Source: Schmidtea nova
Lineage: Eukaryota
Direction of reading: 5' to 3'
DNA length: 64,000 nucleotides
NCBI GenBank assembly: GCA_044892505.1
Contig: CM097882.1
Span: 429,598,001 to 429,662,000 of the forward strand
The position numbers were made by a program, and so were the translations under genes. This document shows positions 1 through 64,000 of this stretch, piece by piece; position 1 is the first letter of the stretch; each line of letters begins with the position of its first letter. Below the pieces are notes generated by a model. That model made no database searches, was not told the DNA's origin, and saw nothing but the letters and a program-made list of their open reading frames with translations.

Positions 1-576
1 ACCTATTAAATCTACTCCAGATTCAGATGAGAACTGGTACAACGAAAAGTGGGAGCTGTGTGATATAATTAATGAATTGTTTATATGCATTAGTTATATT
101 TTAATTATTAAGTTGTTTAAATATTAAGAGTTGGCAGAATTATTTAATTTAATAAAGTTTTGAAGTAATACTGTGATCTTATTTTATTATTATTTTATTT
201 AATCATTGGTATCACTAAAGGTATTATTATATTTTAATCAGTTATAGATTTCAGATATAACCATAAAAATATAACTTTCCGAAAATTCTGTAGAAATTCG
301 ACACTTTGTTGACAATGATTATAATCCCATTGCTTTGTTTATGGGTTAACAATATGTACATGGAAATAATCCTTGTATAGTACGAATATTTTATTGACGT
401 TTTGTATGTTCGCGATGATCGGATTTTATGTGTTATTGATTTGTAATGACTTTAGTTGTTGAAACATTTAATAAATGCCGTCTTATTATTAATTTATTAA
501 TAAGAAAATCATTAAGCTCGTTTGATCATAACTTTTATATAAATGTAAGTGAATAGTTATGAAATTCAGATTGAGT

Positions 577-820
577 ATGGAACTAAAATGGACAAAGCAC
601 CTTCTATCGTTAGCCCCTGAACCCACCCGCAACATTCGTTCAATTATAGCATCGATTCATTCGACGCTCACTTTTTTGCGAATGTCCACACACTTGTTGC
701 ATTACCAACATTACACCGTAGCGGGCAACAAGATGGTTATCTAATGTCTTATGTGTTGAGTTGATGATGTTTTGAGTCATAGTAACAGTCAATGTCATAT
801 TGACTTTCAACAACCCACCA
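577..820 (+). ncRNA. Structured RNA motif family 1, copy C1 (3' end of an LTR-like unit whose start is not visible)
   Basis: ACC-TTCTATC-G, GAACCC, GCTCAC and ATTACCAA/GGG motifs. Stems CATTCG/CGAATG and CTTGTTGC/GCAACAAG. Ends CCCACCA at 820. Confidence 0.7.
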
Positions 821-1568
821 AATATTAAATAAATGTATATACCTATTTCTTTGTCATTTGGTCACTTATTATTATTTTTTTGTGTTAAAATTCATCTAAA
901 AAATCAACCATAAAAAACATAACACTATATTTTACATCAATATTTTTTAAATTAGTCCACTTTCCGTGATCGGATTGATCTGAAATTTTGATAGCATATA
1001 GTGTTCTCGACAATGAATCTACTTGCCAAATATTAGCTCAATCCGAACACGGATTCATTTGGCTTCACAAATTTTGAGTGGCACATTCAAAGATTCAACA
1101 AACATACAAACACCAGCTAAGTTAATATAGACAGAGTAATAATTATAAATAAATTATCACAATTACCAAAAAAACACCAAATAATGAAATATTAATCTAA
1201 TGCAAAGGTCGTATTATCAAATGAGAAACCCCATACACAAACACTTAATTGATCGAAAATTATTGATAAATAAAAAATTTTAGAAATGTTTACTTTTTTG
1301 AGTCTCAAACCGGAACCACTAATTTTTTTAAAATTAATCTTAATCCAAAAAATGAGGTTCAGAAATTTAATTAAAACAAACTATTAAAAAATATTCATTA
1401 ACTTATTTAAGCATCTTAAAATTATTTATCGTCCGAAAAAATTTTCTTAAAGTTTTGTGAAAAATTTAGTCAATTTGAAAAATTTCTAATCCATAGTTTA
1501 AAAAAAATAAAACGGAATATTATATTTGCTATTTGTTTATAAAGACTATTTCTACAGAATTATTAATG

Positions 1569-1639
1569 AACTATTTAAATATATTAAAATTAACAAACTT
1601 TTTAGAAAATAGTTCTATTTCAATTTAAAATTAATCAAT
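1569..1639. repeat. 71-bp AT-rich segment duplicated at 12949-13019
   Basis: Direct match with 3 mismatches; the flanks are unrelated. Confidence 0.85.
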
Positions 1640-1732
1640 AATTATCAGTAAATAAATCAAATCATTATAATTATTAATTTATTTTGTTATAATTTATAAA
1701 ATTCTGTTAATTTATTGAGGAAATAAATTCAG

Positions 1733-2053
1733 GCGGATGATTCTAATGAGGTTGAAATCAGCGATGACAGCCAAGCTGTGAGATCAGACAAAATAGATCT
1801 GATCCTTAAAGCAGCTGGTGATGCTCCAATTTTGAAAAAGAAGAAATGGCTTGTAGAAAGGTCATGGACAGTAAGTCATGTCATTCAGTTTCTGAAGGGT
1901 TTGCTGAAATGCGCAACAGATGAGAATATATTTCTGTTTTGCAATTTATCTTTTGCTCCTTCGCTCGACACTGATTTGGGCTCGCTTTATGATTGCTACA
2001 ACGTCAAGGGGAAATTGATTGTTCATTATTGCAAGACACCTGCTTGGGGCTGA
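1733..2053 (+). CDS. ATG12: Autophagy ubiquitin-like protein ATG12, main coding exon (N-terminus unresolved)
   Basis: KIDLILKAAGDAPILKKKKW...SFAPSLD...LYDCY...KLIVHYCKTPAWG* matches the ATG12 pattern, including the terminal Gly. There is an in-frame TAA at 1724 and a TTCAG acceptor at 1728-1732, and no in-frame ATG, so an upstream exon is required. Confidence 0.9.
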   Translation, partial: ADDSNEVEISDDSQAVRSDKIDLILKAAGDAPILKKKKWLVERSWTVSHVIQFLKGLLKCATDENIFLFCNLSFAPSLDTDLGSLYDCYNVKGKLIVHYCKTPAWG

Positions 2054-2497
2054 TGAGAATAAATAATATAATTTGACTTTAATTATGCATTTTGTTATTG
2101 ATTATTTATTAAATTATTACTTATTTTATATAATATAGTTTAGTTTTTTAAAAATTATATTATTATTGATTACAATTATAAAATTATGACGATATTTGAT
2201 TTTATATGTATATTCAACTTTTACCTCGACCTTATATCGTATAAAATGAACCTGCGAAATCAACGGTTTCCTTAGATTTGCGAATGATGGAAATAAACTT
2301 TGACTTGATTAGTTAATTTCATTTCTGATTACATGAAACCAGTGGGTTATCAATAGGTAGATATGAACTTTCTCACATGAATGATTCCATACTCCATCCA
2401 GTGCACGTGATAACTTGCTGTCTGAATTAGTAATTATTTATCACATGTTGCGGATTAAATAATTCTGCGGTAATTTGAAGCGTTTTATAGCTTTTTT

Positions 2498-3692
2498 GGT
2501 ATAAGTATACAATAGGGGGGCCACTTTTTTTAATTAAATTAAATAAATTTAAATATATAAATATAAATATAATCAATTAAATTTTAAAATATATCATAAG
2601 CCATGAATTTACAACAAATATATGAACTTTCGCGTGACACACTGTCTTTAATAAGACATTTCCAAAGAGTAGGTTTGCTACGAGCCGATCCCACCTGCTC
2701 AAACTGCGGACGCATTATGAAACTTGTAAAAGATTCAAAAGTAGTAAATGAATATATATTTGTTTGTCGTAGTCGGTCACACGTAAATCCGCATCGCAAC
2801 AAACAAACAATTACAACCGGGAGTTTTTTTTGTAATTCCAAATTACATATTCGTGATCTTTTCCTACTAATGTATTTTTGGGGCGCGGAATGCTCTGTTA
2901 AACAAGTTCAGCTTTTTACTAATATTTCAAAAAAAACTATCATTCAATGGTACCAGTATTTTAGAGATATTGCCAGTTGGAAGTTGGTTTCTCAGCCTTT
3001 ACTATTTGGTGGAGTTGATCATATCGTGCAAGCGGATGAATCGAAATTTATGAATTTGATGCATAATCGCGGAGAACCGAGAGGGAATGCACGCAGTGGT
3101 TGGGTTTTCGGAATTATAGACTGTACTACGAAGAATGTACACTTCGAGTTCGTTTATAATAGGACTCAACAAGAAATATTTCCAATTTTTTCGAGTGTTG
3201 TACTCCCGGGAACGACTATTTGGACTGATGAATTCTCTACTTATACTGGTGGTCCCAGACGAGACCCAAATGCCCCTACACCTTTAGCTAAATTGGGACC
3301 GTATGTACACCAGTGGGTGAATCACTCGGAACACTTCATTGATCCCGTTACCGGCGTTAACACCAACGGAATAGAAGGTTCGTGGGCGTTGTGTAAACGA
3401 AAATTTAAGTATATGTTTGGGACACGATGTAGCTTCATTCCTTCGTACCTCGACGAATTCATGTGGAGAAGAAGGTTTTGTCAAAATGAGCGAGCGTTTG
3501 ATATATTGATTGATCAAATAAGACAACGATATGATTTAAGTGTAACGTTAACTTAAATAAAAACTGACTTAATAGTCTTCCCTATATATAAGTATTTTAT
3601 TATACTCTTTTTATTAAATTAATAATTTATTATAATTTAAAATTTATTTAATTTAATTAAAAAAAGTGGCCCCCCTATTGTATACTTATACC
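2498..3692 (+). mobile_element. Merlin (IS1016-like) DNA transposon, apparently intact
   Basis: ~53-bp perfect TIRs starting GGTATAAG. 8-bp TSD GCTTTTTT at 2490-2497 and 3693-3700. Confidence 0.95.
2603..3556 (+). CDS. Merlin DDE transposase, 317 aa
   Basis: N-terminal Cys motif (CSNC...C). Catalytic motifs VQADESKF, IWTDEFSTY, TNGIEGSW, and YLDEFMWRR. Uninterrupted. Confidence 0.93.
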   Translation: MNLQQIYELSRDTLSLIRHFQRVGLLRADPTCSNCGRIMKLVKDSKVVNEYIFVCRSRSHVNPHRNKQTITTGSFFCNSKLHIRDLFLLMYFWGAECSVKQVQLFTNISKKTIIQWYQYFRDIASWKLVSQPLLFGGVDHIVQADESKFMNLMHNRGEPRGNARSGWVFGIIDCTTKNVHFEFVYNRTQQEIFPIFSSVVLPGTTIWTDEFSTYTGGPRRDPNAPTPLAKLGPYVHQWVNHSEHFIDPVTGVNTNGIEGSWALCKRKFKYMFGTRCSFIPSYLDEFMWRRRFCQNERAFDILIDQIRQRYDLSVTLT

Positions 3693-3702
3693 GCTTTTTT
3701 AA

Positions 3703-3917
3703 CCCTTATTAACCAAGTGTTGCCATTTGGCATCACAGTGAATTAAATCATTATTGGCTTCTTTGTACTTGTTTGTATAAGATAATCGTGTATGGAAAAA
3801 TTTATGTATGTACAGAAACATCAGTCGATCTATTACAAACAATTAGATATGTTCTAATGAAGTTTTTTGTGAGAAATAATAGCTTTAAACAAAAAAATTA
3901 ATTCAGCTTATTAAGAG
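3703..3917. mobile_element. Possible short TTAA-flanked MITE
   Basis: TTAA on both sides; imperfect 12-bp TIRs (9/12 match). Confidence 0.3.
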
Positions 3918-4787
3918 TTAAAAACTAATTTTTCTAGTTCCGAATGCGTTATAATTTTTTTGATTACTGACAAAATTATTTTGCCCGACAAAGATTATTC
4001 CATTAAATCCCAGAAAAGTTTCGCCATTTTCTACAAATCTGAAGAAAAGCAAAAATTATCGATAATTTTATGTACAAAAAATATTTTAACAATTATTGAT
4101 TTAAATTTAACCATCGATAATCAACGAATTTATACTCTAAATCCATAAAAGTGTTAGAATGTTTGATTTAACTCAGCGAAAGTTGTTAGCTCTTTAACCC
4201 ACCGTAACCCATAGCTTTTTAACCGCAATAACTTGTTACTTGATTTATTGCTTAAAGTCAGTGGGAAAATAGGGGCTAATCTTTTCCACCGGTTGGATAA
4301 TAGAGGGATTGGTCCCTTCATTGTTATTATTATATTATTAAAAATTTTTTATTTATCTCTATCTGACAATTAACGACTCAAATTAATACAACTTTCTCAA
4401 GTTACTGCTTCTTCGACCAAACTGGCAATTCGATGTTGTTTCCGTGCTGCTTCTATAGTTTTCCAGCTTGTCAACGAATCGATTATGTTTGCTAACTTGA
4501 GATGAAATTAGATTATGAATTTCAATAATTTGAAATTTTCGCTGATTGGAATTTGTTTAATTCAATTTACTTGATCCACGCTTTTCGTAATTTAATTTCA
4601 TCTCGGGTTCTCTTGCTCGGGCTCTCCACTAGCATGAACTCGGACTTTCCATTTATTCTGGTTTTCTACATAACTAAAAAATTATTCATTAATTTTTAAT
4701 TAATTTCTGTTTATTGAAAATATTTTTCTGGGGAACCTCCATTGATATTTTATTATCATATTCACATTCGTCTCCCCATTTGCCATC

Positions 4788-5455
4788 AGTAGGCAGAAGT
4801 GTGCACCATGAGTCATCGCAGAACAAAGGACATGACGTCATCGATGAGTCACCCATACCCCCGATGACTCATCGATGACTCATTTCAAATTTGAATTTTA
4901 TGACGTCATCGATGACTCATTTAAAATTTGAAATTTAAATTTCCAAGGGTCAAATATGGTGAAACCTTCAAACAAGGGTATCATTCGAAAGGTCTTGGAG
5001 AGGTCTATCCAATGGTCATACCCCCGAAAGTGTATGGAGGGTTCTTAACCTTCAAAGGGTCAAAAACCTTCAACCTTTTACAATCCTTATAATATACATA
5101 TCAATCGAAAGGTATTTGAAGGATTCACACAATGGTCATACCTTCGAAGGTCTATGATGGGTGCTCAACCTTCAAAGGGTACAAAACCTTCAAACATTAT
5201 AATATCATTCGAAAGGTAATTGTCAGGTAAGTACAGTGTGTGTGTTACAATCCTTTTTCAAACCTTATAATATACATATCATTCAAAAGGTAATTATCCG
5301 GTAAGTATGGTGTGTATGTGTGTGTGTTATAACTTTTCAACTACTATTTCCTACCCCAATTACAACAAAGACATTGCAATCCATGTGCAACGAAACCAAG
5401 ACTAATCAATTTTATTTATAAATATATTGTTGCGAACGTGTACAAATTTGGTTTC
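4788..5455 (+). repeat. Polinton left TIR (runs into N gap) with TGACGTCA/TGACTCA arrays and tandem subrepeats
   Basis: Diverged inverted copy of 11075-12071. Confidence 0.88.
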
Positions 5456-5755
5456 NNNNNNNNNNNNNNNNNNNNNNNNNNNNNNNNNNNNNNNNNNNNN
5501 NNNNNNNNNNNNNNNNNNNNNNNNNNNNNNNNNNNNNNNNNNNNNNNNNNNNNNNNNNNNNNNNNNNNNNNNNNNNNNNNNNNNNNNNNNNNNNNNNNNN
5601 NNNNNNNNNNNNNNNNNNNNNNNNNNNNNNNNNNNNNNNNNNNNNNNNNNNNNNNNNNNNNNNNNNNNNNNNNNNNNNNNNNNNNNNNNNNNNNNNNNNN
5701 NNNNNNNNNNACCTTTGATCTTTTTTTATTATTATTATCAATAATTCTCATAATG

Positions 5756-5910
5756 ACTATAGATCAAAATTTTTTTTATAAACAATAACACAATATTTCG
5801 GCACAGCCTTTATCAAGTGTGTATTTCTATAATAATAGAAATACACACTTGATAAAGGCTGTGCCGAAATATTGTGTTATTGTTTATAAAAAAAAATTTT
5901 GATCTATAGT
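5756..5910. repeat. Near-perfect 155-bp palindrome made of two Penelope 3' ends, each with a hammerhead-like motif (5788-5820 minus, 5845-5877 plus)
   Basis: ACTATAGATC...GATCTATAGT arms match the PLE tail at about 10749-10820. The block sits between two gaps. Confidence 0.75.
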
Positions 5911-6573
5911 NNNNNNNNNNNNNNNNNNNNNNNNNNNNNNNNNNNNNNNNNNNNNNNNNNNNNNNNNNNNNNNNNNNNNNNNNNNNNNNNNNNNNNNNNN
6001 NNNNNNNNNNNNNNNNNNNNNNNNNNNNNNNNNNNNNNNNNNNNNNNNNNNNNNNNNNNNNNNNNNNNNNNNNNNNNNNNNNNNNNNNNNNNNNNNNNNN
6101 NNNNNNNNNNNNNNNNNNNNNNNNNNNNNNNNNNNNNNNNNNNNNNNNNNNNNNNNNNNNNNNNNNNNNNNNNNNNNNNNNNNNNNNNNNNNNNNNNNNN
6201 NNNNNNNNNNNNNNNNNNNNNNNNNNNNNNNNNNNNNNNNNNNNNNNNNNNNNNNNNNNNNNNNNNNNNNNNNAAGACTTATAAAAAATAATAATAATAA
6301 TAATAATAATAATAAGACTAAGACTTATAATAATAAAAAATAATAACAAGACTTCTAATAATAATAATAAAAATAATAATAACTTATAGATTATAATTAA
6401 AATAAAATAAAAAATTTAGTTTTTCAAAAATAAATCAAAATTATTTTTGTCTAATTCAATTGTCAAATATCCATTCTTTTTCTTATTAATTTTCTTCTTC
6501 TTCTTTGTTAATAATTGACGACAAATCTGGAATAATAATAATAATAATAAATAAAATAAAAAATAAATTTACT

Positions 6574-7135
6574 TTAATATATACCGGTGGATGTTGATGG
6601 CTGATCACGCAATTGCTGCTCCATCCTCACTAGGTATTCATGGAGTCTGCGTGATTCAGCGGTTTCGCCATCATCGAATTCTTCACCGTCATCATCAAAT
6701 CCATCAGGTTCGGCTAGGGTATTGGCTTGATCGTTACCTATAACAGTATTTTCTACCCTATAGTTCCCGTATGCAAAACTTTTATTTTTAGACACCCAAT
6801 TTCGTTTGTCGTCGTTGCAATTGAGTGCTGTTTTTGTATTTTTTACGCTGAATATCTTATGATTTTTAGAAACTATACGAAACTGCGGGACTTTGTATAT
6901 TTTACTATTTGTGTAACAGTCTAGGTAATTAGAATGATGAAGCCCCGCAGTAGCCAAACATATACCCTTGGCTTTTAAACACTCTTCGTCGCCAAGTAAA
7001 CTATAGCATTTAGGCCGAAGAAAAACCCACTCTTCATATTTGAAGCCCTTATTTTCGTCCTTAAACTTTCCTATAACTGAATCTAGATTACGAGAAAATA
7101 AGGGATGGCTCGGGTCTTAGTTTTAAGTATCTAAA
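6574..7135 (-). pseudogene. Protein-primed family B DNA polymerase, C-terminal remnant
   Basis: LLDT*N*DPSHPLFSRNLDSVIGKFKDE...FLRPKCYSL...KAKG...SKNHKIFSVKNTKTALNCNDDKR...AYGNY are typical Polinton pPolB motifs; two stops. Confidence 0.85.
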
Positions 7136-7177
7136 AGTTGATCCCTCACCATAGCGGGCAAAAGAACAGAAAGCCTA

Positions 7178-7581
7178 CAGACAAGCATCCTTTATTTGCA
7201 AACATACTATGGTCTTTATATGGACATGAAATATTTTCTGGAACATCTTCAAATTCTTTAAAATTATATTTAATTAATCTTAATTTCGGAAAATATTTCT
7301 TCAAAACTTGCAATTTTTCATTATCTGTAACATAGAAAATAGCTCCTTTATCTATAATATCATCCATAATACATTTTGGGCAAAATTAATCTAGTCCTTA
7401 AAACCATTCTAAACGATCAGGCCAGAAAGATAAATCACTGTATATATAATTCTGAGGTGTGAAAATATAGGTGTAAAAAGATTAATTAAATATAATTTTA
7501 AAGAATTTGAAGATGTTCCAGAAAATATCTCATGTCCATATAAAGACCATAGTATGTGTGCAAATAAAGGATGCTTGTCTG
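7178..7581. repeat. 104-bp inverted duplication (7178-7281 / 7478-7581) of a Cys/His-containing ORF end
   Basis: The plus copy reads ...ISCPYKDHSMCANKGCLSGVIDYLKQ*; the minus copy is fused toward the pPolB remnant. Confidence 0.8.
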
Positions 7582-8749
7582 GTGTAATAGATTATTTAAA
7601 ACAATAAATGTATTATTCGTGTTTTATTATTATTATTATTATTAATATTTTTATAAACTTGCAGAATTCACATCCAATTTGCAGATTAACATCCATCTAG
7701 CAATACTTTTCGATAATCATAAAGAAATTGCATGCAGACACGCATGCAGACACTCAATTATTTCACATATAAATTTACTTGGGTGTATTCACATCTGCAT
7801 CTACACCCATAAGATATTTCATAAACACATTAGTCACGTAGTGTCTTTGTATAATTGCATCGAACATGCTTCGTGCAATATAACAAAGACATGACTCATA
7901 CTTGGTGAGTGATTTTTAACATACATACTCAGTGTGCACACATACTTTTTCTACCCTATCTCGCTTGTGATTGGCTCGTGAATAAAGTTTGTAATAAACG
8001 TGATATATACTATATGCTTTCATTATTTCGTCACAATTAAAACAAATCTTTTAAAATTTTATAAAATTATTACTTACCAATCAAATGCAAAATATTTCGA
8101 AAACAATCAAAAATATGATCAAGAAAAATGGTAATTTTTAATCTATTTTATTTATTATTTTTATATATAATTTTTCAGCTAACTTTAATTCGACAATGAA
8201 TGTCGTCAGCGCCCCTATGCCCGAAAATCAAAATGGTAAAAATCTTTAATTTTTTGAAAATATTAAATTATTTTTGCATTTTAGTTAGAAATGTCCAATT
8301 CACAAATCAGTTCTACGCTGCAAGTCGGAATGAAAAATTCAATGTAGATATCNNNNNNNNNNNNNNNNNNNNNNNNNNNNNNNNNNNNNNNNNNNNNNNN
8401 NNNNNNNNNNNNNNNNNNNNNNNNNNNNNNNNNNNNNNNNNNNNNNNNNNNNNNNNNNNNNNNNNNNNNNNNNNNNNNNNNNNNNNNNNNNNNNNNNNNN
8501 NNNNNNNNNNNNNNNNNNNNNNNNNNNNNNNNNNNNNNNNNNNNNNNNNNNNNNNNNNNNNNNNNNNNNNNNNNNNNNNNNACTATAGATCAAATTTTTT
8601 TTATAAACAATAACACAATATTTCGGCACAGCCTTTATCAAGTGTGTATTTCTATCGTTATATTTACTTAATCTTAAATAGTAGCCTTAATTATTTTTTT
8701 AATATTTTATAATGATTTTATTGGATGAAAAAATTTATTTTAATTTTTT

Positions 8750-10009
8750 TGTGCGAATTGAATGTTGATGGACGGTTTGTATTTTTTTATGAAAAAAGTC
8801 TCGGAAGCTAATCTTTGTAATGAATTTTTGAATCAATCTTGTAGAATCTGGCATTTTGTTTCTTCTATAGATGGAGTTGTTTTATGTACTTTCTCCCAGT
8901 GTTCGTAATAATTACTGGTTTTGATTTTAGTGTGTTCATTAAGTCGGGTGCGAAAAGTTCTATGTGTTTCTCCTATGTAAGTAGCGTCACATTTTTGGCA
9001 AGAAAGTTTATATACTATATTTTTGGAAAAGCAAAAGCATCGGGTTGTGGAACGGCAAAGACATTTATGTTTGGAGATGTTGGAAATTGGTGGTTTTCGG
9101 AGTTGTGATTTTAACGGTGCGGAGGTTATGAACGTTGGACGGATGTGGATAGGCAAATCTGTTTGATTAAAAATGTTGGTGATTTTGTTGGCTGTAGTGT
9201 CATTTAGGAAAGGTAATCTTAGATATGTTGTGTGTTTGTTATTGTTATTGTGTTTCTGGCGTTTTCTATTGTTGCGTTTATTGTGGTATGGTTCGTTAAG
9301 GAAGTGTTTCTTTACAAAGTCTTCAGGGTATCCATTTTGGAGGAATCGTATTTTGAAGTTTTCTAATGTTTCTTGTATTTTGTTTGCGTCTGAACAGTTT
9401 CTTGTGGCTCTTTTTCTTTCTCCTATTAGTAATGCGATTTTGCGTTGAAGTGGAACGTGGCTTTTCCATGGGAGGATATGACCGCTATGTAAACTTTTAG
9501 AATATAGCTCGGTGTTTGCATTTAGTGTATCTTAGCCTTTTGTAAAACTTACCATGGTATCTAAAAACGGTATTTTACCTTCTGTGTTCGGTGTTTCAAA
9601 AGTGAATTGTATGTTGGTGTTAGTAGAATTTGCGTGTGATAGGATTTGATTGAGAGGGATTGTGGAGACTATGAAGATGTCGTCGATGTATCGTTTCCAG
9701 AAAAGTATTTTGTCCCCAAAAAAAGATATGATCTTAGATTCTATAAAGTTCATGTAGAAGATGGCTAAGATGGGAGAAAGGTTATTACCCATGGCTAATC
9801 CATGAATTTGTTTGAATGGTTTTTCTTTAATTATGACAATATCTGAATTTATTGCTAATTTTAGAAGTTCTATAAAGTCTTGTTTAGTTAAGTCTGCGAG
9901 GTCAGTGTTGGCTTTATGAGTTTCAAAGAAAGAAGCTGCGATATCGAAAATGTTATTCTCTCCGTGAAGAGGAATAGATCCGTAAAGATTGGAAACATCA
10001 AGAGATCCC
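8750..10009 (-). pseudogene. Penelope RT plus GIY-YIG endonuclease, 5'-truncated, two premature stops
   Basis: LDVSNLYGSIP, GLAMGNNLSP, WKRYIDD, IPFLD; then IVYKLSC..C.ATYIGETHR...R..EH. Confidence 0.9.
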
Positions 10010-10662
10010 CAGACGCAAACAAAATACAAGAAACATTAGAAAACTTCAAAATACGATTCCTCCAAAATGGATACCCTGAAGACTTTGTAAAGAAACACTT
10101 CCTTAACGAACCATACCACAATAAACGCAACAATAGAAAACGCCAGAAACACAATAACAATAACAAACACACAACATATCTAAGATTACCTTTCCTAAAT
10201 GACACTACAGCCAACAAAATCACCAACATTTTTAATCAAACAGATTTGCCTATCCACATCCGTCCAACGTTCATAACCTCCGCACCGTTAAAATCACAAC
10301 TCCGAAAGCCACCAATTTCCAACATCTCCAAACATAAATGTCTTTGCCGTTCCACAACCCGATGCTTTTGCTTTTCCAAAAATATAGTATATAAACTTTC
10401 TTGCCAAAAATGTGACGCTACTTACATAGGAGAAACACATAGAACTTTTCGCACCCGACTTAATGAACACACTAAAATCAAAACCAGTAATTATTACGAA
10501 CACTGGGAGAAAGTACATAAAACAACTCCATCTATAGAAGAAACAAAATGCCAGATTCTACAAGAGGGATTCAAAAATTCATTACAAAGATTAGCTTCCG
10601 AGACTTTTTTCATAAAAAAATACAAACCGTCCATCAACATTCAATTCGCACAAAAAAATTAA
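10010..10662 (+). CDS. Penelope GIY-YIG endonuclease 3' fragment (inverted arm, no genuine start)
   Basis: NIVYKLSCQKCDATYIGETHRTFRTRLNEH...RLASETFFIKKYKPSINIQ. Confidence 0.8.
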
Positions 10663-10756
10663 AATAAATCTTTTCATCCAATAAAATCATTATAAAATAT
10701 TAAAAAAATAATTAAGGCTACTATTTAAGATTAAGTAAATATAACGATAGAAATAC

Positions 10757-10789
10757 ACACTTGATAAAGGCTGTGCCGAAATATTGTGT
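10757..10789 (+). ncRNA. Minimal hammerhead-like ribozyme with U3-A8 core variant (also at 8613-8645 minus)
   Basis: ACAC-UUGAUAA-A-GGC(UGU)GCC-GAAA-UA-UU-GUGU: stem I ACAC/GUGU, stem II GGC/GCC, palindromic stem III AAUAUU. Confidence 0.6.
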
Positions 10790-11074
10790 TATTGTTTATA
10801 AAAAAAATTTGATCTATAGTCATTATGAGAATTATTGATAATAATAATAAAAAAAGATCAAAGGTNNNNNNNNNNNNNNNNNNNNNNNNNNNNNNNNNNN
10901 NNNNNNNNNNNNNNNNNNNNNNNNNNNNNNNNNNNNNNNNNNNNNNNNNNNNNNNNNNNNNNNNNNNNNNNNNNNNNNNNNNNNNNNNNNNNNNNNNNNN
11001 NNNNNNNNNNNNNNNNNNNNNNNNNNNNNNNNNNNNNNNNNNNNNNNNNNNNNNNNNNNNNNNNNNNNNNNNNN

Positions 11075-12071
11075 ATCCAAATTTGTACACGTTCGCAACA
11101 ATATATTTATAAATAAAATTGATTAGTCTTGGTTTCGTTGCACATGGATTGCAATGTCCTTGTTTCGTTGCACATGAATTGCAATGTCTTTGTTTCGTTG
11201 CACATGGATTGCAATGTCTTTGTTGTAATTGGGGTAAGAAAAAGTCGTTGAAAAATTATAACACACACATACACATCATACTTACCTTTCGAATGATACG
11301 TATATTATAAGGTTTGAAAAAGGATTGTAACACACACACCGTACTTACCTGACAATTACCTTTCGAATGATATTATAAAGTTTGAAGGTTTGAAAAAGGA
11401 TTGTAACACACACACCGTACTTACCTGACAATTACCTTTCGAATGATATTATAATGTTTGAAGATTTTGTACTCTTTGAAGGTTGAGCACCCACCATAGA
11501 TCTTCGAAGGTATGACCATTGTGTGCACCCTTCAATTACCTTTCGATTGATATGTATATTATAAGGATTGTAAAAGGTTGAAGATTTTTGACCCTTTGAA
11601 GGTTAAGAACTCTCCATACACCTTCGGGGGTAAGACCATCTTACTTACCTCTCAATTACCTTTCGAATGATATGTTTATTATAAGGATTGTAAAAGGTTG
11701 AAGGTTTTTGACCCCTTGAAAGTTAAGAACATTCCATAAACCTTCGAGGGTATGACCATTGGATAGACCTCTCCAAGACCTTTCGAATGATACCCTAGTT
11801 TGAAGGTTTGACCTTATTTGACCTTTGGAAATTTAAATTTAAAATCTGAAATCTGAAATGCGTCATCGATGACGTCATAAAATTCAAATTTGAAACGACT
11901 CATCAATGAGTCATCAATGCAGTCATCGATGAATCATCAATGACGTCATCAATGACGTCATCGACGAGTCATTTGACGAGTCATCGATGAGTCATTGGGG
12001 ATATGGGTGACTAATCGATGACGTCATTTCCTTTGTTCTGGGATGACTCATAGTGCACACTTCTGTCTACT
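11075..12071 (-). repeat. Polinton right TIR, with 3x30-bp tandem repeat (11130-11222) and CRE/AP-1-like arrays
   Basis: Inverted copy of 4788-5455 with extra subrepeat units. Confidence 0.88.
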
Positions 12072-12189
12072 GCCATCCGTACTGTTGGTGTATTGCTCTT
12101 TTAAATTTAAACAAAATATTAACCTTCTACTTCCTTTCACTCATTTACCTTCTACCTTTGCTCTGTTTCCTTTCTAGGGTCGCAATACA

Positions 12190-12360
12190 CACATAAAAAC
12201 CATACTGTATGTGTACCCGTGAATTTCCCTATTTATTCACGTTGGTAATGTACATAACAGCCGATCGCAAGCCAGCAGGTGAGCTCCTTCACAAGAACTA
12301 CTCCTGACTTGTCGCATCGTTCGGGTTCTACTTGACCGATAGAAGGTCTGATTCATACTA
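12190..12360 (-). ncRNA. Structured RNA family 1, copy C2
   Basis: AGACC-TTCTATC-GGT...GAACCC; GAGTAGTTCTT-GTGA-AGGAGCTCAC (GNRA loop); GTAC-ATTACCAA-CGTGAAT...TAGGGAA-ATTCACG-G-GTAC. Confidence 0.75.
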
Positions 12361-12553
12361 TCCCTTCACCCAGTCGGAGGTCTCTAATTTGGGTGAACTT
12401 AATACTCTAACGCTATCGTTCTAGTTACTTCAACCTGATACTCTATATTTCATTCACGATCCTACCCTTTATTTCCAAAAGCACAAGACAAATATTAACT
12501 CAACCACATTTATCATTCATATATTTAATTAACGCACAAAATGACATTCATTG

Positions 12554-13063
12554 TTAGTTATCGTGCACATTTACTGTCTCAATGTTCTTTAGCACAATAT
12601 TTGATGTAGAGTTATTCTTCTCGTCGGCGAGTTTCTGTTTCAGTTGTCATCGTCTCTGCGCATGTGACTTTCGACGATTTCGGGGTCTTCACTCCTGTGA
12701 TCCTTTCGTGATTTCCATTTCCGTCTCCTCACCGGGCAATCTGGTGAACCACTTTTCGAGGGTCATTGGCCTGATATGATCTCGTAGATGTACAGTCACA
12801 AAATTTTCGGTAATCATGCGCCGTCAGTTTTTCACTTCTAGCCTGGTCGCTTCTAGCTCGATCCGCTGCTCTTCGATCGTCGCTCGTGCTCGTTGTAATT
12901 TTTCTTGAACTCTCTTCATCTCCGCAGGAGAAAAATAACTCTCCTCTAAACTATTTAAATATATTAAAATTAACAAACATTTTAGAAAATAGTTCTATTT
13001 AAATTTTAAATTAATCAATTATGCACCGTTTAATCTCCCCATCGTTTCTTGATTTGATGTCAT
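12554..13063 (-). pseudogene. ORF2 family coiled-coil protein of unit B, with a putative 81-bp intron (12946-13026) and internal stops
   Basis: MTSNQETMGRLN|EESYFSPAEMKRVQEKLQR...LRDHIRPMTLEKW aligns with WFSPEQMK...LRALIRPITAQRW of 62319-62903. GT-AG removal restores the frame. Confidence 0.65.
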
Positions 13064-13349
13064 GAGTTTTCTAAGGAAATTTAGGAAAAATTAGCGGTCG
13101 TTTGTAGTGGCGATTTGTCTACTAAATTTAATCCCTTCGTCTCTATACTATTTCCACTCCCGGGTGATTCGTATCAATCACTACTCTCATTACCTTTAAC
13201 GTTATCACGTTACAAATTTAATATGTTCAATTGTATATTATTGATTACGTCAAGTTAGTAAACAGAATGAAGGCAACGCATATAACGAAATGAACACAAA
13301 ACTGATGATATTTTTAACTAAACATTTTACAAACAATTTCGGATGATAG

Positions 13350-13850
13350 TTAGCGTAAATCAATGCATTCGACCACATCATCTTCATACTCCATTTCTTG
13401 AGGATCCGTTGGACTGAGAGGAGAATCAAATCTTCCTTCGGTTATAGCAGGGCCCACAACAAATCGGCCAAGACTCAAAAAATCCTCGATAGGGATTGTT
13501 CCGGTGTAATAAATCCTGAATCGCCCAGGGATCTCAGTAGGCGATTCAACGAAATATCTAGACAGGTCTTTGGGATAATCCCAGTAAACGTCCACTGGCC
13601 AGGCTCGACTACCGTGCCAGGTTATTATATCTGGACTGTCTTGGTGCAGGCTGAATGGGGGCTCCCTGCTCTTCTCTAGGAATGATGCTTGGTCTTTATC
13701 GACGATCTGTTGTGCTAGATCCGTCGGGATGTTTTTCAGTTGGAGCGCCCACACCAGATAATTCTCCCTTTTTGGCGATTCTTGTTCGTGAGATCCTCTC
13801 TCTGACGTATCCTTGTTCATCACGTTTACGCGAATGCTTTCACGCTGCAT
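13350..13850 (-). CDS. ORF1 family protein of unit B, 166 aa, function unknown
   Basis: WHGSRAWP...RIYYTGTIPIEDFLSLG aligns with WYRGCASWP...VIYWGFIPASTFKELG of 61507-61983. Confidence 0.7.
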   Translation of the reverse strand: MQRESIRVNVMNKDTSERGSHEQESPKRENYLVWALQLKNIPTDLAQQIVDKDQASFLEKSREPPFSLHQDSPDIITWHGSRAWPVDVYWDYPKDLSRYFVESPTEIPGRFRIYYTGTIPIEDFLSLGRFVVGPAITEGRFDSPLSPTDPQEMEYEDDVVECIDLR

Positions 13851-15265
13851 ATTTTATTCTACGCATATATATATATATATATATGAGATTTAAGCAATTT
13901 TTACGGATTATTGGGGGTAGAAAACGTCTCTCCCTGAAGTATAACTAGTCGAATTACTATGGGCTTGGGTTTACCTGGTCGCCAGAACTCTTGTTACTGA
14001 TTTACAATCAAAATTTAAATTCATAGTTGGTCCCTCCTTGAATATTTAATATCCCATTTGTTTATACTAATTTTTAGGTTTCATTTCCTAGTAGTGCATT
14101 ATTTGAGTTTAGTTAAATTGCTTAAATTATCGTGACATTTATAAGTGGAAAGATCGACTACTTGACTGAACTGATAATTGAATTTCCTGTCGTTCTCATT
14201 TACTCTCTACAAATCTCGAGGAGTGACTCGTTCCGCTCGCGTTTATAAATTATCCACTCATGTAAATACAATTGAGTTCTTGTTAGTCACTCCGCCTACC
14301 TCAGAATTTTCCCATTACTACTTGACAATTTCCCGGACACGTAGTCATGTATCTTAGATATGTCACGGTCTACACTGCTGCCTACTAATGGTAGTAGCGA
14401 TCTCCCACTTGAAATATTTCAAGTTCAACTAAATAGGAATTACAATCAATCCGAAAGCACTTGAAAATTCATGCGCGACAAAAAATGGACTTGATTATTC
14501 TACATTGCCTACTCGTCGGATTTGCCTATGAAAATTTTATCACTGGGTTTGGTTAAATGGTTATTTAGTTTTGCTCTGTTCAATACTTGGATAACGCATT
14601 AATTTGGAAAAACATCGGGGATTATCTCTTTTGATACGATGAAAACTTTTCTACCCGGTTATAACGAGACCTTACTTCTATTATCTCACAAATTTATCGG
14701 GAGAAATAGTAACAAGCGATTACAAGATGGTTAAAATAAGATGGATTATTAAATTGTCTTTCATCGGCAGGTACACCATACGCTGGGCCAAACATGAATT
14801 GACCTGATTTTCTCCAAGATGATCTCTATAACTACTTTACTTCCCTATCCATTTTTAAGCTTTTCCCTCCATGAGAACCTATCGAGTTCTCTGCTATCTA
14901 CTACACTGGAAACCTGCATCGCACGGCTCAGACATTCAAAATTAACATAAAAAGGTCTAATACGGAAATCCCCATCCTCACCCCGTTCCCGAAGGCCCGA
15001 AACGAAGATGGAAACTCCCGAAGAGCCGACAAATCCGGCTCGATTGTCGAGACCCTCGCATTATCTATGCATAATATGAAACAAGTGATAACACATTGTT
15101 ATAATCATAAAATTTTATTTAACAGCAATACAAGTAACTTACAATTTACTTCCGAGCAAATTTTTGGATTAAGACCTTGTCCTCCGAGTGTTGGTATGAT
15201 AATAGTGCAAATATGTGCTGGATGCGAAAATTAGTTGTTTTGGGGTGTGGAAATGACATTGTTAG

Positions 15266-15317
15266 ACTGACCTGAGCGCTTCCTTATATAGTAAAATCGG
15301 TGCTCAGGCAGCCAATC
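15266..15317 (-). promoter_or_regulatory. Unit B core promoter: GATTGG (CCAAT), TATATAAG, TCAGT initiator
   Basis: Same CCAAT-then-TATA order and a similar position near the 5' end as in units D and H. Confidence 0.6.
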
Positions 15318-16002
15318 AAAATTCAGCTAGTGTTTATTTGGTCCAATGACCCGTTTTTATCTATTATTTTATTTTATTCAATCATTTTATTTTATTTATT
15401 ATTATTTTATTATTTTCTCTATTAATTTCCTTTATTTTATTTAATTCTTTTTATTTCCTAATTTCTACTCAATTTCGCATTTTTTATCACTTTTTTCTTG
15501 ATTTTTCATTTTCATTTTTGTTTTAATTGTATTCCTTTTGTTAATGATTATTTTTCAACTTGTTTATTATTATTGATATATTTCTCATTAACTTTTCTCT
15601 TTTCCTAATTAATTATTTAATTCCCACTATCATTTGTTCTTGTACCAACCCAACAGTACATACCAGTTTCCTCCGTTAAATTTTTATTTTTAATTTTTTC
15701 AAATTTTTAATTAATTTTTGAACTTTAATCATCCTTTTCTGATTTTGTGTTTTACATTGATTTTCACATAGTTTTTATGCTTTTTGTTGTATTTCATGTT
15801 TATCTAAGCTTGACCCCAACAATTCCAATTATAATTTAGTGATTTACGATTAGGTAAAATCTGCGTAACGTGGTTTTTCAAACTACCTATTCCCTAATAA
15901 ATAAATATGGAAAGGTCAGGTATACTGTTAGTGGAGATTAAACGACAAACAATTTTTTTTAATTTATCTCCTGAAACACCGGGGTCAATGTTTTAATTGA
16001 AA

Positions 16003-16117
16003 ATGGGACTAAAATGGGCAAGGCATATTTTATCGGTCGCCTTTGAACCCACCCGCAACATTCGGAAAATTATAGTTTCGATTAATTAGACGCCCACTTC
16101 TTGCGAATGTCCACCCT
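16003..16117 (+). ncRNA. Structured RNA family 1, copy C3 (3'-truncated)
   Basis: ATGGGACTAAAATGGGCA...TATCGG...GAACCC...CATTCG/CGAATG; close to C1. Confidence 0.6.
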
Positions 16118-16183
16118 GTAAAGGTTATATTTTGTTGCTATTTTTTATTATTTTTATTTTATGTAAAGGTTATATATTAATAT

Positions 16184-17042
16184 TGTTGGGGTTGTTATAA
16201 TCACAGAAAATAAATTTAAAAATTGCACAAATAAATAAAAATATAAAAAATTGGAAAAATAATAATTAATGTTCAAACATTAATTAAAAAATTTACAAAA
16301 AATTAAAATAAAGTTTGAGCGGGGAAAACTGGTATGGGAAGATGCCAAATGATGAGACGAATTCAAATATGGGTATATAAAATTGAAATAGGACCCCCAG
16401 AAAGATAAATTAAGAAAATACAAATTAATTAAAAAAATAGTTAATCGTCTAATGGAAAACCCGAGTCAATGGGAAACCCGAGCTTATGGGAAACCCGAGC
16501 GATGTGGGAAACCCGGGGCACCAACAAAATCATTTAATTATCGAAATAAATTTAATGCCCCGGGAAGAGACGAAAAAACCATTAACGGCGAAACTCAATT
16601 AGGCGGCGGTCAAACAAATTTAATTATCTCATTTTCTCCAGATCCAATTAAGCCGACAGGATGACAACAAAAAGTAGTATATAAACGGAGAGCAAATTGC
16701 CGATATCGCCATTTGGTCAAAGTCAAAGTTTCGAGGCCAGCTGATCGAAGAATAAAAGTAGGCGCAACGTGAAGCAAACCGTTAGAAGACATTTGAAGGA
16801 GACGTTGGAAGAAAATCAAAAGTAGAGTTTATACTTAATCTATTGCGTGTCAGAGAGGGAGATATCCCATTGGGTGTTCTACCCTCACGCGAAGAGTGCA
16901 GAACCTGCGTAACTTTTTGTGATAAAAAGAGTTGTGATCAATTGACAAATAAAGAAAGTTATTGTGTTGGGTCTTGTTTATTTTGTAATCGAAAGAGAAC
17001 ACCGGAGTCAGAAACTACCGACTTAACACTAATAACCCAACA
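16184..17042 (+). mobile_element. Solo LTR (859 bp), Gypsy-type TSD
   Basis: TGTTGGGG...AACCCAACA, 4-bp TSD ATAT, AATAAA near the 3' end, GGAAACCCGAG subrepeats at 16455-16515. Confidence 0.75.
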
Positions 17043-17043
17043 A

Positions 17044-17949
17044 TATTATTAAAAAGACCAATTTGCCATTTCAAAATATATTTATGGGAAATATATTTCG
17101 ATGGTATAACCATCATCGTCAGTCCTAAAATTATCGATTATTTAAACAAATTATGCGGTCAAATATAAGTAACTACTATACGCATTGTGCAAATTTAAAG
17201 AATGAAAAATAAAATATTTTTCTTCTTTCCCTCTCTTCTAAAATAACGCACTAAATAGATTTGTTGTCTCACTTTGTAAATTAATCTTAGGATCCATAGA
17301 TTTGATATACAAAGCTTCACAAACCACTCTTTCCCAGTAACTGGAAAAATTTCTATTCACAATTTTAAAATCTTTAACATCGATAATTGTATTTTTACAG
17401 ATTTTTTAACATGCTCACAAATATTACTGACACCATTAGGTCTAGAATGTTTTCGAATGTAGTTTATCAATTTAATTGTAATGGGTGTAATGCCACATAC
17501 ATTGGAGAGACTGCCCGTCATCTCTGTACTCGCATTCGTGAACATTCTAGACCTAATGGTGTCAGTAATATTTGTGAGCATGTTAATAAAATCTGTAAAA
17601 ATACAATTATCGATGTTAAAGATTTTAAAATTGTGAATAGAAATTTTTTCAGTTACTGGGAAAGAGTGGTTTGTGAAGCTTTGTATATCAAATCTTTGGA
17701 TCCTAATATTAATTTACAAAGTGAGACAACAAATCTATTGAGTGCGTTTAATTAGAAGAGAGGGAAAGAAGAAAAATATTTTATTTTTCATTCTTTAAAT
17801 TTGCACAATGCGTATAGTAGTTACTTATATTTGACCGCATAATTTGTTTAAATAATCGATAATTTTAGGACTGAAGATGATGGTTATACCATCGAAATAT
17901 ATTTCCCATAAATATATTTTGAAATGGCAAATTGGTCTTTTTAATAATA
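17044..17949. mobile_element. Penelope-like element 2: GIY-YIG 3' fragment with inverted duplication
   Basis: Inverted arms 17044-17451 and 17541-17949. The plus strand from about 17452 reads NVVYQFNCNGCNATYIGETARHLCTRIREH...EALYIKSLDPNINLQ. Confidence 0.9.
17867..17905 (+). ncRNA. Minimal hammerhead-like ribozyme (second copy 17088-17126 minus)
   Basis: AGGA-CUGA(A/C)GA-U-GAUGGU(UAU)ACCAUC-GAAA-UA-UA-UUUC. The core is canonical and the two copies differ at the tolerant N7 position; stem I is weak. Confidence 0.6.
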
Positions 17950-19949
17950 AATTGCCATTATTTTTCAGATATATTGATATTATTGTTATTTTTATTATCA
18001 TTATTAATATGTTCGGCGCTTTTTATCATCGGGGCAGCCTGGTGGATGTTCTTTCCCCTTTTTTTTGTTAGTTAGCTGATTTATGGCAATTGTGCCTTTA
18101 AACAATAATAATAATAATTATTAAAAAAATTAAATTCAAAAATAAAAAAATCGATAACAAAATTGAAAAAAGAAACTATAGAAACTATAGAAATAATAAA
18201 TCTTACAACTCCATTACTATACCAGCTAGCTGATGATAAAAATAAAAGTTTCATTTTGTAAAGTTTTAGTCCACAAAATTGGTTTTTGTCATTTTTTTCA
18301 ATTAGCAACAGAATTTTAAGAGCCTTACTACCTATAACAATAGCTGAAGATGAATACATAGTTAACAATCTTAACATGAACATTATAATTATTATAGTAG
18401 GCTGTTTAGAATTCGCGTGCTGGGGGCGCCAGATATGTGAACCGCACAGGGCGCAATAATGCATTGTTAGGGCCCTGCACGTCCTAGTAAATTTTTTGAG
18501 AAATAATTTTAGTCCGACAACTTTAATTTATTAATTAATGTCATTGAGTCAATATAATCTTATAACTTCTAAATAATATCATATATAATTTATAAGTATT
18601 ATCTTTTTATTTCAACCTTGATCTTTTTTGAATTCAATAATTTTCGTTTAAAAGACTATAGATCAAAAATATTTTTTGATCTAGTCTTACAAAAATTAAT
18701 ATGAAAATTATTGAATTTATAAGTAATATAATATCAAAAAAAGAAATGTTATATAAGAATGATATTTTTCTTTATTCTAATAAATAAACGAAATATTAAA
18801 TATTTTTGCTATTCTTTTAATGCATTATTTTTAATAGATGAAATCAATTTAAATTCATGTTAAACTTGTTGCAACTATTTTTTTCTAATTTGGTTTGAAG
18901 GAGAAATCAATTATCTTTACGAAAGTGATTTCATTTTCATCGTGATGATCTATATGAAAAGTATTATTTGTGTTATTGTCCAATAAATATATCTAATTTT
19001 TATTTCCTAGCAATAGTTATAGAAAATTAGATTAAAATCAAAGGAAAACTGTAATGTGAGTTGTTATATTTGATTGCTCATCATATAAATACTTGTATAT
19101 GTATCAATTAATTGAATAAATTCATTAAACATTGATTTTTGATCATTTTTTTGTAAATTAAAAAAATTATAACACTCAACTAAAGATACTTTTTTCTTTA
19201 GTCAGAAAGCTTTATTTTTTCACATTGGTTACAAAATGTTTATAGTAGAAAATGAAAGTTTTTCCAACTGATAATTAATCATCACAGTAGATAAATAATA
19301 TCTATTGCAATTGATTTGATTAAAACGTAGTAGAAAGTTAAAAAATTGTGAAAAATAAAAAAATGTCGAGATTTCAAAATATGATAAAAATCGATAACTT
19401 TTAAAAATCAACCTTTAAAAAATGAAATAGTTTACAAATTTTTATTTTTCATTTAATAAAAATAAATGTGTTTCTATCGATACTGCATGCTGCATTTTAA
19501 ATAGTTGAATCGATTATTTTACAAGGTTAATGCTTACTAAAATTGATTTTAGTGTTGTTTCAAGACTGGCCAACATTGATTTGTGTTTATTCTTGCAAAT
19601 GAAAATCTTTTTATATTAGTCAACTACATGACATTTTAATTATCTAAATTATTATAATCAGAAAGCATTATTTTATGGCAGATTAAAGCTTTACCAGTTA
19701 AACATTAATGAGCAATATAATACAGAACTAAAATATATCAAAAATTATTTGAATGCGTTGGGCAAAAACTGGAAATCTGTAAATTTTGTTTTAATACAAC
19801 TACAACTCCTAACATTGCACAAGAAGTCTATTTAAAACCTGACATAAAACGCCAATTAAAACTTTAAATAAAACCTAAAAATATTCTTAATAGCAATATA
19901 TCTGATAAGTCTAATCTTATTGTGTCAATAAACATTTGATTCCATACAT

Positions 19950-20290
19950 CTCAGTAGTTTTTTGACTTCCTGGAAAAACTCCGCATTTTCGCTGCTTTTT
20001 AATTTTGGACTGCCTATTTTATTCTATATCCCTTCATTCATCACTATAATTAAAGCTCCAGTATCAAACAAGAGCTAAATTTCTTCATTTATCACCATCT
20101 TGCTATATTCTTCCATCTGATGTCGCATATCTCACTCCTGCTCTGACAATCCAATTTTTCTTCTTTATAATCCCATTAATGAATTGTATGCAAGATTTCT
20201 TCGTGTTTTTTTCTCAGTTTTATTACATACATGAATTGTGTATTCATTAATTGAATCTTGAGTTTCTGATTTGTCAGAGTAATTGTCCAT
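19950..20290 (-). pseudogene. Gypsy-type aspartic protease remnant
   Basis: LLFDTGALIIVMNEGI*NKIGSPKLK. Confidence 0.6.
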
Positions 20291-20729
20291 CGTTATAAAA
20301 TAATTACACTAATAAAAATGTTTTTATTAATAAAACAGACTTAAAATAGTTTAATAGTACAATAGTTATGTTGGGCCTGCTAAATATCAAAAAACGCAAA
20401 AAACTATTGTAGTTAATTAAAACATAAAGTGAAAAAGTAGCCAATTTTAACTATTAAGGACCCAACAGGAAACTAAAAATAAACAAATAAGAAAAATAAT
20501 AAATTACCAATTATAAGCTTAGGTCCAACGTATCAGGAACCACAGAATAAGAAAAGCTAGAATGGAAAAAAACATGAAAATAATGTTAAAATAAAATAAA
20601 TAAAAATACTGTTCATTATTTCATTGATTGAATATTGATCCACGGAGTTGGAAAACTAAAATCTGGTACCAAATTTAATTAATTGATTAAAAAATAATGA
20701 AGGCCTACTATGAAGGGTGGCTTGATCCT

Positions 20730-20782
20730 GATTGGTCAATAGGACCAACTGGATTGGTATAAATACCGACACTAAACTCAGT
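20730..20782 (+). promoter_or_regulatory. Unit D core promoter: two GATTGG, TATAAATA, TCAGT
   Basis: Motifs at 20730, 20752, 20758 and 20778. Confidence 0.65.
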
Positions 20783-20914
20783 ATATTCAACATTTAACTT
20801 TTGAGATTTAGTTCAATTGTCGACTTTACTGACATTCAACTAATCAGACTTAGAATTTTCGAGCGAACGAAATCTTGTTAAAATTTTTCCGGAATTCCAG
20901 AGCAGAATTTTTAA

Positions 20915-21215
20915 TTTTCGTGGCAGCCCGAGTTGGCCAATTATCACAGCAAAAGATTTTGAAAATGGATACGCTGAAATGGATCGTGCTACTCTTGGAC
21001 GAATCGGGCCTTCCTCAAACGATTAATTATTGGGGCTTCATTCCGGCCTCCGCACTGAAGGAACTGGGATTCATCCTAATGACTGCAATCTGGCCCCTGC
21101 AAGAGACCCAGTAAAAATCATTGACCGCTTCAACCGACTCACCGAGCTCTATCTAAAAGGATCTGCAAATTCGTCATATTTTCTCATATAAAGACAAATT
21201 GTGCATCGAATGACC
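20915..21215 (+). pseudogene. ORF1 family fragment of unit D
   Basis: FRGSPSWPII.../WIVLLLDESGLPQTINYWGFIPASALKELGF...LQIRHIFSY; frameshift and stops; homologous to 61507-61983. Confidence 0.8.
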
Positions 21216-21349
21216 ATTGATTAATAAATGTATTCCCATTTTAAATTCGTTCAAGTCTAAAGTGTATAAATCTGTTCATTATAATTACCATTACCAAGTT
21301 ATGAAATAGCCGTTCACTAAAGATTTTCTTCGTTCCATTGTAGAAATTA

Positions 21350-21888
21350 GACGATGAATACAGCAAAAAATCGCTAATAACGTAGATAAACAGAGGCAGA
21401 ATCGGCAGATACGAGAGCTTCAACGACAAGTGCAAAGAATCACTGCCCAAAACGAAGTTTCGACAGAAATTGTTTGCTCCCGAAAAGATGAAGGGGCAAA
21501 TTATGAAGACAAACAGAGCCCCAAAAGCCTTGACAGAGACTAAGGTAGAACTCGACGCAGTTCAAAGATAATTACAGAGCTGCGTAAATGCGCTAGCCCG
21601 GTCGTACATTGACACCGAACTACGGGCTCTTATCAGACCAATCACGGCTCAACGATGGACAACAACCGGCGCAACTAACCCCTGAGTAGGCACCGACTGT
21701 AACGATCTGCCTACCTCGGATCCCATCGAAATCAAGCGGATCACAACTAATCTCTCGAACACTCTCACAGTCTCTAAGCGTAGAAGATTGGGGTCGAAGC
21801 AACGGCGCCGCAAGAGAGAATTTGCGTAACAGTTAGCCGCCCAAGTGGATAGGCTCAATGAGCTATCAGAACTGGATTTGCCGATTTA
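21350..21888 (+). pseudogene. ORF2 family pseudogene of unit D
   Basis: LFAPEKMKGQ...TKVELDAVQR*...RSYIDTELRALIRPITAQRW...LGSKQRRRKREFA; homologous to 62319-62903. Confidence 0.85.
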
Positions 21889-22072
21889 GAAAATTTGTAA
21901 ATAAAAATAAACCAATTGCGCTGATTTCCTTCTTGTTTATGGCAAATCCCAGATTGAATTAACTATAATTTTGAACGATATTATAGGTAACCGAAGCTAG
22001 AAAATTTAAAATAACCATTCACAAAATAATAGTAGGAACTGATAAAACTGATAGAACCGAAAAATTTAATTG

Positions 22073-22241
22073 ACAGCGTAAGACCTTTTATCGGCAGCGT
22101 GAACCTGGCGAGGAAATTTAATGGGGAGTAGTTGTAGCAGTAGAGTTTATCTGCCCATCATTTTTCCGCCACGTGCGCATTACCAACCCTGTTAATTAGG
22201 GAATAACTAGGGGCACAAGAGTGATAGTGTCGTTTTTATGT
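22073..22241 (+). ncRNA. Structured RNA family 1, copy C4
   Basis: GTAAGACC..TATCGGCAGC..GAACC; GGAAA..ATGGG/CCCAT..TTTCC; ATTACCAA, TAGGGAA loop, GGG. Confidence 0.7.
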
Positions 22242-23989
22242 AGGGATATTGGTGAGGAGTTCCTTAGTCATCATACCTTAGCTACCACCCACCCATAATA
22301 CCCAGCAGTTATTATAATTAATTATTTTGGCTAAAATAATATTTTAGAAATACCAAAGCATTCAATATTTTAGTACTTAATCGTTTGCGAATTTTTTTTC
22401 CATTGTATTTCCTGACACAGAAAATACTCTTTCGCAAGAGGTTGATGTTAAATAGACAGTCAATAATGTATTATATAAATTTTCCAGTTTTTCACTTCTT
22501 TTAGCATCATTATTACTTTCAATATGCTTAAATTCTTTGTCAATATTAAAATTCTCGTTATTACCTTTTTTAAATTTCATTAACATTTGAATGGAATTTT
22601 GTAAATTGTCAATTTATCTTGAGCTATTTCTTTTTCTGAACCTGATTGTGATTCTGAGTTTTAATGATTTTAAATTTTATCATCATGATTGCTAATATCA
22701 AGAAGAAATAATCTTTGAAACAATTGTTTTGCAAATTTTTTATACTAAATTTGGATGAATAGTTAAAAAAACTTATTTTCATTTTGTTTTGAATGATTTC
22801 CTTTATGTAAAAATATAAGCAATGACACAATTTCTTTATTTCTTCGTTTTTCATTTTCATTTTTTAATATTTCTAATATATTAAGTGATGGTTCAGCATG
22901 TATATTCTTTCGTCTTCTCAGAACATACAACATTGTTCATCCTGCTGTAATGAAATTTGCGTTGTTTTTACTTGAACATCTAGCATAGTTGGTTCAACTG
23001 CAATTAATATTTGTTAATTCGCTAAAGAAATTTTCTTGGAACCGTTTTAAACCAAGTTCATCTACAGTTTTATTTAAACAATCAATTAACTTTAAAAATC
23101 TATTTTTAGCCGATGCCAATGTGTTCCAACTTGTTATTAACATTGAATATCAATTTAAAATCCTTTCATTTTTGTTGTACATGCTTCAAAAGAATTTTAG
23201 TACGAATTTTTAAAAAACTTAATTATTTTTCGCATTTTGTATAATGCAGGTTTTATATTACAAAGTAATGTTTAATTTTCCAATATTTCTTCTATTAGTA
23301 TATCTCCATCATAAGGTGGTTCTTATTCCTCATCGACTTGATTTTCTTCATCATACTCTTCTTCTATTCAGTCTTGTCTTCATCTAATTATAGAACATCT
23401 ATATCTATATCAACCTTTTTAGACAACACTTTACATACAGTGAGGTGGATTGCATGATTATAGAACAATTGTTTTTCTGCGGTAATAATTGAACAATACT
23501 TAATCATTTTACTGAGACTGTCATTTGTTGAGGTAATAACACTCGCTGCCAAATTCTTTTAAAGCGCCCTCAACTATCTCTGGATTTTCAGCAGTACATT
23601 TTTCATTAATTGAAACTAGCCCAAAAACAAGCAACTTTGAATTTGAGCAGCGCAAAAAACAGATTCAAATATTTCTTCATCAAAATATCTGTTCACTCAT
23701 AAAAAGAAATGCTGAATTTGTTTTTCATGATTCAATAATTACATGGTTTTTCAGACTAATCTGATTTTGTTAAGTTCAAATCTGACTTTATTGAATTCAA
23801 ATTTGATTTTAACAATTTAAATTCGATTTCTTTAAATTCAATTTTGATTTCAATAAATTCAATTTCGAAATTATTATTTTAATATGTTTAATATGAAAAT
23901 ACATTAAAACACCAAAATTGGTTAGATACTAATTATAAATTATATAAATAAGTTATTTAATCTTCAATAATATTGTTAATAATGCTTCT

Positions 23990-24534
23990 TTAAATGTAGC
24001 GTGACATATTTCTGAAATATCCATCACAGTCATTGAGCGTAATCAAATCTTTTCCATTTTCAATTGCCCGAATTAATTCATTCTCGTTATTGCTATTGGC
24101 TCTTTTGGTATGCTCCTTCCACTTACTAAACATGTTTCCAGTCGGATTCTGAAACGGACTATAAAAGGACAAATAGTCGAGATTATAGCTTCCATTTTGA
24201 ATAAGAGTCTGAACAGCCAAACTCCTGTGAAACGGAAAATTGTCCATGATAACAGCGTTATTCATGTTTCTTCTGCGCAAATTTGACATTAATTCCGTAA
24301 GATAATCAAGGAACGTTTGATTATTACAAAAGGAGGGTTGACGCTTTTAGTATACTATGCCTTCTACATTCATAGCACAACAAATGCTCGAATTCCGTGT
24401 TCTAATGTCAGATGCAGTGATAGGGGCTGGATTTATTTTCAAGCGATTTTGTAACTCTTATAGAGACTTGAAAACGCACCTCATCCATAAAAATAATCTC
24501 TCTGGAATTAGACGCAGAAGGCTATCCAATATAT
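23990..24534 (-). pseudogene. Tc1/IS630 transposase, catalytic half
   Basis: IIFMDEV, VIMDNFPFH, YSPFQNPTGNMFSKWK. Confidence 0.85.
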
Positions 24535-25888
24535 TGTTGGGCCAAAATTGCAAATTGTTTGAATGAAGTGATAACACCACAAGTAGAGATCGCGCAAAAT
24601 TCCACTTTAACCGCAAAATTTTACTTTAACCAAAATATCAATTAAAAACCCAAGTAGTTGAGTAAAAACACGCCCAAAATTTAAGGTGGACAGAAGTGCA
24701 TTAATATGTAGAGAGCGCGCGAGGAAGTAGATTTGAAATTTATAATATGTAGAGAGCGCGCGAGGAAGTAGATTTGAACACAAGACACCAAATACAACCC
24801 AATAGCAATAGAACACATGAAATAATCGGTCAAAACACGTTGAAAAATTGAAACGAACAAAAGTGCATTGAGTGTATACGTGAAAAACACCTGTATAGCG
24901 TGAGAACATCAATTGTGTAATGGAATAGCACACTAGAAAAAATAAACATCTTGTCGGGAGGAAATTTTCAAATTTCAGTGTAAAAATTCGAATAACATGA
25001 AAGAAAATTGTTTTAGTTAGAAATTATGACAAATTAATTAAATTAGAAAAAATTTTGATTTAAAAATGAAATTTTAGATCAAAAATAAATTATTTAGAAT
25101 TTATTTAAAATTATATGCAAAACTAATAATTTAATTTCGCGGAAAATTATTGAAATTAATTTTCAAGAATCGAAAAATCCTTCTAGAACAATTTGTTTTA
25201 ATACATCAACGAAAGTAGCATTTTAGACAGCTATCAAAATGGATTTCGTCACTCTTTTTCACACAATTTTACTCGCTTTGTAATTTTTGGTCAGAATTTT
25301 GCAAAACACTTCCTGGTGCTCAGAATTTTAGAGGAATTCAGAAGAAAAGTTGAAGAGATTGCCTATCACCAACCAGAAGGTTTTTGGAAATCGAAAACCG
25401 GCCCAGAATTTTAGCCAAATCGCCTCGGAAGGAAGAAATTTTAATTTTCGAAACATCCACGATTTCATTCATTTTGCCAGCTAACCGCACGGGAATGTAA
25501 GCTTTTTTGATTGTTTAGCGTGAGTTGACCCGTCATGCCCCGTCAACCCAGGCTTAGTATTGTATTCTTAACTTATATTTTATTCATGTTATTATCGTTT
25601 TTATTTTTTTATTGCTATTATTATTATTTTATTTATTTGTTGTGATTTGACCATATTTGTAATATGGGATTGTTAATATTCTTGAACTCTAATTTGGAAA
25701 AATTAAAATTTAGGATTTATCTTATGATTTTTACCATTATCAAATCACTTAAAATCAAAAAGAATTATTTTTGGGAAAACCTGCACATTTCACCCCTAAA
25801 TGCAATTAAAGTATATTTGATTTATTTTAAATTATCGATGTAACTCATTATCATATATGTTTTTTTATTAAAACATTTTTCCATACGT

Positions 25889-26063
25889 CTGATGGTGGTC
25901 CACCTAGTCGTTGTACCGCCATTAGTCATTTTGGTGAATTATCAGCACGTTGAAGTCCTTTCAACGTGCTGATCCATATTTTCATCGAAGTGGGCGCACA
26001 CATCCAATCTCGCTTCATCTCATGCCTGGCTATGTGAGGAGTGGTGGTTTGGCCAAGCGCAAG
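25889..26063 (+). ncRNA. Structured RNA motif family 2, copy 1
   Basis: Stem CTGATGGTGG/CCGCCATTAG; perfect 14-bp hairpin at 25941-25973; loops TCCA..CGTTGT and ACATCCA shared with 36121-36283. Confidence 0.55.
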
Positions 26064-27127
26064 TTTTGTTCAAAATAAAATTATCTATATTATATTATCA
26101 TAGTTATTTTTATTTATATATAAAATCTGACTCATAAATATAAAAATATTGAATGCTAAAAGATGCTAGCAAACATGCAATGTTCGTGATTTCACCTTCG
26201 TCCTAATCAATGCTTTTCGTCTCGCTCACCCATGAACTCGCAAATCATCTGAAAATCTCCACCGAAAATTCGTATTGTTGACAATTATAAAAGAAAATAA
26301 TTGCTCCGATATATTAGAAGATATGAAGAAAAGTTAAATTGCAGTTGAACCTCATTCTATCTGAAAGTGTTTAAAAAGTATAAAATTTATTTTATTCCTA
26401 AACTTAATTTCGGTTATGCGAAGCCTTCAGGCGAAGTGTAACGAAAAATTTGAGTGCACTTTGCTTGAAGAATTCGCATACGAATGAAATTTAGCTAGTA
26501 AAGATCCTATCTTCAAAATATTAATACCTAAAAAGTATTGGAATTAGAATAAGTTATGAAAGAAAATTTTCGTTGTTTAGGAATTTTTATATTTTATAAA
26601 TTTTTATTGAATTATTTTATTTTAGCATTTTATTGTTGGGCAAAAACTGCAAAGCAGTAACCCTATAAGTAGAGAGCGCGCAAGATTCAATTTTAACCCA
26701 AACATTCATTAAAGACCGAAGCGATTAATTGAAAAACGCCAAAAAGGTGAAATGGACTCAAGCACATCAACCAGTAGAGAACGCGCTAGCTGTGAATTTG
26801 CAAGTCCTTACACTGAAACCTCAAGAAAAATTAAAAGTCGTCAAAAGAAGAACGTTTGAAAGTTAGAATAGGCAGAAACCCCATTGAAAATGCCCATAAA
26901 GAACAGAATTGTGTCATAAAACTTCAGTGCAGAAAAAATTAACAAAAATTTTAGAAGAAAATTGTGATTTTATCATGAAATTTCACAAAAAAATAAAAAG
27001 AAACAATCTTGATCGAAATATCGCAAATTAAATCAAATTGAATAAATTTTGATTCAAAAATAAAAATTTTGGATTAAAAATAAATTATTTATGGTTTATA
27101 AAAATTATTAAGTAAAAATATTGATTT

Positions 27128-28188
27128 TGTTCGTCTGTGTGCGCAGTACTTTAATTTTGGAAGAGAGAATATTTTGTAGTCTGTGTGCGCGTTGACATTT
27201 TTTGTTATTTTTGATTGCCGGTATCGCGTCTGTGTGCGCCTCACGGTTTTTTTTTGTTTATCGCGTCTGTGTGCGCGTGGGTAATTTTGGTTGTGGTTTT
27301 TGTGAAATTGATTTAATTTTTAGATTTGGTTATTAATTGAATTTCAAAAAAAAAATCCAGTTGTTTAAATATTCCAATAATTGAAAGTTGGGATTTGTTT
27401 TAAAAAGGTGTTAATGGAAGGAATTTTTGGAAGCTTCGATTTAGAATTTATGGATCAAATTATGGCAATGGATAGGTCGACAAGAAAGGCTAAAGATGAT
27501 CATTCAATACAGAATAATAATGATAATAACGCTACGCATATGCAAGGAAGTTCAGAGAATCATTACAATTATTTCAATGACAGCAATAGGGATGTTATGT
27601 CGATGAATATTGATGCTAATTATGCTAATTTCAATATGCCAATGAACATGAATGCAGATTACAGGCCAGATGGATTCGCTAAAGCCTTGTTAGTTACTCC
27701 CAAGCAGGTGGCTGTCAATGCTGCCTTGGATTCTACTAAAATGATTTCTAAATTGCGTGCTTTGCATCATTCTAGCCAACAATTTCCGGATCTAGCATAT
27801 TTCAAATGGTATGGATTAGATTTGACTAACTTCAATGTGCCAAATGACAAAGAAGCTGGAATTTTCGAATCTTCAATGTCGAAAATTAGATCCGATCTTT
27901 CTCATATATCGAGTGATCACATAAACAATATTTCTCGCAAATCAACTGACAACAAGTCCTTAGAAACAATCTCTATCATATATCAGGTGATAAATCTTCT
28001 GATTTCGGTCATTTCGGTCAACAATGAATTGACAAACAAACATTCTCCGTTTGTGCCATCTTTGGACATACTCCGGCGATTGACGGCACAAATGTTGACT
28101 TACTGTGCATTACACGAGTTGAATGGAATTATCAATACTGTTTATTGTGTGAATAAAGATAATATGGACGTTCAATTAATGATTTCCA
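27128..28188 (+). repeat. BEL 5' LTR (1061 bp)
   Basis: Direct repeat of 34382-35441; four GTCTGTGTGCGC motifs in the first 150 bp; AATAAA at 28152. Confidence 0.97.
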
Positions 28189-31100
28189 ATGGTAGCAGAG
28201 CGTGGTTCCCACTGGGGGGCCACGCACACTTTGGAAGTCTGAGAGGAATCCTGTTAGTGTATATTTTTATTAAAAAGCCTAATATGTTTTGCGTAAATTT
28301 TTATAAATGTTTTAAATTTGTAATTGGGGTATGGACCAACATTCCCTCCCAAGCGCGTTTGAAAAGGGAAGTGAAGGTTGGAATGCTTTGGCTACCGGAT
28401 ATTGTGAAAGACGGCTGCTATGGGCCCCAGCATTCTTTTAAATTCCGGGAAAAAATGGTGTCACCTGCTTATGAAGCAACATGTATAGTAAAAGATAATT
28501 CGGTATTTAAAGGTGTAAATGTTAGTAGGTGCATTGGTTATGACAGCGAAGATTTTTCTTTGAATATCAGCCGGGAAATGTTGCAACAAGATAAAATGTT
28601 GAAAGGCTTAGAACCTTTTGTAGGAATAAAGGGAGATAAAAGTAATCATAAAAAGTTCTATAATCAAATTGTTAAAAATATTAAATTGGGTAATCATGAA
28701 AACAGGGCGAATATGAATAAAATAGGGGAATTATTGAGTTTTTATTCAATAGCAAGTGGTGATGAAAAGACAAGTTTAAAGAATAATAGTTCGCGAGTGA
28801 AAGAAAAGAAAATGGAGTCAACTTTACCTTTTGTTTTGCGATTGAGACGTGGAATACAGATTTTTGTTAAGACTCTAACAGGTAAAACCATAACACTGGA
28901 AGTTGAACCGAGGGACTCTATTGAGAAAATAAAAGCAAGGATCCAAGAGAAAGAGGGAATCCCGCCTGATCAACAGAGATTGATATTTGCAGGTAAACAA
29001 TTGGTAGGCGAAAGAATCCTGTCAGACTACCACATTCTAAAGGGGTCTACTATTCATCTGGCACTGAGATTGTGTGGAGGGAATGATGAAGAGGAGGAAT
29101 TAGAGGAAGGATTGAGAAAGAAGAGGAGTGTCAAATATAGATTGACGAAATTAAGAAACAGATGGATAAATGATATGTTGGCAGAAAATGCAACACATGT
29201 CCTTGATGAATATCAGGAAGCTATGGAAAGTGCCATAGAGAGTTTTGAAAGATTGGTGGATATTAGTAAAAGATTAGGAAGGGCAGATACAACATCGGGG
29301 CTAGAAGCGGATTTACAAGAGATAGAAAATAAGAACGAGAAGGTGGAAGAGTTGATTTCGTCAAAGGCCAATCAGTCTGTTAGGTCGGATGACAGTAATA
29401 CAATTAAAGAGGTAAATGGAAACGAAACGAAGAAAAGACTAGAAAAGATGCAGAAGATACGGATCCAGATATTTGATGGACACCAGAAAGAATATGAAAG
29501 TTGGAAAGCTGCTTTCCATACTTGTGTTGATAGTGCCCATGGAGATGATGATGAAAAGATGTTACACCTTCGATCCTATCTGAAAGGTGAACCGCTAAGG
29601 CTGATCGAAAATTTAGGATTTTCTGCAACGGGTTATAAAATGGCAAAAGAAAAGCTTGATAAAAGATATGGCGGGGAAGAACGAAATTACTTAGCTGCTC
29701 TGGAAGATATCGACAGGTTCCGACCCGTTCGGGAGAATGAAATGCTGGAAATAGAGGCATTTGTTGGACTATTGGAAACGCTAGAAGTTAGAATTATTAA
29801 TAATAGACGAGAGGGCGAAATGAACAACAGTTACTTATTGAAGAGATGCCTGCAAAAGCTACCCAGCTCGCTGCTATACAAGTGGAAGAAAGATTTTAAG
29901 GAGGGAAAGGTAACCGAATGTATCCAAGATTTGAGAAATTGGTTACAAGATGAAGTCGAGCTGTTAAGATCCACAAGAGAAACCCTTTATGGAGTCGGTG
30001 ATGGCAATAGAAGAAACGATTGGAAGAGGCAGGATGGACCGTCAAGAGAATTTGGGAATCTAAGGCAAGGGAACCGGACACTTGTTGGGCAAGTAGCAGA
30101 TTGGAAGGAAGACAAGACAAACATACCAAGAGACGGATTGTTGAGCACAAAGTTGAAGTGTTGGAAATGCAAGGAAAATCATTACTTGGATCAATGCAGA
30201 GAATTCAAAGAAATGAACCCCGCAATGCGGCGTAAAGCAGTAGGAGACTGGAAGTTATGCTTTAATTGTTTAAAGTCTAATCATGTAGCGTCGGAATGTC
30301 GAAAGGCTTCATTCTGTACTAGAGAGGGGTGTAAGTTGAAACACAGTAACCTACTGCATGTGGATCAGTCAGAGTCCAAAAGGAAGGAAAACACATTGAT
30401 GTCGGCTACTAAAGATGAATTATTAAAAAAGGAGCGAAAATACCTAAGCTTGAGGACCATACCGATCTACCTTGAGCATGGAGCGAAGAAAATTAAAGTA
30501 AATGCGCTGTTAGACGATGCAAGCTCCATTAGCTACATAAGTCAGAGTATTGCAGACGAGTTGGGTCTAAAGGGGAAAGAGGAAATAGTTCCTGTGAGCG
30601 TCATCGGAGGTCATATTCAAAATATGACAACAAGAATAGTCACGATGACGTTGATAAGTCATGATCAGAAGATGAGGAAAAAGTTTACAGCTGCAGCGGT
30701 GAAGAGTGTAACCGGGGAAATGCGAGTGATAAATTGGGCAAAGGAAAAATGGCAATGGGAGCACTTAAAGGATATTCGATTTCCAATGCTTGACGAACGA
30801 CAGGTTGTGCATGTTCTTATCGGAGCCGATTATTTAGGGTTGCAAAGAGCGTTGAAGGAAGTGGATGGGAAGATGGACGAACCAATCGCTAGATTAACTC
30901 CGCTTGGTTGGACCTGTGTAGGTGGAAATACGTTGGGCGTGTCATTGACCCACCAAACCAACTTTGTTCAAACGTATTTATCCAAGGACGAGGAGTTAGT
31001 TGGACAGGTAAAGTTGTTCTGGGAAATCGAGAACTTAAAGGAGAACCCGGCGCTCTTGACCAAAAGGGATCGTGAAGTTATTAAAATTACGGAAGAAAAG

Positions 31101-31349
31101 ATGGTTAACAGAGGAATGTTTTATCAAGTGAGTTTACCGTGGAAATCTGGAAAAGAAGAATTATCAAATAATACGCAAATGGCAATGAAACGCCTAGAAA
31201 GTTTAAAGCAAAAATTAGATAAAGATCAAGAGCTGAAGAAGGAATATGAAAGAATTTTGAAGGATCATGAAAGTAAGGATTACATTAGGAGGTTAAGCGA
31301 ACAAGAAAAGGTGGGAACGAAGTGGATGTTACCTCATTTTCCCATTTAA
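27414..31349 (+). CDS. LTR-encoded unknown domain + ubiquitin-like domain + Gag + protease
   Basis: One open frame from ATG 27414. Gag [16 protein letters not shown]; knuckles [42 protein letters not shown]; protease [12 protein letters not shown]. Confidence 0.85.
28190..28207 (+). promoter_or_regulatory. Primer-binding site, initiator tRNA-Met type
   Basis: TGGTAGCAGAGCGTGGTT, 1 nt after the LTR; complementary to an ...CTCTGCTACCA 3' end. Confidence 0.85.
28854..29081 (+). other. Ubiquitin-like domain inside the BEL polyprotein
   Basis: [19 protein letters not shown]...LRLCGG; 59/76 identical to canonical ubiquitin by manual count. Preceded by [13 protein letters not shown], the tail of a previous ubiquitin unit. 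Confidence 0.95.
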
Positions 31350-34345
31350 GAAAGGAAAAAGAAATATCGAAAGTCCGGATTGTATTTGATGCTGCAGCAA
31401 AATGTAATGGAAAGTGTTTGAATGATGTTTTGGAAACGGGACCGAAATTGCAAAATGATCTTTTCGAAATTTTGTTAAGATTCAGACGGTTTAAGGTAGC
31501 CATAGTAAGCGATATCGCCGAAATGTATCTACAAATAAGAGTAGCGGAAGAAGACAGACCTTACTTACGATTTTTGTGGAAAGAGGGTGAGAAGAGTGTG
31601 CAATTTGAATTTTCAAGACTAGTTTTCGGGTTGAATACGTCCCCGTTTCTTGCACAATATGTAACCCAACAACACGCGAGAAGATATGAAAAAAGTTACG
31701 CAAGAGCGGCTGAGACCATAATAAAATCTACATACATGGATGACAGCATTGACTCAGTAGAGACGGAGGAAGAAGCGCTAATTCTTAAAGAGGATCTGAA
31801 GTTACTGTGGGCAGAAGCAGGAATGAGGGCAAGAAAGTGGATGTCAAACTTGATTAAAGTAATGGAAACAATTCCGATCGAAGAACAAGCCAAGTCGTTA
31901 ACAATAGAAGAAAATAGAACAGTCACGATGAAGACATTTGGGATGTACTGGCTCGCAACGGACGATTTATTGAGATTTGAAGGACGAACGGCAGACAATG
32001 TGAAAATCACGAAAAGAATGTTATTAAGTTGGATAGCACGTATCTTTGATCCTTTGGGAATGCTTAGTGCATTCACAATTATTGGCAAATGCCTAATGCA
32101 AGAAGCGTGGATGATGGGAAGTAAGTGGGATGATGTTTTACCCCCAGAATTACAAAAAAGAGCGAGATGTTGGATGGAAGAATGTGAATTATTGAATCGA
32201 GTAATGATTCCAAGGAGATTATTGGGGAAGCAAAGCAACCCGTGGCGCTTACATGTATTTGTTGATGCGTCTAGTACTGCCTATGCAGCGGTTTGTTACC
32301 TTAGGGAAGAAGAGAGCGCCAAGGTTAAAATGAAATTTGTTGCGGCACGAGCAAAAGTAGCTCCAGTTAAAGTAATTAGCATTCCACGATTGGAATTGAT
32401 GGGCGCCTGTTTGGGTCTAAAGTTAGCTAAGAAAGTTGGAAAGGCGTTACAATATGAATTGAAAAATGTCATGTTTTGGACTGATAGTCAAGATACCTTG
32501 CACTGGATTCGTCATCATTCAAGACTATGGAAAACATTTGTTGCCAACCGAGTGAGTACCATTCAGAACGAGACAGATGCTGAACAATGGCGTTACGTTC
32601 CTACTAAGAGCAACCCAGCAGATATAGCCACTCGGGGAATGTCGGCATCAGATCATATAGGAGATAATATGTGGTGGGAAGGACCACCTTTTTTAAAACA
32701 CTTTGAAAGAAATTGGCCAAAAACGAAATTAGATATACAGGTAAATGAAAATAGAGAAAGAAAGCAAGCGACATTTGTCATAAATTTAGAAGAAGAGCAA
32801 CCTGGAAAATATCAAGTAAACTGTTGGCAACCTGAAACCTATTCAGCGTGGAAAAGATTGCTCAGAGTAAGAGCATGGGTGCATAGATTCGCAAATAATT
32901 GTCGAAACAAAAAGGAACTCCGAAGTGGGGAGTTAACAACCGACGAAATCAAAAAGATTGAAACGATAGTAATTCGAGAGGAGCAAAATGAGATCTTTAA
33001 GGATGAGATACGAGAGTTAAAAGACGGAAGACCATTGTATAAAAAGAGCAAAATACTGAGTTTGAATCCAATGCTCGATGAAGAAGGATTACTCAGGAGT
33101 AACAGTCGAATCATAAATGCAGAGTTCATGACATTAGAAGCAAGATACCCGATAATATTAAGTGCAAAACGATGGGTGACTAGACTGATAATAAGAAAAT
33201 ATCATCAAGACAGAGATCACTGCGCCGGAACAAATCATTTATTAAGCGATCTGCAGGAAAGGTTTTGGATAACGCAACCTAAAAGAGAAATCAAGAAGGT
33301 GGAATTTGAATGCCTAATCTGTAAAAAGAGACGAGCTTCTGGACGGTCCCAGAAGATGGCTCCACTACCTGCATTTCGATTGACGGAACCATTTAGACCA
33401 TTTGGAAAAGTGGGGGTTGATTTTGCGGGCCCATTCTTAACAATCCAGGGCCGAGGAAAAGCGAGGCTAAAGAGATATGTGTGTTTGTTTACATGTTTAC
33501 AAACTAGAGCAGTGCATCTGGAATTAGTGTACGGACTAACAACGGATTCATTCATACAAGCTTTAATAAGATTCATTGGGCGACGAGGAAAACCAGTGTT
33601 GATGTTATCAGACAACGGTACTAATTTCGTGGGAGCAACGGGGGAATTGAAAGATGTGATACTCGATGGTTATAAGATAACGAAGGAGTTGACAGCTCGG
33701 GAGATAAGATGGGTGTTTAATCCGCCAGCCGGGCCACATTTCGGAGGGGTTTATGAAGCGTTAATAAAATCGATGAAAAGAGCTGTGTCAGCAATAGTGG
33801 GTAATGCGGATATTACAGATGAAGAGATGCTGACAGTAGTAGCACGGATTGAAGGATTTTTGAATGCCAGACCGTTGACGACAAAAGGGGATGATGAAAA
33901 AGGACTTGAAGTACTGACACCTAACCATTTTTTAATACCCAGATGGTCAGAAATCGAGGCTAATGAAATAGAAACTAATAAGAAAATTAATATTCAGCGA
34001 CGATGGAAAAGGACGGTAGAGTTAACCAATCAAGTATGGAATAGATGGAAAAGAGAACTTGTGCCGATATGGATAAGCAGAGCCAAGTGGAGATCAGATC
34101 AAGAAGAGTTAATAACAGGTCAGTTAGTGTGGATTTTAGATAAAGAAAGCGAAAGTGTTGGAGAATGGCCATTGGGGAAGATCACAGAGTTAATGATGGG
34201 AAGCGATGGACGGACACGGGTAGTAAAGATGTGGAGTAAAGGGAAAGAGGTGATCCGTCCAATATCTCAGCTTTGCCCCTTGGAAGTAGAAGCAGAGAAG
34301 CAAGAAAATTTTAAAGAAAAAAAGGGGTTGGCGGAAAAGGAGTAA
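31322..34345 (+). CDS. BEL Pol: RT, RNase H, integrase (-1 frame relative to the upstream ORF)
   Basis: [68 protein letters not shown]. Confidence 0.95.
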
Positions 34346-34368
34346 ACAAGGAGAGTTGACGAGGAGTC

Positions 34369-34381
34369 AAAAGGGGGGGAA
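34369..34381 (+). promoter_or_regulatory. Polypurine tract
   Basis: Purine run immediately before the TG of the 3' LTR. Confidence 0.9.
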
Positions 34382-35441
34382 TGTTCGTCTGTGTGCGCAG
34401 TACTTTAATTTTGGAAGAGAGAATATTTTGTAGTCTGTGTGCGCGTTGACATTTTTTGTTATTTTTGATTGCCGGTATCGCGTCTGTGTGCGCCTCACGG
34501 TTTTTTTTGTTTATCGCGTCTGTGTGCGCGTGGGTAATTTTGGTTGTGGTTTTTGTGAAATTGATTTAATTTTTAGATTTGGTTATTAATTGAATTTCAA
34601 AAAAAAAATCCAGTTGTTTAAATATTCCAATAATTGAAAGTTGGGATTTGTTTTAAAAAGGTGTTAATGGAAGGAATTTTTGGAAGCTTCGATTTAGAAT
34701 TTATGGATCAAATTATGGCAATGGATAGGTCGACAAGAAAGGCTAAAGATGATCATTCAATACAGAATAATAATGATAATAACGCTACGCATATGCAAGG
34801 AAGTTCAGAGAATCATTACAATTATTTCAATGACAGCAATAGGGATGTTATGTCGATGAATATTGATGCTAATTATGCTAATTTCAATATGCCAATGAAC
34901 ATGAATGCAGATTACAGGCCAGATGGATTCGCTAAAGCCTTGTTAGTTACTCCCAAGCAGGTGGCTGTCAATGCTGCCTTGGATTCTACTAAAATGATTT
35001 CTAAATTGCGTGCTTTGCATCATTCTAGCCAACAATTTCCGGATCTAGCATATTTCAAATGGTATGGATTAGATTTGACTAACTTCAATGTGCCAAATGA
35101 CAAAGAAGCTGGAATTTTCGAATCTTCAATGTCGAAAATTAGATCCGATCTTTCTCATATATCGAGTGATCACATAAACAATATTTCTCGCAAATCAACT
35201 GACAACAAGTCCTTAGAAACAATCTCTATCATATATCAGGTGATAAATCTTCTGATTTCGGTCAATTCGGTCAACAATGAATTGACAAACAAACATTCTC
35301 CGTTTGTGCCATCTTTGGACATACTCCGGCGATTGACGGCACAAATGTTGACTTACTGTGCATTACACGAGTTGAATGGAATTATCAATACTGTTTATTG
35401 TGTAAATAAAGATAATATGGACGTTCAATTAATGATTTCCA
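34382..35441 (+). repeat. BEL 3' LTR (1060 bp) with the same open frame (ATG 34667, stop at 35467 in flanking DNA)
   Basis: Direct repeat of the 5' LTR. Confidence 0.97.
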
Positions 35442-36120
35442 GATTTAATTCGGCGAAAAATTATTAGAATTAATTTCGAGAAATTAAAAAGAATATTCTA
35501 GAACAATTTGTTTTACTGCATTAGTTATGGTAACGCAAAATCGATGGTATATATACCGCCATCAAAATGGCAAGAATCAGAATTTTTGTGGAAATTTTTC
35601 TTGTGGTGGAATTTGTGTGAGAATTTTTCTAAGAATTTCAGAAAATTTTGTGTCGGAGCTTTTGTCTCAAAATCTTTGTGAAAGAATTGAATTTCAGAGA
35701 ATTTTGTGTAGAAGAATTTGTGAAAGAATTTGGTGAAATTTTGCGAGAGAATTTTCCTACGAATTTTCTAAGAATTTTTTTTTGAATTGCGCAGATTGGA
35801 GAAAATTCCTGAAGAAAGTAATAAAAACGATGTAAGAATTTTTTGTTATTTTTTTTTTGGCTTGGGATCATCGATCATCATGCCTGACGATTATCCCATG
35901 CCTCGCGTTTTGTTTATATTATTTTATTCTAATTTATTTATTTTATTCTTGATGATAAGGTATAATTGTATTATTCTTTTATATGGGGAAAAATATTAAT
36001 CATATTTTAATTGATTTTGTTTTTAATTTTTGTCTTTGTCACAAATTTCCCAATTAAATAAAATCCTATTTTAATATATATATCTAAGTAAAAATAAAAA
36101 TTTTTTTTTCTCCACACAAT

Positions 36121-36283
36121 CTGACAATTCGTCCAGCCTCGCGTTGTGCGGATTTGTTAGTAGCCTGGGTGGATTATTGTCCGATTGGTAATCGGCCAGC
36201 CCATTTGTCCTCCTTAAGGTGAGGCTCAAACATCCATAATCACGTCATCCCAACTGGGGAATCGTGGTATGGCCAAAAGCAAG
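36121..36283 (+). ncRNA. Structured RNA motif family 2, copy 2
   Basis: Stem CTGACAATTC/GGATTTGTTAG; CCGATT-GGTA-ATCGG (GNRA); loops shared with copy 1. Confidence 0.55.
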
Positions 36284-39200
36284 AGTTTTTATATTAATGA
36301 TTTTTATTATAGTATAGTAGAGTATTTATACTATATTACATAAGTTAATCGTAATATATAACATCAATTCGTCCAGCTCATGCCTTGAAATCTAAAATAA
36401 GCATTATCTTACTAAATAAAATCGACTCGCATTCACCTTCGTCTTCACAAAAATTTCTTCTCATCCTTTTGGAATCCAGTATATGTGAAATTAGAAATCA
36501 TGAAAAAATGCTCAATCGAAAACTATTTATTAAATAATGAACTGTGTAAAGAAGTGACGAATTATTAATGTAAAGATTATGATTTTATGTGAATTTTAGG
36601 TAAAGAACTCGAGCTGGTGGAAAATTTTTTCGAAGAATATTATTAAAAAATTTTAGTCTTATATGAATTTTTATCTTATTTAATTGATGAAAAATTTAAT
36701 TTTTTTACATTGAGTTTTGTGTATTATTATACTGGATCTTAGCATGGAATTGCTCCTTTGATTTTGTATAAAATTTATACATGATAAAGTATAAAATGGG
36801 ATTATATAGTTTAGAAAATAAAGTCAACAACTGAAAAAGATCTGTAAAAGGAATTAATAAAATTTAAAATTCAAAATTTCAATATTATAAAAATAAAAAT
36901 TTTATAACTTTGACAGAAACATAAATTCGAAATATTATAAAATTATTATTATAATCAAATATAAAAATTTATCTCATCTATTAATTCCATAATACAAATT
37001 AAGGGAAAAATTCTAATTCTACATATATATTTATATACTTATAATATAAAAAATTCAAACTTAGAATTTTATTATAAAATTTTTATTAAAATGTTATATA
37101 ATTATAAATTACAAAAATTATTATTATTATTTTAAGTTAGAAATCATAAAAATTTATTATTATTATTTTTAGAAATTATTTTATATATTATATCTATATT
37201 ACTTATAAAATACCCCCCTAATATCACATACAACCATGTTTGTGAAACAATTCACCCATACCATTCAATAACATCATCCATACTAATAACACAAGCAACA
37301 TCTATTTAAAATACAATACACACACCACACCGTATCACTCAATAACATTCATTAGCAACATACACCCAAACAATTCATACAGAAAATCTACACAGTTACG
37401 TTAGTTAGTACCATACATCTATAACTCACACAGCACTCACTTAATTACATCCACATCCACACCGCTTATTTCATCCAACAGACAAATAAACATACCATCA
37501 CATACATTCGCAACAATAGAACATTTATTTCAAAGCTATAAGAATATCCATACACACTAATTCGCAAATCATCATATCTCAGCAAACCACACCACTATAG
37601 AACATTTTCTCTGGGAATCACCTTATAAGGTATATTTTAGCCATTCATAAACACAACCAGACCATCGACTTATCGCCACGTCTCATTTCACGTAGGAAAA
37701 TCCCATCACCCTTATGAGCAATTTCACTACAATCATCAATAACATACTCAGCAAGATATACATAAAATCTTTACACCTAATTGCTGATTAAGTTGATTGT
37801 TTTATCCATTTATACTACCTATGTAGCAGATCATATCCAGGAAATGCCTATGGATTTCTATTTATCTATACTCTGAATTAGGTTTAACCGTTTCACTTAA
37901 TGATCTCCTGTAACCTTAACTACCTTATTTATGCTGGACAACGCCCATTAAAATACATTATATTCTATAATTCATTATTTCAGTCATTTAGCCCTTTTGA
38001 CCCAGCTATCGTATTCTAGATAATAAACTAACGAAACAATGCTGGTAAAGAAAATGAGAAACATATATTACCCTCAACGACGATTCACCAAAAGTTTTGC
38101 AAAATTAATAATAAATTTGTATAATTAAAACTTAGCCAAATCATTATGCAAAAGTTTCTACTAATAACCATAAAAAGAAATTGAAAATAAAAATTCACAA
38201 CACTTACCAACAATCAAACATGAACGCACAAAAATTTTATTTATAGCTATAATAACAACAATAAGATTTGCATAGTGTTGATATTGATTAAAATGCGAAA
38301 GAGGAGAGAGACCAGTGGCAGAGTAAATTTGTATGATTATGCTCATTGTGGGTGAAAAATCCCAAAATCGTCTCAGAAGTCAGCGATAGACGAGATCCCA
38401 AGACTAGATCAGTATTGTTGTCGGATGCAATTTTCTTTTGAAAAAGATGATGTTTGACTAATTCCAAGAAGAGCTGACGATTTGAACAGCAGAAAATTTG
38501 AACAAATTCCGTTAGGCTTATACACTAAAACGAAAATAAGAAAATATCACAAATAAATCAATTAATTTACCATAAATATTGTTCCAGCATCCATAAAAAC
38601 ACTAAATCGTTGCAATTGTCTGAAATGCAGGGAAATCCCCATACTAAAATTAGATATCTAAAATCAATAATCTTAGTATATAAATTAAATTGCCATAAAA
38701 TAATCTAACCAATAGAAATCTGTTATTTTTTGATTGCACATCTATATAGTTTCTGTTGAAGTTCCATTATCTTCATCAAAACCAAAGGGGGGTCGCTTAA
38801 ATTAAAATCGATAATATAATTTTAAAAATCGATAGTTAAGGGAGATCTCACATGGATGAAACTTAAAAAATTTAAGGAAATCATTTAGATACTGTCACTA
38901 ATGCCTCAGTGAGAATTTAAATGTAAATTTATTAGAAATTTTAAAATAAAATTTATAAAATTTTGATAAGAATAGCAAGATAGACATTAGGTATAGGGGA
39001 TAAATAGAGTTTAACTAAATTTACTGACACTAAAATATACAAATTTAAAAAAATCTGAAAAATAATAAAGTTTAGTTAAAATCAACAGAAAATCAAATAC
39101 CCCGAACATACGTGTTAATAAAAGATTATTCGATTCCCGAATTGAAATTTGTTGAGACTCGCTATCGAAATATGTAAAAACCCCCTTAACTTGCTGTAAT

Positions 39201-39302
39201 GACGAATGAATTAATTGATTTTGATGTATAATGATAATTTTTGTAATTGTTGTACATTAACCATCCTTGATATGTCTCAAAAACGTTTAAACATTTTTAG
39301 CA

Positions 39303-39878
39303 ATGAATCCAGTGCAACAGTTAGAGGAAATTCATAAACTGTTGATCGAGAACGCGAAACACAATAAGAAGGTCGACGCACGTTTTGCCGATCTAGAAGC
39401 TAAGGGGTTGCCCAACACAGACGCGCTCCAGCTGATGACCAGTGGAATGGAGAAATTTCGGGCCCGCTGTCGAGAGATGGAAGCGACCTGGTCCGACAAA
39501 GAAACAGTGGACCGGTTAAGAAAACAGAATTAAATGCTCATCCAACAAGCTGCCGAAGACGCAAGGAGATTGCGCGCATTTCGAGTCTCAATGCGAGAGC
39601 AGGAGCTCGTGATTGAGAAATTGAGGGTAGACAGTGGCATCATCTCCGCCATACTACCGAAATCTCAGCCTCCACTCCAGGAATTGTTCCGTGTGAGAGG
39701 GGAGGAAGAAATCGCATCTTCATCAGCAGTTCCAACCAAGCCAAAACTATGGAGGCCCAGTAAAGGGGCCAGAGCCAGGAACAAGCGTTGCCAAGAAGCG
39801 CGAGTGCTAGGCCAGTTAAGAGTGGAGGCCTCGAAAATCATTAATTTTGACATTGATTTAACAAGTCCACGCATATGA
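39303..39878 (+). pseudogene. Coiled-coil ORF with basic C-terminus (191 codons, one in-frame TAA at 39531); probable distant ORF2
   Basis: Two track ORFs abut in frame. Length, architecture and position before the RNA motif match ORF2; sequence similarity is weak. Confidence 0.55.
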
Positions 39879-40076
39879 TTTGATATTGTATTAAATGTTG
39901 TAATATGATTATAAGTTTTCTCTTATATTGTTTCTACTATTTGTTTGTTTGAACAAGGACAGATAAAAATAAGAGATTTAATAAGTTAAATAATTAATAA
40001 ATAAACAACGGTTTGGTGAAAATATTCAAATGGAGACCTTGTATTGGAAATCCAAAGCGATAGAGCGTTTGATTTA

Positions 40077-40245
40077 AAGGGACTAAAGGGGCATTAAACC
40101 TTCTATCGGTAGCCCTTGGACCCAGGAGATATTCGGTCAATCATAGTTTCGTATTGACGACGCTCACTGATTGCGAATACCCACCCATTTGTTGCATTAC
40201 CAACGTTACCTAGTGACGGGCAACTAGATGGTTATTTCAATGTTT
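40077..40245 (+). ncRNA. Structured RNA family 1, copy C5
   Basis: All conserved blocks present. Confidence 0.75.
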
Positions 40246-41305
40246 TGTATGTTGAGTTGTTGATACGAGATTTTATTTTTACTTACAACACGAAAATAGA
40301 TGAAAATTATTTCTGATTCCAAATGAAATAACCACTTGAAACAATAGTCCAGATATCATAGCAGAATAACTTATAAAATTTCCAATTGTCAGGGCAAATT
40401 CCAACGAGAGAATCAATGAATTCTAAAGTTATAACGTAAAAGGCTGGATAATTTAATCTTATCCCACTTACGATCTTGCTTGTCGAACGGCCCATATCGA
40501 GAGCTTCTTTGAAGGGCTGGCATCCAAAACTAGTATCTAAATCATGAATGAAATATCTTAAAGGAGTAAAACTAAATCAACTTACCAATAAATTCAGTTG
40601 AAATTAGGGGGAATCCCATTCTAAAAATATAAAAATAATCAATAATTATAATATACAAAATCAAATTCGTATAATATAAATTAGCCAATAGGAATCCGCC
40701 AATTTTTCAGTGGCGTTTATATAGCTTTCTTCTTTTTCGGGGGAACGCCGATGATTTTGATGGGAACGCGATCAAGATCGGATTTCCTAGTTTGAGTTTT
40801 GACCTAAAATTTGGAAATAAACATAAAATTCGAAAATTTGAGAAATACCGATGTTAAATTATTTGGAGAATTTATATTGTTGCTGTTGCTAAGGCCTCGG
40901 CAAATTTTTGAAAATTAAAAATTAAAGTTTTAACAAGATTTTAATTGTATATATAAAGCAAGATAGACAATAGGATTAAAATACAAATTAGGTTTATCTA
41001 AATCTTCAATATGGAAAACACAAAAATAGTTGTACAATCTTGAATATAGTAGTAAATTTGATAAAATTAACAGTGATTGAAAATCCCCGAATATATGCAT
41101 TTTTACAGGAATATTCAATCCCCGAATTGAGTTGCGATGATATGCTTGAGCACGAGCTTACGAATAAAAATGGATGCACGAAAACTCCTGTGTTTTGAGA
41201 TAATACCGTGTATAATGGCTGATTGCGAGAAATTAATAAATTTTTATCGATGAAATTATTTCATTTTGCTAATTTAAAAGAGATAACTACAGTTAAATTG
41301 TTAAG

Positions 41306-41541
41306 AAGGGACAAAATGGGCATTAAACCTTCTATCGGTAGCCCTTGGCCCAGGAGATATTCGGTCAATCATAGTTTCGAATTTTCGACGCTCACTGATT
41401 GCGAATACCCACCCATTTGTTGCATTACCAACGTTACATTGTGACGGGCAACAAGATGGTTAATTCTAATGTTTTATGTGTTGAGTTGTTGATGAGAGCC
41501 ATAGTAACGTCAAGGTCATATTGACGATCAACAACCAACCA
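41306..41541 (+). ncRNA. Structured RNA family 1, copy C6, plus terminal hairpin
   Basis: All conserved blocks, then GTTGTTGA...GTCAA/TTGAC...TCAACAAC. Confidence 0.75.
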
Positions 41542-41775
41542 ATATCTTAGTGCGTATTCTCGACGTACTTCGATCGTATTTGGATCATTGCGACACACAT
41601 GAATCAAGTATGTTCTTTTCAAAGGATAATGAAAATCCTTGTTACGTCGAAAAATTGTAGGAGCAGACACTGAGATATTGAACATTGTTAAAATTCTATT
41701 CATTATAGATGAGAGACTTAAAGTACAATCTTCATCAAGCCATGTTTTAATCAGGAGTTTTTGTTCATCATTCAA
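41542..41775 (-). pseudogene. Tc1/IS630 transposase, N-terminal half
   Basis: WLDEDCTLSL...FHYPLKR...RNDPNTIEVRREYALRY. Confidence 0.8.
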
Positions 41776-42769
41776 TTTCGTGTTATGAGCTCCACCTCGA
41801 ACGCTTGCGAATCTTTTCCACTGTCTTTATATTGTTTTATTATACAACTAATTGGATCTTCAAACCCAGAATCGAAACTGTTTCCGGTAACGTATGAATC
41901 TATAATTTTTTATCTATCAGTATCATTTGTTGTAACATATCTTCTTGGAGTAATTGCTAGCACTTGAAGCGGTGAATCTAGATTTAATGGCAAATTTTCT
42001 ATATTTAAAGGTACTGGGAATTCATTTTATGTCAGCGAAATATCGGATTCAGCATTGATAAAGATTTGAGTTGTATATTTTAAAGAAGGATATTAATTCC
42101 GGTCGTAAATTGTTGCAAAATGAACTGATGATGTTGATGGTGATGTCACACACTGAGTCTGAATGACCAATGTCGAATTATTCATTTTCATATGCTCTCA
42201 TAAAGGGAATTTAATAAAAAATTAAATAAGAGTATAAAATTTCCAGCGGATGTTTTAATATTTAAAAAAACCAAATTGAATTTGAAATTTTTGAAGTCAG
42301 ATTTGAATTTATAGAAATCGAATTGAAATTTAATAAAGTTAGATTTAAACTCAGATTAGCCTGAAAAATCCTGTATTTCATTTTCAGTCTCAGATTTTTT
42401 TGTATACTAGTGCAACTTCTTGTATGGTGTAATATAGGCTTGTGACATCATTTAATGCTTCAGAATGAACCATAGCATTAAAAGAAAATCCATCTTTAGC
42501 TGCATATATTGCTAAAATTTCTAAGAAGCTTTTTGTAAGCCATAAAGCGCTTTATTGAAGAACTAGTTAGCCTTAATTGTTTAGACGTTGTTGTTTCAGC
42601 ATCATGGCAGCTTCTTTTTCTAACAATTTGCAAATTATGAATTTTTAAATGGTTTAATAATTCAGTAGTATTGCTCCTCGATAATTGTAGTTAGCTTCAT
42701 TTTGATAACGTTTTTGAAATAATTTCAATCATTTGATTTTTCATTGCTCATTAATTTCCTGGGTAATGT

Positions 42770-44400
42770 TGGTGTATTGGTAGTTGATTTTATTTGAACT
42801 CTGTTTGGCTAGGGCAATAAATGTTTACACTAACACAAAATGGATTGTCTCCGCTCTGGTACCCGTGGAATTTCCCTAGAATTATCCCACATTGGTGCTG
42901 TACCATACGGTGCATACCAAGCGAACATGTGAGCGGCCTGAGTGGTCACTACTACTCGCTTTCTAGAGGTTTCTCGTCTTCTTTTGAAAATACTCCACTC
43001 AACCGTATCCTGCTTTCCATCTATGTTGGACTGCCAATCAATCTCCAATATTTCTCACTCATCACACTGATTGAAGCTCTTGAATTCCATAGCATCTCAT
43101 AAAATCCATTTATTTTAATCGTACTCCACCTTCTGTCATCATCCTTCTTAAACATCACATCCTTTACAAAATTTCGTTTTTTATACTCATCTACTGTCTC
43201 GACCCTATTGACGAAATGTAGACAACAGGGTCTTGGTTTTTTTGAGTCTCAACATTATGTATGACTGGGGCTATCAATTCTTTTGATCTGATACACTCTT
43301 CGTTTCAGTCTTTGTACATTACCTCTTGATTTCGCTAACAAATTGCAACTTCTAAATGAATGACCTTCTTTACCGCATATTAAGCATATGTCCTTCAAAG
43401 GACACTCAAATCGTATATGGTCACTTTGTCGACAACAAAAGCATTGACCAGGTCTTAACCTTTCTTCTGCTGGCTCAGGTAGACCACAACATCTATTTTA
43501 AACTTTCCTTGCAATATGTTTCATTGAAACTAACGGTGGTGGTCTACGATCCGTAGGTGTCCTCTCATTATATTATTCACTCTATCAATTTGTCTTTCGC
43601 GTCTTTCATTTCTATTTTGATAACTTTATTCTGGTTGACGACTTGAACACATTCTATTATTTAAAGATGTTTTTAGTCCATTGCTTCTGTTTATCTTGAG
43701 CAATGTTTGCATAGGTTGATTTCACTACTACCTGAACTTCTTCAAATCGTTCTTTTGCATCATAACCTTCCCGTGCCTCATATACCTTTGCTAAATTTCT
43801 AATTTCTTCCCTCGTGATGTTAGCCTTCGTTTATATATATTTTCTTTCAAACGGTCGTTCCGAACTCTGCTGCACAAAATCAGTTCAACAATATTTTCTT
43901 TTGAAATTCCACAGTCAAAAACTTCGTCAACGAGCTTCTTTACTCGTACCTCTAATGTAAAAAATCTTTCATCGTTATTTTATTTAACTGCTAAAAAGTC
44001 ACAAATCTTATCCATAACGGACTTTTTTTTGGTAAATGTTTCATTAAAGCGTTCACGAGCTTTTTCATTCGTTGTGGCAATGTCCTTAAATTCTTTCCAG
44101 AGAATAGATGCCTCTTCAGACAATAATTAATCAAAAATATTTACTAAATTGAGATCGCTAAGTAGCATCCAATCTTCAATATCCTTGAGCTATTTCTCTG
44201 CTTCTATCGTGCTTCGGCCGTCAAATCTTCTGACATTAAAATTCAAAATGTCTTTTGCCTGTTTAGGCAAAGATTCCATAATCATCTTTTTATGCTGATT
44301 TCTTGTCACCACGTGAATCGGCTCGATTTTTTCGGCGTGGTCGCCAATTACAATTTCTTCATAATTCATAATAACAATTTGTCAAATTAAAAAATATTTT
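42770..44400 (-). pseudogene. Decayed Gypsy-like gag-protease
   Basis: VRRFDG...KDIEDW (gag-like); MLWNSRASISVMSEKYWRLIGSP (degenerate DSGAS); many stops. Confidence 0.55.
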
Positions 44401-45104
44401 TTACAACAGTGCCGAATTTGATAATAATAAAACAAAGTTAATTATTGAACATCACTGACATCATTAGTTTTGTTTTTAATTCTTCTTTTAATCTTCTGTT
44501 TTCGATTCGTAAATGTTTCGGTAAAATATTCTTTTCTAATTTCTCTTTTTTTTGTCGCTTTTAAAATTTTAGTGATAGGCCTTAAATATATAAAGTAATA
44601 AAATATTACCAAAATTAGAATTATTATAATAAAAGAAATAAATTAATACTTAAAATAAAGATGAGCCCTGATAAATTACAAAAGTAGAAATTGTCTATCT
44701 TTGGTAATTGTGAGTTGGTATGACTCTAAATAGTATTTTAGTTGTTATCGAATATATAAATAATATTTTAAATATAGTATAAATAATTGTTCGAAAAAGT
44801 AACAAAGGGACGATAAGTTTAGCGAGGACAATAATTGTAGCAGCACAATAATAGTTACTTTTGAATAGCTAAAATAAATTTTAGTGTGGAAAAAATCTTA
44901 CTGACAAATACGGAAATTAACAGAAGTACAATTGTGGAGAAAAGTTAATCGGCGCCTTGTAGAAGAAAATCTGTTTTTAAAACAGCTGTCGTTTGTTAGA
45001 ATTTTGAACAATTATTGAAGTGGCATCGAGGGTTATTTGGAGCGGCTTAAGACTGAAAGAATAGAACAGCTGAATTTGAATTGTATTGGGAAATATTTAT
45101 CTAA

Positions 45105-47287
45105 CCCTCAGTCTACCGGACCCGAAACGAAAATTAAATTGTAATAATTTTCTAAAATTAATTATTTATGTTATAAGGCTTTGTGACTTTTTAAGTATAG
45201 TATGTTTATGATACTAATTTTTTTTTCAAAAATTAATTATAAATAAGGAGCTGTACGATAACTACCGATAACTACCATACGGGTTTAATGGACCCATCAT
45301 GTTTTCTGCAAGTCTAAACTTGTTTTAATGCATTCTAATCATGTGATAATTATTAATCAATCTTTATAATGGCATATAAAAGAAAATATTTGAATGATAC
45401 TGAAATATCCCACATGGTAGAAGAACAAAGTGACAATGGGAGTGATTATGAATCATCATCAGATGATGAGGAAGAAGATAAACACACATTTAGTGAATCA
45501 AGTTTTTCGGAAGATGTAGAGAATATGGAGGACAAACAACATGAAACATGATATATGCTTGGCACTAGTGACAAGAGTGATGAAAATGAAACTAATATTG
45601 AGTCAAATATAAAATACATTTCGAAAAATAAAGTAGAAATATGGCATGTAATTCCTTCAGTGCAAATAGGTAGAACTGGTAATCAAAATATTTTAAAGGA
45701 AATATCTGGCCCTTCGCAATATTCATATAGCGAGGTTAATACAATTGAGTCAACTTCTATATTGTATTTTCGCAAACCACTTTTGAACATCATAACAAAA
45801 TGGAAAAATAAAGAAGGGAAGAGAGTTTTCAGTATGGCATGGAAAGAAATTGATAAAATGAGCTAACAAGGTTTATTGGAGTATTAATTCTCATAGGTGT
45901 GTATAAATCAAAAAATGAAGAAATTTCTGAACTTTGGAGTGTCGAAAATGGAAGAAATATTTTAAACAAGATCATGCCTCGAACTCTTTTTCAAAACATA
46001 CAGCGTGTTATAAAATTTGACTATACCACTAGAAGAAGAGAAAGAAAATCTGAAGACAAATTAGAGTCAGTATGAGAATGTTTTGAGCTATGGAATACGT
46101 ACTTTCGAGATACCAACATTACTGATTGGTTTATGACAGTCGATGAGCAGTTAGTTACATTTCGCGGCAGATGCCCGTTCAAACAATCTTATACCGTCAA
46201 AGCCATGTAGGTATGGAATCAAACTTTGGACCATATGTGATAGTACAACATCTTATGCATGGAAATTGATCATATATACTGGGAAAGAATATGGATTCGT
46301 GAAATAAAACAAGGCGAAAATGTTGTGAAAAAATTAGTTCAAGAAATTGAGAATTCTGGTCGTAACATTACATGCGATAATTTTTTTAAATCACTATAAT
46401 TAGCAAGATTTTTGCAATCAAAAAAATTTAACAATAGTAGGAACAATACGTAAAAATAGATCAGAGTTGTCCATTTGCTTTACAGATCCCAAAAAAGGGA
46501 TGTATTCTCAAGTTTATTTGGTTTTATGAAATATGTTTGTATTGTTTCCTACTGCCCTAAAAAGGGCAAAGTTATTACATTACTTAGCAAATTGCACAAA
46601 AATAATAAAACTGATGAGAAAAATGTTCAGAAAAAGCCTAAAATAACACTTAGCTATAATGATACCAAATCAGGTGTAGATACAATGGATCAAATGACTC
46701 GCTGCTATAGTGTGAAATGAATGACGAGAAGATGGTCATTAATCATATTTTATAATATGATTGATATAAGTGTAATGAATGCATTCGTTGTATGGAAAGC
46801 AATTAATCCTAATTTCATTACAAAATATAAAAGGCGACGCAATTTCATAATTGAATTATGGAAGCAATTAGTCAAATTTAGAGATGGGATGCAAAACCAA
46901 CCTAAACCATCAACAAGTACTAGTATTTTGGAAACCCCACCAGCAAAGAAAAGATGTTCAATTTGTCCTGTGAAAAAGGATAGAAAGACAAAGACAACAT
47001 GCAACGAATGCAAAAAAATGTTTGTACTGAATATTCTAGTGTATTATGTATTTCTTGCACAAAAAAGTAATTTCTCCTGTTTTATTTTTTCATTGATAAA
47101 TGTTCATTTACTTTTTATATTACAAAATGTTAATTCTTGTATAATATTTGATTTTTTCCTTTATATTTGAAAATTTATATTTAATTTTTACATTCATAAT
47201 AATACATATAACAGCAATTTAAAATAAACCAGGCCCATTAGACCCGGGCGGTATTTTTAGGAGCACTTTATTTTGGTAGACGCAGGG
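45105..47287 (+). mobile_element. piggyBac transposon, decayed
   Basis: TIRs CCCT(CA/GC)GTCTACC, degenerate TTAA sites (CTAA/ATAA), subterminal inverted repeats at about 45282 and 47231. Confidence 0.85.
45369..47060 (+). pseudogene. piggyBac transposase with stops and frameshifts
   Basis: TVDEQLVTFRGRCPFKQ, CDNFF, YNDTKSGVDTMDQM, RRWSLIIFYNMID, C-terminal CSIC...CNEC. Confidence 0.9.
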
Positions 47288-48554
47288 ATAAAGATCCAGG
47301 TTGAATTTAAAAGGAGGGAGAGAAAACTTTGAAGGAGAAAGTCGAAGGGAAACACGTAATTATTATTATTATTTTAAAATCATTATACGAAATAGAAAAT
47401 TTTTAGTGAAGGATTAATTATTATCCTCTTGAGTTTTGTTTTAAATTAGCGAATACAAAGTAGGGTACCTTACTTTCGTATTTCCTGGGTGTGCCAAAAT
47501 CTTTATCAGCTTACTTACCCAACTTCTGTCAGATTATTTGAGCGATCGTTGTGATACAAAGGAGCCATCGATTTCTTGCGGGCTGCAATAAACAGCAAGA
47601 ATTATCATATCCAACTCTTGAATTTGTTCTGTAACACTGTAAATTTGATTTAAATATACAAATTGTAAAACGGAAAGGTGTTTTTACTACAATAAACATA
47701 TTAAATAAATATACGCAACCACACGAATTATATATTATTTATCTCTATTAGTAATTATTTATAATTGCAGTCAGCTGTGTTAAGATTATCAATCCCCCGC
47801 TTTTGATCTTAACAAAAATTAAAAATCTTTCCTTATTTCCAAACCTAGAAGTTCCTGGCCTTTTCCCCCATCTTTTCAGATCGTCTTTGTGTATGCATTT
47901 TTGGGATAGTAGACAGTTAAAACTCTTGAATCCATCTGCAAAATTTATTCACTATTACAAATCTCAAACTCTTTAAATAGAGTACTGTTTGGATTACGCA
48001 ATCAACATAAAATAGTTTGATCCTTTGGTCTTTGATCTTGATTCAATATCATCACTATTATATTTAAACAATATGTTAAATTAAATTATGTATAAAAATT
48101 TAAATCAAATACACAGAAGAATTTTTGCAATAATAAATATATAAATAACACGCAAAGCAAGTAATAAAGTTAGATTTGATGACAGACGAAACAAGAAAAT
48201 AAAATAATAATTAGGAAATAAAATTTATAATCTAATTTAGAAATAAAATTAAAAAACTTAGAAAGTTTCAGAATACAAATAAAATAAAAAAATCGAAAAG
48301 TATAAATTAAGCTTTTATGTAAATTAAGAAATAAAAATTATTTATCAAAAATAACTATAAATTAGAAAGAAAAATATAAAAATTTAAAATAAATTAGCAA
48401 ACCAAAGGTTCAATGTCTTACTAAGGATTAGTATACATCCTTACATTAATTCAGTATCTGTCAAAATTTCAATCCATTTTGAATAACAGAAATTCGTTTA
48501 TAGTTGTTATTAACGATGGAAAATAAATAATTTTGGCGTTAGTCGATTCTTTCC

Positions 48555-48715
48555 TGTTCAACGATAACCGCACAGTGACTGCTCTTTTCTCAACACCCGT
48601 TATTAGACAGCGTTTGAAATGTGTCGCGAGTAATAGAAAAATACCTGTAAATTTTGAGTTTCAGCAAAAATTGCGAATTTCCAGGCACTCCTATAGGAAG
48701 TCGTATCAGTCCTAC
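48555..48715 (-). ncRNA. Structured RNA family 1, diverged copy C9
   Basis: AGGACT-GATACGAC-TTCCTATA-GG-AGTGCCT-GG; GACAC-ATTTCAAA-CG...CG-G-GTGTT. Confidence 0.55.
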
Positions 48716-48901
48716 TTTTGTCATTTACTACTTCCTTTTCTATTTATTCGTAAAATTAAAACTCTTGGGAAAAATTCACTGCGTTTATGAAATAATAATA
48801 ATTTATTTTGATAAATCAATTTTAACAATCACAAAAATATAAAAGATAAAAAAAATAAACTTAATTATTATATTTAGATTATTAGTACAAAAATTCAAAT
48901 T

Positions 48902-49320
48902 CTACAAATCTAAACATATGTGTTCATTTTGTAATGTCGTCAATCCCCAATCATTCGCATACTCTTTCTTTTCTTGTTTCTTACCTTTTTCACTTTTCCA
49001 GACTTGCATTTTTTCTTGGCCATTCTTAATTCTGTCCATTCCTTTCGATTGTCGTTTGCCGGGATAAGGTAGAATTTTTGATACTAGCGGAACTATTGCT
49101 TTTTCCAACTGTTTATCAATGTAGTGCACGTTGAGTTCGTGCTTAATTTCCTTCATCTCTAACTTCGTGGTTTGGATTTCCGCGTGGTTTTTCTGACCTT
49201 ACTTCAGTAGTAGATTGATGAGCTTCTTTGCAGCATTCATCTTCATAGGAGCGAGCAACGTGGCTACGAGTTTCCTACATTTATTTATTAATCTATCCGT
49301 TCTGCCTTGTACCATTCGTT
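48902..49320 (-). pseudogene. Diverged ORF2 family copy
   Basis: LLAPMKM...TTKLEMKEIKHELNVHYIDKQLEKAIVP resembles LFAPEKMK...TKLELDAVQREL...SYIDSELRALIRP. One stop; lies upstream of C9. Confidence 0.6.
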
Positions 49321-50074
49321 TATCGTTCATAGCAACATTCAACATTCATTTGAGCGATTTTGATATCCATTTTCTCAAAAATATGGTAGATAAATCTTAA
49401 ACTCTCACTTTTTAAGGCTCAATTCACATCATCCCTTTAAAGAAAGATTTCATTAAATAAATTAGAATTCTTAAGTTATATGAATGTGTAAAATTTTATT
49501 GACTTGAATAATAACATAAAATAAAACAAACGACAAACAAAACATAAAATCGATAATAATAAAAGGTTTATAACTGCCTAAATGACATCATTGTGGAAAA
49601 CCCGTACATGAATAATTTGATCATGGAAGACAGTTAACAGCAAAAGATTGATATTAAATATTTTCATTTAATGGGAATGTAAAACAACCAACATATAAAT
49701 TAAAATTGAGTGTCTCGGGTTAGAGAGTATATACTATATTTATATTATCTCCTACTTCCGAAGAAATCGGTGGTTTGTTAATGGGCTTTTTGTTCTGGGC
49801 CCTTTTGATGATGATAATCCGATGGTTATTGTCACTTGAATAGTTTTCGGTAGTTGATGGGCCAAAAGGAATCTCCTTAATTTATTACGTGGAAGCCCCG
49901 ATAAAATAACATGTTTTGGTATTTGGGACAGTCGTGCCAACTTGACTAATAGTTTTAATTGCCCGGTTGTTTTAATAATGTTTAGAAAAAATTATTACTA
50001 AAATAATAGCTTGATAAAAAATAACCTAAATTATAATAATTAATTTCATGATAATTACTTGGGATAACATAGTA

Positions 50075-51050
50075 CAGTGCGTTTCATATTTATAACACCA
50101 CCCCAAATTTTTGGAATTTCCCGTGAAGCACTACTTGCACTTTTATGAATATCTATTATGTTTATGGCCATAGTGAGTCAATATTTGTAGTATATTAAAA
50201 GTTTAAAAGTATTGCTCTATTAAGTAATATTTTAATATTATACTTTTTTAAGTGTTTCATAATTATAACATCACTTATTAATTTAGCCATTTTGTTTGTT
50301 CCTATCTGTTATAGATACAATTCTTTAACACAAATTCAATTAATTTTGTTGCAATATTAGAATGTCTAGAGGAACGCAACTATCTGAGCGTGAGAAAGGG
50401 ATGATTGACGCTTTTACTAAAGAAAAAATGAATCCGTGCTATTGCTAGAGATTTAGGTCGTGTCCATCGTGTTATTCATAATTATTTGAAGGACCCTATT
50501 GGATATGGATCTAAAAAGAGGTCTGGGCGAAAGATAAAGTTGTCTGAAAGAGCAGAACGAGTTGTCGCATATGAGGTTGCCATTACAACTAAGAGCTGTA
50601 AGCGCATTGAACATGATCTTGACTTAAATTTGCGTCAAAGCACTATTTGGCGTTTATTATCACGTAATCCAAATATCGAAAGACAAACTATTAACAGTAT
50701 TCCACTGCTTTTCCCACGTCACATAGCAGCGCGGATGGAATTTGGCCGTAACAACATGAACACTGACTGGACAAAAGTGAGCACTTTTCTCAGATTTTTC
50801 TTCCCACATACATGTATGTTTAAAATGAATTCTTTTTTTATGTGTTTTAGTTGATATTTTCTGACGAATAAAAATTCAATTTGGACGGACCAGATTGTGA
50901 ATGTTGTTACTGGCGTGATTTGTGACGCGAACCACGCTTTTTCTCTAAAAGGAACTTTAGCGGTGGATCGGTGATGGTGTTGGGGGCGTTTTCAGTAAAC
51001 ATATGTCTTACATTGCAGTTTGTTTCTTCAAAAATGAATAGGGTTAAGAA
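50075..51050 (+). mobile_element. Tc3-like transposon, 3'-truncated, with a 74-bp intron (50777-50850)
   Basis: TA-CAGTG start. MSRGTQLSEREK...YLKDPIGYG (ATG 50362, frameshift); DWTK|gt..ag|LIFSDE*KFNLDGPD...YWRDL. Confidence 0.85.
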
Positions 51051-53456
51051 CTGGTAGCTGTTTTTACTTAGATAATTTAAAAATACTAATAAAAGAAAAT
51101 TAAACCAAAAAATAATTAACCAAAATAAAAGTTGCCCCGCTTCCAGAAACAAAATTCCGACGCAAAGTTGTCGCGGAAATACATTAGGATATATTCGCTT
51201 CTCTGATTTTTTGAAGTAGAGCAGCATGCGTAGAATCATTATTATTTCCGATAATTCTCGCTCTTTGATTTCGATAATGCAATTGGGAACTCTATCTAGA
51301 GGTATCTAAAGATAGTCTTGGATTCATTCGAAATATGAATTTAAAACTTTTTATGGCTTCACACTTATTACTCGCAACAGCCAAGCATGAGATGTTGACG
51401 AAGGGAAGTCCCATTAGGAAATATACAGGTCATTCAAGTGAGTACTGCATTTCATGGACTATACTCTAAATGTCACAGACATTAATACTGACATCCACAT
51501 CTTGTTGGTCAATATTTATGTTTAATTTATTGTCTTCTGCTTAATATTCATGTATCACGAAGAATTTCTCCATTGTGATTCAGGAATATGGGATACTGGA
51601 CTACCTGTTTTCAAAATTCATATTTTAAACTTGTAATTGAGACATCCAAAAATATCTTGTAGTTACCTGTTTCATAGTTGTCGCATAAAGCATTTATTAG
51701 TCAGGGTATATCATTACAAAAGCAATAATCATTGTCTTCATTATAAAAATTCACGAATTCATTACATCTGTTTTTCATTGTAAAAGTCTCGGATGTGCGA
51801 TGCTATTAATTTATTTTGTTATCCGTTGATTGAACTATTAGAATTAAAATTAAATTGAACTATTAGAAATTGAACTATTAGAATGTAAAAATTATAAATG
51901 TAAAAATTTTATTATTACATAATTTTTATAAAAATTTAAATTTAAATTCATGTAGGGAAAAATTATAAATATTACAATCAGTTATTATTTTATTTCTAAA
52001 ATTATTTCATGTAAATATTATTTTATAAAATCCCCTCACGATATCACGAAATAATTATAAATTCATTTGCAAATTAATACATCTCTATCACCCATTAACA
52101 TCATCTACATCTAGTACCACACCCAGAATTGCATTCATCCATAAATCATTTATTGAAGTTTCACCCATTAACACCCACCAGCTTGCTACATCCAGAGAAT
52201 CCATATAAAATTCATTCATTTATATCCATCGGTAGGTTACCATGTCACCAATTGACAGCACCTACAATCAATCGTCGCCAAAAAATGTACTATTTAGTTC
52301 ATAAAAGCATGCATATAACATACCAACCTGCAACTCAGTACATCTTAAACTCGAAATAGTTCAGTTCATTATATCAGATTATGTAGTCACTTGCAATTAT
52401 ACATCCTATCGAACATAACATTTTTGCTTGCAAGTTACATCCCCTGTAGTGGTATTTAGCTACTAGCAGGTCAAATATCCTACATTGTTAGCCCCATTCA
52501 ACAGCCTATGACACTCTACGATATAAATTATCTTACTTGTATTAACAACACTACTCTAATAGTATTTAGTGCAGGATATAGGATATCCTATAACATAAAT
52601 TGTCTACTTGCAGATTTAACATCCTACATCTTACTCGTAATTCCTTATAACTACCACTATCTTGCGATTCTCAAATCAGTACCTAATCAAGTACGCTACA
52701 CCCAAAAATTAAATATTTTCTTACAATAAATTCTTAAGTACCTGCCAGGATCTCATCTCGTTGAAATCTTTTAAATAGAAGAAATGCGAAGATGTTTACA
52801 TTAAAGTGAAATAGAATGAATTTTTCTTTAGTTTTTTTCTTATTATGTTTTATTATCATAGAAAAAATTAAAAGTTACAAAGGGGATAAATGTATTATCA
52901 AGAACATCGACATAAAAGTAAACATATCAACTTACTTGGAGTTGGAAAATGTATCATAAAAGTAAGAAACACTGACAAACGTCTGAGAACAGCAGAGTTT
53001 TATTCATATTCGGTTAATGTCTTAAACAAAATGCGATTCAGTGTCGATTATGATAATTGTTAGAGAGAATTTGTTTTAAAAATTCCACTGTTGACACTGA
53101 AAATTTCATCGTGATGAAATAGAAGTTCGACTCCACCAATATTTCGATTTTTTGGCGAGATTTGTCTGATAGTTTTGAGTCACGACCTTTAAGGAGAATG
53201 TAGAATGAAGAGGAAAATTTACAATTGAATGGATGATACTACGAACATGAACTTGGCAAAATTTTCCTACCCAATAGTTAGGTACGCACACACGAATCTA
53301 AACTAAATAACCGAAATAAAACCGGATAATTTAATTAAAAATTTTATACTTACTGAATTGGAAATCGGCTACGGATTATTGTGGGAACCTCCTTTCTACA
53401 AATAAATGTGTAAATCAATAGTCTATCATGTAATAAATTATTACCATATTAAAAAC

Positions 53457-54548
53457 TGTTGAGGATACCTAAAATACAAAATAATATAAAAATAATAAAA
53501 TTACCTGGGGAAAAATAGTCATGACGAAGGAGACAGTCAATGGGAACACAGAAAATAAAACGCAAATAAGAAGAAATGAGAAATAGGAATCAGACAAAAG
53601 AAATCAGACAAGAAAACAAAAACAAAGGTCAGCACTAATTAATTAGTGCAAAAGGAAAAGGAATTTCAAATCGGGAAAAATGAAAATAACAACAATGTAC
53701 TTATCTCGTCAGCTTGTCAGAGATAACGGGAACAAAAATAAAACAAACCGGAGCGGCAAAAAGAAAAAAACAAAGTAGCCGAGTGTCGAGCTGTCAAAGG
53801 CAACATGGGAGTTCTAAAAAAGTATTGGAAATGCCAGAAGCAGAAATGGAAAAAAGCAAGGTGTCACGAGTGCCGAACTGTCAGGAGCAACATGGGAGTT
53901 ACGGAGAAAAAATGGAAAATGCCAGAGGCAAGAGTGCAAATGCGAAGTGCCACAAAGTGACGAGATATAAAAGGAGGAAGCACAGCAGAAGCGGTCAGAA
54001 TTTTAGAAGCAGAAGAATTTTAGACAGAACATTTAGGCGGAATATTGTTAAACAGAAGGGTGGAACAGAAGCTGCGAGAAACAGGAATCAAATTGTTGAA
54101 TTGAAGTTAGAAGAGAAAATTGGTAACTTGAACAGAAGTGAAATTAAGAGTCGAAGTGAAATACGAAAAGAAATTTGTTAATTGAATCAGTTGCAGAAAT
54201 AGAAATTGTGTTGCAAGGACAAAGGAAGCAGACGAGAATTTAAAGCTAAAGAATCAAGTTAAAGCACGGGAAACAAATCGAGATCACTTACGAATAATTA
54301 GTCCAAGTCAGTGGTTAGTAGTTGTTGTTTTCTAGTCATTATACAATTGAGCTATTCTTCACGAAGTGTCGTAATAAGCTCGTATAATTGTCGAAAGAGG
54401 TATTCAATTGATCGTGATATTTTGGATCGTGTAAATCATTGTAATAATCAAATAAAGTTTGTGTCATTGGAATTGTAATTTGGGGGTCAATTAAAGGCAC
54501 ACTTCGGAGTCAGATATTTGATTGGTAACTTTTACCATTTCACCAACA
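53457..54548 (+). mobile_element. Probable solo LTR (1092 bp) inserted in the unit carrying C7
   Basis: TGTTGAGG...TCACCAACA, internal 65-bp direct repeat, AATAAA, CGGAGTCAGA shared with the 16184 LTR. TSD imperfect (AAAC/ACCC). Confidence 0.45.
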
Positions 54549-55422
54549 ACCCCAGAAGCCAACAAAACGAACCAATCAGCTTCGCTTAATTTTAATTCTC
54601 TTCTAAAATTGTTAATATAGATTTAATGATTAAATTCGATTTTATTCTAGACAAAACAAAAGGGGTAGTTCTGACTCGACAATGTAATATATTTTAAATT
54701 AGTCCATACGCTTCATAATTCAAATAAGGGTAAAAAGGGAAATCCAAGGTTTAAAATTAATAAAATTTCTAAGTAATTTTGTGGTTATCGTTGCTTAGGC
54801 CTCGGTGGTAATTTAAAATTTTAAAGTCAAATTTTTGAAAAAAATTTTAATATAATTTTTACAGGATAGGGGGACGATAGAATTAAAATTTAAACCAAAT
54901 TTAATTAAATTTTAAAATTAAAGTTAGAAAATGGGAAAAACCACGAAAATGATAGTCATTCAAACCAAAACAACAGTGATTGAATATCCCCGAATATATC
55001 AATTTCTAAAGGAATATTTGATCCCCGAATTGAGTTGCGATAATATGTTTGACTATGATTTTGTGAATAAAATAAATGTGCGAAAATGCTTGTGTCTTAG
55101 GAAAGTATAGTATATAGTGGTTGGATGGAATAATTGATTTTATTATGATTTAGATTTTGATCAGAAAATGTGAGGGTCAATTTATATATATTTATTTGGA
55201 TTTAAGATTAGAGAACCAAATGCTAGAACTCTTCGAGAACTTAAGTCATCTTCAAAATGATTGAATTGATTTTGTTTTGCCTGTGGCTGGTATACATTTA
55301 CTTTGACATTATTCTTGAATGATGTAGGTTAATTTGATGTTAATAAATTTGTATTGATGTAGATTATTTATTTGAATTGTCGATTAAAATCTTATTGAAT
55401 GCTTATAGATAAATCGTTGAAT

Positions 55423-55661
55423 AAGGCTCTCAAATGGGCATTAGACCTTCTATCGGTAGCCCTTGAACCCATTGAGATGTTCTATCAATCATATTTTCGA
55501 TTTTTCAACGCTCACTGTTTGCGGACATTCACCCATTTGTTGCATTACCAACGTTACATTGTGACGGGCAACAAAATGGTTTAATTTAATGTTTTATATG
55601 TTGAGTTGTTGATGTGAGCCATAACAACGTCAATGTCATGTTGACTGTCAACAACCCACTA
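55423..55661 (+). ncRNA. Structured RNA family 1, copy C7, plus terminal hairpin
   Basis: All blocks present; 9-bp closing stem GGCATTAGA/TTTAATGTT with G-U pairs. Confidence 0.75.
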
Positions 55662-56130
55662 TTTCCTCAGATATTTCACCACTGTTATCTAATACTTTCT
55701 CTGAAAAAGTAAGGTGCTTTGTCACTGGTATAGTTTCACTAAGTGGATCTGGTGCTCTACTGGATAAACTGATTTCGTTCTTTCAAAACCCACTGACGAT
55801 AAACAGAAATAACAATCATTTGACATATACGGGGAATACCGAAGGTCAACACTTTGGTGTACCAGTAAACCGCAATAATAATTTACTTAAATAATTAACA
55901 AAAGCATATTCTAGTGCCTAACTTTTCCGAATATCTTGCATTATCTTCAGACGAAAATAAAGATCTTAAGCTGTGGCCAACTTTGAATTTCCGATAAGTG
56001 AATATTTCCGAGCCTTTATCTTGAGAAAGTGACAGCAAATATAACAAAATTGATCTTTGACATGATTGAAAACGTGTCAAGAAATCTTGCAGATAACCTA
56101 TAAGGTCTAGTGTCGAAATATAATTCAAGG

Positions 56131-56147
<17 letters not shown>

Positions 56148-56175
<28 letters not shown>

Positions 56176-56697
56176 TTAGACAAAAATTTAAATAGTTATA
56201 TGATAGAAAATTAAAAAAAGGTTTTCAACCAAAAATGTATTTGAAAAACTACAATATACAAAAAAATGTGTAATTATGCGATAAAATAATACAGACAATA
56301 TTTTTCTTTAAAAACAATTAAAAATATAAACAATTTAAATTTCGATATTAAGTGGCACCCTTCTTAAATATTCTATTTTACTTATATTATCACTATCATA
56401 TAAAGGCATTAAAACTCGTAGCCTTTCATTTAACTTAACGTATTTACACCTAATGGTAGAAATTATTACGACAACAACTTTCTCTGATTTAGTCAATTTG
56501 TTCTTAATGACATATGTTTATATTACTTTTCAAACAAATAAATTAAAATCGAAGTAATCAGCATTCCTACAAACTGTATAAAACATTTTTTTAAAATTTA
56601 TTTTGGCTTCCGGCGCTTATGTCGGTGGCGGTATTGTTGCAGCGGCATTGTCGTCGTTTAACAGCGGCGGTATTGTCACCGGCGGTAAAGTCGGGGC

Positions 56698-56747
<50 letters not shown>

Positions 56748-56760
56748 CATATATATATAT
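56148..56760. repeat. Two (TA)n tracts (56148-56170, 56701-56760); the second abuts a GC-rich CGGCGGTA-repeat end
   Basis: Direct reading of the sequence. Confidence 0.9.
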
Positions 56761-56954
56761 AAATTTCAAATTTCTTAGAAACGATCCAAAATATTTTAAA
56801 AATAGTTACATATCGCAGTTCAGTGATTTTATATATAATATTAACAAAAAGATTCGTATCGATAGCAGATAATTTTTAAAATATTTTTTTTTTCATGCCA
56901 TGATAAAACAACATCGTAGGGACGATTAACTTTCATAAAATAAAGTGCTCTGGG

Positions 56955-58285
56955 TAAGGTTGCCAGGTGAAACCTTAAAGAATACCGAACAAAATTTTAA
57001 AATAAACTTTAGACTGCTATTTTTGAATAAAAATAAATTTTAAAATAAAAATAAGATATTTTTATTATTTTTTATATTTTTTATTCTGCGAAGTAGCTTT
57101 TAGCAGTTTTTATTTTTAGAAAATATTTCTTTTACGTTTTGGCATGTATAAGGAATATTAAAGAAGATACAAAGTTCGCTTTTTACTAAATTCAACGACA
57201 TCCGATTACGTTCGTTAGTCCATAGAGATCGCCTATCACACTAAAAATTCTTTCAACATTCGCATTCGTAACTGGAATTGAAAATACGAACTGACCTATT
57301 TTCAATAAATTTGGTGCCGACTCTTTTTGAAAGAAATAGTTCCACTTTTCAAGAGAGATGTTCCTTCAAGTGTCTCCATTACCGAATTCAATGCAGATAT
57401 TTTGGCGTGTAAACAGTCTGGTGGAACTGAATACTTCAATGGCGACAACATCCAAATTTTCAAAATTTTATCCAGACTTATAGATTTTTACCGTCTACAA
57501 GGTTCATAGCTTGAAAGCGCATATAAGGAGAATTCTGGAAATCAAACCATTTTTTCCAAATAGTTCAATGCTCTAGCATATACAATTCACCTAACATGGA
57601 TCTAAATAGTTTTTCATCATGGCAAATTTTACTTTCATGCCAAAAAATTCGGTGTCCATGTTATTTTTCAACGATTCTTGAAATTTTACAAATATTAAAT
57701 AAAGATCACATGCCAGAGTTGTACGAGTTTCTAGAATTAGTAAAAAATTTTTAAAATAAGACATAAATGAGTGAACGAAATAGATATAAATTTCGGAAAT
57801 TGTAGGTTCATCTACTGTCTTGATCAGATATCATTGTCCATATTGGTCTTAGACATTCATCTTCACCTAAAGCTAAAAAATAATATTTGAGCAACTGCCA
57901 GCTTAGTAACAAGCGATCAACTGCTTTAAATAAAGATAGCCATCTAGTAGGACTATGTCGAACCACTTCATGAAATTCTGATTCGTAAAACTCATAACAT
58001 TCTTTCAAATTTTCTCGCTTTTTGATTAATTTATCACTTTACTACACCAGCAGAAAACTTTAAATAATACTTTAATATTTTGCATTTCCTATTAAACTAC
58101 AATTTTTATAAAAAATAAAATTTTCAATAGCCTACTGCGGTATAAAAAATTTGAATTTCAATATTTTCAAAGCGTTAGGAGAAATACCGGATAAATGTAC
58201 GTCCTGTCCTTCTAATTTTTTCCCACCGGCCAAGTAGTTGAATTAACGGACTGTCCGGTTCAAAACCGGAAAACTGGCAACCGTA
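56955..58285 (-). mobile_element. Non-autonomous hAT element (1331 bp)
   Basis: TIRs TAAGGTTGCCAG / CTGGCAACCGTA, 8-bp TSD GCTCTGGG, transposase remnant HSPTRWLSL. Confidence 0.92.
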
Positions 58286-59639
58286 GCTCTGGGCACATCG
58301 TTGAATTGAAACAATAATTAGTATTATTTATTTTTAAATGTAAATTTTTGTTAATTTTAATAGAATTTTTATATTGTAATATAAGGAATTTTCCCTTATA
58401 ACTTGGAAATCGGTTTTCATTGTAGGGTTTTTGAGGATTATCATCTTCAGAGTATAAATATTCTTCAGCGGCCAGATCCCAGCACTTTGATCGAAAGATA
58501 TATTTTTTATCAATTTTTTTAGATAACTTCTAATTTTAATAAAAAAAACGATTTACTATTGTTCATATAAAAATTACCACCCATGGGACATTTCTCTCCA
58601 GGGCTATGAATTTTAATGTCCATCTTCGTTTTAATTTTAAAAATTATTTTTTTTTTCATTTGTAATTGATTAAAATGCATTTCAAGGGGAATAAAAAATG
58701 GATAATTTGTATTTTTATTTAATTCAAATTGTAAGAGTAGAATTTTATTTTGAAACTTGTCAACAACCTAGATTTAATATAAATTATATACAGATTGGAA
58801 CAATTTTTTGTTCTATTCTTAATTATTATAATTTTTAGAAAATTATTATCTTGGTTATTACAAAATTTCATACAGTAGACTTAATTAGTACAGTTGTTTC
58901 TAGTAGATAATCGTATGTATCACTCGCATAAATAATTGAATATCATAGTGCTATATAGTTATGAGTGAATGTAACTAGTTAGGAAAGGAAACCTCGTATT
59001 TTTCCTTAAGAGAGAACACTCATAATTTCAATTATTCCAATAAAATTACACAAAAACTTAAATTGTCTAAGCTGAGGTCACCCATGAATTTGGTTAATCC
59101 TGAATAATTATAAATTGTATACAGTAACTCCTCTATCTATCTAATTTCTGGAACCTAACTCTATAATTTCATACAAAGCAGGATTCAGAGTACGATTTTT
59201 CGGTTTGCGTTCTGTTTTTGTAGAACGTATCTACCGCGCAGTTGGAGGGATTACTATAATTCTTATTTTTAGAAAAAATCAATAAATGAAAATATACTAA
59301 TTTTAAAATAAATTAACTCTCCGACGGACGCAATACAAAATGGCACTAGTTAGGGCGCAATGAAATTAACATTGTTAGAAACTACTGGAAATGAAAATGA
59401 AAGAAAAAATGTAATAAAGTTATATTGTTATTATTTTTATAACAAAAGTATGAGCATATATATTGTTTAAAATTAGATATAATAATTAAGCGAATTTTGA
59501 TTTCTTAACATAAGAAAATTAATAATAATATAATACTACTTTTGAAAAATATATTACTACTACTACTTATCCAACAAACATAATAAAATCTAATTTTAGT
59601 CCTCTTCAGTAGCATTATTTCTATCAACTTAAGATTTAT

Positions 59640-60155
59640 AAGTTTCCACTAACCATTGCTGCATGTTTTAACATATTATTTTTGCATACTCCGCAAAGAT
59701 ATATGGAATATCTCTGCTTTTTTCTTGAATACAAGATGCACACCGTTTTCTTTTGTTATAGTTACAGCGGGGCATGTATTTATTTATATTTCAAGAAATA
59801 GAGTAAGTTTCTACAGATGTTGATATAATGTGGTAGATATACCCTTACTTTACATTGTTCTTCAATGGAGGTGCTCTGCTGCTAACGCTTTTTTTTAATT
59901 TCATTTTTATTCTTTGTAAAACTTGTGCATTTACATGATTTATTAATTATTGTTAAAAATATTACTAATGGCCACTAAAGAGTTTTTCTTTGTACATTTT
60001 AATTCAAACACAGCTGGTCAACTATGTCCTTTACGGCCTTTGTTTTGTCATAAAATGTTTATTATCGTCTCCTGTATCTTTGTCAATTGCGTCATCAGTG
60101 TATGCTTGACACTAAAATTACATTTTAATTTTTTTGTGAATACAGTCAAATCGTG
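59640..60155 (-). pseudogene. piggyBac transposase 3' remnant
   Basis: YDKTKAVKDIVDQLC...WPLVIF and KRKRCILYSRKKQR...LCGVCK. Confidence 0.6.
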
Positions 60156-60522
60156 TTACTGTTGGGCCAGCCAAATAGAGGGAAAAGTGAAATAAAAGTA
60201 GAATAATTAAAACAAAAAGAGAAAAATAAGGTAAAAAGGGGAATATTAATTTGTTAAAAGAAAAGAGTAATATAGTTAAAATATAGATAAATTAAGAACA
60301 AACTATAAATAAAAATAAATGAATTTCTAGATATTAACGGGCCCAGGAGACATCTAAAAACAAACAAAATACAAATAATAATAATTAAAACCAAATAAAA
60401 GTACTTGTTATTGAATAATTGTTTTTGAAACCCGGACTTCCAAGGAAGAATACAATCTAAAAAATAAAAATTAATTAGAATCAAAAACAATAATTAAAAC
60501 CACCATGAAATCGGCCAAATCC

Positions 60523-60568
60523 GATTGGTCAGTCTAGATCAGACTGATCAGTATAAATACTGATCAGA
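60523..60568 (+). promoter_or_regulatory. Unit H core promoter: GATTGG and TATAAATA, the TATA inside the palindrome CTGATCAGTA-TAAA-TACTGATCAG
   Basis: Direct reading; similar position to the promoters of B and D. Confidence 0.65.
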
Positions 60569-61506
60569 CTTTGGATAAAACAGACTTAATACCTAATCTT
60601 ACAACGTCAGTTGAGAGTGTAAAATTTAGCTCACTAATCAAATAGACTTTAAATTCTAGACGAACCGATCGAATCAAACCCAGACGAATTAGGTATTTTG
60701 GTTTCTGTATTATTTTATTCATGATTGTGTCATTTGTTTTGTCATTTATCTATTGATCTAATTATTTATGTGTTTATGCGTTCATGTGTCGAAATTTGTT
60801 ATATGAATTATATAAATTAAACGTTATTGTGATTAGACTCAACATTAAAATATATAATGATCATATTAATTTTGCGCCGTTGGGAGCTTTAGGTTCCCAA
60901 GGTGTCAGTCCGTGGCGTGGTGCTCGAGGGCTCCACACACGGTAAAGTAATAAATAACCAAATATGATTTTATTAGTAGTGGTCGAGATTTGCACATGGG
61001 ACACCCAACAAATCCGGGGAATTATTTTCCGATCATTTTAACTACAGAGGAGGCGATTTTCGGATAAAGTCTAACGATGTAGGATAAGAAAGAATTTTTC
61101 GACTGTGAGGAGGCACAATTTTTCACCCTCACCACAGCACAGTTGCTAAATAAACATCTAATAAACCTTAGAAAATTAGGTCGACCGCATTTGATATGAA
61201 AGGGGCGTTTTCCGAGTAAGCTAGGAGATATATGACGTGAGAGAGTTTCCGTTTTGGGATACCAATGTTTCGATATCCACGCAGACAAAACACCAATTTT
61301 CGACTATATTATTGATCGTAAACGAATAAATCTAAGCAGACACGAGAGTAAGGTACACCGTAACGAGCAACAGTTTTTCTTGATTTCAGTTAAGGTCTAA
61401 GGAGAAGACAAATAATAAAGGCATCACGATGAGAGATAACATCTACTATAATTAATCATTGATTTAAATTGTTAACTATTATAAAATTCAGCATCATTCT
61501 AGTATC

Positions 61507-61983
61507 ATGACTAAACACAGATTCACCATCAAAAAGCGACGAGAACGAGCCCGAATTAGCCCATTAAAGCCGGCTCCTTTTGAAATTTTGCAACAAATCC
61601 ATCAAAAAATGTGGGCATGGCGCCGAGAGCTTGTAACCGCATGTCCATTTACAGTATGGGACCATCCACGGCATCACGTATGGTACCGGGGATGCGCTAG
61701 TTGGCCAATCATTCCAGACGAGGAATTCGAATCATGGCACGCCGCCTGGTTCGTTCTGATGTTGGATAAGCGGGGATTCCCGAACTGTGTAATTTATTGG
61801 GGGTTCATTCCAGCCTCTACATTCAAGGAATTGGGATTCACTTTCCATACAGCAATACGACCCCTTCGGGAAGCTGAGAGGATCCGTCTCCAGCAAGCCT
61901 CACCCAACTCCACTGGAATCAGCTCAAATTTGCAAATCAGATCGATATTTTCGTACCGAGGAAAAATGACCGAAGATGAATAG
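61507..61983 (+). CDS. ORF1, 158 aa, Trp-rich, function unknown
   Basis: Open frame followed by AATAAA; homologues in units B and D. Confidence 0.75.
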   Translation: MTKHRFTIKKRRERARISPLKPAPFEILQQIHQKMWAWRRELVTACPFTVWDHPRHHVWYRGCASWPIIPDEEFESWHAAWFVLMLDKRGFPNCVIYWGFIPASTFKELGFTFHTAIRPLREAERIRLQQASPNSTGISSNLQIRSIFSYRGKMTEDE

Positions 61984-62318
61984 TTGAATAAATGGCCACC
62001 TGTTTTGAATTAAATAAATGTTTTAGAGGAATCTGAAGTGTTGCATTTTGTTAATAGCGCTATAATGTAGATGAGAAATTTATTAACCTCTAGTGCTGTA
62101 GATGTTACCGTCAGTAGGACATTCTTTCACTAATGTAAAACAGTTGAGCAAAATTTTGAGCCTCCAATCATTAAATAGAAAAATAATTTTGGTGTAAAGA
62201 TTTAATACTTGAACACAGTAGTATGCATTTTTGCTCCTAAATCGTAAATAGTCACTTAATTAAAATGACCTTGTTGATAGGTTCTCCAGCGAATTTATCG
62301 TTATAATATTCAGACATC

Positions 62319-62903
62319 ATGCCGATTTCAGAAAACTCGAAGAGAATCATGGGACAAATCCAAGATAGAAAGTTGAGGGACCAGCAGAGGCAGATCAAGC
62401 GACTCACGGTAGCAAATGATGAACTGAGAGCGAAGTGGTTCTCACCCGAGCAAATGAAGGGTCAATCGCAAAAACTCGAGCGAATGCAGGAAGCACTGGC
62501 CGCAACTAAATTAGAGCTTGACGCCGTCCAGAGAGAACTACGAAATTGCCTGAATGCAGTAACAAGAAGTTATATCGACTCCGAATTACGAGCGCTAATC
62601 CGGCCGATCACGGCTCAGCGCTGGACACAAAGTACTTATCAAGATGTCGCTTGCGGGACGGAAGATGGTATCATCATGGCCCCCACTCTTGTAACGGACG
62701 AATTGCCTACTTTTCACAGTGATCCATCGAGAACAATTGCGTCAGCACTTGTCCTAAACCCACAGCTTCGAAAACACCGAATGGGATCGCGACAGCGTCG
62801 GCGTCGCCGAGAATTTGCGAAGCGCCTGGACGAGCAAATCCACCACTTAAACTCCTTAACCGAAGCAGAGTTGATTCAGGAGATTAGTCTGGAGTTTGCG
62901 TAG
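62319..62903 (+). CDS. ORF2, 194 aa, coiled coil with Arg-rich C-terminal motif, function unknown
   Basis: Open frame followed by AATAAA at about 62946; homologues at 12554, 21350, 48902 and possibly 39303. Confidence 0.8.
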   Translation: MPISENSKRIMGQIQDRKLRDQQRQIKRLTVANDELRAKWFSPEQMKGQSQKLERMQEALAATKLELDAVQRELRNCLNAVTRSYIDSELRALIRPITAQRWTQSTYQDVACGTEDGIIMAPTLVTDELPTFHSDPSRTIASALVLNPQLRKHRMGSRQRRRRREFAKRLDEQIHHLNSLTEAELIQEISLEFA

Positions 62904-63188
62904 GAAAACATCAATGTCAAATAACAACCTGTTTTTATTATTTTAATAAAAGTGTTTTTGTGTAAATTTTGTCTCTCATCGTACGAGTTCACTAAATAAA
63001 ATAAAACAACATAAGTAATTCGTAGAAATAAAAAAATCGCGTCATAAAACCTACACCGACCGTTACTTAGCAGCGAGAGCTTTCGTAGGCTCGTAGAACA
63101 GCGAAGGAGAGTGTCATTGGGAAAAGCGTGTGATGGATCCTAAGGAGATGTAGTATAAGATTCAGTGGGCGACCATCCATAGAATGTA

Positions 63189-63357
63189 AATGCGTAAGAC
63201 CTTCTATCGGCAGCAAGGACCCGAGGGAAGATAAATGGGGAGTAGTTTTGGCAACAAAGCTCACCTGCCCATCATTTTTCCACCACCGTATGCAGTACCA
63301 ACTTGACTAGTAGGGAATAGTCAAGGGCATACGCGTGTAGTAGTCATGTTATGTATG
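63189..63357 (+). ncRNA. Structured RNA family 1, copy C8
   Basis: AGTTTTG-GCAA-CAAAGCT (GNRA); CGTATGC/GCATACG; CTTGACTA/TAGTCAAG; TACCAA/GGG. Confidence 0.75.
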
Positions 63358-63559
63358 GTTATGGGCGTGGAATCCCTAGTATACGTACTCATCAATAGTC
63401 GTTCAATTAATGATTAACTATTTATTTGAATTACTTAAAACCCAACCATAATCCCAGCATTACTATGCCACCTGCCAGGATCGAGCAAGAGTGGTATAGT
63501 AAAGATGGTTTGTAAAAATAGATTTATTTTCTCAAGTTACTTATCCGACCAAAGCTTTC

Positions 63560-64000
63560 AAGAATTGTCGGTTTGGCGCATCTTTTTTTTGCGGATCACT
63601 TGCATCTCGTTATCTAACTTATCGCATCCTTGCATCACACCTGGCTTCCCACTTTTCTGGTGCATGAACTTCCGTACGGTGCTCCATGCGCGCTGAGCTT
63701 CCTCGAATGAAACGACTTCCTACTCAACAGTTATTTCGTCATCATTGATTCCCATCGGCTCTTCTCCTCTGAAAGCAATAGTCTTGTTAGGAAGTTGTCG
63801 CCAGAAGAATTCTGTCTCGTCCAGAATGAAGACATCGTCTGCAGAGAACTGTGTGAGTAATGGCCAGAGAATTTGCTGTTGCCACTCAAGAAGAGATTGT
63901 ATATCTACTGCTCCAGCTTCGCTATGCATCGTCTTGAACGTGGTGCGGTGGTGTTTTTTAAAATTTTCTAACCAACTTTCGCTCGCCGTGAAGTCTGGAA
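63560..64000 (-). pseudogene. pogo/Tigger-like transposase remnant, internally deleted, runs off the window
   Basis: DVFILDETEFFWRQLPNKTIAFRGE followed by a C-terminal-like segment. Confidence 0.7.

Follow-up and report, generated by a model that had tools for sequence, protein, structure and literature searches.

In a BEL/Pao retrotransposon of Schmidtea nova, the 480-codon leader that precedes Gag is a patchwork of pieces taken from spliced host housekeeping mRNAs. The leader frame opens inside the long terminal repeat (LTR), and comparison of sister copies indicates that this frame is real, selected and family-wide. A ubiquitin unit lies between the leader and Gag. Probably, ribosomes start at an ATG within the LTR to make a leader-ubiquitin-Gag(-Pol) polyprotein, host deubiquitinases (DUBs) cut at the terminal GG of ubiquitin, and the leader is disposable.

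Organization of the element

The window analysed here is a 64,000-nucleotide stretch of contig CM097882.1 (assembly GCA_044892505.1, positions 429,598,001 to 429,662,000, forward strand). It carries an element with two TG...CA LTRs, a target-site duplication, a primer binding site (PBS) and a polypurine tract, as is typical of BEL/Pao (Table 1). The domains also follow the BEL/Pao order: Gag with DUF1759, protease, reverse transcriptase (RT), Peptidase_A17, integrase and DUF5641. The two LTRs differ by 2 mismatches and 1 indel, and pol is interrupted by a frameshift. The tRNA that pairs with the PBS is, from its features, presumably the initiator tRNA. The PBS is itself translated in frame as GSRAWF (NGSRAWF with the preceding codon).

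Host sources and sister copies were sought in the same genome (1.25 Gb). Searches of this kind score only the best candidates and are thus biased toward intact copies. The copies are also related and recombining, so that the counts given below are not counts of independent events.

Table 1. Features of the window element and its leader
Feature	Coordinates	Strand	Remarks
5' target-site duplication, GATTT	27123..27127	+	partner at 35442-35446
5' LTR, 1061 bp, TG...CA ends	27128..28188	+
Four copies of CGTCTGTGTGCGC	27132..27276	+	within the LTR's 5' portion, which lacks ATG
ORF1, 1311 aa (leader, ubiquitin, Gag, protease)	27414..31349	+	ends at the pol frame break near 31345
Asn/Met-rich module, aa 13-87	27450..27670	+	second ATG at 27450; no source found
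Host CCT1/TCP1-alpha fragment, native frame	27671..27892	+	93.7% DNA identity over 222 nt to host gene L051
Host NOP14-like fragment (L194), native frame	27885..28091	+	~89% identity; Nop14 E 2e-7, below the curated cut-off
Host PAC1/PSMG1 remnant (L119)	28078..28146	+	89.9% over 69 nt
AATAAA, likely poly(A) signal	28152..28157	+	translated through as Asn-Lys
Primer binding site, 18 nt	28190..28207	+	pairs with host tRNA-Met(CAT) at its 3' end
Post-PBS leader, non-coding look, kept open	28208..28540	+	no family match
Host Hsp90 middle-domain fragment, native frame	28541..28817	+	84% identity over aligned codons; 27-nt deletion
Tail of preceding polyubiquitin unit	28818..28853	+	GG decayed (LRLRRG)
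Ubiquitin unit, Met1 to Ile, ends LRLCGG directly before Gag	28854..29081	+	predicted host-DUB cleavage site
BEL/Pao Gag: N-terminal helical part, DUF1759 (29472-29903), Cys/His knuckles	29082..30400	+
Rest of pol: RT, Peptidase_A17/RNase H region, integrase, DUF5641	31289..34345	+	in another frame
Polypurine tract	34369..34381	+	read from sequence
3' LTR, 1060 bp	34382..35441	+

An open frame from the LTR into ubiquitin

The ATG at 27414 opens 258 codons within the LTR, and the frame crosses the PBS and continues for 222 further codons to the ubiquitin unit at 28854, as a preliminary description of this DNA had reported. In the 3' LTR the same frame is open from 34667 to 35467 (258 codons in the LTR) and meets a stop only in the flank. 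There is also no stop ahead of the AATAAA near the LTR end, at 28152. The argument that so long a frame is improbable by chance is borne out by shuffling: among 2000 shuffles of 27414-28853 the longest open frame was 157 codons, and the probability of 480 open codons is approximately 1e-17.

The preliminary description looked to other LTR copies for conservation of the frame and held that scattered stops in them would argue against it. Of 30 close copies, counting that of the window, 26 have the frame open from the LTR ATG to ubiquitin, and 147 of 150 protein matches, which comprise only the best candidates, lack internal stops. A further 40 loci (L131-L170) were hand-picked for varied scores, 20 from the 150 listed ubiquitin matches and 20 from the 150 listed DUF1759 matches. 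The PBS was located in 36 of these. Every one of the 36 has a stretch of 65 to 419 open codons beginning at a Met upstream of the PBS; this stretch is in frame with ubiquitin in 33 copies and remains open as far as ubiquitin in 32. When each distinct spacing in the 40 loci is counted once, 16 of 19 preserve the frame (p = 7e-6).

Host fragments in the leader

The product of this frame had been regarded as an unrecognized domain. This does not hold, since searches of Pfam and PDB both recognize CCT-alpha (aa 77-160) and Hsp90 (aa 376-466) in it. The accompanying claim that the LTR encodes the N-terminal domain of the polyprotein stands in that the polyprotein frame does start there; the idea of one new helical domain is not supported. 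The leader combines fragments of host genes in a mosaic, its dN/dS is near 1.1, and its content can be wholly different between sister LTRs.

All identified host pieces lie in the sense orientation and in their native frame, and the other five frames of the leader gave no Pfam family match. The pieces derive from spliced messages. An approximately 1-kb GT-AG intron of the NOP14-like host gene is missing from the LTR at 27913/27914. Seven genomic stretches were tested as the source of this piece; six did not contain it, and L194 matched. The source of the ubiquitin unit was a polyubiquitin message, since the tail of another such unit precedes it. Where CCT1 meets NOP14 and NOP14 meets PAC1, the two LTR joins with both host sides known, the host sequences share 8 nt in each case.

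Other parts of the leader gave no match. No source was found for residues 13-87 and 259-376, and homologue searches with aa 160-258 and with the Asn/Met-rich module returned nothing useful. Three repeat-protein matches from the leader homologue search were judged to be chance. Atlas searches with leader segments yielded leads under 0.9 or none, and PDB contained no match for the NOP14-type LTR frame.

Turnover of cargo among sister copies

Sister copies with near-identical Gag can carry wholly different LTRs that are still open across the PBS in the same frame. From the 36 PBS-bearing copies, 20 LTR peptides were scanned, and 14 match host families (E up to 0.001). These families are HECT, RNA polymerase large subunit, PSD13, CobW, ribonucleotide reductase, VPS35, prenyltransferase, FHA and CID, in addition to which there is one weak match. 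A Cdc14-type phosphatase piece and PAC1 are also found as LTR cargo. In total, 16 cargo families were identified, and several modules matched no source.

Individual modules recur in new company. The Asn/Met-rich module is joined to a HECT piece in L131, the PAC1 piece is longer in the sister LTR L085, and the Hsp90 position is occupied by Hsp70 in other copies. The VPS35 cargo (L156) consists of five joined host pieces that are spread over approximately 20 kb in the host. At the one VPS35 junction checked to the base, intron removal is exact and the flanks are GT/AG. Thus, both the NOP14 and the VPS35 cargo are partial host mRNAs without introns, as expected of LTR-mediated retrocopies. The cargo does not replace the internal open reading frames: it resides in the LTR and leader, and gag and pol are present.

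Selection on the leader, ubiquitin and Gag

Distinct changes relative to the window copy were counted in 68 loci, and changes found in two or more loci were classed as shared. Shared substitutions in the leader (177 nonsynonymous and 54 synonymous) give a dN/dS of 1.14, whereas those in Gag (76 and 115) give 0.25 (Fisher p = 1e-14). Pooled shared substitutions in the ubiquitin unit (31 and 40) give 0.32, a value that probably owes much to differences between lineages. Pairwise values for ubiquitin within the window's own lineage are 0.8 to 1.4, from small counts (7-10 nonsynonymous, 2-5 synonymous), so short-term constraint on ubiquitin is loose. In comparison with host polyubiquitin, dS exceeds 1.2, part of it on the host side, and dN is approximately 0.15.

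Although its amino acids change freely, the leader is kept open. Only one shared stop is present versus 8.4 expected (p = 0.002), whereas singleton stops (8 versus 6.8 expected) occur at about the predicted number. Singleton changes in the leader have a dN/dS of 0.67 rather than 1. Indels follow the same pattern. In the LTR-coded part, nine of ten shared indels are multiples of three, and the exception lies just ahead of the second ATG at 27450; upstream of the ATG, one of 19 is a multiple of three. Between the PBS and ubiquitin, seven non-triplet indels form compensating sets (11+1, 5+7 and 1+50). From these patterns, selection likely keeps the open frame and not the amino acids of the leader.

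It might be supposed that the LTR encodes a functional protein domain, such as fragments of chaperones with an effect on the host. Chaperone pieces do recur (CCT1, Hsp90, Hsp70 and PAC1), and in three sister LTRs the CCT1 piece has a dN/dS of 0.12-0.37 relative to the host gene, which may reflect either synonymous change on the host side or real constraint. However, the leader as a whole drifts among copies, pairwise dN/dS values are 1.0-3.9 for the Hsp90 piece versus 0.08-0.23 for Gag, and relative to the host the values are 1.6 for Hsp90, 3.2 for Hsp70 and 2.9 for NOP14. These ratios above 1 may reflect mutation bias. The pieces are moreover cut in mid-domain and replaced wholesale between sisters with near-identical Gag. 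A functional domain is thus largely refuted by drift and turnover, and we consider it very improbable.

A conserved ubiquitin junction

The one constant feature of these leaders is their end. All 20 BEL copies picked by their Gag (DUF1759) match carry a ubiquitin ending in GG before Gag, and they represent five lineages, with 34-61% identity between their Gag cores. Across the wider set, GG is present in 105 of 107 ubiquitin units directly before Gag, whereas upstream, where it is not needed, GG survives in 19 of 69. Residues L8, I36, L73 and G75 are invariant across 75 distinct units. Arg74 is kept in only 40% of these and is Cys in the window's lineage, and Arg72 is lost in one lineage. The natural forms of this end include LRLCGG, LRLRGG, LRLKGG and MGLKGG. 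Loss of Arg72 or Arg74 may hinder some DUBs. A ubiquitin unit ending in GG directly before the position of the released protein is the signal known from pestiviruses, and the best reading is that host DUBs likewise cut the leader off Gag at ubiquitin.

Two other uses of the junction can be considered. The leader might be translated and ubiquitin left uncleaved, as a tag for Gag folding, trafficking, budding-type machinery or turnover. Retention of the hydrophobic patch (L8 in 100% and I44 in 97% of units) but not of Arg74 is consistent with this use, yet it does not explain why the Gag-adjacent GG is kept while upstream GG decays, and uncleaved Gag would bear hundreds of arbitrary, freely swapped residues. 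Alternatively, Gag might be made from an internal start or a spliced message, in which case the open leader would only avoid nonsense decay. Met1 of ubiquitin is kept in only 29 of 107 units, but it survives in two lineages, and in these an internal start is possible. Taken together, the two alternatives seem quite unlikely, and cleavage by host DUBs is retained as the preferred reading.

Signals in the LTR

The ATG at 27414 is the first in the LTR; none occurs in the preceding 286 nt, versus approximately 6.8 expected. Among 51 distinct leaders, 59 out-of-frame ATGs are found in the 120 nt upstream of the first Met, versus 101 expected. The element CGTCTGTGTGCGC has eight matches in the window, all within the two LTRs, where 0.01 would be expected, and its core 8-mer is present in 41 of 54 distinct LTR 5' ends. 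These repeats are likely a U3 promoter or enhancer. No fixed initiator-like motif upstream of the LTR ATG was found across LTR 5' ends.

At the other end of the LTR, AATAAA lies within 70 nt of the PBS in 76 of 94 copies and ATTAAA in five, with neither in 13. This arrangement suggests a short U3, an R of approximately 800 nt and a very short U5. Folding of the post-PBS RNA was no better than that of shuffled sequence (z = -1.2).

A model for capture and release

Host mRNA would be captured when RT switches templates where the two have a short sequence in common, probably while a long R-U5 strong-stop DNA is being made. By established LTR replication, whatever is captured in strong-stop synthesis through R would be passed to the two LTRs of the progeny. 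Transcription would start upstream of 27414, and translation would begin at the LTR ATG and proceed across the PBS into ubiquitin and Gag. Host DUBs would then cleave after the ubiquitin GG and free Gag. Because ubiquitin would insulate Gag from upstream sequence, cargo could turn over as long as it introduced no stop or frameshift. With the leader disposable, any capture that keeps the frame would survive.

Passive capture may not be the whole account. Host sequence in the LTR might act as a shield at the RNA level if silencing of the element by small RNAs came at a cost to the host. Alternatively, complete translation of the 5' end might let the element pass as a normal mRNA in pioneer-round surveillance. 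Long LTR frames in every PBS-bearing copy, with host families matched in most of the peptides scanned, fit such a role, as does the recency of the cargo, which is approximately 89-97% identical to the host. In Drosophila, targeting of the host is directed by captured pieces at approximately 90% identity (PMC13534243), and planarian SMEDWI-1 has been proposed to make piRNAs from poorly translated transcripts at the pioneer round (PMC10954484). However, the captured genes are abundant housekeeping genes of many kinds, the mixture to be expected from passive capture, and unlike the Drosophila cases they include no PIWI gene among the 16 families identified. Hsp90 does take part in piRNA loading. 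On balance, a shield in either form is unlikely.

A shield of this kind is compatible with release of Gag by ubiquitin, in that it concerns why cargo would be favoured and not merely tolerated. On the shield reading, the open frame and ubiquitin make the cargo affordable.

Implications

The usual role of an LTR is regulatory, and an element that captures a gene is usually crippled by it. In the present case, active families seem to carry captured sequence as a permanent condition. It occupies the 5' end of the polyprotein and has a single conserved junction. Whether host sequence in transposons is an accident or a shield can be examined in these families as a natural experiment. The genome is predicted to contain false, nearly identical copies of CCT1, Hsp70, Hsp90, ubiquitin, VPS35 and other genes by the hundred, which would mislead gene annotation, the design of RNAi and the mapping of piRNAs. 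Solo LTRs would be promoter-plus-open-frame units of shuffled host exons, and as such raw material for new genes.

A broader proposal is offered tentatively. The LTR of this BEL/Pao clade may be a continuously refreshed, translated disguise of essential host mRNAs that evades translation surveillance in stem cells and holds host genes hostage to piRNA silencing. The ubiquitin self-release tag would be its enabling invention.

Comparison with known systems

The combination described here was not found in the freely available papers examined, and a prior mention is possible. In a search for ubiquitin-Gag fusions in other species, polyubiquitins dominated the best 120 of 1711 matches. Flow, a superfamily of BEL/Pao elements, was described from a planarian, and a 2008 Repbase entry for a Schmidtea BEL element is cited in the same survey, in whose main text the word 'ubiquitin' is absent (PMC3118150).

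LTR-mediated retroposition in animals includes chimeras of the Pao element BATUMI and of BEL18_AG (Tan et al. 2016, PMC5131818). As in Schmidtea, parts of spliced host mRNAs are fused with an LTR element where the two share a short sequence, and a chimera may contain several genes, often in native frame, and be re-amplified. In that study, however, the retrocopy replaces internal open reading frames to give low-copy, non-autonomous loci (PMC5131818). The families described here have high copy numbers, belong to five lineages and keep gag and often pol; their cargo sits within the two LTRs and the leader, where it precedes gag in the same frame. Maize Bs1 is likewise an LTR element with a chimeric frame from three host genes, but it has 1-5 copies and internal cargo, its switch points are fixed, and one of its pieces is out of frame; the descriptions of it examined here mention no ubiquitin junction (PMC5131818, PMC7264820).

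Repeated capture of host pieces (140-235 bp) by active retroelements is also seen in the telomeric TART/HeT-type elements of Drosophila, which acquired nxf2, piwi and aub. Those elements lack LTRs, and their cargo, nearly all from piRNA-pathway genes, acts via small RNAs and is not an in-frame leader (PMC13534243). The planarian giant Ty3/gypsy elements Burro and GYPSM1 resemble the present element in having host-like domains, including a Ubi2/SUMO-like domain, in the polyprotein. They differ in superfamily, with Gag N-terminal and the extra domains after it (PMC6431247).

The closest parallel for the junction is found in cytopathogenic pestiviruses with ubiquitin insertions, such as BVDV Osloss, CP1 and CP Rit. 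Captured host mRNA pieces in these viruses end in a ubiquitin unit directly before a viral protein, and host hydrolases cut at ubiquitin to give a defined N-terminus, even when the ubiquitin is truncated (PMC8310069). The pestiviruses are variants of an RNA virus, whereas here the junction is a feature of retrotransposons across deeply diverged lineages and its cleavage is predicted. In yeast Ty1, what lies upstream of the primer site is just a short part of Gag that belongs to the element itself. Ty1 shares with the present element a tRNA-iMet primer site inside the GAG frame, but carries no host cargo and no ubiquitin (PMC4974528). Each ingredient therefore has a precedent, and what sets the present element apart is a leader made of host-mRNA mosaic that ubiquitin would insulate from Gag.

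Pol in the window copy and in other copies

Several other matches in the genome sit within open frames of more than 2,300 codons. Many sister copies are missing most of pol (loci L033, L036, L040, L041, L073, L074, L081 and L082). Past the point matching window position 30933, the frame of these copies stays open through a stretch that is acidic, resembles a coiled coil and reaches as many as 570 codons. A Pfam scan of this stretch gave no clear match. The copies that carry it are likely to form a subfamily that is non-autonomous and has a C-terminal domain of its own.

The 5' and 3' LTRs of the window copy differ at 3 per 1060 positions. The copy is very young, and its pol is interrupted by a frameshift at 31345-31349.

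Host sequences captured by sister copies

The LTRs of sister copies hold additional host cargo. In L150, the LTR frame opens with what we take to be calmodulin's own N-terminus, and a HECT piece comes after this calmodulin-like start. A family scan of the LTR peptide of L164 identified a CID-domain piece, presumably a capture of U2SURP. Capture is also layered. The leaders of five copies (L040, L081, L085, L087 and L090) include a second, decayed ubiquitin fragment 5' of Hsp90, which is a layer of older capture.

LTR 5' part

Most LTRs carry 2-4 occurrences of CGTCTGTGTGCGC at their 5' ends (window 27132-27276 and sister LTRs). In many copies, the LTR 5' part is a different one, exchanged at about window 27360-27390, with genome-search matches beginning at query positions 232-260. 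This switch point could mark the U3/R boundary by way of strand-transfer swaps.

Arrays and other features

At L085 and L089, the element is arranged as tandem LTR-internal-LTR arrays. The 3' end of the host tRNA-Met(CAT) at L116, to which the element's primer site is complementary, has 1034 matches across the genome.

Features of the window and the tRNA gene array
Feature	Location	Remarks
Large nested inverted repeats	window 8582-10820 and 4693-12072	arms perfect over 811 nt
ORF enclosed by these repeats	window 9916-10662	
ISXO2-like transposase ORF	window 2603-3556	family match; within 2498-3692
Two ORFs, 171 and 198 codons	window 61468-62903	DNA there GC-richer
tRNA-Met(CAT) gene tandem array	G000:C1:510090090 onward (L116)	spacing 458 bp

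No clear match was returned by a Pfam scan of the ORF enclosed by the nested repeats or by a family scan of the two ORFs at 61468-62903. The ISXO2-like transposase ORF is flanked by 84-nt inverted repeats.

Follow-up and report, generated by a model that had tools for sequence, protein, structure and literature searches.

Why does a retrotransposon of Schmidtea nova encode a piece of polyubiquitin directly ahead of its Gag, and what might the element gain from it? The question arises from a window of 64,000 nucleotides (contig CM097882.1, positions 429,598,001 to 429,662,000), in which a sequence-only reading had recognized a captured polyubiquitin fragment, comprising a partial and a whole unit, in frame immediately upstream of a BEL/Pao Gag. 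Coordinates below are those of the window, and all features lie on its forward strand.

Based on its long terminal repeats (LTRs), target-site duplication, primer-binding site, polypurine tract, and domain order, the sequence from 27128 to 35441 is a complete BEL/Pao LTR retrotransposon that is young and nearly intact. The duplicated target site GATTT was identified in the sequence at 27123 to 27127 and 35442 to 35446 and confirmed by a script. The 5′ LTR (27128 to 28188; 1,061 bp, with TG..CA ends) is 99.7% identical by blastn to the 1,060-bp 3′ LTR (34382 to 35441), from which it differs by 2 mismatches and 1 gap column. The primer-binding site, which begins with TGG, was located in the sequence 1 base past the 5′ LTR (28190 to 28207), and its 16-mer is identical upstream of Gag in two relatives (L004 and L010); the polypurine tract, likewise identified in the sequence, adjoins the 3′ LTR (34368 to 34381). 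Four copies of the 13-nt motif CGTCTGTGTGCGC (27132 to 27276) lie at the beginning of the LTR, within the presumed U3, and may be regulatory repeats; the motif has 8 matches within the window, every one of them in an LTR, whereas chance would give 0.01. The 5′ LTR also contains a TATA-like TTTAAATA at 27364, and AATAAA occurs only once in the LTR, at 28152. No heat-shock element, which would support capture during stress, was found in the LTR.

The entire gag-pol coding region (27414 to 34345) includes one reading-frame change and no in-frame stops. It encodes, in order, an N-terminal extension, ubiquitin, Gag, protease, reverse transcriptase, the Pao “Peptidase_A17” region, integrase, and DUF5641 (Pfam). 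Gag itself (29082 to 30413; Pfam DUF1759) comprises an acidic N terminus, a coiled-coil region, the DUF1759 core, and zinc knuckles. The same gag-pol region, with the same domains, is encoded in a single frame of 1,774 residues in a relative (P0121) whose Gag-protease portion shares 42% identity with that of the window.

Translation, Pfam, and PDB chains agreed on the identity of the segment preceding Gag. It consists of a methionine (28812 to 28814) and a 13-residue C-terminal ubiquitin tail that ends in RG instead of GG (28815 to 28853), followed by a complete 76-residue unit ending in LRLCGG (28854 to 29081), which was also supported by its modeled fold. An asparagine (29082 to 29084) directly follows the GG and leads into an acidic stretch and Gag. 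The Pfam “ubiquitin” model (PF00240) scored 91.1 bits against a cutoff of 25.4 (E value of 3.7e-26), and solved ubiquitin chains matched at E values of about 1e-33. The 13-residue tail aligns with residues 64 to 76 of the preceding unit in polyubiquitin chains, and no spacer separates it from residue 1 of the complete unit, a head-to-tail arrangement like that of polyubiquitin. Because the best alignments cross a ubiquitin-ubiquitin junction, the source appears to have been a polyubiquitin transcript rather than a ubiquitin-ribosomal fusion gene.

Compared with a canonical unit taken from the polyubiquitins found in database matches, the unit in the window is identical at 59 of 76 positions, in agreement with the 22% divergence given in the sequence-only reading. 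Alignment likewise confirmed the residue calls made there, with L8, I44, K48, and K63 retained, R74 replaced by Cys, and V70 replaced by Ala; M1 is changed to Ile and K29 to Arg. Within the LRLCGG tail, L71, R72, L73, G75, and G76 are intact. The domain is predicted to adopt the ubiquitin beta-grasp fold. A structure predicted from a five-row alignment had a pLDDT of about 88 to 90 over the ubiquitin domain, with a disordered tail and junction, and its best PDB matches in Foldseek were ubiquitin (target-normalized TM scores of 0.92 to 0.97; rmsd of 0.5 to 1.4 Å). A single-sequence prediction of ubiquitin plus the Gag N terminus was unusable (pLDDT of 45.6).

Beyond what had been noted earlier, the N-terminal extension starts inside the LTR and contains fragments of two host chaperones, HSP90 and CCT1. 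The presumed start of the long polyprotein frame is the first ATG of the LTR (27414 to 27416), as there is no ATG in any frame from 27128 to 27413. The 466 codons that follow from this start (27414 to 28811) are in frame with ubiquitin and Gag and span both the LTR end and the primer-binding site. This frame is free of stops, whereas the other two have 42 and 51; out of 20,000 shuffled versions of the extension, not one stayed open, and the codon-usage score was highest for the ubiquitin-Gag frame in every segment. The 3′ LTR has the same frame start and the same CCT1 fragment as the 5′ LTR, and the two differ by 1 amino acid over the 258 LTR-borne codons. The CCT1 (TCP-1 alpha) fragment lies inside the LTR (27675 to 27893) and corresponds to the C-terminal equatorial part of the protein. 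It matched residues 430 to 513 of T-complex protein 1 subunit alpha in the PDB (E value of 3e-15) and Cpn60_TCP1 in Pfam, and it aligns over 73 residues with a bona fide CCT1 (P0283) at 77% identity. The HSP90 fragment, from the middle domain, is directly upstream of the ubiquitin tail (28539 to 28808) and matched residues 389 to 487 of HSP90-alpha in the PDB (E value of 1e-20, with one 9-residue gap) and HSP90 in Pfam (E value of 4e-17). The ubiquitin, HSP90, and CCT1 fragments are all in sense orientation and in frame. Pfam searches of the unmatched parts of the extension and of the upstream regions of relatives returned nothing, and where other BEL Gag proteins have a long N-terminal region, it contains no known domain.

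Relatives carrying the fusion were revealed by a HMMER scan of representatives with Gag, which returned 9,117 relatives at an E value of ≤1e-3. Other searches yielded less: a homology search with Gag found 11 relatives, none annotated with ubiquitin; one with the extension plus ubiquitin was swamped by long polyubiquitins and was uninformative about the element; a metagenome scan with the Gag alignment found one distant, degraded BEL element without ubiquitin; and a scan of viral contigs for Gag relatives found nothing. In total, 8 other lineages have a ubiquitin or ubiquitin-like domain that ends at the same junction as in the window. Among these are P0199/L002, P0189/L003, P0217/L004, P0133/L007, P0173/L009, and P0132, and a whole 76-residue unit abuts the Gag N terminus in the window and six relatives. 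L001/P0121 has a partial domain because its contig ends there, and L008/P0153 retains only a remnant of the ubiquitin tail. The relatives are short metagenome contigs (samples ERZ2272577, ERZ2271731, ERZ27314303, ERZ5540424, JGI 3300013315, and JGI 3300033082), some of them clearly dead copies. In three (L004, L007, and L009), the frame contains no ATG from the closest preceding stop up to the ubiquitin domain. The Gag proteins of the 8 ubiquitin-bearing lineages are 26 to 56% identical to that of the window. Their existence speaks against a domain that is confined to this one copy and decaying neutrally. It also bears on whether the fusion is an assembly artifact or arose when a polyubiquitin pseudogene was joined to a transposon by chance, for which we found nothing in favor. 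The same fusion was recovered in independent assemblies (six samples and one database protein), and in the window the frame runs continuously within near-identical LTRs bounded by a target duplication, leaving such an origin with a negligible probability.

Was ubiquitin captured once or several times? A single capture is argued for by derived residues that the lineages share and by the junction. Among the seven full domains, the noncanonical L67I is shared by six and E64G by four, and M1 has been lost in six; S20R is common only to the window and its closest relative. The ubiquitin-Gag junction is identical in all lineages. Two relatives without ubiquitin, L010 (from Mya arenaria) and L011, begin Gag with Met and an acidic leader at the place where, in ubiquitin-bearing lineages, Met, Asn, or Ser and an acidic leader come after the GG, and both have stops in all frames upstream of Gag. 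In a Gag tree of the 14 lineages with a known N terminus, the 9 ubiquitin-bearing lineages were split from the 5 lacking ubiquitin in 495 of 500 bootstraps, on Gag alone and with the root unplaced. A neighbor-joining tree of 131 Gag cores was unreliable and was dropped because distances were saturated and most N termini were unknown.

Alternatively, related elements in different hosts could have captured ubiquitin and HSP90 several times independently, through copackaging of abundant stress mRNAs, so that the architecture would be convergent. Consistent with this, synonymous sites between the ubiquitin domains of the lineages are fully saturated, and saturated synonymous change with low nonsynonymous change is equally expected from separate captures in different hosts. 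An HSP90 fragment also adjoins ubiquitin in one relative (L002), but the pieces in L002 and the window are adjacent parts of HSP90 without significant overlap (direct comparison of the two regions, E value of 0.4) and are joined to ubiquitin at different residues. Repeated capture would nevertheless have had to produce the identical junction, the shared L67I, E64G, and M1 loss, the S20R of the two closest lineages, and the grouping of ubiquitin-bearing lineages on Gag, and we consider it very unlikely.

The comparison across lineages also argues that the domain has been kept under selection. L73 and G76 are invariant in 9 of 9 lineages and G75 is present in 8, the exception being the closest relative, which has EG in place of GG. 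At 13 positions, which we take to be mostly in the fold core and the tail, all seven full domains have the canonical ubiquitin residue. For the same pairs, nonsynonymous difference was 0.18 to 0.29 in ubiquitin and 0.50 to 0.53 in Gag, with synonymous sites saturated; at the protein level, the rate of change is two to three times lower in ubiquitin than in Gag. Given that the same fusion occurs in at least eight distant elements, it is probably an old, selected feature. The sequence-only reading had suggested retention under selection from 22% divergence without stops, an argument that was weak by itself; it is the comparison between lineages that carries the case.

Some observations would fit a functionless passenger, acquired by template switching and kept in frame solely on account of its place between the start codon and Gag. 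The adjoining leader seems to have been kept in just this way, being open yet poorly conserved between lineages, and a phmmer search with it found no relative. Furthermore, Met directly follows GG in two relatives, one relative has a stop within its ubiquitin-like part, and the closest relative lacks one Gly. However, selection for an open frame alone would not fix 13 canonical positions in seven of seven full domains, preserve the LxLxGG tail, or hold the protein-level rate below that of Gag while synonymous sites saturate. We therefore judge a neutral passenger to be highly improbable.

If the domain is functional, it could act while still attached to Gag, either as a ubiquitin-like handle for receptors (candidates are the proteasome, shuttle factors, p97, and ESCRT) or as a fusion degron controlling how Gag is turned over or where it is localized. 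In favor of this, K48 is present in six of seven full domains, K11 and K27 are present in all seven, and position 44 is hydrophobic in six. The Ddi1 family offers a cellular example of proteins that combine a ubiquitin-like domain with a retropepsin-type protease. On the other hand, K63, R72, and R74 vary among the ubiquitin-bearing lineages, and an uncut handle has no need of G75-G76, the pair that persists even in barely recognizable domains. Moreover, cells generally cleave linear ubiquitin fusions whose GG is intact. We regard a permanently attached domain as unlikely.

The predicted site of deubiquitinase cleavage is instead the G75-G76/Asn junction (29076 to 29084), which falls at the same alignment position in the 9 lineages. 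The residues after GG are N, S, S, S, G, M, M, S, and N, and never Pro. The suggestion that the exposed Asn serves as an N-degron by design was not supported, as only the window and its closest relative (P0132) have Asn at this position, with Ser in four of the others, Met in two, and Gly in one.

Our preferred reading, to which we assign a probability of roughly 0.6, is an ancient polyubiquitin capture shared by the whole clade, in which ubiquitin acts as a processing module and host deubiquitinases free Gag at approximately its ancestral N terminus. A BEL/Pao clade would long ago have acquired a piece of host polyubiquitin mRNA, positioned in frame to leave nothing between G76 of the complete monomer and the residue with which ancestral Gag began. 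The long frame is probably translated from the ATG inside the LTR; host deubiquitinases would recognize the folded ubiquitin and cut after GG, releasing Gag and everything downstream with roughly the original N terminus and leaving the translated leader joined to the N-terminal side of ubiquitin. The loss of M1 in most lineages suggests that ubiquitin is internal to a longer product. Against this stand the missing in-frame ATG ahead of the domain in L004, L007, and L009 and the Met that directly follows GG in two lineages, where Gag could start without ubiquitin. Under the processing-module reading, ubiquitin would insulate Gag from the upstream sequence, so that the leader need only keep its frame and a patchwork of host mRNA such as HSP90 and CCT1 could be tolerated there. 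It is plausible that no cleavage occurs at the upstream RG, where the 13-residue piece is not a whole ubiquitin monomer. Against cleavage more generally, R74 is Cys in the window, R72 or R74 varies in relatives, and the closest relative has EG.

Several known systems share parts of this architecture. Cellular polyubiquitin, Ub-eL40, and Ub-eS31 genes encode ubiquitin N-terminal to a cargo whose own N terminus is defined when deubiquitinases remove the ubiquitin. The element resembles them in placing ubiquitin N-terminal to its cargo, but whereas their proteins start with the Met of ubiquitin itself, Met1 is lost in six of the seven full domains of the elements, and in the window ubiquitin is internal, after a 466-residue leader and 14 residues of Met plus partial ubiquitin tail. 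LTR retroelements are known to pick up fragments of host genes, as in maize Bs1 and in the capture of oncogenes by retroviruses. As in those cases, fragments apparently derived from host mRNAs, and from several unrelated genes, are enclosed by the LTRs, run in sense orientation, and share the gag reading frame; unlike those captures, which are usually private to a defective element, the window element keeps all of its own genes and its ubiquitin piece is conserved across a deep clade. Baculoviruses and entomopoxviruses encode free ubiquitins. These and Ddi1 are similar in that a ubiquitin-type domain is tied to viral or retroelement-like proteins, but the viral ubiquitins are separate genes unfused to a capsid protein, and the ubiquitin-like domain of Ddi1, in a cellular gene, has no cleavable GG junction. 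Cellular fusion genes and a few RNA virus recombinants are known to use host ubiquitin as a signal for processing. A full-text literature search found no published description of a ubiquitin-Gag fusion, which does not prove that none exists.

The closest parallel is with the polyproteins of cytopathic pestiviruses, in which cellular ubiquitin inserts consist of a 14-residue fragment plus whole monomers and are processed by the cell's ubiquitin C-terminal hydrolases; efficient processing requires a whole monomer, and Pro after ubiquitin blocks cleavage (PMC5381556). By this description, the inserts and the fusion in the window are alike in having a partial ubiquitin (14 and 13 residues, respectively) ahead of whole monomer(s), a polyubiquitin mRNA as the source (apparently so in the window), and an in-frame position immediately upstream of the protein that is to be set free. 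The window has, by sequence, what such processing would call for: a whole monomer, an intact GG, and a next residue other than Pro. The pestivirus cases, however, are sporadic, recent recombinants of an RNA virus and are tied to disease biotype, whereas the fusion described here precedes Gag in an LTR retrotransposon, appears old, clade-wide, and under purifying selection, and has a cleavage that is predicted only.

A further reading would assign a role to the leader as well: the clade-wide captured ubiquitin, as a cleavage cassette, would free the leader to trap host mRNA, and the HSP90 and CCT1 pieces would themselves be functional. We hold this to be doubtful, if conceivable. If it were true, the cut would yield leader-ubiquitin products with a free GG end, which could be, for example, chaperone decoys or a conjugatable tag.

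As for the element family, our results suggest that a captured ubiquitin has turned into a conserved portion of the Gag gene in a deep retrotransposon clade. From the way its fold and LxLxGG tail are constrained, the obligatory partner of the element would be the deubiquitinase system of the host. The fusion also opens the question of how translated retroelement leaders pick up host coding sequence, and it would be a naturally occurring case of a retroelement leaving the cleavage of its polyprotein to its host.

Based on its LTRs, target duplication, primer-binding site, and purine tract, the window contains a complete BEL/Pao LTR retrotransposon at positions 27128 to 35441. The LTRs (1061 and 1060 bp), which align with two mismatches and a single gap column, have TG..CA termini, and the element is flanked on either side by the duplication GATTT. 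The primer-binding site begins one base past the 5′ LTR, and the purine tract sits ahead of the 3′ LTR. According to Pfam, the coding region encodes a DUF1759 Gag, zinc knuckles, an aspartic protease, a reverse transcriptase, a Pao "Peptidase_A17" region, an integrase, and DUF5641, with no in-frame stops and one reading-frame change, which may be programmed or a break; the equivalent region of a relative is one single frame. The primer-binding 16-mer also occurs upstream of Gag in two relatives. It is common to the window element and L010, a ubiquitin-less BEL/Pao element from the bivalve Mya arenaria (GCA_026914265.1, CP111020.1) whose Gag starts with Met about 136 bases past that site.

At 28812 to 29084, the long open frame encodes Met, the last 13 residues of a ubiquitin unit (terminating in RG rather than GG), a complete 76-residue unit (28854 to 29081; C terminus LRLCGG), and Asn, which is followed by an acidic stretch and then Gag. 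The in-frame ubiquitin proposed by the sequence-only reading was thus confirmed by translation, by Pfam (E 3.7e-26), by matches to solved structures (about E 1e-33), and by a predicted structure. In the latter, computed from a five-row alignment, pLDDT is near 90 across the domain, which superposes on ubiquitin structures with TM values of 0.92 to 0.97; tail and junction are modelled as disordered. The unit is identical at 59 of 76 positions to the canonical unit of the polyubiquitins returned by our searches, a comparison that bore out the reported retention of L8, I44, K48, and K63 and the changes of R74 to Cys and V70 to Ala; M1 and K29 are replaced by Ile and Arg, respectively. The best structural alignments cross the junction between units of polyubiquitin chains, indicating that the source was a polyubiquitin transcript.

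Using HMMER with Gag as the sole query, we recovered 9117 relatives from 1.84 billion representative proteins and tallied ubiquitin among matches that aligned to the very start of Gag and had residues upstream. The fusion proved to be a family trait, found in eight further lineages with a common junction. Six carry a complete ubiquitin or ubiquitin-like domain ending exactly at that junction (proteins P0199, P0189, P0217, P0133, and P0173 from contigs L002, L003, L004, L007, and L009, respectively, and P0132). L001/P0121 retains the C-terminal half, which contains a single in-frame stop and reaches the edge of the contig, and L008/P0153 retains only a tail remnant. Gag identity to the window element is 26 to 56% in these lineages, which come from six separate assemblies and one database protein; we consider an artefact extremely improbable. 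Frames upstream of ubiquitin are short or interrupted in relatives other than L002. In three of these, full ubiquitin-like domains lie in frame with Gag (L004 263 to 380, L007 1 to 78, and L009 1 to 207); position 1 is Ile or Ser, and no in-frame ATG separates the domain from the closest stop upstream of it. P0153 has CCCH zinc fingers in place of the CCHC knuckles of the others and ends in a CFAP58-like coiled coil. L008 is either a chimeric contig or one more mosaic of host-derived pieces.

All nine lineages have L73 and G76, and eight of them also have G75. The seven full domains all have the canonical residue at 13 positions, most of which we take to be core of the ubiquitin fold and the rest tail. 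For the same element pairs, the non-synonymous difference is 0.18 to 0.29 in ubiquitin versus 0.50 to 0.53 in Gag, with synonymous sites saturated in both, indicating that ubiquitin is under stronger constraint than the adjoining capsid gene. The fold and the LxLxGG tail are kept, and lysines and arginines 72 and 74 vary. Across the nine lineages, GG is followed by Ser in four, by Asn in two, by Met in two, and by Gly in one, never by Pro; the Asn N-degron put forward from the window copy is therefore not conserved and at best a peculiarity of that copy.

Rates cannot settle the number of captures, because separate host sources would equally yield saturated synonymous sites and few amino-acid changes. 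Convergent captures by separate elements are nevertheless improbable given the identical junction in all ubiquitin-bearing lineages and the non-canonical residues that full domains have in common (L67I in 6/7, E64G in 4/7, and M1 loss in 6/7; S20R is confined to the window and its closest relative). In ubiquitin-less relatives, including the one from Mya arenaria, Gag begins with Met and an acidic leader, and every frame is interrupted by stops immediately upstream; at the same point, ubiquitin-bearing lineages have GG, then Met, Asn, or Ser and an acidic leader. An unrooted Gag tree computed without ubiquitin separated nine ubiquitin-bearing from five ubiquitin-less lineages in 495/500 bootstraps. 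Together, these sequence patterns favor a single origin and are consistent with, though no proof of, one gain.

The open frame extends from ubiquitin upstream to an ATG at 27414, which no other ATG of the LTR precedes in any of the frames. A TATA-like motif lies 50 bases upstream of it, and AATAAA occurs once in the LTR, near its end. This 466-codon leader has no stops in frame versus 42 and 51 in the other two frames, 0/20000 shuffles stayed open, and codon usage prefers its frame in every segment, though only weakly in the two that lack homology. Two leader segments are host derived. A CCT1/TCP-1 alpha fragment (E 3e-15) lies inside the LTRs (27675 to 27893 and 34928 to 35146), in a frame that runs on into ubiquitin and Gag; it shares 77% identity with P0283, a genuine CCT1 from a different organism, with third codon positions random between the two. 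An HSP90 middle-domain fragment (28539 to 28808; E 1e-20; residues 389 to 487, human numbering) directly precedes the ubiquitin tail. L002 also has HSP90 directly before ubiquitin (500 to 705), but residues 487 to 555; compared directly, the two pieces showed no significant overlap. They are adjacent HSP90 parts joined to ubiquitin at different residues, reflecting either a common origin followed by deletions or a repeated capture. Motif matching placed four copies of a 13-nt GC-rich motif, CGTCTGTGTGCGC, spaced 37 to 49 bp, at the start of each LTR (27132 to 27276 and 34386 to 34529; 0.01 expected by chance). These are candidate regulatory repeats; a search of the LTR for the canonical heat-shock element found none.

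Elsewhere in the window, an ORF of 317 residues (2603 to 3556) encodes an ISXO2/IS1595-like DDE transposase domain (Pfam E 1.7e-13), matches no solved structure, and probably represents a Merlin-type DNA transposon. Short palindromic-unit arrays of opposite sense about 7 kb apart (4864 to 4937 and 11840 to 11995, with 11126 to 11792 between) are possible termini of a large DNA transposon. Enclosed by them are four runs of N and satellite-like arrays (30, 76, and 120 bp).

Cellular ubiquitin-fusion genes and LTR retroelements that capture host fragments, such as maize Bs1, are among the closest known systems, and Ddi1-type proteins, which combine a ubiquitin-like domain with a retropepsin domain, are a looser comparison. 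To our knowledge, neither these nor the pestivirus insertions described next pair a retrotransposon Gag with an old, selected ubiquitin placed directly before it across a whole clade, and a full-text literature search found no description of such a fusion. Also among the closest systems are the ubiquitin insertions of cytopathic pestiviruses, a precedent for ubiquitin as a processing signal: recombinants carry a 14-residue ubiquitin fragment plus whole monomers that signal processing by cellular hydrolases, efficient cutting requires a whole monomer, and Pro after ubiquitin blocks it (PMC5381556).

A passenger retained only to keep the frame open seems rather unlikely, as the conserved fold and LxLxGG pattern exceed what a passive spacer needs. 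An uncleaved ubiquitin-like handle or degron is somewhat less doubtful, though still unlikely. We favor, with a probability of roughly 0.6, a processing module that is a substrate of a host deubiquitinase, a reading supported by the kept fold and LxLxGG, the absence of a following Pro, and the variable lysines, R72, and R74, which together match what such a substrate needs. Cleavage at G76 would fall at the ancestral first Gag residue and restore a near-native Gag. The loss of M1 in most lineages indicates that ubiquitin is internal to a longer product, so the same cut would also remove the leader.

What the first reader, a model, noticed from the sequence alone, without database searches (positions are those of the whole stretch)
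60160..63459. Family of giant solo-LTR-like units carrying their own two-gene cassette and a structured RNA
Seen: units B (12083-15655, minus), D (20369-22307) and H (60160-63459) start TGTTGGG, end CC(C)A(G/A)CA and have exact 4-bp TSDs (GTAC, GTTA, TTAC). All share the order CCAAT+TATA promoter, ORF1, ORF2, structured RNA, end. Protein motifs are conserved across strongly diverged DNA. A fourth unit (24535...41541, TSD ATAT, about 3.4 kb net) shares the termini and the RNA. No RT, integrase or transposase is visible. Established: TG...CA ends with 4-bp TSDs are the signature of Gypsy-type integrases and of Ginger transposons. Known LTR-overlapping genes (MMTV sag, HIV nef) lie in U3, upstream of the TATA box. 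Inference: these are either solo LTRs of a Gypsy lineage with protein genes in R/U5, or pol-less cassettes mobilised in trans by an integrase. I cannot match either to a described system.
Basis: partly seen in the sequence, partly recalled or inferred. Interest (0 to 1): 0.92.

Follow-up and report, generated by a model that had tools for sequence, protein, structure and literature searches.

The report
Gene-carrying giant solo LTRs in planarian
The 3.3-kb unit is most likely a solitary long terminal repeat left by a giant Gypsy-type retroelement of a planarian flatworm, unusual because the repeat carries two selected protein genes and a conserved folded RNA element.

Summary
H (60160-63459), D (20369-22307) and B (12083-15655, minus) begin TGTTGGG, end CCCAGCA or CCAACA, and have exact 4-bp duplications. 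All three share the order A-rich head, GATTGG-27/29 nt-TATA promoter, ORF1, ORF2, AATAAA, 165-nt folded module, end. Between H and D, pN is about 0.32 and pS 0.84-0.89, so both ORFs evolved under purifying selection. The module occurs eight times in the window. It shows compensatory changes in 15 of 28 pairs, and no Rfam family matches it.

The host is a dugesiid planarian: an ATG12 ORF is 94% identical to Dugesia japonica. These genomes are known for giant Gypsy "Burro" elements with multi-kb LTRs and accessory ORFs.

Best reading (0.7): solo LTRs of such a lineage, with the ORFs in R and the module in U5. A single unit transcribed from its internal TATA cannot regenerate its own first 400 bp, which argues against independent retro-mobilisation.

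No full-length parent could be examined, because the source genome is absent from every reachable collection. ORF1 and ORF2 have no detectable homologues. I rate this a new variant of a known kind, of moderate interest. The fourth unit (24535..41541) is composite and only partly confirmed.

The parts
60160..63459 (+). Unit H, the complete LTR-like unit (3300 bp) with both ORFs intact
   Evidence: Ends TGTTGGG...CCCAGCA. Colinear with D from base 1. No internal terminal direct repeats.
60156..60159 (.). Left copy of the 4-bp target-site duplication TTAC (right copy at 63460-63463)
60160..60522 (+). A-rich U3-like head of H
   Evidence: Aligns with D bases 1-401 at 61%. B has the same A-rich head.
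60523..60559 (+). Conserved promoter grammar: GATTGG (inverted CCAAT box), then TATAAATA 29 nt downstream
   Evidence: The same pair is spaced 28 nt in D and 27 nt in B. Promoter function is inferred, not shown.
60560..61506 (+). Long leader of H, absent from D and not alignable with B's 1.4-kb leader
61507..61983 (+). ORF1, 158 aa, intact; Trp/Cys-rich with no known domain
   Evidence: pN 0.325 against pS 0.841 versus D. The AlphaFold model is unusable, pLDDT 37.6.
62319..62903 (+). ORF2, 194 aa, intact: long N-terminal helices, disordered linker, C-terminal arginine-rich helix
   Evidence: pN 0.32 against pS 0.894 versus D.
62945..63032 (+). Cluster of poly(A)-signal hexamers between ORF2 and the folded module
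   Evidence: Every copy has such hexamers 49-241 nt upstream of the module and none downstream of it. This is weak evidence in AT-rich DNA, where AATAAA occurs 2.5 times per kb per strand.
63186..63349 (+). Conserved folded module (about 165 nt), sense strand, placed in the U5-like tail
   Evidence: MFE -49.2 kcal/mol, z-score -2.42. No Rfam family.
63350..63459 (+). 3' terminal segment of H, ending CCCAGCA
20369..22307 (+). Unit D (1939 bp, TSD GTTA), a degraded relative of H with the same order of parts
20875..21201 (+). D ORF1 remnant, broken by one large 5' deletion, at least one frameshift and two in-frame stops
21355..21888 (+). D ORF2 remnant, broken by at least three in-frame stops
22070..22235 (+). 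Folded module of D
   Evidence: 133.8 bits
12083..15655 (-). Unit B (3573 bp, TSD GTAC), a distant family member inserted into a fragment of an ordinary small LTR
13350..13850 (-). B ORF1, 166 aa, intact; 27-29% identical to H ORF1 with shared motifs
12600..12955 (-). B ORF2 remnant (approximate bounds), broken by in-frame stops (one inside the BLAST match, about three by my reading) with no recognisable start
12194..12360 (-). Folded module of B
   Evidence: 127.2 bits
24535..41541 (+). Composite region called the 'fourth unit': LTR-type start at 24535, LTR-type end at 41541, ATAT on both flanks. It holds a nested BEL/Pao element, a second start at 26634 and two modules.
39303..39878 (+). ORF2-like reading frame of the inner U4-family copy (about 190 codons, one in-frame stop): helical N-terminus and arginine-rich C-terminal part
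   Evidence: Only marginal positional similarity to H ORF2 (E = 0.037 in a single comparison).
41314..41480 (+). Folded module of the U4-family copy that ends at 41541
   Evidence: 162.3 bits
40085..40251 (+). Second U4-family module; this copy is truncated just after it
55432..55600 (+). Module of another U4-family copy that ends at 55659; no long ORFs and no matching duplication found
586..755 (+). Module of a U4-family copy that ends at 821 and is cut by the window start
16012..16159 (+). Partial, degraded module
   Evidence: 34.7 bits
16184..17042 (.). Ordinary-size (859 bp) LTR-like unit with the same terminal heptamers (TGTTGGG...CCCAACA), TSD ATAT, A-rich head, CCAAT + TATA, and AATAAA about 95 bp from the end

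Best explanation
H, D and B are solitary LTRs. They are left after LTR-LTR recombination of a lineage of giant Ty3/Gypsy-type retroelements of a dugesiid planarian, of the kind published as Burro.

Proposed layout of the LTR:
- U3: an A-rich segment of about 400 bp ending in a GATTGG/TATA promoter.
- R: very long, about 2.4 kb in H. It carries a leader and two accessory genes (ORF1, ORF2), followed by poly(A) hexamers.
- U5: about 0.5 kb, whose core is a conserved folded element.

In a full-length element most transcripts from the LTR promoter would end after ORF2 and give a short accessory-gene mRNA. Read-through transcripts would be the genomic RNA. The folded module would then lie just upstream of the primer-binding site, where elements that guide priming of reverse transcription, dimerisation or packaging are normally found.

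A solo LTR keeps promoter, genes and poly(A) signal, so it can remain a stand-alone transcription unit. ORF2 has a coiled-coil part plus an arginine-rich helix, so it is most plausibly a multimerising nucleic-acid-binding regulator.

Shown: the ends, the duplications, the shared order of parts, purifying selection on the ORFs, covariation in the module, and the planarian host.

Inferred: LTR status, the U3/R/U5 assignment, Gypsy/Burro affiliation, and the functions of both ORFs and the module.
For: - LTR-type termini and exact 4-bp duplications in three units whose bounds are set by homology.
- No internal terminal repeats and no RT, integrase or transposase in the units.
- Promoter grammar conserved with 27-29 nt spacing in three copies whose other non-coding DNA is barely alignable or not alignable.
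- Poly(A) hexamers upstream of the module in all seven full copies and never downstream of it.
- An ordinary 859-bp LTR-like unit with the same terminal heptamers, TSD length and layout lies in the same window.
- pN 0.32 against pS 0.84-0.89 for both ORFs.
- Module statistics: 86% of cells paired against 30-41% when slid, 15 pairs with double changes, 22 G-U pairs on the sense strand against 7 on the antisense. A hairpin that displays an almost invariant (one substitution in H) 9-nt internal loop is kept by different stems in both families.
- The host is a dugesiid planarian: an ATG12 ORF is 94% identical to Dugesia japonica.
- Published planarian Burro elements have internal regions up to 25 kb and total lengths above 30 kb. 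That implies LTRs of several kb. They also carry accessory ORFs (PMC6431247; PMC11410931).
- Coding sequence inside a bona fide paired LTR is seen directly in this window. The gag fusion ORF of the BEL/Pao element starts about 250 bp inside its 1061-bp LTR.
- Mechanistic argument from established reverse-transcription logic: an RNA started at the internal TATA lacks the first 400 bp. A single unit therefore cannot regenerate itself. Two LTRs can.
Against: - No paired copy, primer-binding site, polypurine tract or gag-pol next to any of the eight copies in the window.
- The sequences flanking the different copies are unrelated.
- No sequence of a Burro LTR or of any other planarian genome could be reached, so the affiliation is circumstantial.
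- An R region of about 2.4 kb would be exceptional and needs the 5' poly(A) site to be bypassed.
- TSS and poly(A) sites are unverified.
- 4-bp duplications do not discriminate Gypsy from some BEL/Pao elements.
Confidence: 0.7

Rival explanations
1. The units are independent pol-less cassettes moved as DNA, cut and pasted by an integrase-like DDE transposase of the Ginger type or by a retroelement integrase acting in trans. They were never part of a two-LTR element.
For: - All copies in the window are solitary, and three have perfect duplications.
- Each unit is a self-contained promoter-genes-poly(A) cassette.
Against: - The terminal inverted repeat is only 6 of 7 nt and no longer inverted termini exist. 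Ginger elements have TIRs of tens to hundreds of bp (knowledge).
- No matching transposase in the window.
- An ordinary small LTR with U3-R-U5 layout shares the same termini.
- Solo LTRs are the expected majority form when LTRs are several kb long.
- The conserved sense-strand RNA structure fits an RNA-based life cycle.
Confidence: 0.12
2. They are solo LTRs, but of another LTR superfamily (BEL/Pao or Copia) or of a non-Burro Gypsy family. 'Giant Burro-type' is then the wrong label.
For: - BEL/Pao elements are present and young in this window.
- TG...CA ends are common to all LTR superfamilies.
- Burro affiliation was never tested by sequence.
Against: - The BEL/Pao element here makes a 5-bp duplication and has unrelated LTRs of 1061 bp.
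- LTRs of 3.3-3.6 kb match what is published for planarian giant Gypsy elements.
Confidence: 0.12
3. The ORFs and the 'RNA' are not functional parts. The units are ordinary LTRs inflated by junk or old nested insertions, and the reading frames are chance.
For: - No homologue of ORF1 or ORF2 in 1.84 billion representatives, Pfam, PDB or PHROGs.
- D and B carry broken copies.
- One family member ending at 55659 has no long ORFs.
Against: - pN is about 0.32 against a saturated pS of 0.84-0.89 in both ORFs.
- The ORFs and the module are the best-conserved DNA blocks between H and D, above the 61% of the U3 head (71-74%; 63-74% under the more sensitive scoring).
- The covariation statistics of the module.
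Confidence: 0.05

Closest known systems
Burro / GYPSM1 giant Ty3/Gypsy retroelements of dugesiid planarians (Grohme et al. 2018; Arkhipova & Yushenova 2019, PMC6431247)
   Same: Same host group. LTRs of several kb are implied by the published sizes. These elements are reported to acquire accessory ORFs and host-derived domains, and they are present in thousands of copies.
   Different: The papers I could read describe accessory ORFs in the internal region or inside the polyprotein. They describe no two-gene cassette inside the LTR and no conserved folded LTR element. Sequence relationship was not testable here.
Ogre LTR retrotransposons of plants
   Same: Very long LTRs (1.9-6.5 kb) and extra ORFs of unknown function (PMC6431247).
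   Different: Ogre's extra ORFs lie in the internal region, not in the LTR, and the host is a plant.
Retroviral genes overlapping the LTR (MMTV sag, HIV nef, foamy virus bel/bet)
   Same: Protein-coding sequence inside an LTR.
   Different: Those genes lie in U3, upstream of the LTR TATA box (established knowledge). Here both ORFs lie downstream of the conserved promoter. No sequence or fold match came back from any search.
Cassandra TRIMs (5S RNA gene in the LTR) and plant retrozymes (hammerhead ribozyme in the LTR)
   Same: A structured RNA module carried inside an LTR.
   Different: No 5S, hammerhead or any other Rfam family matches. The units have no pair of short LTRs around a non-coding core.
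Ginger1/Ginger2 DNA transposons
   Same: TGT... termini and 4-bp duplications; their transposase is related to Gypsy integrase.
   Different: Ginger TIRs are tens to hundreds of bp, whereas here only 6 of 7 nt match. No such transposase was seen in the window.
Rev/Rex/Rec/Rem-type RNA-export adaptors with a structured response element in complex retroviruses
   Same: Resemblance by architecture only. ORF2 is a small helical, probably multimerising protein with an arginine-rich helix, encoded next to a conserved structured RNA of the same element.
   Different: No search returned any of these proteins. If the poly(A) hexamers are used, the module lies outside the short mRNA. This is a lead, not a result.

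Membership tests
Solo LTR of an LTR retrotransposon (Ty3/Gypsy type) | 5'-TG...CA-3' termini forming a short imperfect inverted repeat | tested here: met
   TGTTGGG...CCCAGCA or CCAACA in H, D and B
Solo LTR of an LTR retrotransposon (Ty3/Gypsy type) | Target-site duplication of 4-6 bp flanking the unit | tested here: met
   TTAC, GTTA and GTAC, all exact. Bounds are fixed by homology.
Solo LTR of an LTR retrotransposon (Ty3/Gypsy type) | U3-R-U5 signals: promoter, then poly(A) signal, then a short tail | tested here: inconclusive
   Conserved GATTGG/TATA pair and AATAAA upstream of the tail. No transcript-end data are available.
Solo LTR of an LTR retrotransposon (Ty3/Gypsy type) | Related full-length copies: two such units in direct orientation around PBS, gag-pol and PPT | not testable with these tools
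   None in the window. The source genome is absent from the protein and contig collections.
Burro giant Gypsy elements | Host in Dugesiidae | tested here: met
   ATG12 ORF at 1778-2053 is 94% identical to Dugesia japonica ATG12
Burro giant Gypsy elements | Sequence similarity to Burro LTRs or internal regions | not testable with these tools
   No Burro sequence is reachable. Only sizes from the literature are available.
Ginger DNA transposon (non-autonomous) | Terminal inverted repeats of tens to hundreds of bp | tested here: not met
   Only 6 of 7 terminal nt are complementary, and no terminal inverted repeat was found
Ginger DNA transposon (non-autonomous) | TGT... termini and 4-bp duplication | tested here: met
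TRIM / LARD / retrozyme (non-autonomous LTR elements) | Two terminal direct repeats around an internal domain | tested here: not met
   No terminal direct repeats within H
Retrozyme | Hammerhead ribozyme in the repeat | tested here: not met
   No Rfam match at gathering or relaxed thresholds
Cassandra-type LTR with a cellular small-RNA gene | 5S rRNA or another known RNA gene in the LTR | tested here: not met
U3-embedded retroviral accessory genes (sag / nef / bel type) | ORF lies in U3, upstream of the LTR TATA box | tested here: not met
   Both ORFs lie 0.95-2.3 kb downstream of the conserved TATA
U3-embedded retroviral accessory genes (sag / nef / bel type) | Sequence or fold homology to those proteins | tested here: not met
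   No hits in Pfam, PDB, BFVD or 1.84 billion representatives
Rev/Rex-like adaptor plus response element | Arginine-rich RNA-binding helix, a multimerisation region, and a structured target RNA in the same transcript | tested here: inconclusive
   ORF2 has helices at 5-108 and an arginine-rich helix at 157-179. The module is real. There is no homology, and co-transcription is unknown.

The most novel reading that the evidence does not exclude
The LTRs of a planarian giant-retroelement lineage are complete genes in their own right. Every LTR, including each of many solo LTRs, would express two lineage-specific proteins from the LTR promoter. One of them (ORF2) would be a multimerising arginine-rich RNA-binding protein that recognises the conserved folded U5 module of the genomic RNA. 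This would be a complex-retrovirus-like regulatory circuit in an invertebrate Gypsy lineage, with solo LTRs as a dispersed reservoir of trans-acting factors.
Probability: 0.2. Interest if true: 0.75.

Novelty: new variant of a known kind. Interest (0 to 1): 0.48.

Why it matters
If these are LTRs, they put conserved, selected protein genes in the R region of an LTR, downstream of the LTR promoter. That layout is not among the described ones: sag, nef and bel sit in U3, and the extra ORFs of Ogre and Burro are internal. It would mean that solo LTRs, usually counted as dead remnants or mere enhancers, can remain protein-expressing genes scattered through a planarian genome. That bears on how these giant elements interact with the PIWI system of planarian stem cells. 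The folded module is a new conserved cis element shared by at least two diverged LTR families, and it gives a handle for annotating them. If instead a curated library already lists these LTRs, the finding shrinks to an annotation detail.

Tried and rejected
Searches for relatives and known families:
- Homologues of ORF1: phmmer against 1.84 billion representatives gave one hit, a repetitive plant-like protein that I judge spurious.
- Homologues of ORF2: the word-indexed search found nothing within 0.55-1.75 times its length. Longer fusions were therefore not excluded.
- Pfam, PHROGs and PDB sequence searches found nothing meaningful.
- AlphaFold: the ORF1 model is unusable (pLDDT 37.6). The ORF2 model is helical, and Foldseek against viral structures gave no match below E = 2.5.
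- Exact look-ups of window proteins and of the D. japonica ATG12 found no contig.
- The BEL pol search gave at most 53% identity, so the source genome and its close relatives are not in the collection.
- Pattern scans for the module in viral and metagenome contigs gave only chance matches when re-scored with model R1.
- Protein-guided scans of viral contigs found nothing.
- Rfam at gathering and relaxed thresholds found nothing.

Ideas rejected:
- A second promoter just upstream of the module, which would put the ORFs in U3. H has an ATTGG/TATAAG pair there, but D, B and the U4 family do not.
- The fourth unit as a full two-LTR element. Its two ends share no LTR-length similarity.
- The gag-protease fragment at 44381-42833 (minus) as the parent. 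No link to the units was seen.

Grohme et al. 2018 could not be opened.

- I also noted the coordinates of one in-frame stop and the frame offsets of one frameshift.
- None of these was used as evidence or sent to a tool, and none is repeated here.
Full report
**What is there.** The window is AT-rich (24-42% GC) and is a patchwork of nested mobile elements. Unit H runs from 60160 to 63459. It starts TGTTGGG, ends CCCAGCA, and is flanked by TTAC on both sides. D (20369-22307, flanks GTTA) and B (12083-15655 on the minus strand, flanks GTAC) have the same kind of ends.

H and D align from their very first base and stay colinear through four blocks:
- the A-rich head, bases 1-404 of H against 1-401 of D;
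- ORF1;
- ORF2;
- a block near the 3' end.

The unit bounds are therefore set by homology and not by the duplications, so each 4-bp duplication is an independent test with p of about 0.007 at this composition. I checked how weak the motif-plus-duplication criterion is on its own. Among 442 start/end motif pairs, offset controls gave 0-9 matches, and one chance pair appears inside another element. The heptamer TGTTGGG is three times over-represented, 15 against 4.85 expected.

**Anatomy.** In H, D and B a GATTGG (an inverted CCAAT box) lies 29, 28 and 27 nt upstream of a TATA(A/T)A box, about 350-400 bp from the 5' end. The surrounding DNA is barely alignable.

H then has a 0.95-kb leader, ORF1 (61507-61983, 158 aa), ORF2 (62319-62903, 194 aa), a cluster of AATAAA hexamers, a 165-nt conserved block (63186-63349), and 110 bp to the end.

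D lacks about 1.1 kb (the leader and the start of ORF1), and both its ORFs are broken:
- ORF1 has one large deletion, at least one frameshift and two stops.
- ORF2 has at least three stops.

B has an intact ORF1 (166 aa) and a broken ORF2.

H has no terminal direct repeats of its own, and no inverted termini beyond 6 of 7 nt. None of the units contains a reverse transcriptase, integrase or transposase domain.

**Are the ORFs genes?** H and D proteins are 50% (ORF1) and 46% (ORF2) identical. B is 27-32% identical to H. Each BLAST match was analysed separately:

| Comparison | pN | pS |
|---|---|---|
| ORF1, H vs D | 0.325 | 0.841 |
| ORF2, H vs D | 0.32 | 0.894 |
| ORF2, H vs B | 0.46 | 0.833 |

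Synonymous sites are saturated, while replacement sites are held back about 2.6-fold. This is the signature of long purifying selection in the active ancestors, whatever the state of today's copies.

Neither protein has a detectable relative:
- Pfam found nothing.
- The word-indexed search with ORF2 found nothing.
- phmmer of ORF1 against 1.84 billion representatives gave one spurious repetitive hit.
- PDB and PHROGs found nothing.

The ORF1 model is unusable (pLDDT 37.6). ORF2 is predicted as long helices (residues 5-108), a disordered linker, and C-terminal helices (157-193) that carry an arginine run. Its fold search gave nothing. An ORF2-sized frame with the same layout, and one stop, lies in a copy of a second family (39303-39878). 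Its similarity to H ORF2 is only marginal (E = 0.037 in a single comparison).

**The folded element.** A covariance model built from seven copies finds them at 127-162 bits, plus one degraded copy at 34.7 bits. It finds nothing comparable elsewhere in the window. The full copies are at 586-755, 12194-12360 (minus), 22070-22235, 40085-40251, 41314-41480, 55432-55600 and 63186-63349.

The element is shared by the H/D/B family and by a second family (the copies ending at 821, 41541 and 55659) whose other DNA is unrelated. On the RNAalifold structure:
- 86% of cells pair, against 30-41% when partners are slid by 1-3 columns.
- 15 of 28 pairs change on both sides.
- No shuffle out of 500 reaches the observed values.

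The sense strand has 22 G-U pairs against 7 on the antisense strand. This favours the ORF strand, with the caveat that the structure was predicted on that strand.

A 3' hairpin is kept by different stem sequences in the two families. It displays an almost invariant 9-nt internal loop, with one substitution in H. H's copy folds at -49.2 kcal/mol, z = -2.42. No Rfam family matches at gathering or relaxed thresholds.

**Host and context.** An ORF at 1778-2053 is 94% identical to ATG12 of Dugesia japonica, so the window comes from a dugesiid planarian. These genomes are more than 70% A/T and rich in LTR/Gypsy elements. They include the giant Burro elements, with internal regions up to 25 kb and total lengths above 30 kb including the LTRs. 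That implies LTRs of several kb. These elements carry accessory ORFs and host-derived domains (PMC6431247; PMC11410931; PMC8532177).

Two observations in the window fit this picture:
- An ordinary 859-bp LTR-like unit (16184-17042) has the same terminal heptamers, a 4-bp duplication, an A-rich head, CCAAT + TATA, and an AATAAA about 95 bp from its end. It looks like a miniature of H without the genes.
- The young BEL/Pao element nested at 27128-35441 has LTRs of 1061 bp that are 99.7% identical, and a 5-bp duplication. Its gag fusion ORF starts about 250 bp inside its LTR. Translated sequence inside an LTR therefore already occurs in a bona fide two-LTR element here.

**Interpretation.** The most economical reading is that H, D and B are solo LTRs of a giant Gypsy-type lineage. 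They would have a U3 of about 400 bp and an exceptionally long R that holds the two genes. A U5 would hold the folded module. All seven full copies have poly(A) hexamers 49-241 nt upstream of the module and none downstream. At 2.5 AATAAA per kb per strand this is only suggestive.

The alternative of a free-standing cassette copied through RNA fails on logic. A transcript started at the internal TATA lacks the first 400 bp, and a single unit offers no second copy from which reverse transcription could restore them. Movement as DNA by a Ginger-type enzyme remains formally possible. It is disfavoured by the 7-nt termini and by the sense-strand RNA structure.

The module's position, just upstream of where the primer-binding site would follow, suggests a role in priming, dimerisation or packaging. 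ORF2's coiled-coil plus arginine-rich helix suggests a multimerising nucleic-acid-binding regulator. I had Rev, Rex, Rec and Rem in mind, and none came back from any search. These functional assignments are inference.

**What I could not do.** I could not see a full-length parent:
- The eight copies in the window are all solitary, and their flanks are unrelated.
- A Pfam scan of every stop-free piece of 65 aa or more outside the BEL element found no Gypsy-type pol.
- The only extra retroelement piece is a gag (two zinc knuckles) plus protease fragment at 44381-42833 on the minus strand, with no visible link to the units.
- The source genome and its close relatives are absent from the reachable collections. 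Exact look-ups failed, and the BEL pol finds nothing above 53% identity.
- Pattern and protein scans of viral and metagenome contigs gave only chance matches.
- Grohme et al. 2018 could not be opened.

**The fourth unit.** The ends at 24535 and 41541 have the right termini and ATAT on both sides. The interior, besides the BEL element, holds a second family start at 26634, a truncated second module (40085-40251) that is 93% identical to the terminal one, an ORF2-like frame, and a separate CCAAT/TATA promoter near 40690-40725. It is at least two nested or rearranged family copies. The pairing of the two outer ends rests on one AT-only tetramer (p of about 0.015).

**Verdict.** The second, trans-mobilised cassettes, is unlikely.

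The kind is known: solo LTRs of giant planarian Gypsy elements. The variant appears undescribed in what I could read: a selected two-gene cassette in R and a conserved folded U5 module shared by diverged families. Interest is moderate.

Noticed in passing
window 27128-35441: Young BEL/Pao retrotransposon with 1061-bp LTRs that are 99.7% identical and a 5-bp duplication (GATTT). Its 1322-aa gag ORF starts inside the LTR and carries in-frame fragments of TCP-1/cpn60 (encoded within the LTR), HSP90 and ubiquitin ahead of DUF1759 and the protease. A BEL protein from a JGI metagenome contig (P0100, locus L049) has the same HSP90-ubiquitin-gag order at 37% identity, so the fusion is old and lineage-wide.
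   Followed up: partly
window 1727-2053: Stop-free stretch encoding an ATG12 ubiquitin-like protein, 94% identical to Dugesia japonica ATG12. It lacks the first 15 or so residues, so it is either an exon or a truncated retrocopy. It identifies the host as a dugesiid planarian.
   Followed up: partly
window 2498-3692: Compact Merlin/IS1595-type DNA transposon: an intact 317-aa transposase ORF (2603-3556) between about 80-bp inverted repeats (2498-2576 and 3610-3692, 90% identical).
   Followed up: no
window 8582-10820: Penelope-like element pieces (RT plus GIY-YIG endonuclease) arranged as an 811-bp inverted duplication at 99.5% identity, next to masked N runs. A second GIY-YIG-bearing near-palindrome lies at 17044-17949.
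   Followed up: no
window 42833-44381 (minus strand): Fragment of another LTR retroelement: gag with two CCHC zinc knuckles followed by a degenerate aspartic protease. It is broken by several stops and frameshifts and truncated on the pol side. The region upstream is occupied by a piggyBac-like element (46460-47167).
   Followed up: partly
window 16184-17042 and 15656-15821: An 859-bp ordinary LTR-like unit with the same terminal heptamers as the giant units and TSD ATAT. A fragment of the same small family lies at 15656-15821 (minus) and appears to be the target into which unit B inserted.
   Followed up: partly
window 63303-63311, 22188-22196, 12240-12248 (minus), 41433-41441, 55553-55561, 710-718, 40205-40213: The module's 9-nt internal loop (A-U/G-UACCAAC), invariant except at that one position (G in H only), resembles the CCAAC(A) motif at the 3' termini of the LTR units themselves. 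This may be coincidence or a shared recognition motif; it is unexplained.
   Followed up: no
window 11126-11995 and 4787-5451: Arrays of 30-, 76- and 120-bp tandem repeats, with an inverted, 76-99% similar copy on the other side of the masked region. They look like the long subterminal repeats of a large DNA transposon or a foldback element.
   Followed up: no

Follow-up and report, generated by a model that had tools for sequence, protein, structure and literature searches.

Is the protein encoded by ORF2 of this locus the ligand of the structured RNA that lies just downstream of it? The locus is part of a 64,000-nucleotide stretch of Schmidtea nova DNA (GCA_044892505.1, contig CM097882.1, positions 429,598,001 to 429,662,000 of the forward strand; hereafter the window, whose numbering is used throughout). 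A sequence-only reading of the window had proposed such a pairing, by analogy to Rev and the RRE. The wider question is how the 28-kb multigene RNA of a Burro-type element avoids being spliced, reaches the cytoplasm, and enters particles. For this the locus offers two testable parts, namely, a strongly selected orphan protein with an arginine helix and an RNA of about 200 nt that covaries and has no Rfam family. If ORF2 is the ligand of the RNA, the pair would represent a Rev-like system of independent origin outside retroviruses; the RNA merits description whichever partner binds it. The literature covered yielded no description of ORF2 or of the RNA, nor did we find a Rev-like system for gypsy elements in print.

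ORF2 is a conserved gene with a constrained arginine helix

62319 to 62903, plus strand: ORF2, 194 aa, open (from the sequence)
62766 to 62825, plus strand: Arg-rich motif of ORF2, residues 150 to 169 (from aligned proteins)

ORF2 combines the motif FSPEQMK, long helices, the segment YIDSELRALIRP, and the basic stretch GSRQRRRRREF. Among 9,078 candidates from the genome searched (1.25 Gb, AT-rich), at least 150 scored copies had 88 to 100% identity. Comparison with a sister subfamily yielded a dN/dS ratio of 0.14 (0.057/0.401) for the entire frame and of 0.04 (0.020/0.473) for residues 151 to 194, the linker giving 0.133/0.158; pairs within other families ranged from about 0.07 to 0.30 where dS was measurable. 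Copy number and dN/dS rule out a chance frame or an artifact, and ORF2 is a real gene under purifying selection. Its Arg helix is the most constrained part: positions 152, 154, 160, 161, 164, and 169 are occupied by R or K in 90 to 100% of 20 aligned ORF2 proteins.

AlphaFold2 modeling with 20 sequences (mean pLDDT, 74.5; pTM, 0.33) predicted helices at residues 5 to 40, 43 to 90, and 96 to 108, a disordered linker at 107 to 151, a basic helix at 157 to 179, and a short end helix. The long amphipathic helices in this model are of a type suited to oligomerizing. ORF2 likely binds RNA. ORF2 had no Pfam match above the cutoff; sequence and alignment queries of 5.8 billion proteins, limited to near lengths, returned no relative, and the ORF2 profile matched none of 1.84 billion representatives. 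The best score in the Atlas was 0.88. Nothing was retrieved at an E value of ≤0.001 from PDB sequences, PDB folds, or viral folds, where the best fold match (Z, 6.7) involved generic helices, and these comparisons of sequence and fold brought up nothing that resembles Rev, Rex, or delta antigen. The libraries searched, which are poor in animal transposon proteins, thus yielded no relative of ORF2 from beyond this genome.

One of the five window copies is intact

20369 to 22307, plus strand: internally deleted solo LTR with GTTA duplication, broken ORF2 (21350 to 21889), and RNA (22064 to 22262)
12083 to 15655, minus strand: solo LTR of a diverged family with GTAC duplication
39303 to 40262, plus strand: type II Arg-rich ORF (39303 to 39878) with one in-frame stop, and RNA (40077 to 40262)
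48902 to 49336, minus strand: decayed, weak ORF2-like remnant (13 bits with both profiles)

The sequence-only reading had listed four clear copies of ORF2 and a probable one. Those at 62319, 21350, and 12554 were indeed clear and that at 39303 was probable, but the copy at 48902 scored only 13 bits against either family profile and is not clear; sequences of its type occurred twice in the genome. The sole intact copy is 62319. Copy 21350 retains 47% identity, with a frameshift and stops (138 bits against the family profile), and copy 12554 retains 32%, with stops (134 bits); the LTR of the latter also carries an ORF1 homologue (13350 to 13850), the broken ORF2 (12554 to 12955), and an RNA (12170 to 12366). 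Copy 39303 belongs to a second family (type II) of the same layout, which hhalign related to the first with a probability of 24% and an E value of 8e−4. An intact two-LTR element of this type II family has 5.6-kb LTRs. The type II element at G000:C2:409981750-410009000 (L157, L158, and L084) spans 27 kb, with 5.6-kb LTRs at 99.9% identity; most of its gag-pol is missing, and its RING, TRAF, and several accessory ORFs are open.

The four motifs that the copies were said to share are not common to all of them. FSPxxMK is exact in two of five, YIDxxLxxxIxP occurs in three, and a GSRQRRRR-type tail occurs in two. The further statement that each copy lies within a few hundred base pairs of an RNA was borne out for four of the five, with the RNA 200 to 290 nt downstream, and failed for 48902, near which neither nhmmer nor two covariance models detected an RNA, although a much-decayed copy may remain.

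ORF2 and the RNA belong to the same LTR of a Burro-type element

The segment at 60160 to 63459 (plus strand, 3,300 bp) has TG and CA ends, read directly, and is bracketed by a 4-bp TTAC target duplication (60156 to 60159 and 63460 to 63463), which together identify it as a solo LTR. It is 87 to 95% identical to both LTRs of three two-LTR elements and matches one such LTR end to end. These elements are about 28.5 to 28.6 kb long, with LTRs of 3.2 to 3.3 kb that are 98.6 to 100% identical, a primer site after the 5′ LTR, and 4-bp target duplications. ORF2 copies often occurred in same-strand pairs spaced by 25 kb, and three such pairs correspond to the LTRs of these elements. Hit pairs in three of five regions, and the outer repeat of a fourth, were considered as LTR pairs and rejected as segmental or tandem duplications.

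Pfam searches of the element interior identified gag, CCHC, mononegavirus-type fusion, protease, RT, integrase, and ankyrin domains, as well as separate RING and MATH/TRAF genes (MATH_2, Ank_2, and RING models). The fusion-protein (env) domain (PF24664; E value, 1.5e−69) is located between zf-CCHC and protease. The polyprotein is interrupted in all three elements read. The host of the ORF2 LTR is a complex, env-bearing Ty3/gypsy element of the Burro type, a kind of giant, retrovirus-like element already known from flatworms, and ORF2 and the structured RNA are parts of one and the same LTR.

60552 to 60559, plus strand: TATA box (inferred promoter), kept in four of four family LTRs
60939 to 60948, plus strand: predicted major splice donor ACG/GTAAAGT, present in four of four family LTRs
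61507 to 61983, plus strand: ORF1, 158 aa, the first of the genes in the LTR, preceded by an acceptor-like TAG
62311 to 62313, plus strand: CAG, predicted splice acceptor that precedes the start of ORF2 by 5 nt (from the sequence)
62945 to 62950, plus strand: AATAAA, a possible poly(A) signal downstream of the ORF2 stop (from the sequence)

The start site, splicing, and poly(A) site of this LTR are predictions from such signals. The position of the TATA box is also kept in a diverged family, and the 150-nt bin containing it is 100% identical to that of another subfamily. The LTR has a single strong donor-like site, at 60942; both ORF1 and ORF2 are preceded by AG sites, and in one full element YAG lies at most 5 nt from the ATG of five of seven genes. 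AATAAA, a candidate signal, also follows ORF1; the hexamer is common in the AT-rich LTR. The structured RNA occupies most of the last 280 nt. Two exact probes gave 0 matches to spliced genomic copies of the element, and no GT..AG joints were present among those listed in four unlabeled contig sets, which are uninformative on expression and carry what we take to be transposase adapter sequence.

ORF1 has 46 homologous ORFs among the fetched loci and no Pfam or Atlas match; its predicted model (pLDDT of about 41 [41.5]) was too poor for a fold search. The ORF1 family (61507 to 61983 and 13350 to 13850) conserves a G..WP..F core across three LTR families. ORF1 was also considered as ADP-ribosyltransferase-like, but the lack of conservation at the His/Arg position led us to reject this assignment.

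Other mobile elements are present in the window. A BEL/Pao element (27381 to 34345) has a first long frame that starts with Cpn60, HSP90, and ubiquitin pieces before gag-like domains, and its first 1 kb is repeated at 34382 to 35441. An intact 317-aa ISXO2/IS1595-type transposase, presumably Merlin-like, lies at 2603 to 3556, with terminal inverted repeats near 2498 to 2576 and 3610 to 3692. Between 5400 and 11200, frames of the Penelope-like RT and GIY-YIG-like kinds are present, and repeats, both inverted and direct, surround the four masked stretches.

Compensatory changes support the helices of the RNA

63180 to 63375, plus strand: conserved structured RNA near the LTR 3′ end (covariation in two split alignments)
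41306 to 41491, plus strand: RNA copy of an LTR lineage without ORF2 (like 55424 to 55611)

The RNA consists of a hairpin with a UUCUAUC loop, a GRACCC linker, a long hairpin with a G-G pair and a U/CAC loop, and a third hairpin with CAKUA and AA bulges. In the 19 copies of the type I group, 88.8% of 722 cells are paired, compared with 35 to 41% in slid controls, and 22 of 38 pairs have changed on both sides, compared with 0 of 500 shuffles that reached this count. The 18 type II/III copies show 88.5% pairing and two-sided changes in 12 of 41 pairs, a count also reached by 70 of 500 shuffles; both structures were drawn from the tested sequences, so that the slid control is inflated, and relatedness inflates the shuffle test. 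A first, mixed alignment retained only 9 pairs, and the covariation evidence comes from the two split alignments. The RNA is real, its helices being supported by compensatory changes. Between subfamilies that agree at 65 to 74% in the spacer, the 150-nt core bin of the RNA shows 97% identity. Single-sequence folding was unremarkable (z, −1.3 on both strands and −2.4 for the 41300 copy).

All 19 of 19 type I-group RNAs have a G-G opposition (a purine-purine pair in an internal loop), which we did not see in the alignment of types II/III. The RNA matched no Rfam family, and we know of no motif common to it and retroviral psi. The window contains nine copies. An even sample of 400 kb from the whole genome contained 13, which extrapolates to about 40,000 genomic copies.

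The UUCUAUC loop resembles a tRNA T-loop. In 72 of 74 cells its U-C can pair with a G-R further downstream, which would form a small contact of the pseudoknot type. In the third hairpin, a 5-nt bulge, two C-G pairs, and the AA bulge are conserved in all families. At 42814 to 43012 (minus strand), an RNA copy and LTR end directly follow the gag-protease of another gypsy element, the rest of the LTR being absent.

Linkage explains the co-occurrence of ORF2 and the RNA

The sequence-only reading had suggested that genome-wide co-occurrence and tree congruence would bear on the pairing. The association turned out to be one-sided, and the independent occurrence that this reading had named as refuting was observed by half. 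ORF2 is nearly always accompanied by a downstream RNA (69 of 70 search loci, in four families, and 6 of 7 loci in the random sample, two loci of the 48902 family having neither part), whereas the RNA often stands without ORF2: only 6 of 13 random copies have ORF2 upstream and 7 lack it, as do three whole LTR lineages. Likewise, no ORF2 lies within 300 nt of five of the nine window copies (for the copy at 578, the upstream DNA available was 598 nt). Within 1.5 kb upstream of the RNA, searches that very distant ORF2 relatives would escape returned no ORF2 match in 20 type III loci, 17 X-type loci (of 20, one had no RNA and in two another copy was taken), or 23 type V loci besides the query locus. 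The type V LTR is complete, at about 1.3 kb, in four of eight loci examined, and all five 40-kb regions with a type V LTR and primer site were free of ORF1 or ORF2 matches above 8 bits.

Congruence was similarly unspecific. Over 31 loci, ORF2-RNA distances correlated at 0.80, but ORF1-RNA distances did so equally (0.77), and ORF1-ORF2 distances at 0.85. ORF1 thus tracks the RNA as well as ORF2 does, which linkage explains; the shared LTR places ORF2 just upstream of the RNA and accounts for both proximity and congruence. Co-occurrence therefore no longer counts as evidence for a pair, although binding in trans is not thereby refuted. The ORF-less lineages look nonautonomous or decayed and could thus be served by ORF2 in trans; they do not separate a packaging signal from an RRE.

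The ORF2-less loci have features of their own. An abundant ORF-less LTR family of about 1.3 kb (L186 to L209) keeps an RNA very like that of the window. One two-LTR copy of about 13 kb (G000:C1:437032001-437047000) shows 88% LTR identity and has gag remnants only. A short candidate frame recurs upstream of ORF2-less RNA copies (window 41040 to 41195 and about 54950 to 55110), with at least 150 matches, mostly broken. At L192 and L194, an open 300-codon WD40-repeat frame, presumably SMU1-like, is located about 630 nt upstream of the type V RNA in a 5-kb tandem duplication.

The RNA may be a genome signal separate from ORF2

The reading that we tentatively favor, with a probability that falls somewhat short of even, is that ORF2 is an LTR-borne accessory gene and the RNA is a separate signal of the unspliced genome RNA, for which Gag, RT, or a host factor is a more probable reader than ORF2. 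Transcription would start behind the TATA box, near 60580, and a short leader would end at the 60942 donor and be spliced to acceptors before ORF2 and most other genes. The RNA would then be placed behind the donor, behind the AATAAA of ORF2, and directly before the tRNA primer site; from its position behind the predicted donor and the AATAAA, it would occur only in unspliced genome RNA, as expected for a packaging, dimerization, or primer-initiation domain. In retroviruses, too, packaging signals are found downstream of the major donor, within the 5′ leader (PMC9142903). ORF2 would oligomerize via its 90-residue helix, its Arg helix may serve nuclear import and broad RNA binding, and the protein may chaperone or regulate transcripts of the element in trans. 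The LTR anatomy, the primer site, the Burro domains, the retention of the RNA by ORF2-less lineages, and the failure to find a conserved export signal in ORF2 all argue for this genome-signal reading. Moreover, the RNA core is common to families whose ORF2 proteins barely align, which points to a partner more conserved than ORF2. Against it, the constraint on the Arg helix (dN/dS, 0.04) exceeds what a bare import signal needs.

A Rev/RRE-like pair, which that constraint would suit, is the strongest competitor, even if we regard it as rather unlikely. ORF2, made early from a spliced message, would oligomerize on the RNA via its Arg motif and export the unspliced 28-kb genome RNA; in a variant, it would shield the genome RNA from splicing and early polyadenylation. 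Either way, ORF-less elements would use ORF2 in trans. The helical Arg-rich motif and the oligomer-type helices of the ORF2 model are compatible with such a role, and the G-G opposition, invariant in the type I group, is also found in RRE stem IIB (PMC4488727). A single donor with acceptors before five of seven genes implies an export problem, the RNA would be intronic, and it follows ORF2 in 69 of 70 loci. Other observations speak against the pair. Rev-like proteins are defined by an Arg motif, multimerization, a CRM1 export signal, and specific binding (PMC3856414 and PMC4488727), of which ORF2 shows the Arg motif, as a sequence feature. None of six leucine-rich export-signal pattern classes was found after the Arg motif in the window ORF2, in its sister subfamily, or in the four 12554-family proteins scanned; atypical signals are missed by such patterns. 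Other ORF2 families contain matches, but shuffled tails match as often (52 to 89%), and no conserved export signal was found. No G-G opposition was seen in type II/III RNAs, the searches above brought up no resemblance of ORF2 to Rev, Rex, or delta antigen in sequence or fold, and linkage accounts for co-occurrence and congruence.

The env-bearing element, the splice-type layout, the constrained Arg helix, and the G-G pair give the comparison with Rev a context that it did not have in the sequence-only reading. The broader proposition that a gypsy element evolved its own Rev/RRE outside retroviruses appears doubtful to us. In such a system, an oligomeric Arg-helix protein encoded in the LTR would bind the pseudoknotted RNA at the 3′ end of the LTR and thereby license the 28-kb unspliced genome for export, and either component could come in trans from solo LTRs, of which there are tens of thousands.

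Quite improbable, in our estimation, is a third arrangement in which host factors bind the RNA as a CTE-like export or poly(A)-control element and ORF2 has an unrelated function, for example as an LTR transactivator or a suppressor of piRNA silencing. Retention of the RNA without ORF2 would fit, as would the AATAAA sites of the 5′ LTR, which genome RNA must pass, the use of host NXF1 for export by simple retroviruses (PMC3856414), and the repression of Burro RNA by PIWI in planarians (PMC8532177). However, the RNA matched no Rfam family. As to a bZIP-type activator, the basic region of ORF2 lies far C-terminal of the long helix. This is not the arrangement of bZIP proteins.

Finally, a variant HDV-like self-cleaving ribozyme that trims the transcript, with ORF2 as a mere neighbor, is very improbable: the 5′ part of the RNA can be drawn as P1, a 3-bp P3 closed by a loop of 7 nt, and a 2-bp P1.1-like pairing (intact in 38 of 38 cells of one alignment and in 34 of 36 of the other), but P1 has only about 4 bp, P1.1 changes are one-sided only, pairing in the putative P2 reaches 72% and includes no two-sided change, and no Rfam HDV-like family matched. 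The L3 G and the catalytic C are named as important in HDV-like ribozymes (PMC3774820), whereas the sixth loop position has no G in 37 of 37 rows, no conserved C precedes the putative P2 strand, and the rows scored contain C-N-A-A in 1 of 17 and 4 of 15 cases.

Comparison with known systems

MMTV sag and HIV nef are protein genes inside LTRs that are expressed by splicing, and ORF1 and ORF2 resemble them in their location and predicted spliced expression. MMTV sag and HIV nef lie in U3, ahead of the promoter. ORF1 and ORF2 are instead behind the predicted TATA box, so that a solo LTR could express them.

Burro and GYPSM1 are giant Ty3/gypsy elements of planarians (PMC6431247). The element described here is like them in its length of about 29 kb, in its one huge polyprotein region with gag, CCHC, a fusion protein between gag and protease, RT, integrase, and ankyrin, and in its separate MATH/TRAF and RING genes (PMC6431247). 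The available part of that description names accessory ORFs, but neither LTR-internal genes nor a conserved LTR RNA.

With HIV-1 Rev/RRE, HTLV-1 Rex/RxRE, and MMTV Rem, the locus shares a small protein with a predicted helical Arg-rich motif and oligomer-suited helices, a structured RNA with a G-G opposition, and a complex splice-type layout (PMC4488727, PMC9142903, and PMC3856414). In Rev, the Arg motif is embedded in a helix-turn-helix and accompanied by an export signal for CRM1 (PMC4488727, PMC3856414, and PMC9142903). The ORF2 model instead has a 90-residue helix and a 45-residue linker, and no conserved export signal was found in ORF2. The RRE resides in env; the window RNA lies at the LTR 3′ end of an element that is not a retrovirus.

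Retroviral psi offers the other comparison. The HIV-1 psi comes after the primer site, outside the LTR, whereas the window RNA is inside the LTR, before the primer site (PMC9142903). Like psi, however, it is a multihairpin RNA behind a predicted major donor and near the primer site, and it is kept by elements that lack the genes (PMC9142903).

What the first reader, a model, noticed from the sequence alone, without database searches (positions are those of the whole stretch)
63189..63357. Nine copies of a covarying ~170-nt RNA fold with a partly HDV-like pseudoknot, not matching any family I know
Seen: copies at 577, 12190 (minus), 16003, 22073, 40077, 41306, 48555 (minus), 55423 and 63189. 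Loop and bulge nucleotides are conserved (ACC-UUCUAUC-GG, RACCC, UAGUU/GCUCAC, AUUACCAA opposite GGG) while stems change compensatorily: CAUUCG/CGAAUG, UAUUCG/CGAAUA, UGUUC/GGACA; and UUGUUGC/GCAACAA, CGUAUGC/GCAUACG, GUAC/GUAC. G-U pairs and GNRA loops (GCAA, GUGA) work only on the ORF-sense strand. A long-range stem closes the domain. Loop UUC with downstream GA/GG changes to UCC with GG in C9. Established: P1-P2-P3-L3-P1.1 nesting is the HDV/CPEB3 ribozyme scaffold. However, the G25 equivalent and a J4/2 catalytic C are absent here, and P1 is poor in C1 and C8. Inference: a new self-cleaving ribozyme, IRES, or export/packaging element positioned after the ORF2 polyA signal.
Basis: partly seen in the sequence, partly recalled or inferred. 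Interest (0 to 1): 0.88.

Follow-up and report, generated by a model that had tools for sequence, protein, structure and literature searches.

The report
Structured RNA tail of a mobile element
The repeated ~175-base motif is a real, covarying RNA fold with no Rfam match, and it forms the 3' end of a small unclassified mobile element that carries two orphan protein genes. It most likely marks the element's RNA for copying rather than acting as an HDV-like ribozyme.

Summary
Confirmed: eight of the nine listed copies are real (covariance-model E 1e-20 to 1e-43). The copy at 48555 (minus) is not supported. A ninth, diverged copy lies at 42832-42988 (minus).

Two hairpin domains show strong compensatory change: 87.6% of cells are paired against 35-42% in slid controls, and 27 of 39 pairs change on both sides. 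The HDV-like part (domain I and the proposed pseudoknot) is nearly invariant. It has no covariation support, and RNAalifold does not predict it. No Rfam family matches.

The motif sits 63-97 bases before the 3' end of 0.3-1.9 kb units. These units are flanked by 9-10 bp direct repeats that look like target-site duplications; one unit is 5'-truncated and two have lost a gene. Intact units carry two ORFs under purifying selection, with no detectable relatives and no reverse transcriptase.

Best reading (about 0.5): a cis-acting 3' recognition module of a retroposon copied by a reverse transcriptase supplied in trans. This resembles R2 3' UTRs, the tails of stringent LINEs and the TRE5-A C-module.

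Ribozyme, IRES, packaging-signal and DNA-level readings are less likely. The RNA family, and probably the element family, are new; the kind of function is known.

The parts
63183..63359 (+). Core RNA motif, copy C9 (B type): domain I, long hairpin domain II, domain III
   Evidence: CM hits (145.5 bits). Each domain folds on its own.
61481..63413 (+). Unit C9: ORF-A, ORF-B, spacer, core motif and 3' tail. Flanked by the 9-bp direct repeat TTAACTATT at 61472-61480 and 63414-63422.
   Evidence: The 3' end agrees with the tail alignment. The 5' repeat alone is not statistically significant.
61507..61983 (+). ORF-A of C9, 158 aa, intact, orphan
   Evidence: pN 0.33 against pS 0.84 versus copy C4, in the ORF frame only. 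No relatives found.
62319..62903 (+). ORF-B of C9, 194 aa, intact. The N-terminal half looks helical or coiled-coil and the C-terminus is arginine-rich. Orphan.
   Evidence: pN 0.26 against pS 0.92. No relatives found.
548..828 (+). Unit C1 (A type): a 5'-truncated 281-nt copy holding only the 3' module. Core motif at 583-757. Flanked by ATAAATGTA at 539-547 and 829-837.
16009..16160 (+). Copy C3 (A type). Domains I and II are kept. Domain III has decayed into T-rich sequence.
   Evidence: 89.6 bits.
38539..40289 (+). Unit C5 (A type), the longest A unit. It holds an ORF-A remnant, a broken ORF-B-like gene and the core motif at 40082-40253. Flanked by ACGAAAATA at 38530-38538 and 40290-40298.
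39303..39878 (+). ORF-B-like gene of C5, broken by one in-frame stop
40561..41540 (+). Unit C6 (A type) with the ORF-B region deleted. Core motif at 41311-41482. Flanked by AATATCTTA at 40552-40560 and 41541-41549.
54520..55666 (+). Unit C8 (A type) with the ORF-B region deleted. Core motif at 55429-55602. Flanked by TCAGATATTT at 54510-54519 and 55667-55676.
22067..22244 (+). Core motif, copy C4 (B type), partly decayed
   Evidence: 106.5 bits.
20916..21201 (+). ORF-A-like gene of C4, broken by two in-frame stops within the matched span
21455..21880 (+). ORF-B-like gene of C4, broken by three in-frame stops within the matched span
12188..12363 (-). Core motif, copy C2 (B type)
   Evidence: 127.1 bits. 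Domain II folds at -28 kcal/mol on its own.
13350..13850 (-). ORF-A of C2, 166 aa, intact
12749..12976 (-). ORF-B-like gene of C2, broken by at least one in-frame stop. It also carries a 74-bp foreign repeat.
42832..42988 (-). Domain I is lost. Domains II and III are kept with different stem sequences.
48591..48626 (-). Only a weak domain-III-like fragment is present, so it is not counted as a copy.
   Evidence: 8.9 bits, E 1.4. Absent at E<=2. No BLAST or tblastx match.

Best explanation
The fold is the conserved core of a roughly 250-nt 3'-terminal module of a family of short mobile units (about 1.7-1.9 kb when complete). Each unit carries two small orphan protein genes and no reverse transcriptase.

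Shown:
- The module has two hairpin domains with compensatory change and invariant unpaired nucleotides.
- It always lies on the ORF-sense strand, 63-97 nt before the unit's end.
- The units are separate insertions flanked by 9-10 bp direct repeats.
- One unit is 5'-truncated down to the module alone.
- Two units have lost ORF-B but kept the module.

Inferred: the units spread through an RNA copy. The folded module, through its invariant loops, is the handle by which a reverse transcriptase recognises that RNA and starts DNA synthesis at the nearby 3' end (target-primed reverse transcription). Because the units encode no reverse transcriptase, the enzyme would come in trans from an autonomous partner that was not seen in this window.
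For: Copies and homology between the two subfamilies.

Structure:
- 87.6% of cells are paired against 35-42% when partners are slid.
- 27 of 39 pairs change on both sides, against 4-10 in slid controls.
- 0 of 500 shuffles reach the observed values on four of the five measures; 2 of 500 do on pair types.
- RNAalifold recovers domains II and III on its own.
- Copy X, left out of the model, keeps 24 of 26 pairs, 14 of them with both sides changed.
- Unpaired columns are more conserved than paired ones: 22/55 against 7/74 invariant.

The module is the only part alignable between subfamilies, while synonymous sites of the ORFs are saturated.

Mobile-unit evidence:
- Exact 9-10 bp direct repeats sit at the homology boundaries in four of four testable A units. 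Random window pairs show such repeats 3.5% (>=9 bp) or 1.2% (>=10 bp) of the time.
- There is a 281-nt 5'-truncated copy and two internally deleted copies.
- The units have no terminal inverted repeats or LTRs.

No Rfam family matches.

Precedents for 3' RNA structures required by the reverse transcriptase, and for RT-less derivatives moved in trans: PMC4176376, PMC11194090, PMC3159450.
Against: - No reverse transcriptase sharing this tail was found. The RT and GIY-YIG fragments in the window carry no copy of the motif.
- Only nine copies in roughly three or four lineages were available, and the alignment was fitted to the model. The covariation statistics therefore lean towards the structure.
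- The strand signal is weak, so RNA rather than single-stranded DNA is inferred mainly from orientation, the 5' truncation and the flanking repeats.
- The repeat lengths are narrow (9-10 bp), which a DNA transposase could also produce.
- The A units carry an internal CCAAT/TATA-like pair and a short 5'/3' terminal redundancy that the model does not explain.
- No sequence from the source genome or its relatives could be reached.
Confidence: 0.5

Rival explanations
1. A protein-binding RNA signal used by the element's own proteins rather than by a reverse transcriptase. ORF-B (helical N-terminal half, arginine-rich tail) would bind the invariant loops to stabilise, export, package or mark its own RNA, in the manner of a cis-preference or packaging signal.
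For: - The invariant unpaired nucleotides suggest sequence-specific protein contacts.
- ORF-B is under purifying selection and ends in a conserved basic stretch.
- Motif and ORFs always share a strand.
Against: - Units that have lost ORF-B (C6, C8) or everything except the module (C1) still inserted, so any binding protein can act in trans.
- There is no evidence on binding.
- This reading can coexist with the best explanation rather than replace it.
Confidence: 0.2
2. A self-cleaving ribozyme, HDV-like or of a new class, that processes the element's transcript.
For: - The hairpin with a 7-nt loop followed by a short closing helix and a long variable hairpin loosely recalls P3/L3, P1 and P4.
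- A 3-bp loop-to-linker pairing is kept in 23 of 24 cells.
- HDV-like ribozymes are known in retrotransposons (PMC3774820, PMC3185411).
Against: - No HDV-family or other ribozyme model in Rfam matches, even at E<=5-10.
- The candidate P1 is 2-4 bp, against about 7 (PMC3774820).
- Domain I has no covariation and RNAalifold does not predict it.
- The loop-linker pairing varies only by one-sided transitions, and shuffles equal it 500 of 500 times.
- No P2 partner is conserved in B copies.
- Known retrotransposon HDV-like ribozymes sit at the 5' end; this fold sits at the 3' end.
- An HDV-type cut upstream of the fold would detach it from the RNA, yet the fold is carried in every copy.
Confidence: 0.06
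3. A DNA-level structure: a single-stranded DNA fold or protein-binding end of a DNA transposon or rolling-circle element.
For: - Stem-loops near one end occur in Helitron-type and HUH-type elements (general knowledge).
- The strand test by G-U against A-C is weak.
- The flanking repeats fall in a narrow 9-10 bp range.
Against: - HUH and rolling-circle elements make no target-site duplications (general knowledge).
- The units have no terminal inverted repeats.
- A 5'-truncated copy with its own flanking repeat is hard to get by cut-and-paste.
- A U-G pair at the base of one helix is kept in 7 of 9 copies.
- There is no transposase in or next to the units.
Confidence: 0.06
4. Not mobile at all: a locally duplicated host gene family (two cistrons or two exons) with a conserved structured 3' UTR, or a separate small non-coding RNA gene downstream of it.
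For: - ORF-A and ORF-B are under purifying selection.
- A CCAAT/TATA-like pair lies upstream of the ORFs in A units.
- All copies lie within 64 kb.
Against: - Direct repeats flank four of four testable units.
- Copies lie in both orientations among other transposons.
- There are truncated and internally deleted copies.
- Most ORFs are broken.
- Adjacent units C5 and C6 each have their own flanking repeat rather than being one tandem duplication.
Confidence: 0.08
5. An internal ribosome entry site.
For: It is a structured RNA downstream of an ORF.
Against: Homology between copies, and the repeat-defined unit ends, stop 63-97 nt after the fold, and no shared ORF follows it.
Confidence: 0.01

Closest known systems
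3' UTR RNA of R2 and other site-specific non-LTR retrotransposons (PMC11194090; review PMC12203849)
   Same: A multi-helix RNA of a couple of hundred nucleotides at the very 3' end of the element. It is conserved in structure more than in sequence. There is no poly(A) tail. It serves as the binding and start site for target-primed reverse transcription.
   Different: R2 encodes its own reverse transcriptase and inserts at one rDNA site. The units here have no reverse transcriptase and their flanks differ. Rfam found no R2-element or other match. Binding was not tested here.
3' tail stem-loop of stringent-type LINEs and the SINEs that share it (PMC4176376; PMC5135761)
   Same: The 3' tail is the recognised part and is shared by long and short non-autonomous copies. 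Copies are 5'-truncated and have target-site duplications.
   Different: Those tails are a single short stem-loop plus terminal repeats. Here there are two large covarying domains plus a conserved domain I. No LINE partner is known, and the short copy shows no sign of a pol III promoter.
TRE5-A C-module and the ORF2-less derivative TRE5-A.2 of Dictyostelium (PMC3159450)
   Same: A structured 3'-terminal module that is essential for retrotransposition. A derivative that keeps ORF1 and the module but lacks the reverse transcriptase ORF is moved in trans. That is the same layout as ORF-A/ORF-B plus module here.
   Different: There is no sequence or protein similarity. The host is unrelated. The TRE5-A structure is about 50 nt. 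The trans-acting partner is known there and unknown here.
Penelope-like elements: reverse transcription starting in an AC-rich stem-loop, with AT-rich targets and an optional terminal 'tail' (PMC11167929)
   Same: The units end in an AC-rich stretch next to AT-rich flanks, and their 5' starts repeat a piece of that AC-rich end. Penelope-like RT and GIY-YIG fragments lie in the same window.
   Different: No hammerhead motif is present. There are no pseudo-LTRs. The GU-rich/AC-rich terminal stem is convincing in one copy only. The Penelope-like fragments in the window carry no copy of the motif.
HDV-like self-cleaving ribozymes of retrotransposons (PMC3774820, PMC3185411, PMC4908430)
   Same: A small hairpin with a 7-nt loop next to a short helix and a long variable hairpin, inside a mobile element.
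   Different: The fold is at the 3' rather than the 5' end. The candidate P1 is far too short. There is no supported P1.1 or P2, no catalytic C and no model match.

Membership tests
HDV-like ribozyme | Match to a curated HDV-family covariance model | tested here: not met
   Rfam 15 gave nothing at gathering score over the window. It gave no ribozyme family at E<=10 or E<=5 in the copies and their units.
HDV-like ribozyme | Five helices in a nested double pseudoknot, with a P1 of about 7 bp annealing just after P3/L3 (PMC3774820) | tested here: not met
   The candidate P1 (H1) is 4 bp in A copies and 2-3 bp in B copies. H1 and H2 show no covariation, and RNAalifold does not predict them.
HDV-like ribozyme | P1.1 pairing between L3 and the junction after P1 | tested here: inconclusive
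   A 3-bp loop-linker pairing is possible in 23 of 24 cells. It has no two-sided change and equals the shuffles 500 of 500 times.
HDV-like ribozyme | P2 closing helix after P4 and J4/2 | tested here: not met
   An ATTAA/TTAAT pairing exists in some A copies only. B copies have no complementary partner.
HDV-like ribozyme | Catalytic cytosine in J4/2 and self-cleavage | not testable with these tools
   The C-rich linker after domain II is conserved, but no position can be assigned without the pseudoknot. Cleavage cannot be tested in silico.
3' recognition module of a target-primed (non-LTR type) retroposon | Lies at the 3' terminus of the element on the transcript strand | tested here: met
   Homology and the repeat-defined ends lie 63-97 nt after the fold. 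The fold is always on the ORF strand.
3' recognition module of a target-primed (non-LTR type) retroposon | Insertions flanked by target-site duplications; 5'-truncated copies sharing the 3' end | tested here: met
   9-10 bp exact repeats sit at the boundaries of four of four testable A units, against 3.5% (>=9 bp) and 1.2% (>=10 bp) by chance. There is a 281-nt truncated copy at 548-828. The sample is small.
3' recognition module of a target-primed (non-LTR type) retroposon | An element encoding reverse transcriptase and endonuclease that carries the same tail | tested here: not met
   The units hold no RT. The RT and GIY-YIG fragments elsewhere in the window lack the motif. The rest of the genome could not be searched.
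3' recognition module of a target-primed (non-LTR type) retroposon | Specific binding by the reverse transcriptase and dependence of copying on the structure | not testable with these tools
   This needs biochemical or genetic evidence.
SINE | Head derived from tRNA, 5S or 7SL RNA with an internal pol III promoter | tested here: not met
   No tRNA, 5S or 7SL match at the Rfam gathering score. The short copy is simply the 3' part of the longer units.
LTR retrotransposon (motif inside or next to an LTR) | Long direct terminal repeats | tested here: not met
   Self-comparison finds no LTR pair around the units. Only a 16-22 nt AC-rich similarity links the 5' start and the 3' end.
Helitron / HUH single-strand DNA transposon end | No target-site duplication; terminal hairpin close to a fixed end | tested here: not met
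   The units have flanking direct repeats. The CTAG-like site first taken for an end lies inside the conserved tail.

The most novel reading that the evidence does not exclude
The units are a new kind of mobile element. Its two orphan proteins, together with the structured 3' module and the short 5'/3' terminal redundancy, would form a copying or packaging system of their own, or the module would be a new class of catalytic RNA. On this reading it is not a passenger of a known reverse transcriptase.
Probability: 0.1. Interest if true: 0.85.

Novelty: new variant of a known kind. Interest (0 to 1): 0.45.

Why it matters
Structured 3' ends are how many retroelements tell their own RNA from the cell's, but only a few (R2, a few fish LINEs, TRE5-A) have been described in detail. 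This is a well-delimited new example. It has two large covarying domains and a set of invariant loop nucleotides. It sits in an element that keeps two selected protein genes of unknown function and no polymerase.

If the reading holds, the covariance model gives a ready probe to find the whole family and its unknown partner in the source genome. The orphan proteins would become candidates for RNA-binding factors of retroposition. If the reading fails, the alternatives (own mobility system, new ribozyme) are more unusual.

Tried and rejected
- HDV-like, hammerhead and other ribozymes, IRES, tRNA-like, 5S and 7SL: no Rfam match.
- Copy at 48555 (minus): rejected.
- Long-range closing stem and P2-like stem: not kept across subfamilies.
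- GU-rich/AC-rich terminal stem: beats shuffles in one copy only.
- Helitron end at CTAG: rejected, because homology runs on past it.
- LTR reading of the two adjacent copies: rejected. Each has its own flanking repeat and no LTR pair is present.
- A Tc1-like gene thought to be split by unit C6: no Pfam support.
- An 11-bp repeat as the flanking repeat of C2: rejected, because part of it is shared with copy X's tail.
- Relatives of ORF-A and ORF-B: none by word search, by a profile against 1.84 billion representatives, or in PDB and Pfam. The AlphaFold model is useless (pLDDT 38).
- The exact ORF-B protein is not on record.
- The loose pattern scan of metagenomes and viral contigs gave 124 loci, all chance. 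A stricter pattern gave nothing in prokaryotic genomes or viral contigs.
- Thermodynamic z-scores are modest and not strand-specific.
- MAFFT alone misaligns domain III between subfamilies, so the counts rest on model-guided alignments.
- The source organism could not be identified. The best relatives of the neighbouring Pao element are 52% identical and come from marine invertebrates.

Full report
**Setting.** The window is AT-rich (27-42% GC) and full of transposon remains. These include a young BEL/Pao LTR element, Penelope-like RT and GIY-YIG fragments, an IS1595/Merlin-like DDE gene and a Tc3-like fragment. The best relatives of the Pao polyprotein are only 52% identical. The named ones come from corals, molluscs, a sponge and a sea cucumber. 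The source is therefore probably a marine invertebrate that is absent from the protein collections. Nothing suggested human DNA or an animal virus.

**Are the copies real?** BLAST of the window against itself links the listed places in two groups. I call them A type (577, 16003, 40077, 41306, 55423) and B type (12190 minus, 22073, 63189).

- A covariance model built on seven copies finds those seven plus the copy at 16009 at E 4.5e-12 or lower.
- A model built from four A copies alone finds the three B copies at 59.9, 36.9 and 19.6 bits. The two groups are therefore homologous.
- A third model, built from the structure-guided alignment, gives E 1e-20 to 1e-43 for the eight copies. It also lifts an unlisted minus-strand copy at 42832-42988 to 28 bits, E 7e-5.
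It has no BLAST or tblastx match either, so I do not count it.

The tally is again nine, but not the same nine.

**The structure.** Each copy, folded in three pieces, gives the same architecture in the better-preserved copies.

- Domain I is a 3-bp hairpin with loop TTCTATC inside a 2-4 bp helix.
- A GAACCC linker follows.
- Domain II is a long irregular hairpin of three stacked helices.
- A C-rich linker follows.
- Domain III is a 7-10 bp helix, an asymmetric internal loop (ATTACCAA opposite G) and a terminal hairpin.

Counts on the model-guided alignment of nine copies:

| Measure | Observed | Control |
|---|---|---|
| Cells forming standard pairs | 87.6% | 35-42% with 3' partners slid by 1-3 columns |
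| Pairs with a change on both sides | 27 of 39 | 4-10 when slid |
| Covariation score | 0.459 | at most 0.093 when slid |
| Shuffles reaching the observed value | 0 of 500 on four measures, 2 of 500 on pair types | - |

The eight-copy alignment gives the same picture. RNAalifold, predicting freely on the same alignment, recovers domains II and III and extends two helices. Copy X was not used to build the model. It keeps 24 of 26 pairs, and 14 of them differ on both sides from the copy at 63185. Unpaired columns are more conserved than paired ones: 22 of 55 are invariant against 7 of 74.

Caveats:
- There are only three or four independent lineages.
- The alignment is fitted to the model, because MAFFT alone misaligns domain III between the groups.

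**What is not supported.**

- Domain I, the part compared with HDV P1/P3/L3, is almost invariant. It has no two-sided change, and RNAalifold does not predict it.
- A 3-bp pairing between the hairpin loop and the linker is possible in 23 of 24 cells. It varies only by one-sided transitions and equals all shuffles.
- A P2-like or closing stem is not kept in B copies.
- The reported loop change in the last copy is not in the sequence.
- G-U cells (18) only modestly outnumber A-C cells (11).
- MFE z-scores reach -3.0 at best and are no better on the sense strand in A copies.
- GNRA loops occur in two copies only.
- Rfam 15 has no match at gathering score in the window and nothing relevant at permissive thresholds in the copies or their units.

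**Context: what the fold belongs to.** Upstream of the B copies lie two ORFs. ORF-A is about 160 aa. ORF-B is about 190 aa, with a helical N-terminal half and an arginine-rich end.

Between the copies at 63189 and 22073, non-synonymous differences are far fewer than synonymous ones (pN 0.26-0.33 against pS 0.84-0.92). This holds only in the ORF frame. These are therefore real genes with saturated silent sites.

ORF state by copy:
- Both ORFs are intact at 61507-62903.
- ORF-A is intact at 13350-13850 (minus).
- The ORF-B-like gene of C2 has at least one in-frame stop.
- In C4, the ORF-A-like gene has two stops and the ORF-B-like gene has three.
- The ORF-B-like gene of C5 has one stop.

A-type units have the same order. 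Two of them (C6, C8) have lost the ORF-B region.

Neither protein has any detectable relative:
- Pfam
- PDB
- word-based searches
- a profile search of 1.84 billion representatives

The structure prediction was too poor to use.

**The units are insertions.** Past the core, all copies share a tail of 60-100 nt: a GU-rich stretch, a CCNTAG site, a small hairpin in A copies and an AC-rich end. At the points where homology between units stops, exact direct repeats flank the units:

| Unit | Flanking repeat | Positions |
|---|---|---|
| C1 | ATAAATGTA | 539 / 829 |
| C5 | ACGAAAATA | 38530 / 40290 |
| C6 | AATATCTTA | 40552 / 41541 |
| C8 | TCAGATATTT | 54510 / 55667 |
| C9 | TTAACTATT | 61472 / 63414 |

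Random pairs of windows of the same sizes from this window share an exact repeat of 9 or more bases 3.5% of the time, and of 10 or more 1.2% of the time. Four of four testable A units do. The fifth repeat (C9) is not significant on its own, but it fits the predicted 3' end.

The units are:
- 548-828 (281 nt, only the 3' module, 5'-truncated)
- 38539-40289
- 40561-41540
- 54520-55666
- 61481-63413

They have no terminal inverted repeats and no LTRs.

A fixed structured 3' end, 5' truncation, internal deletions, flanking duplications and no poly(A) tail are the marks of target-primed retroposons of the stringent type.

**Mechanism proposed.** By analogy, the module would be the handle by which a reverse transcriptase recognises the element's RNA and begins copying near its 3' end. 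The analogues are the R2 3' UTR (PMC11194090), stringent LINE tails (PMC4176376) and the TRE5-A C-module with its ORF2-less derivative moved in trans (PMC3159450). The invariant loops would be the contact points and the stems the scaffold.

- Shown: the fold, its position and the insertion signatures.
- Inferred: the RNA intermediate, the trans-acting enzyme and the binding.

I give this about 0.5.

**Rivals.**
- A binding site for the element's own basic ORF-B protein for packaging, export or cis-preference (0.2; it can coexist with the main reading).
- A host gene family or separate non-coding RNA gene (0.08).
- A ribozyme (0.06).
- A DNA-level structure (0.06).
- An IRES (0.01, as no cistron follows).

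**Unexplained.**
- The three full-length A units start, 13-16 nt in, with an AC-rich stretch resembling the AC-rich 3' end (p<=0.003 for two comparisons). This is a short terminal redundancy without LTRs.
- A CCAAT/TATA-like pair lies about 150-190 nt inside these units.
- The Penelope-like element literature describes initiation in an AC-rich stem-loop, AT-rich targets and an optional terminal tail (PMC11167929). Penelope-like fragments are in the window, but they carry no copy of the motif and no hammerhead was found. The link is only a lead.
- The GU-rich/AC-rich terminal stem beats shuffles in one copy only.

**Reach of the searches.** No sequence outside the window could be brought in.
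- The exact ORF-B protein is not on record.
- A loose pattern scan returned 124 loci that nhmmer shows to be chance.
- A strict pattern found nothing in prokaryotic genomes or viral contigs.

**Housekeeping.**
- I built profiles (three covariance models and one nhmmer profile) only to search and align.
- The polyadenylation hexamers counted, and the CCAAT/TATA labels, come from general knowledge, not from a tool. The hexamer count shows only that such hexamers occur at the background rate (4.4 per kb per strand).
- In my working I also compared a few other short textbook motifs from memory. They are not used as evidence.

Noticed in passing
window 27128-35441: A BEL/Pao LTR retrotransposon with 1061-bp LTRs that are 99.7% alike and two long open ORFs. 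The first ORF carries pieces matching TCP-1/cpn60, HSP90 and ubiquitin ahead of the gag-like DUF1759 and the protease. A metagenome relative (P0098) also combines Pao domains with ubiquitin and HSP90.
   Followed up: partly
window 17044-17949: A 906-bp palindrome (92.6% self-complementary) holding a GIY-YIG ORF at 17387-17755. It looks like two 5'-truncated Penelope-like copies joined head to head.
   Followed up: partly
window 8582-10820: Inverted arms 8582-9392 and 10010-10820 are 99.5% alike. They surround an ORF with a reverse transcriptase domain (9532-10029, minus). N gaps lie on both sides (8353-8581, 10866-11074).
   Followed up: no
window 2498-3692: A compact DNA transposon: an IS1595/Merlin-like DDE ORF (2603-3556) between roughly 80-bp inverted repeats (2498-2576 and 3610-3692, 90% alike).
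   Followed up: no
window 1569-1642 and 12949-13022: A 74-bp repeat, 95% identical between the two places. The second copy sits inside the ORF-B region of unit C2 and may be a small insertion.
   Followed up: no
window 4832-5402 and 11126-11792: Satellite-like tandem arrays of the same family in opposite orientation, each next to N gaps.
   Followed up: no
window 38539-38580, 40561-40600, 54520-54560: The 5' starts of three units carry an AC-rich stretch like the units' AC-rich 3' ends (16 of 17 bases between 40574-40590 and 42775-42790). This terminal redundancy is unexplained.
   Followed up: partly
window 38700-38750, 40680-40725, 54568-54620: A CCAAT-like box followed 36-44 nt later by a TATATAG-like box, conserved inside three A-type units upstream of the ORF-A remnant.
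   Followed up: no
window 53714-54181: A lysine/arginine-rich 155-aa ORF with an internal repeat of about 86 nt, just upstream of unit C8. It has no Pfam match.
   Followed up: no
window 63500-64000 (minus strand): By eye, the reverse strand reads like the C-terminal part of a pogo/Tigger-type DDE transposase, running off the window end. The Pfam call failed on a stop codon and was not repeated.
   Followed up: no
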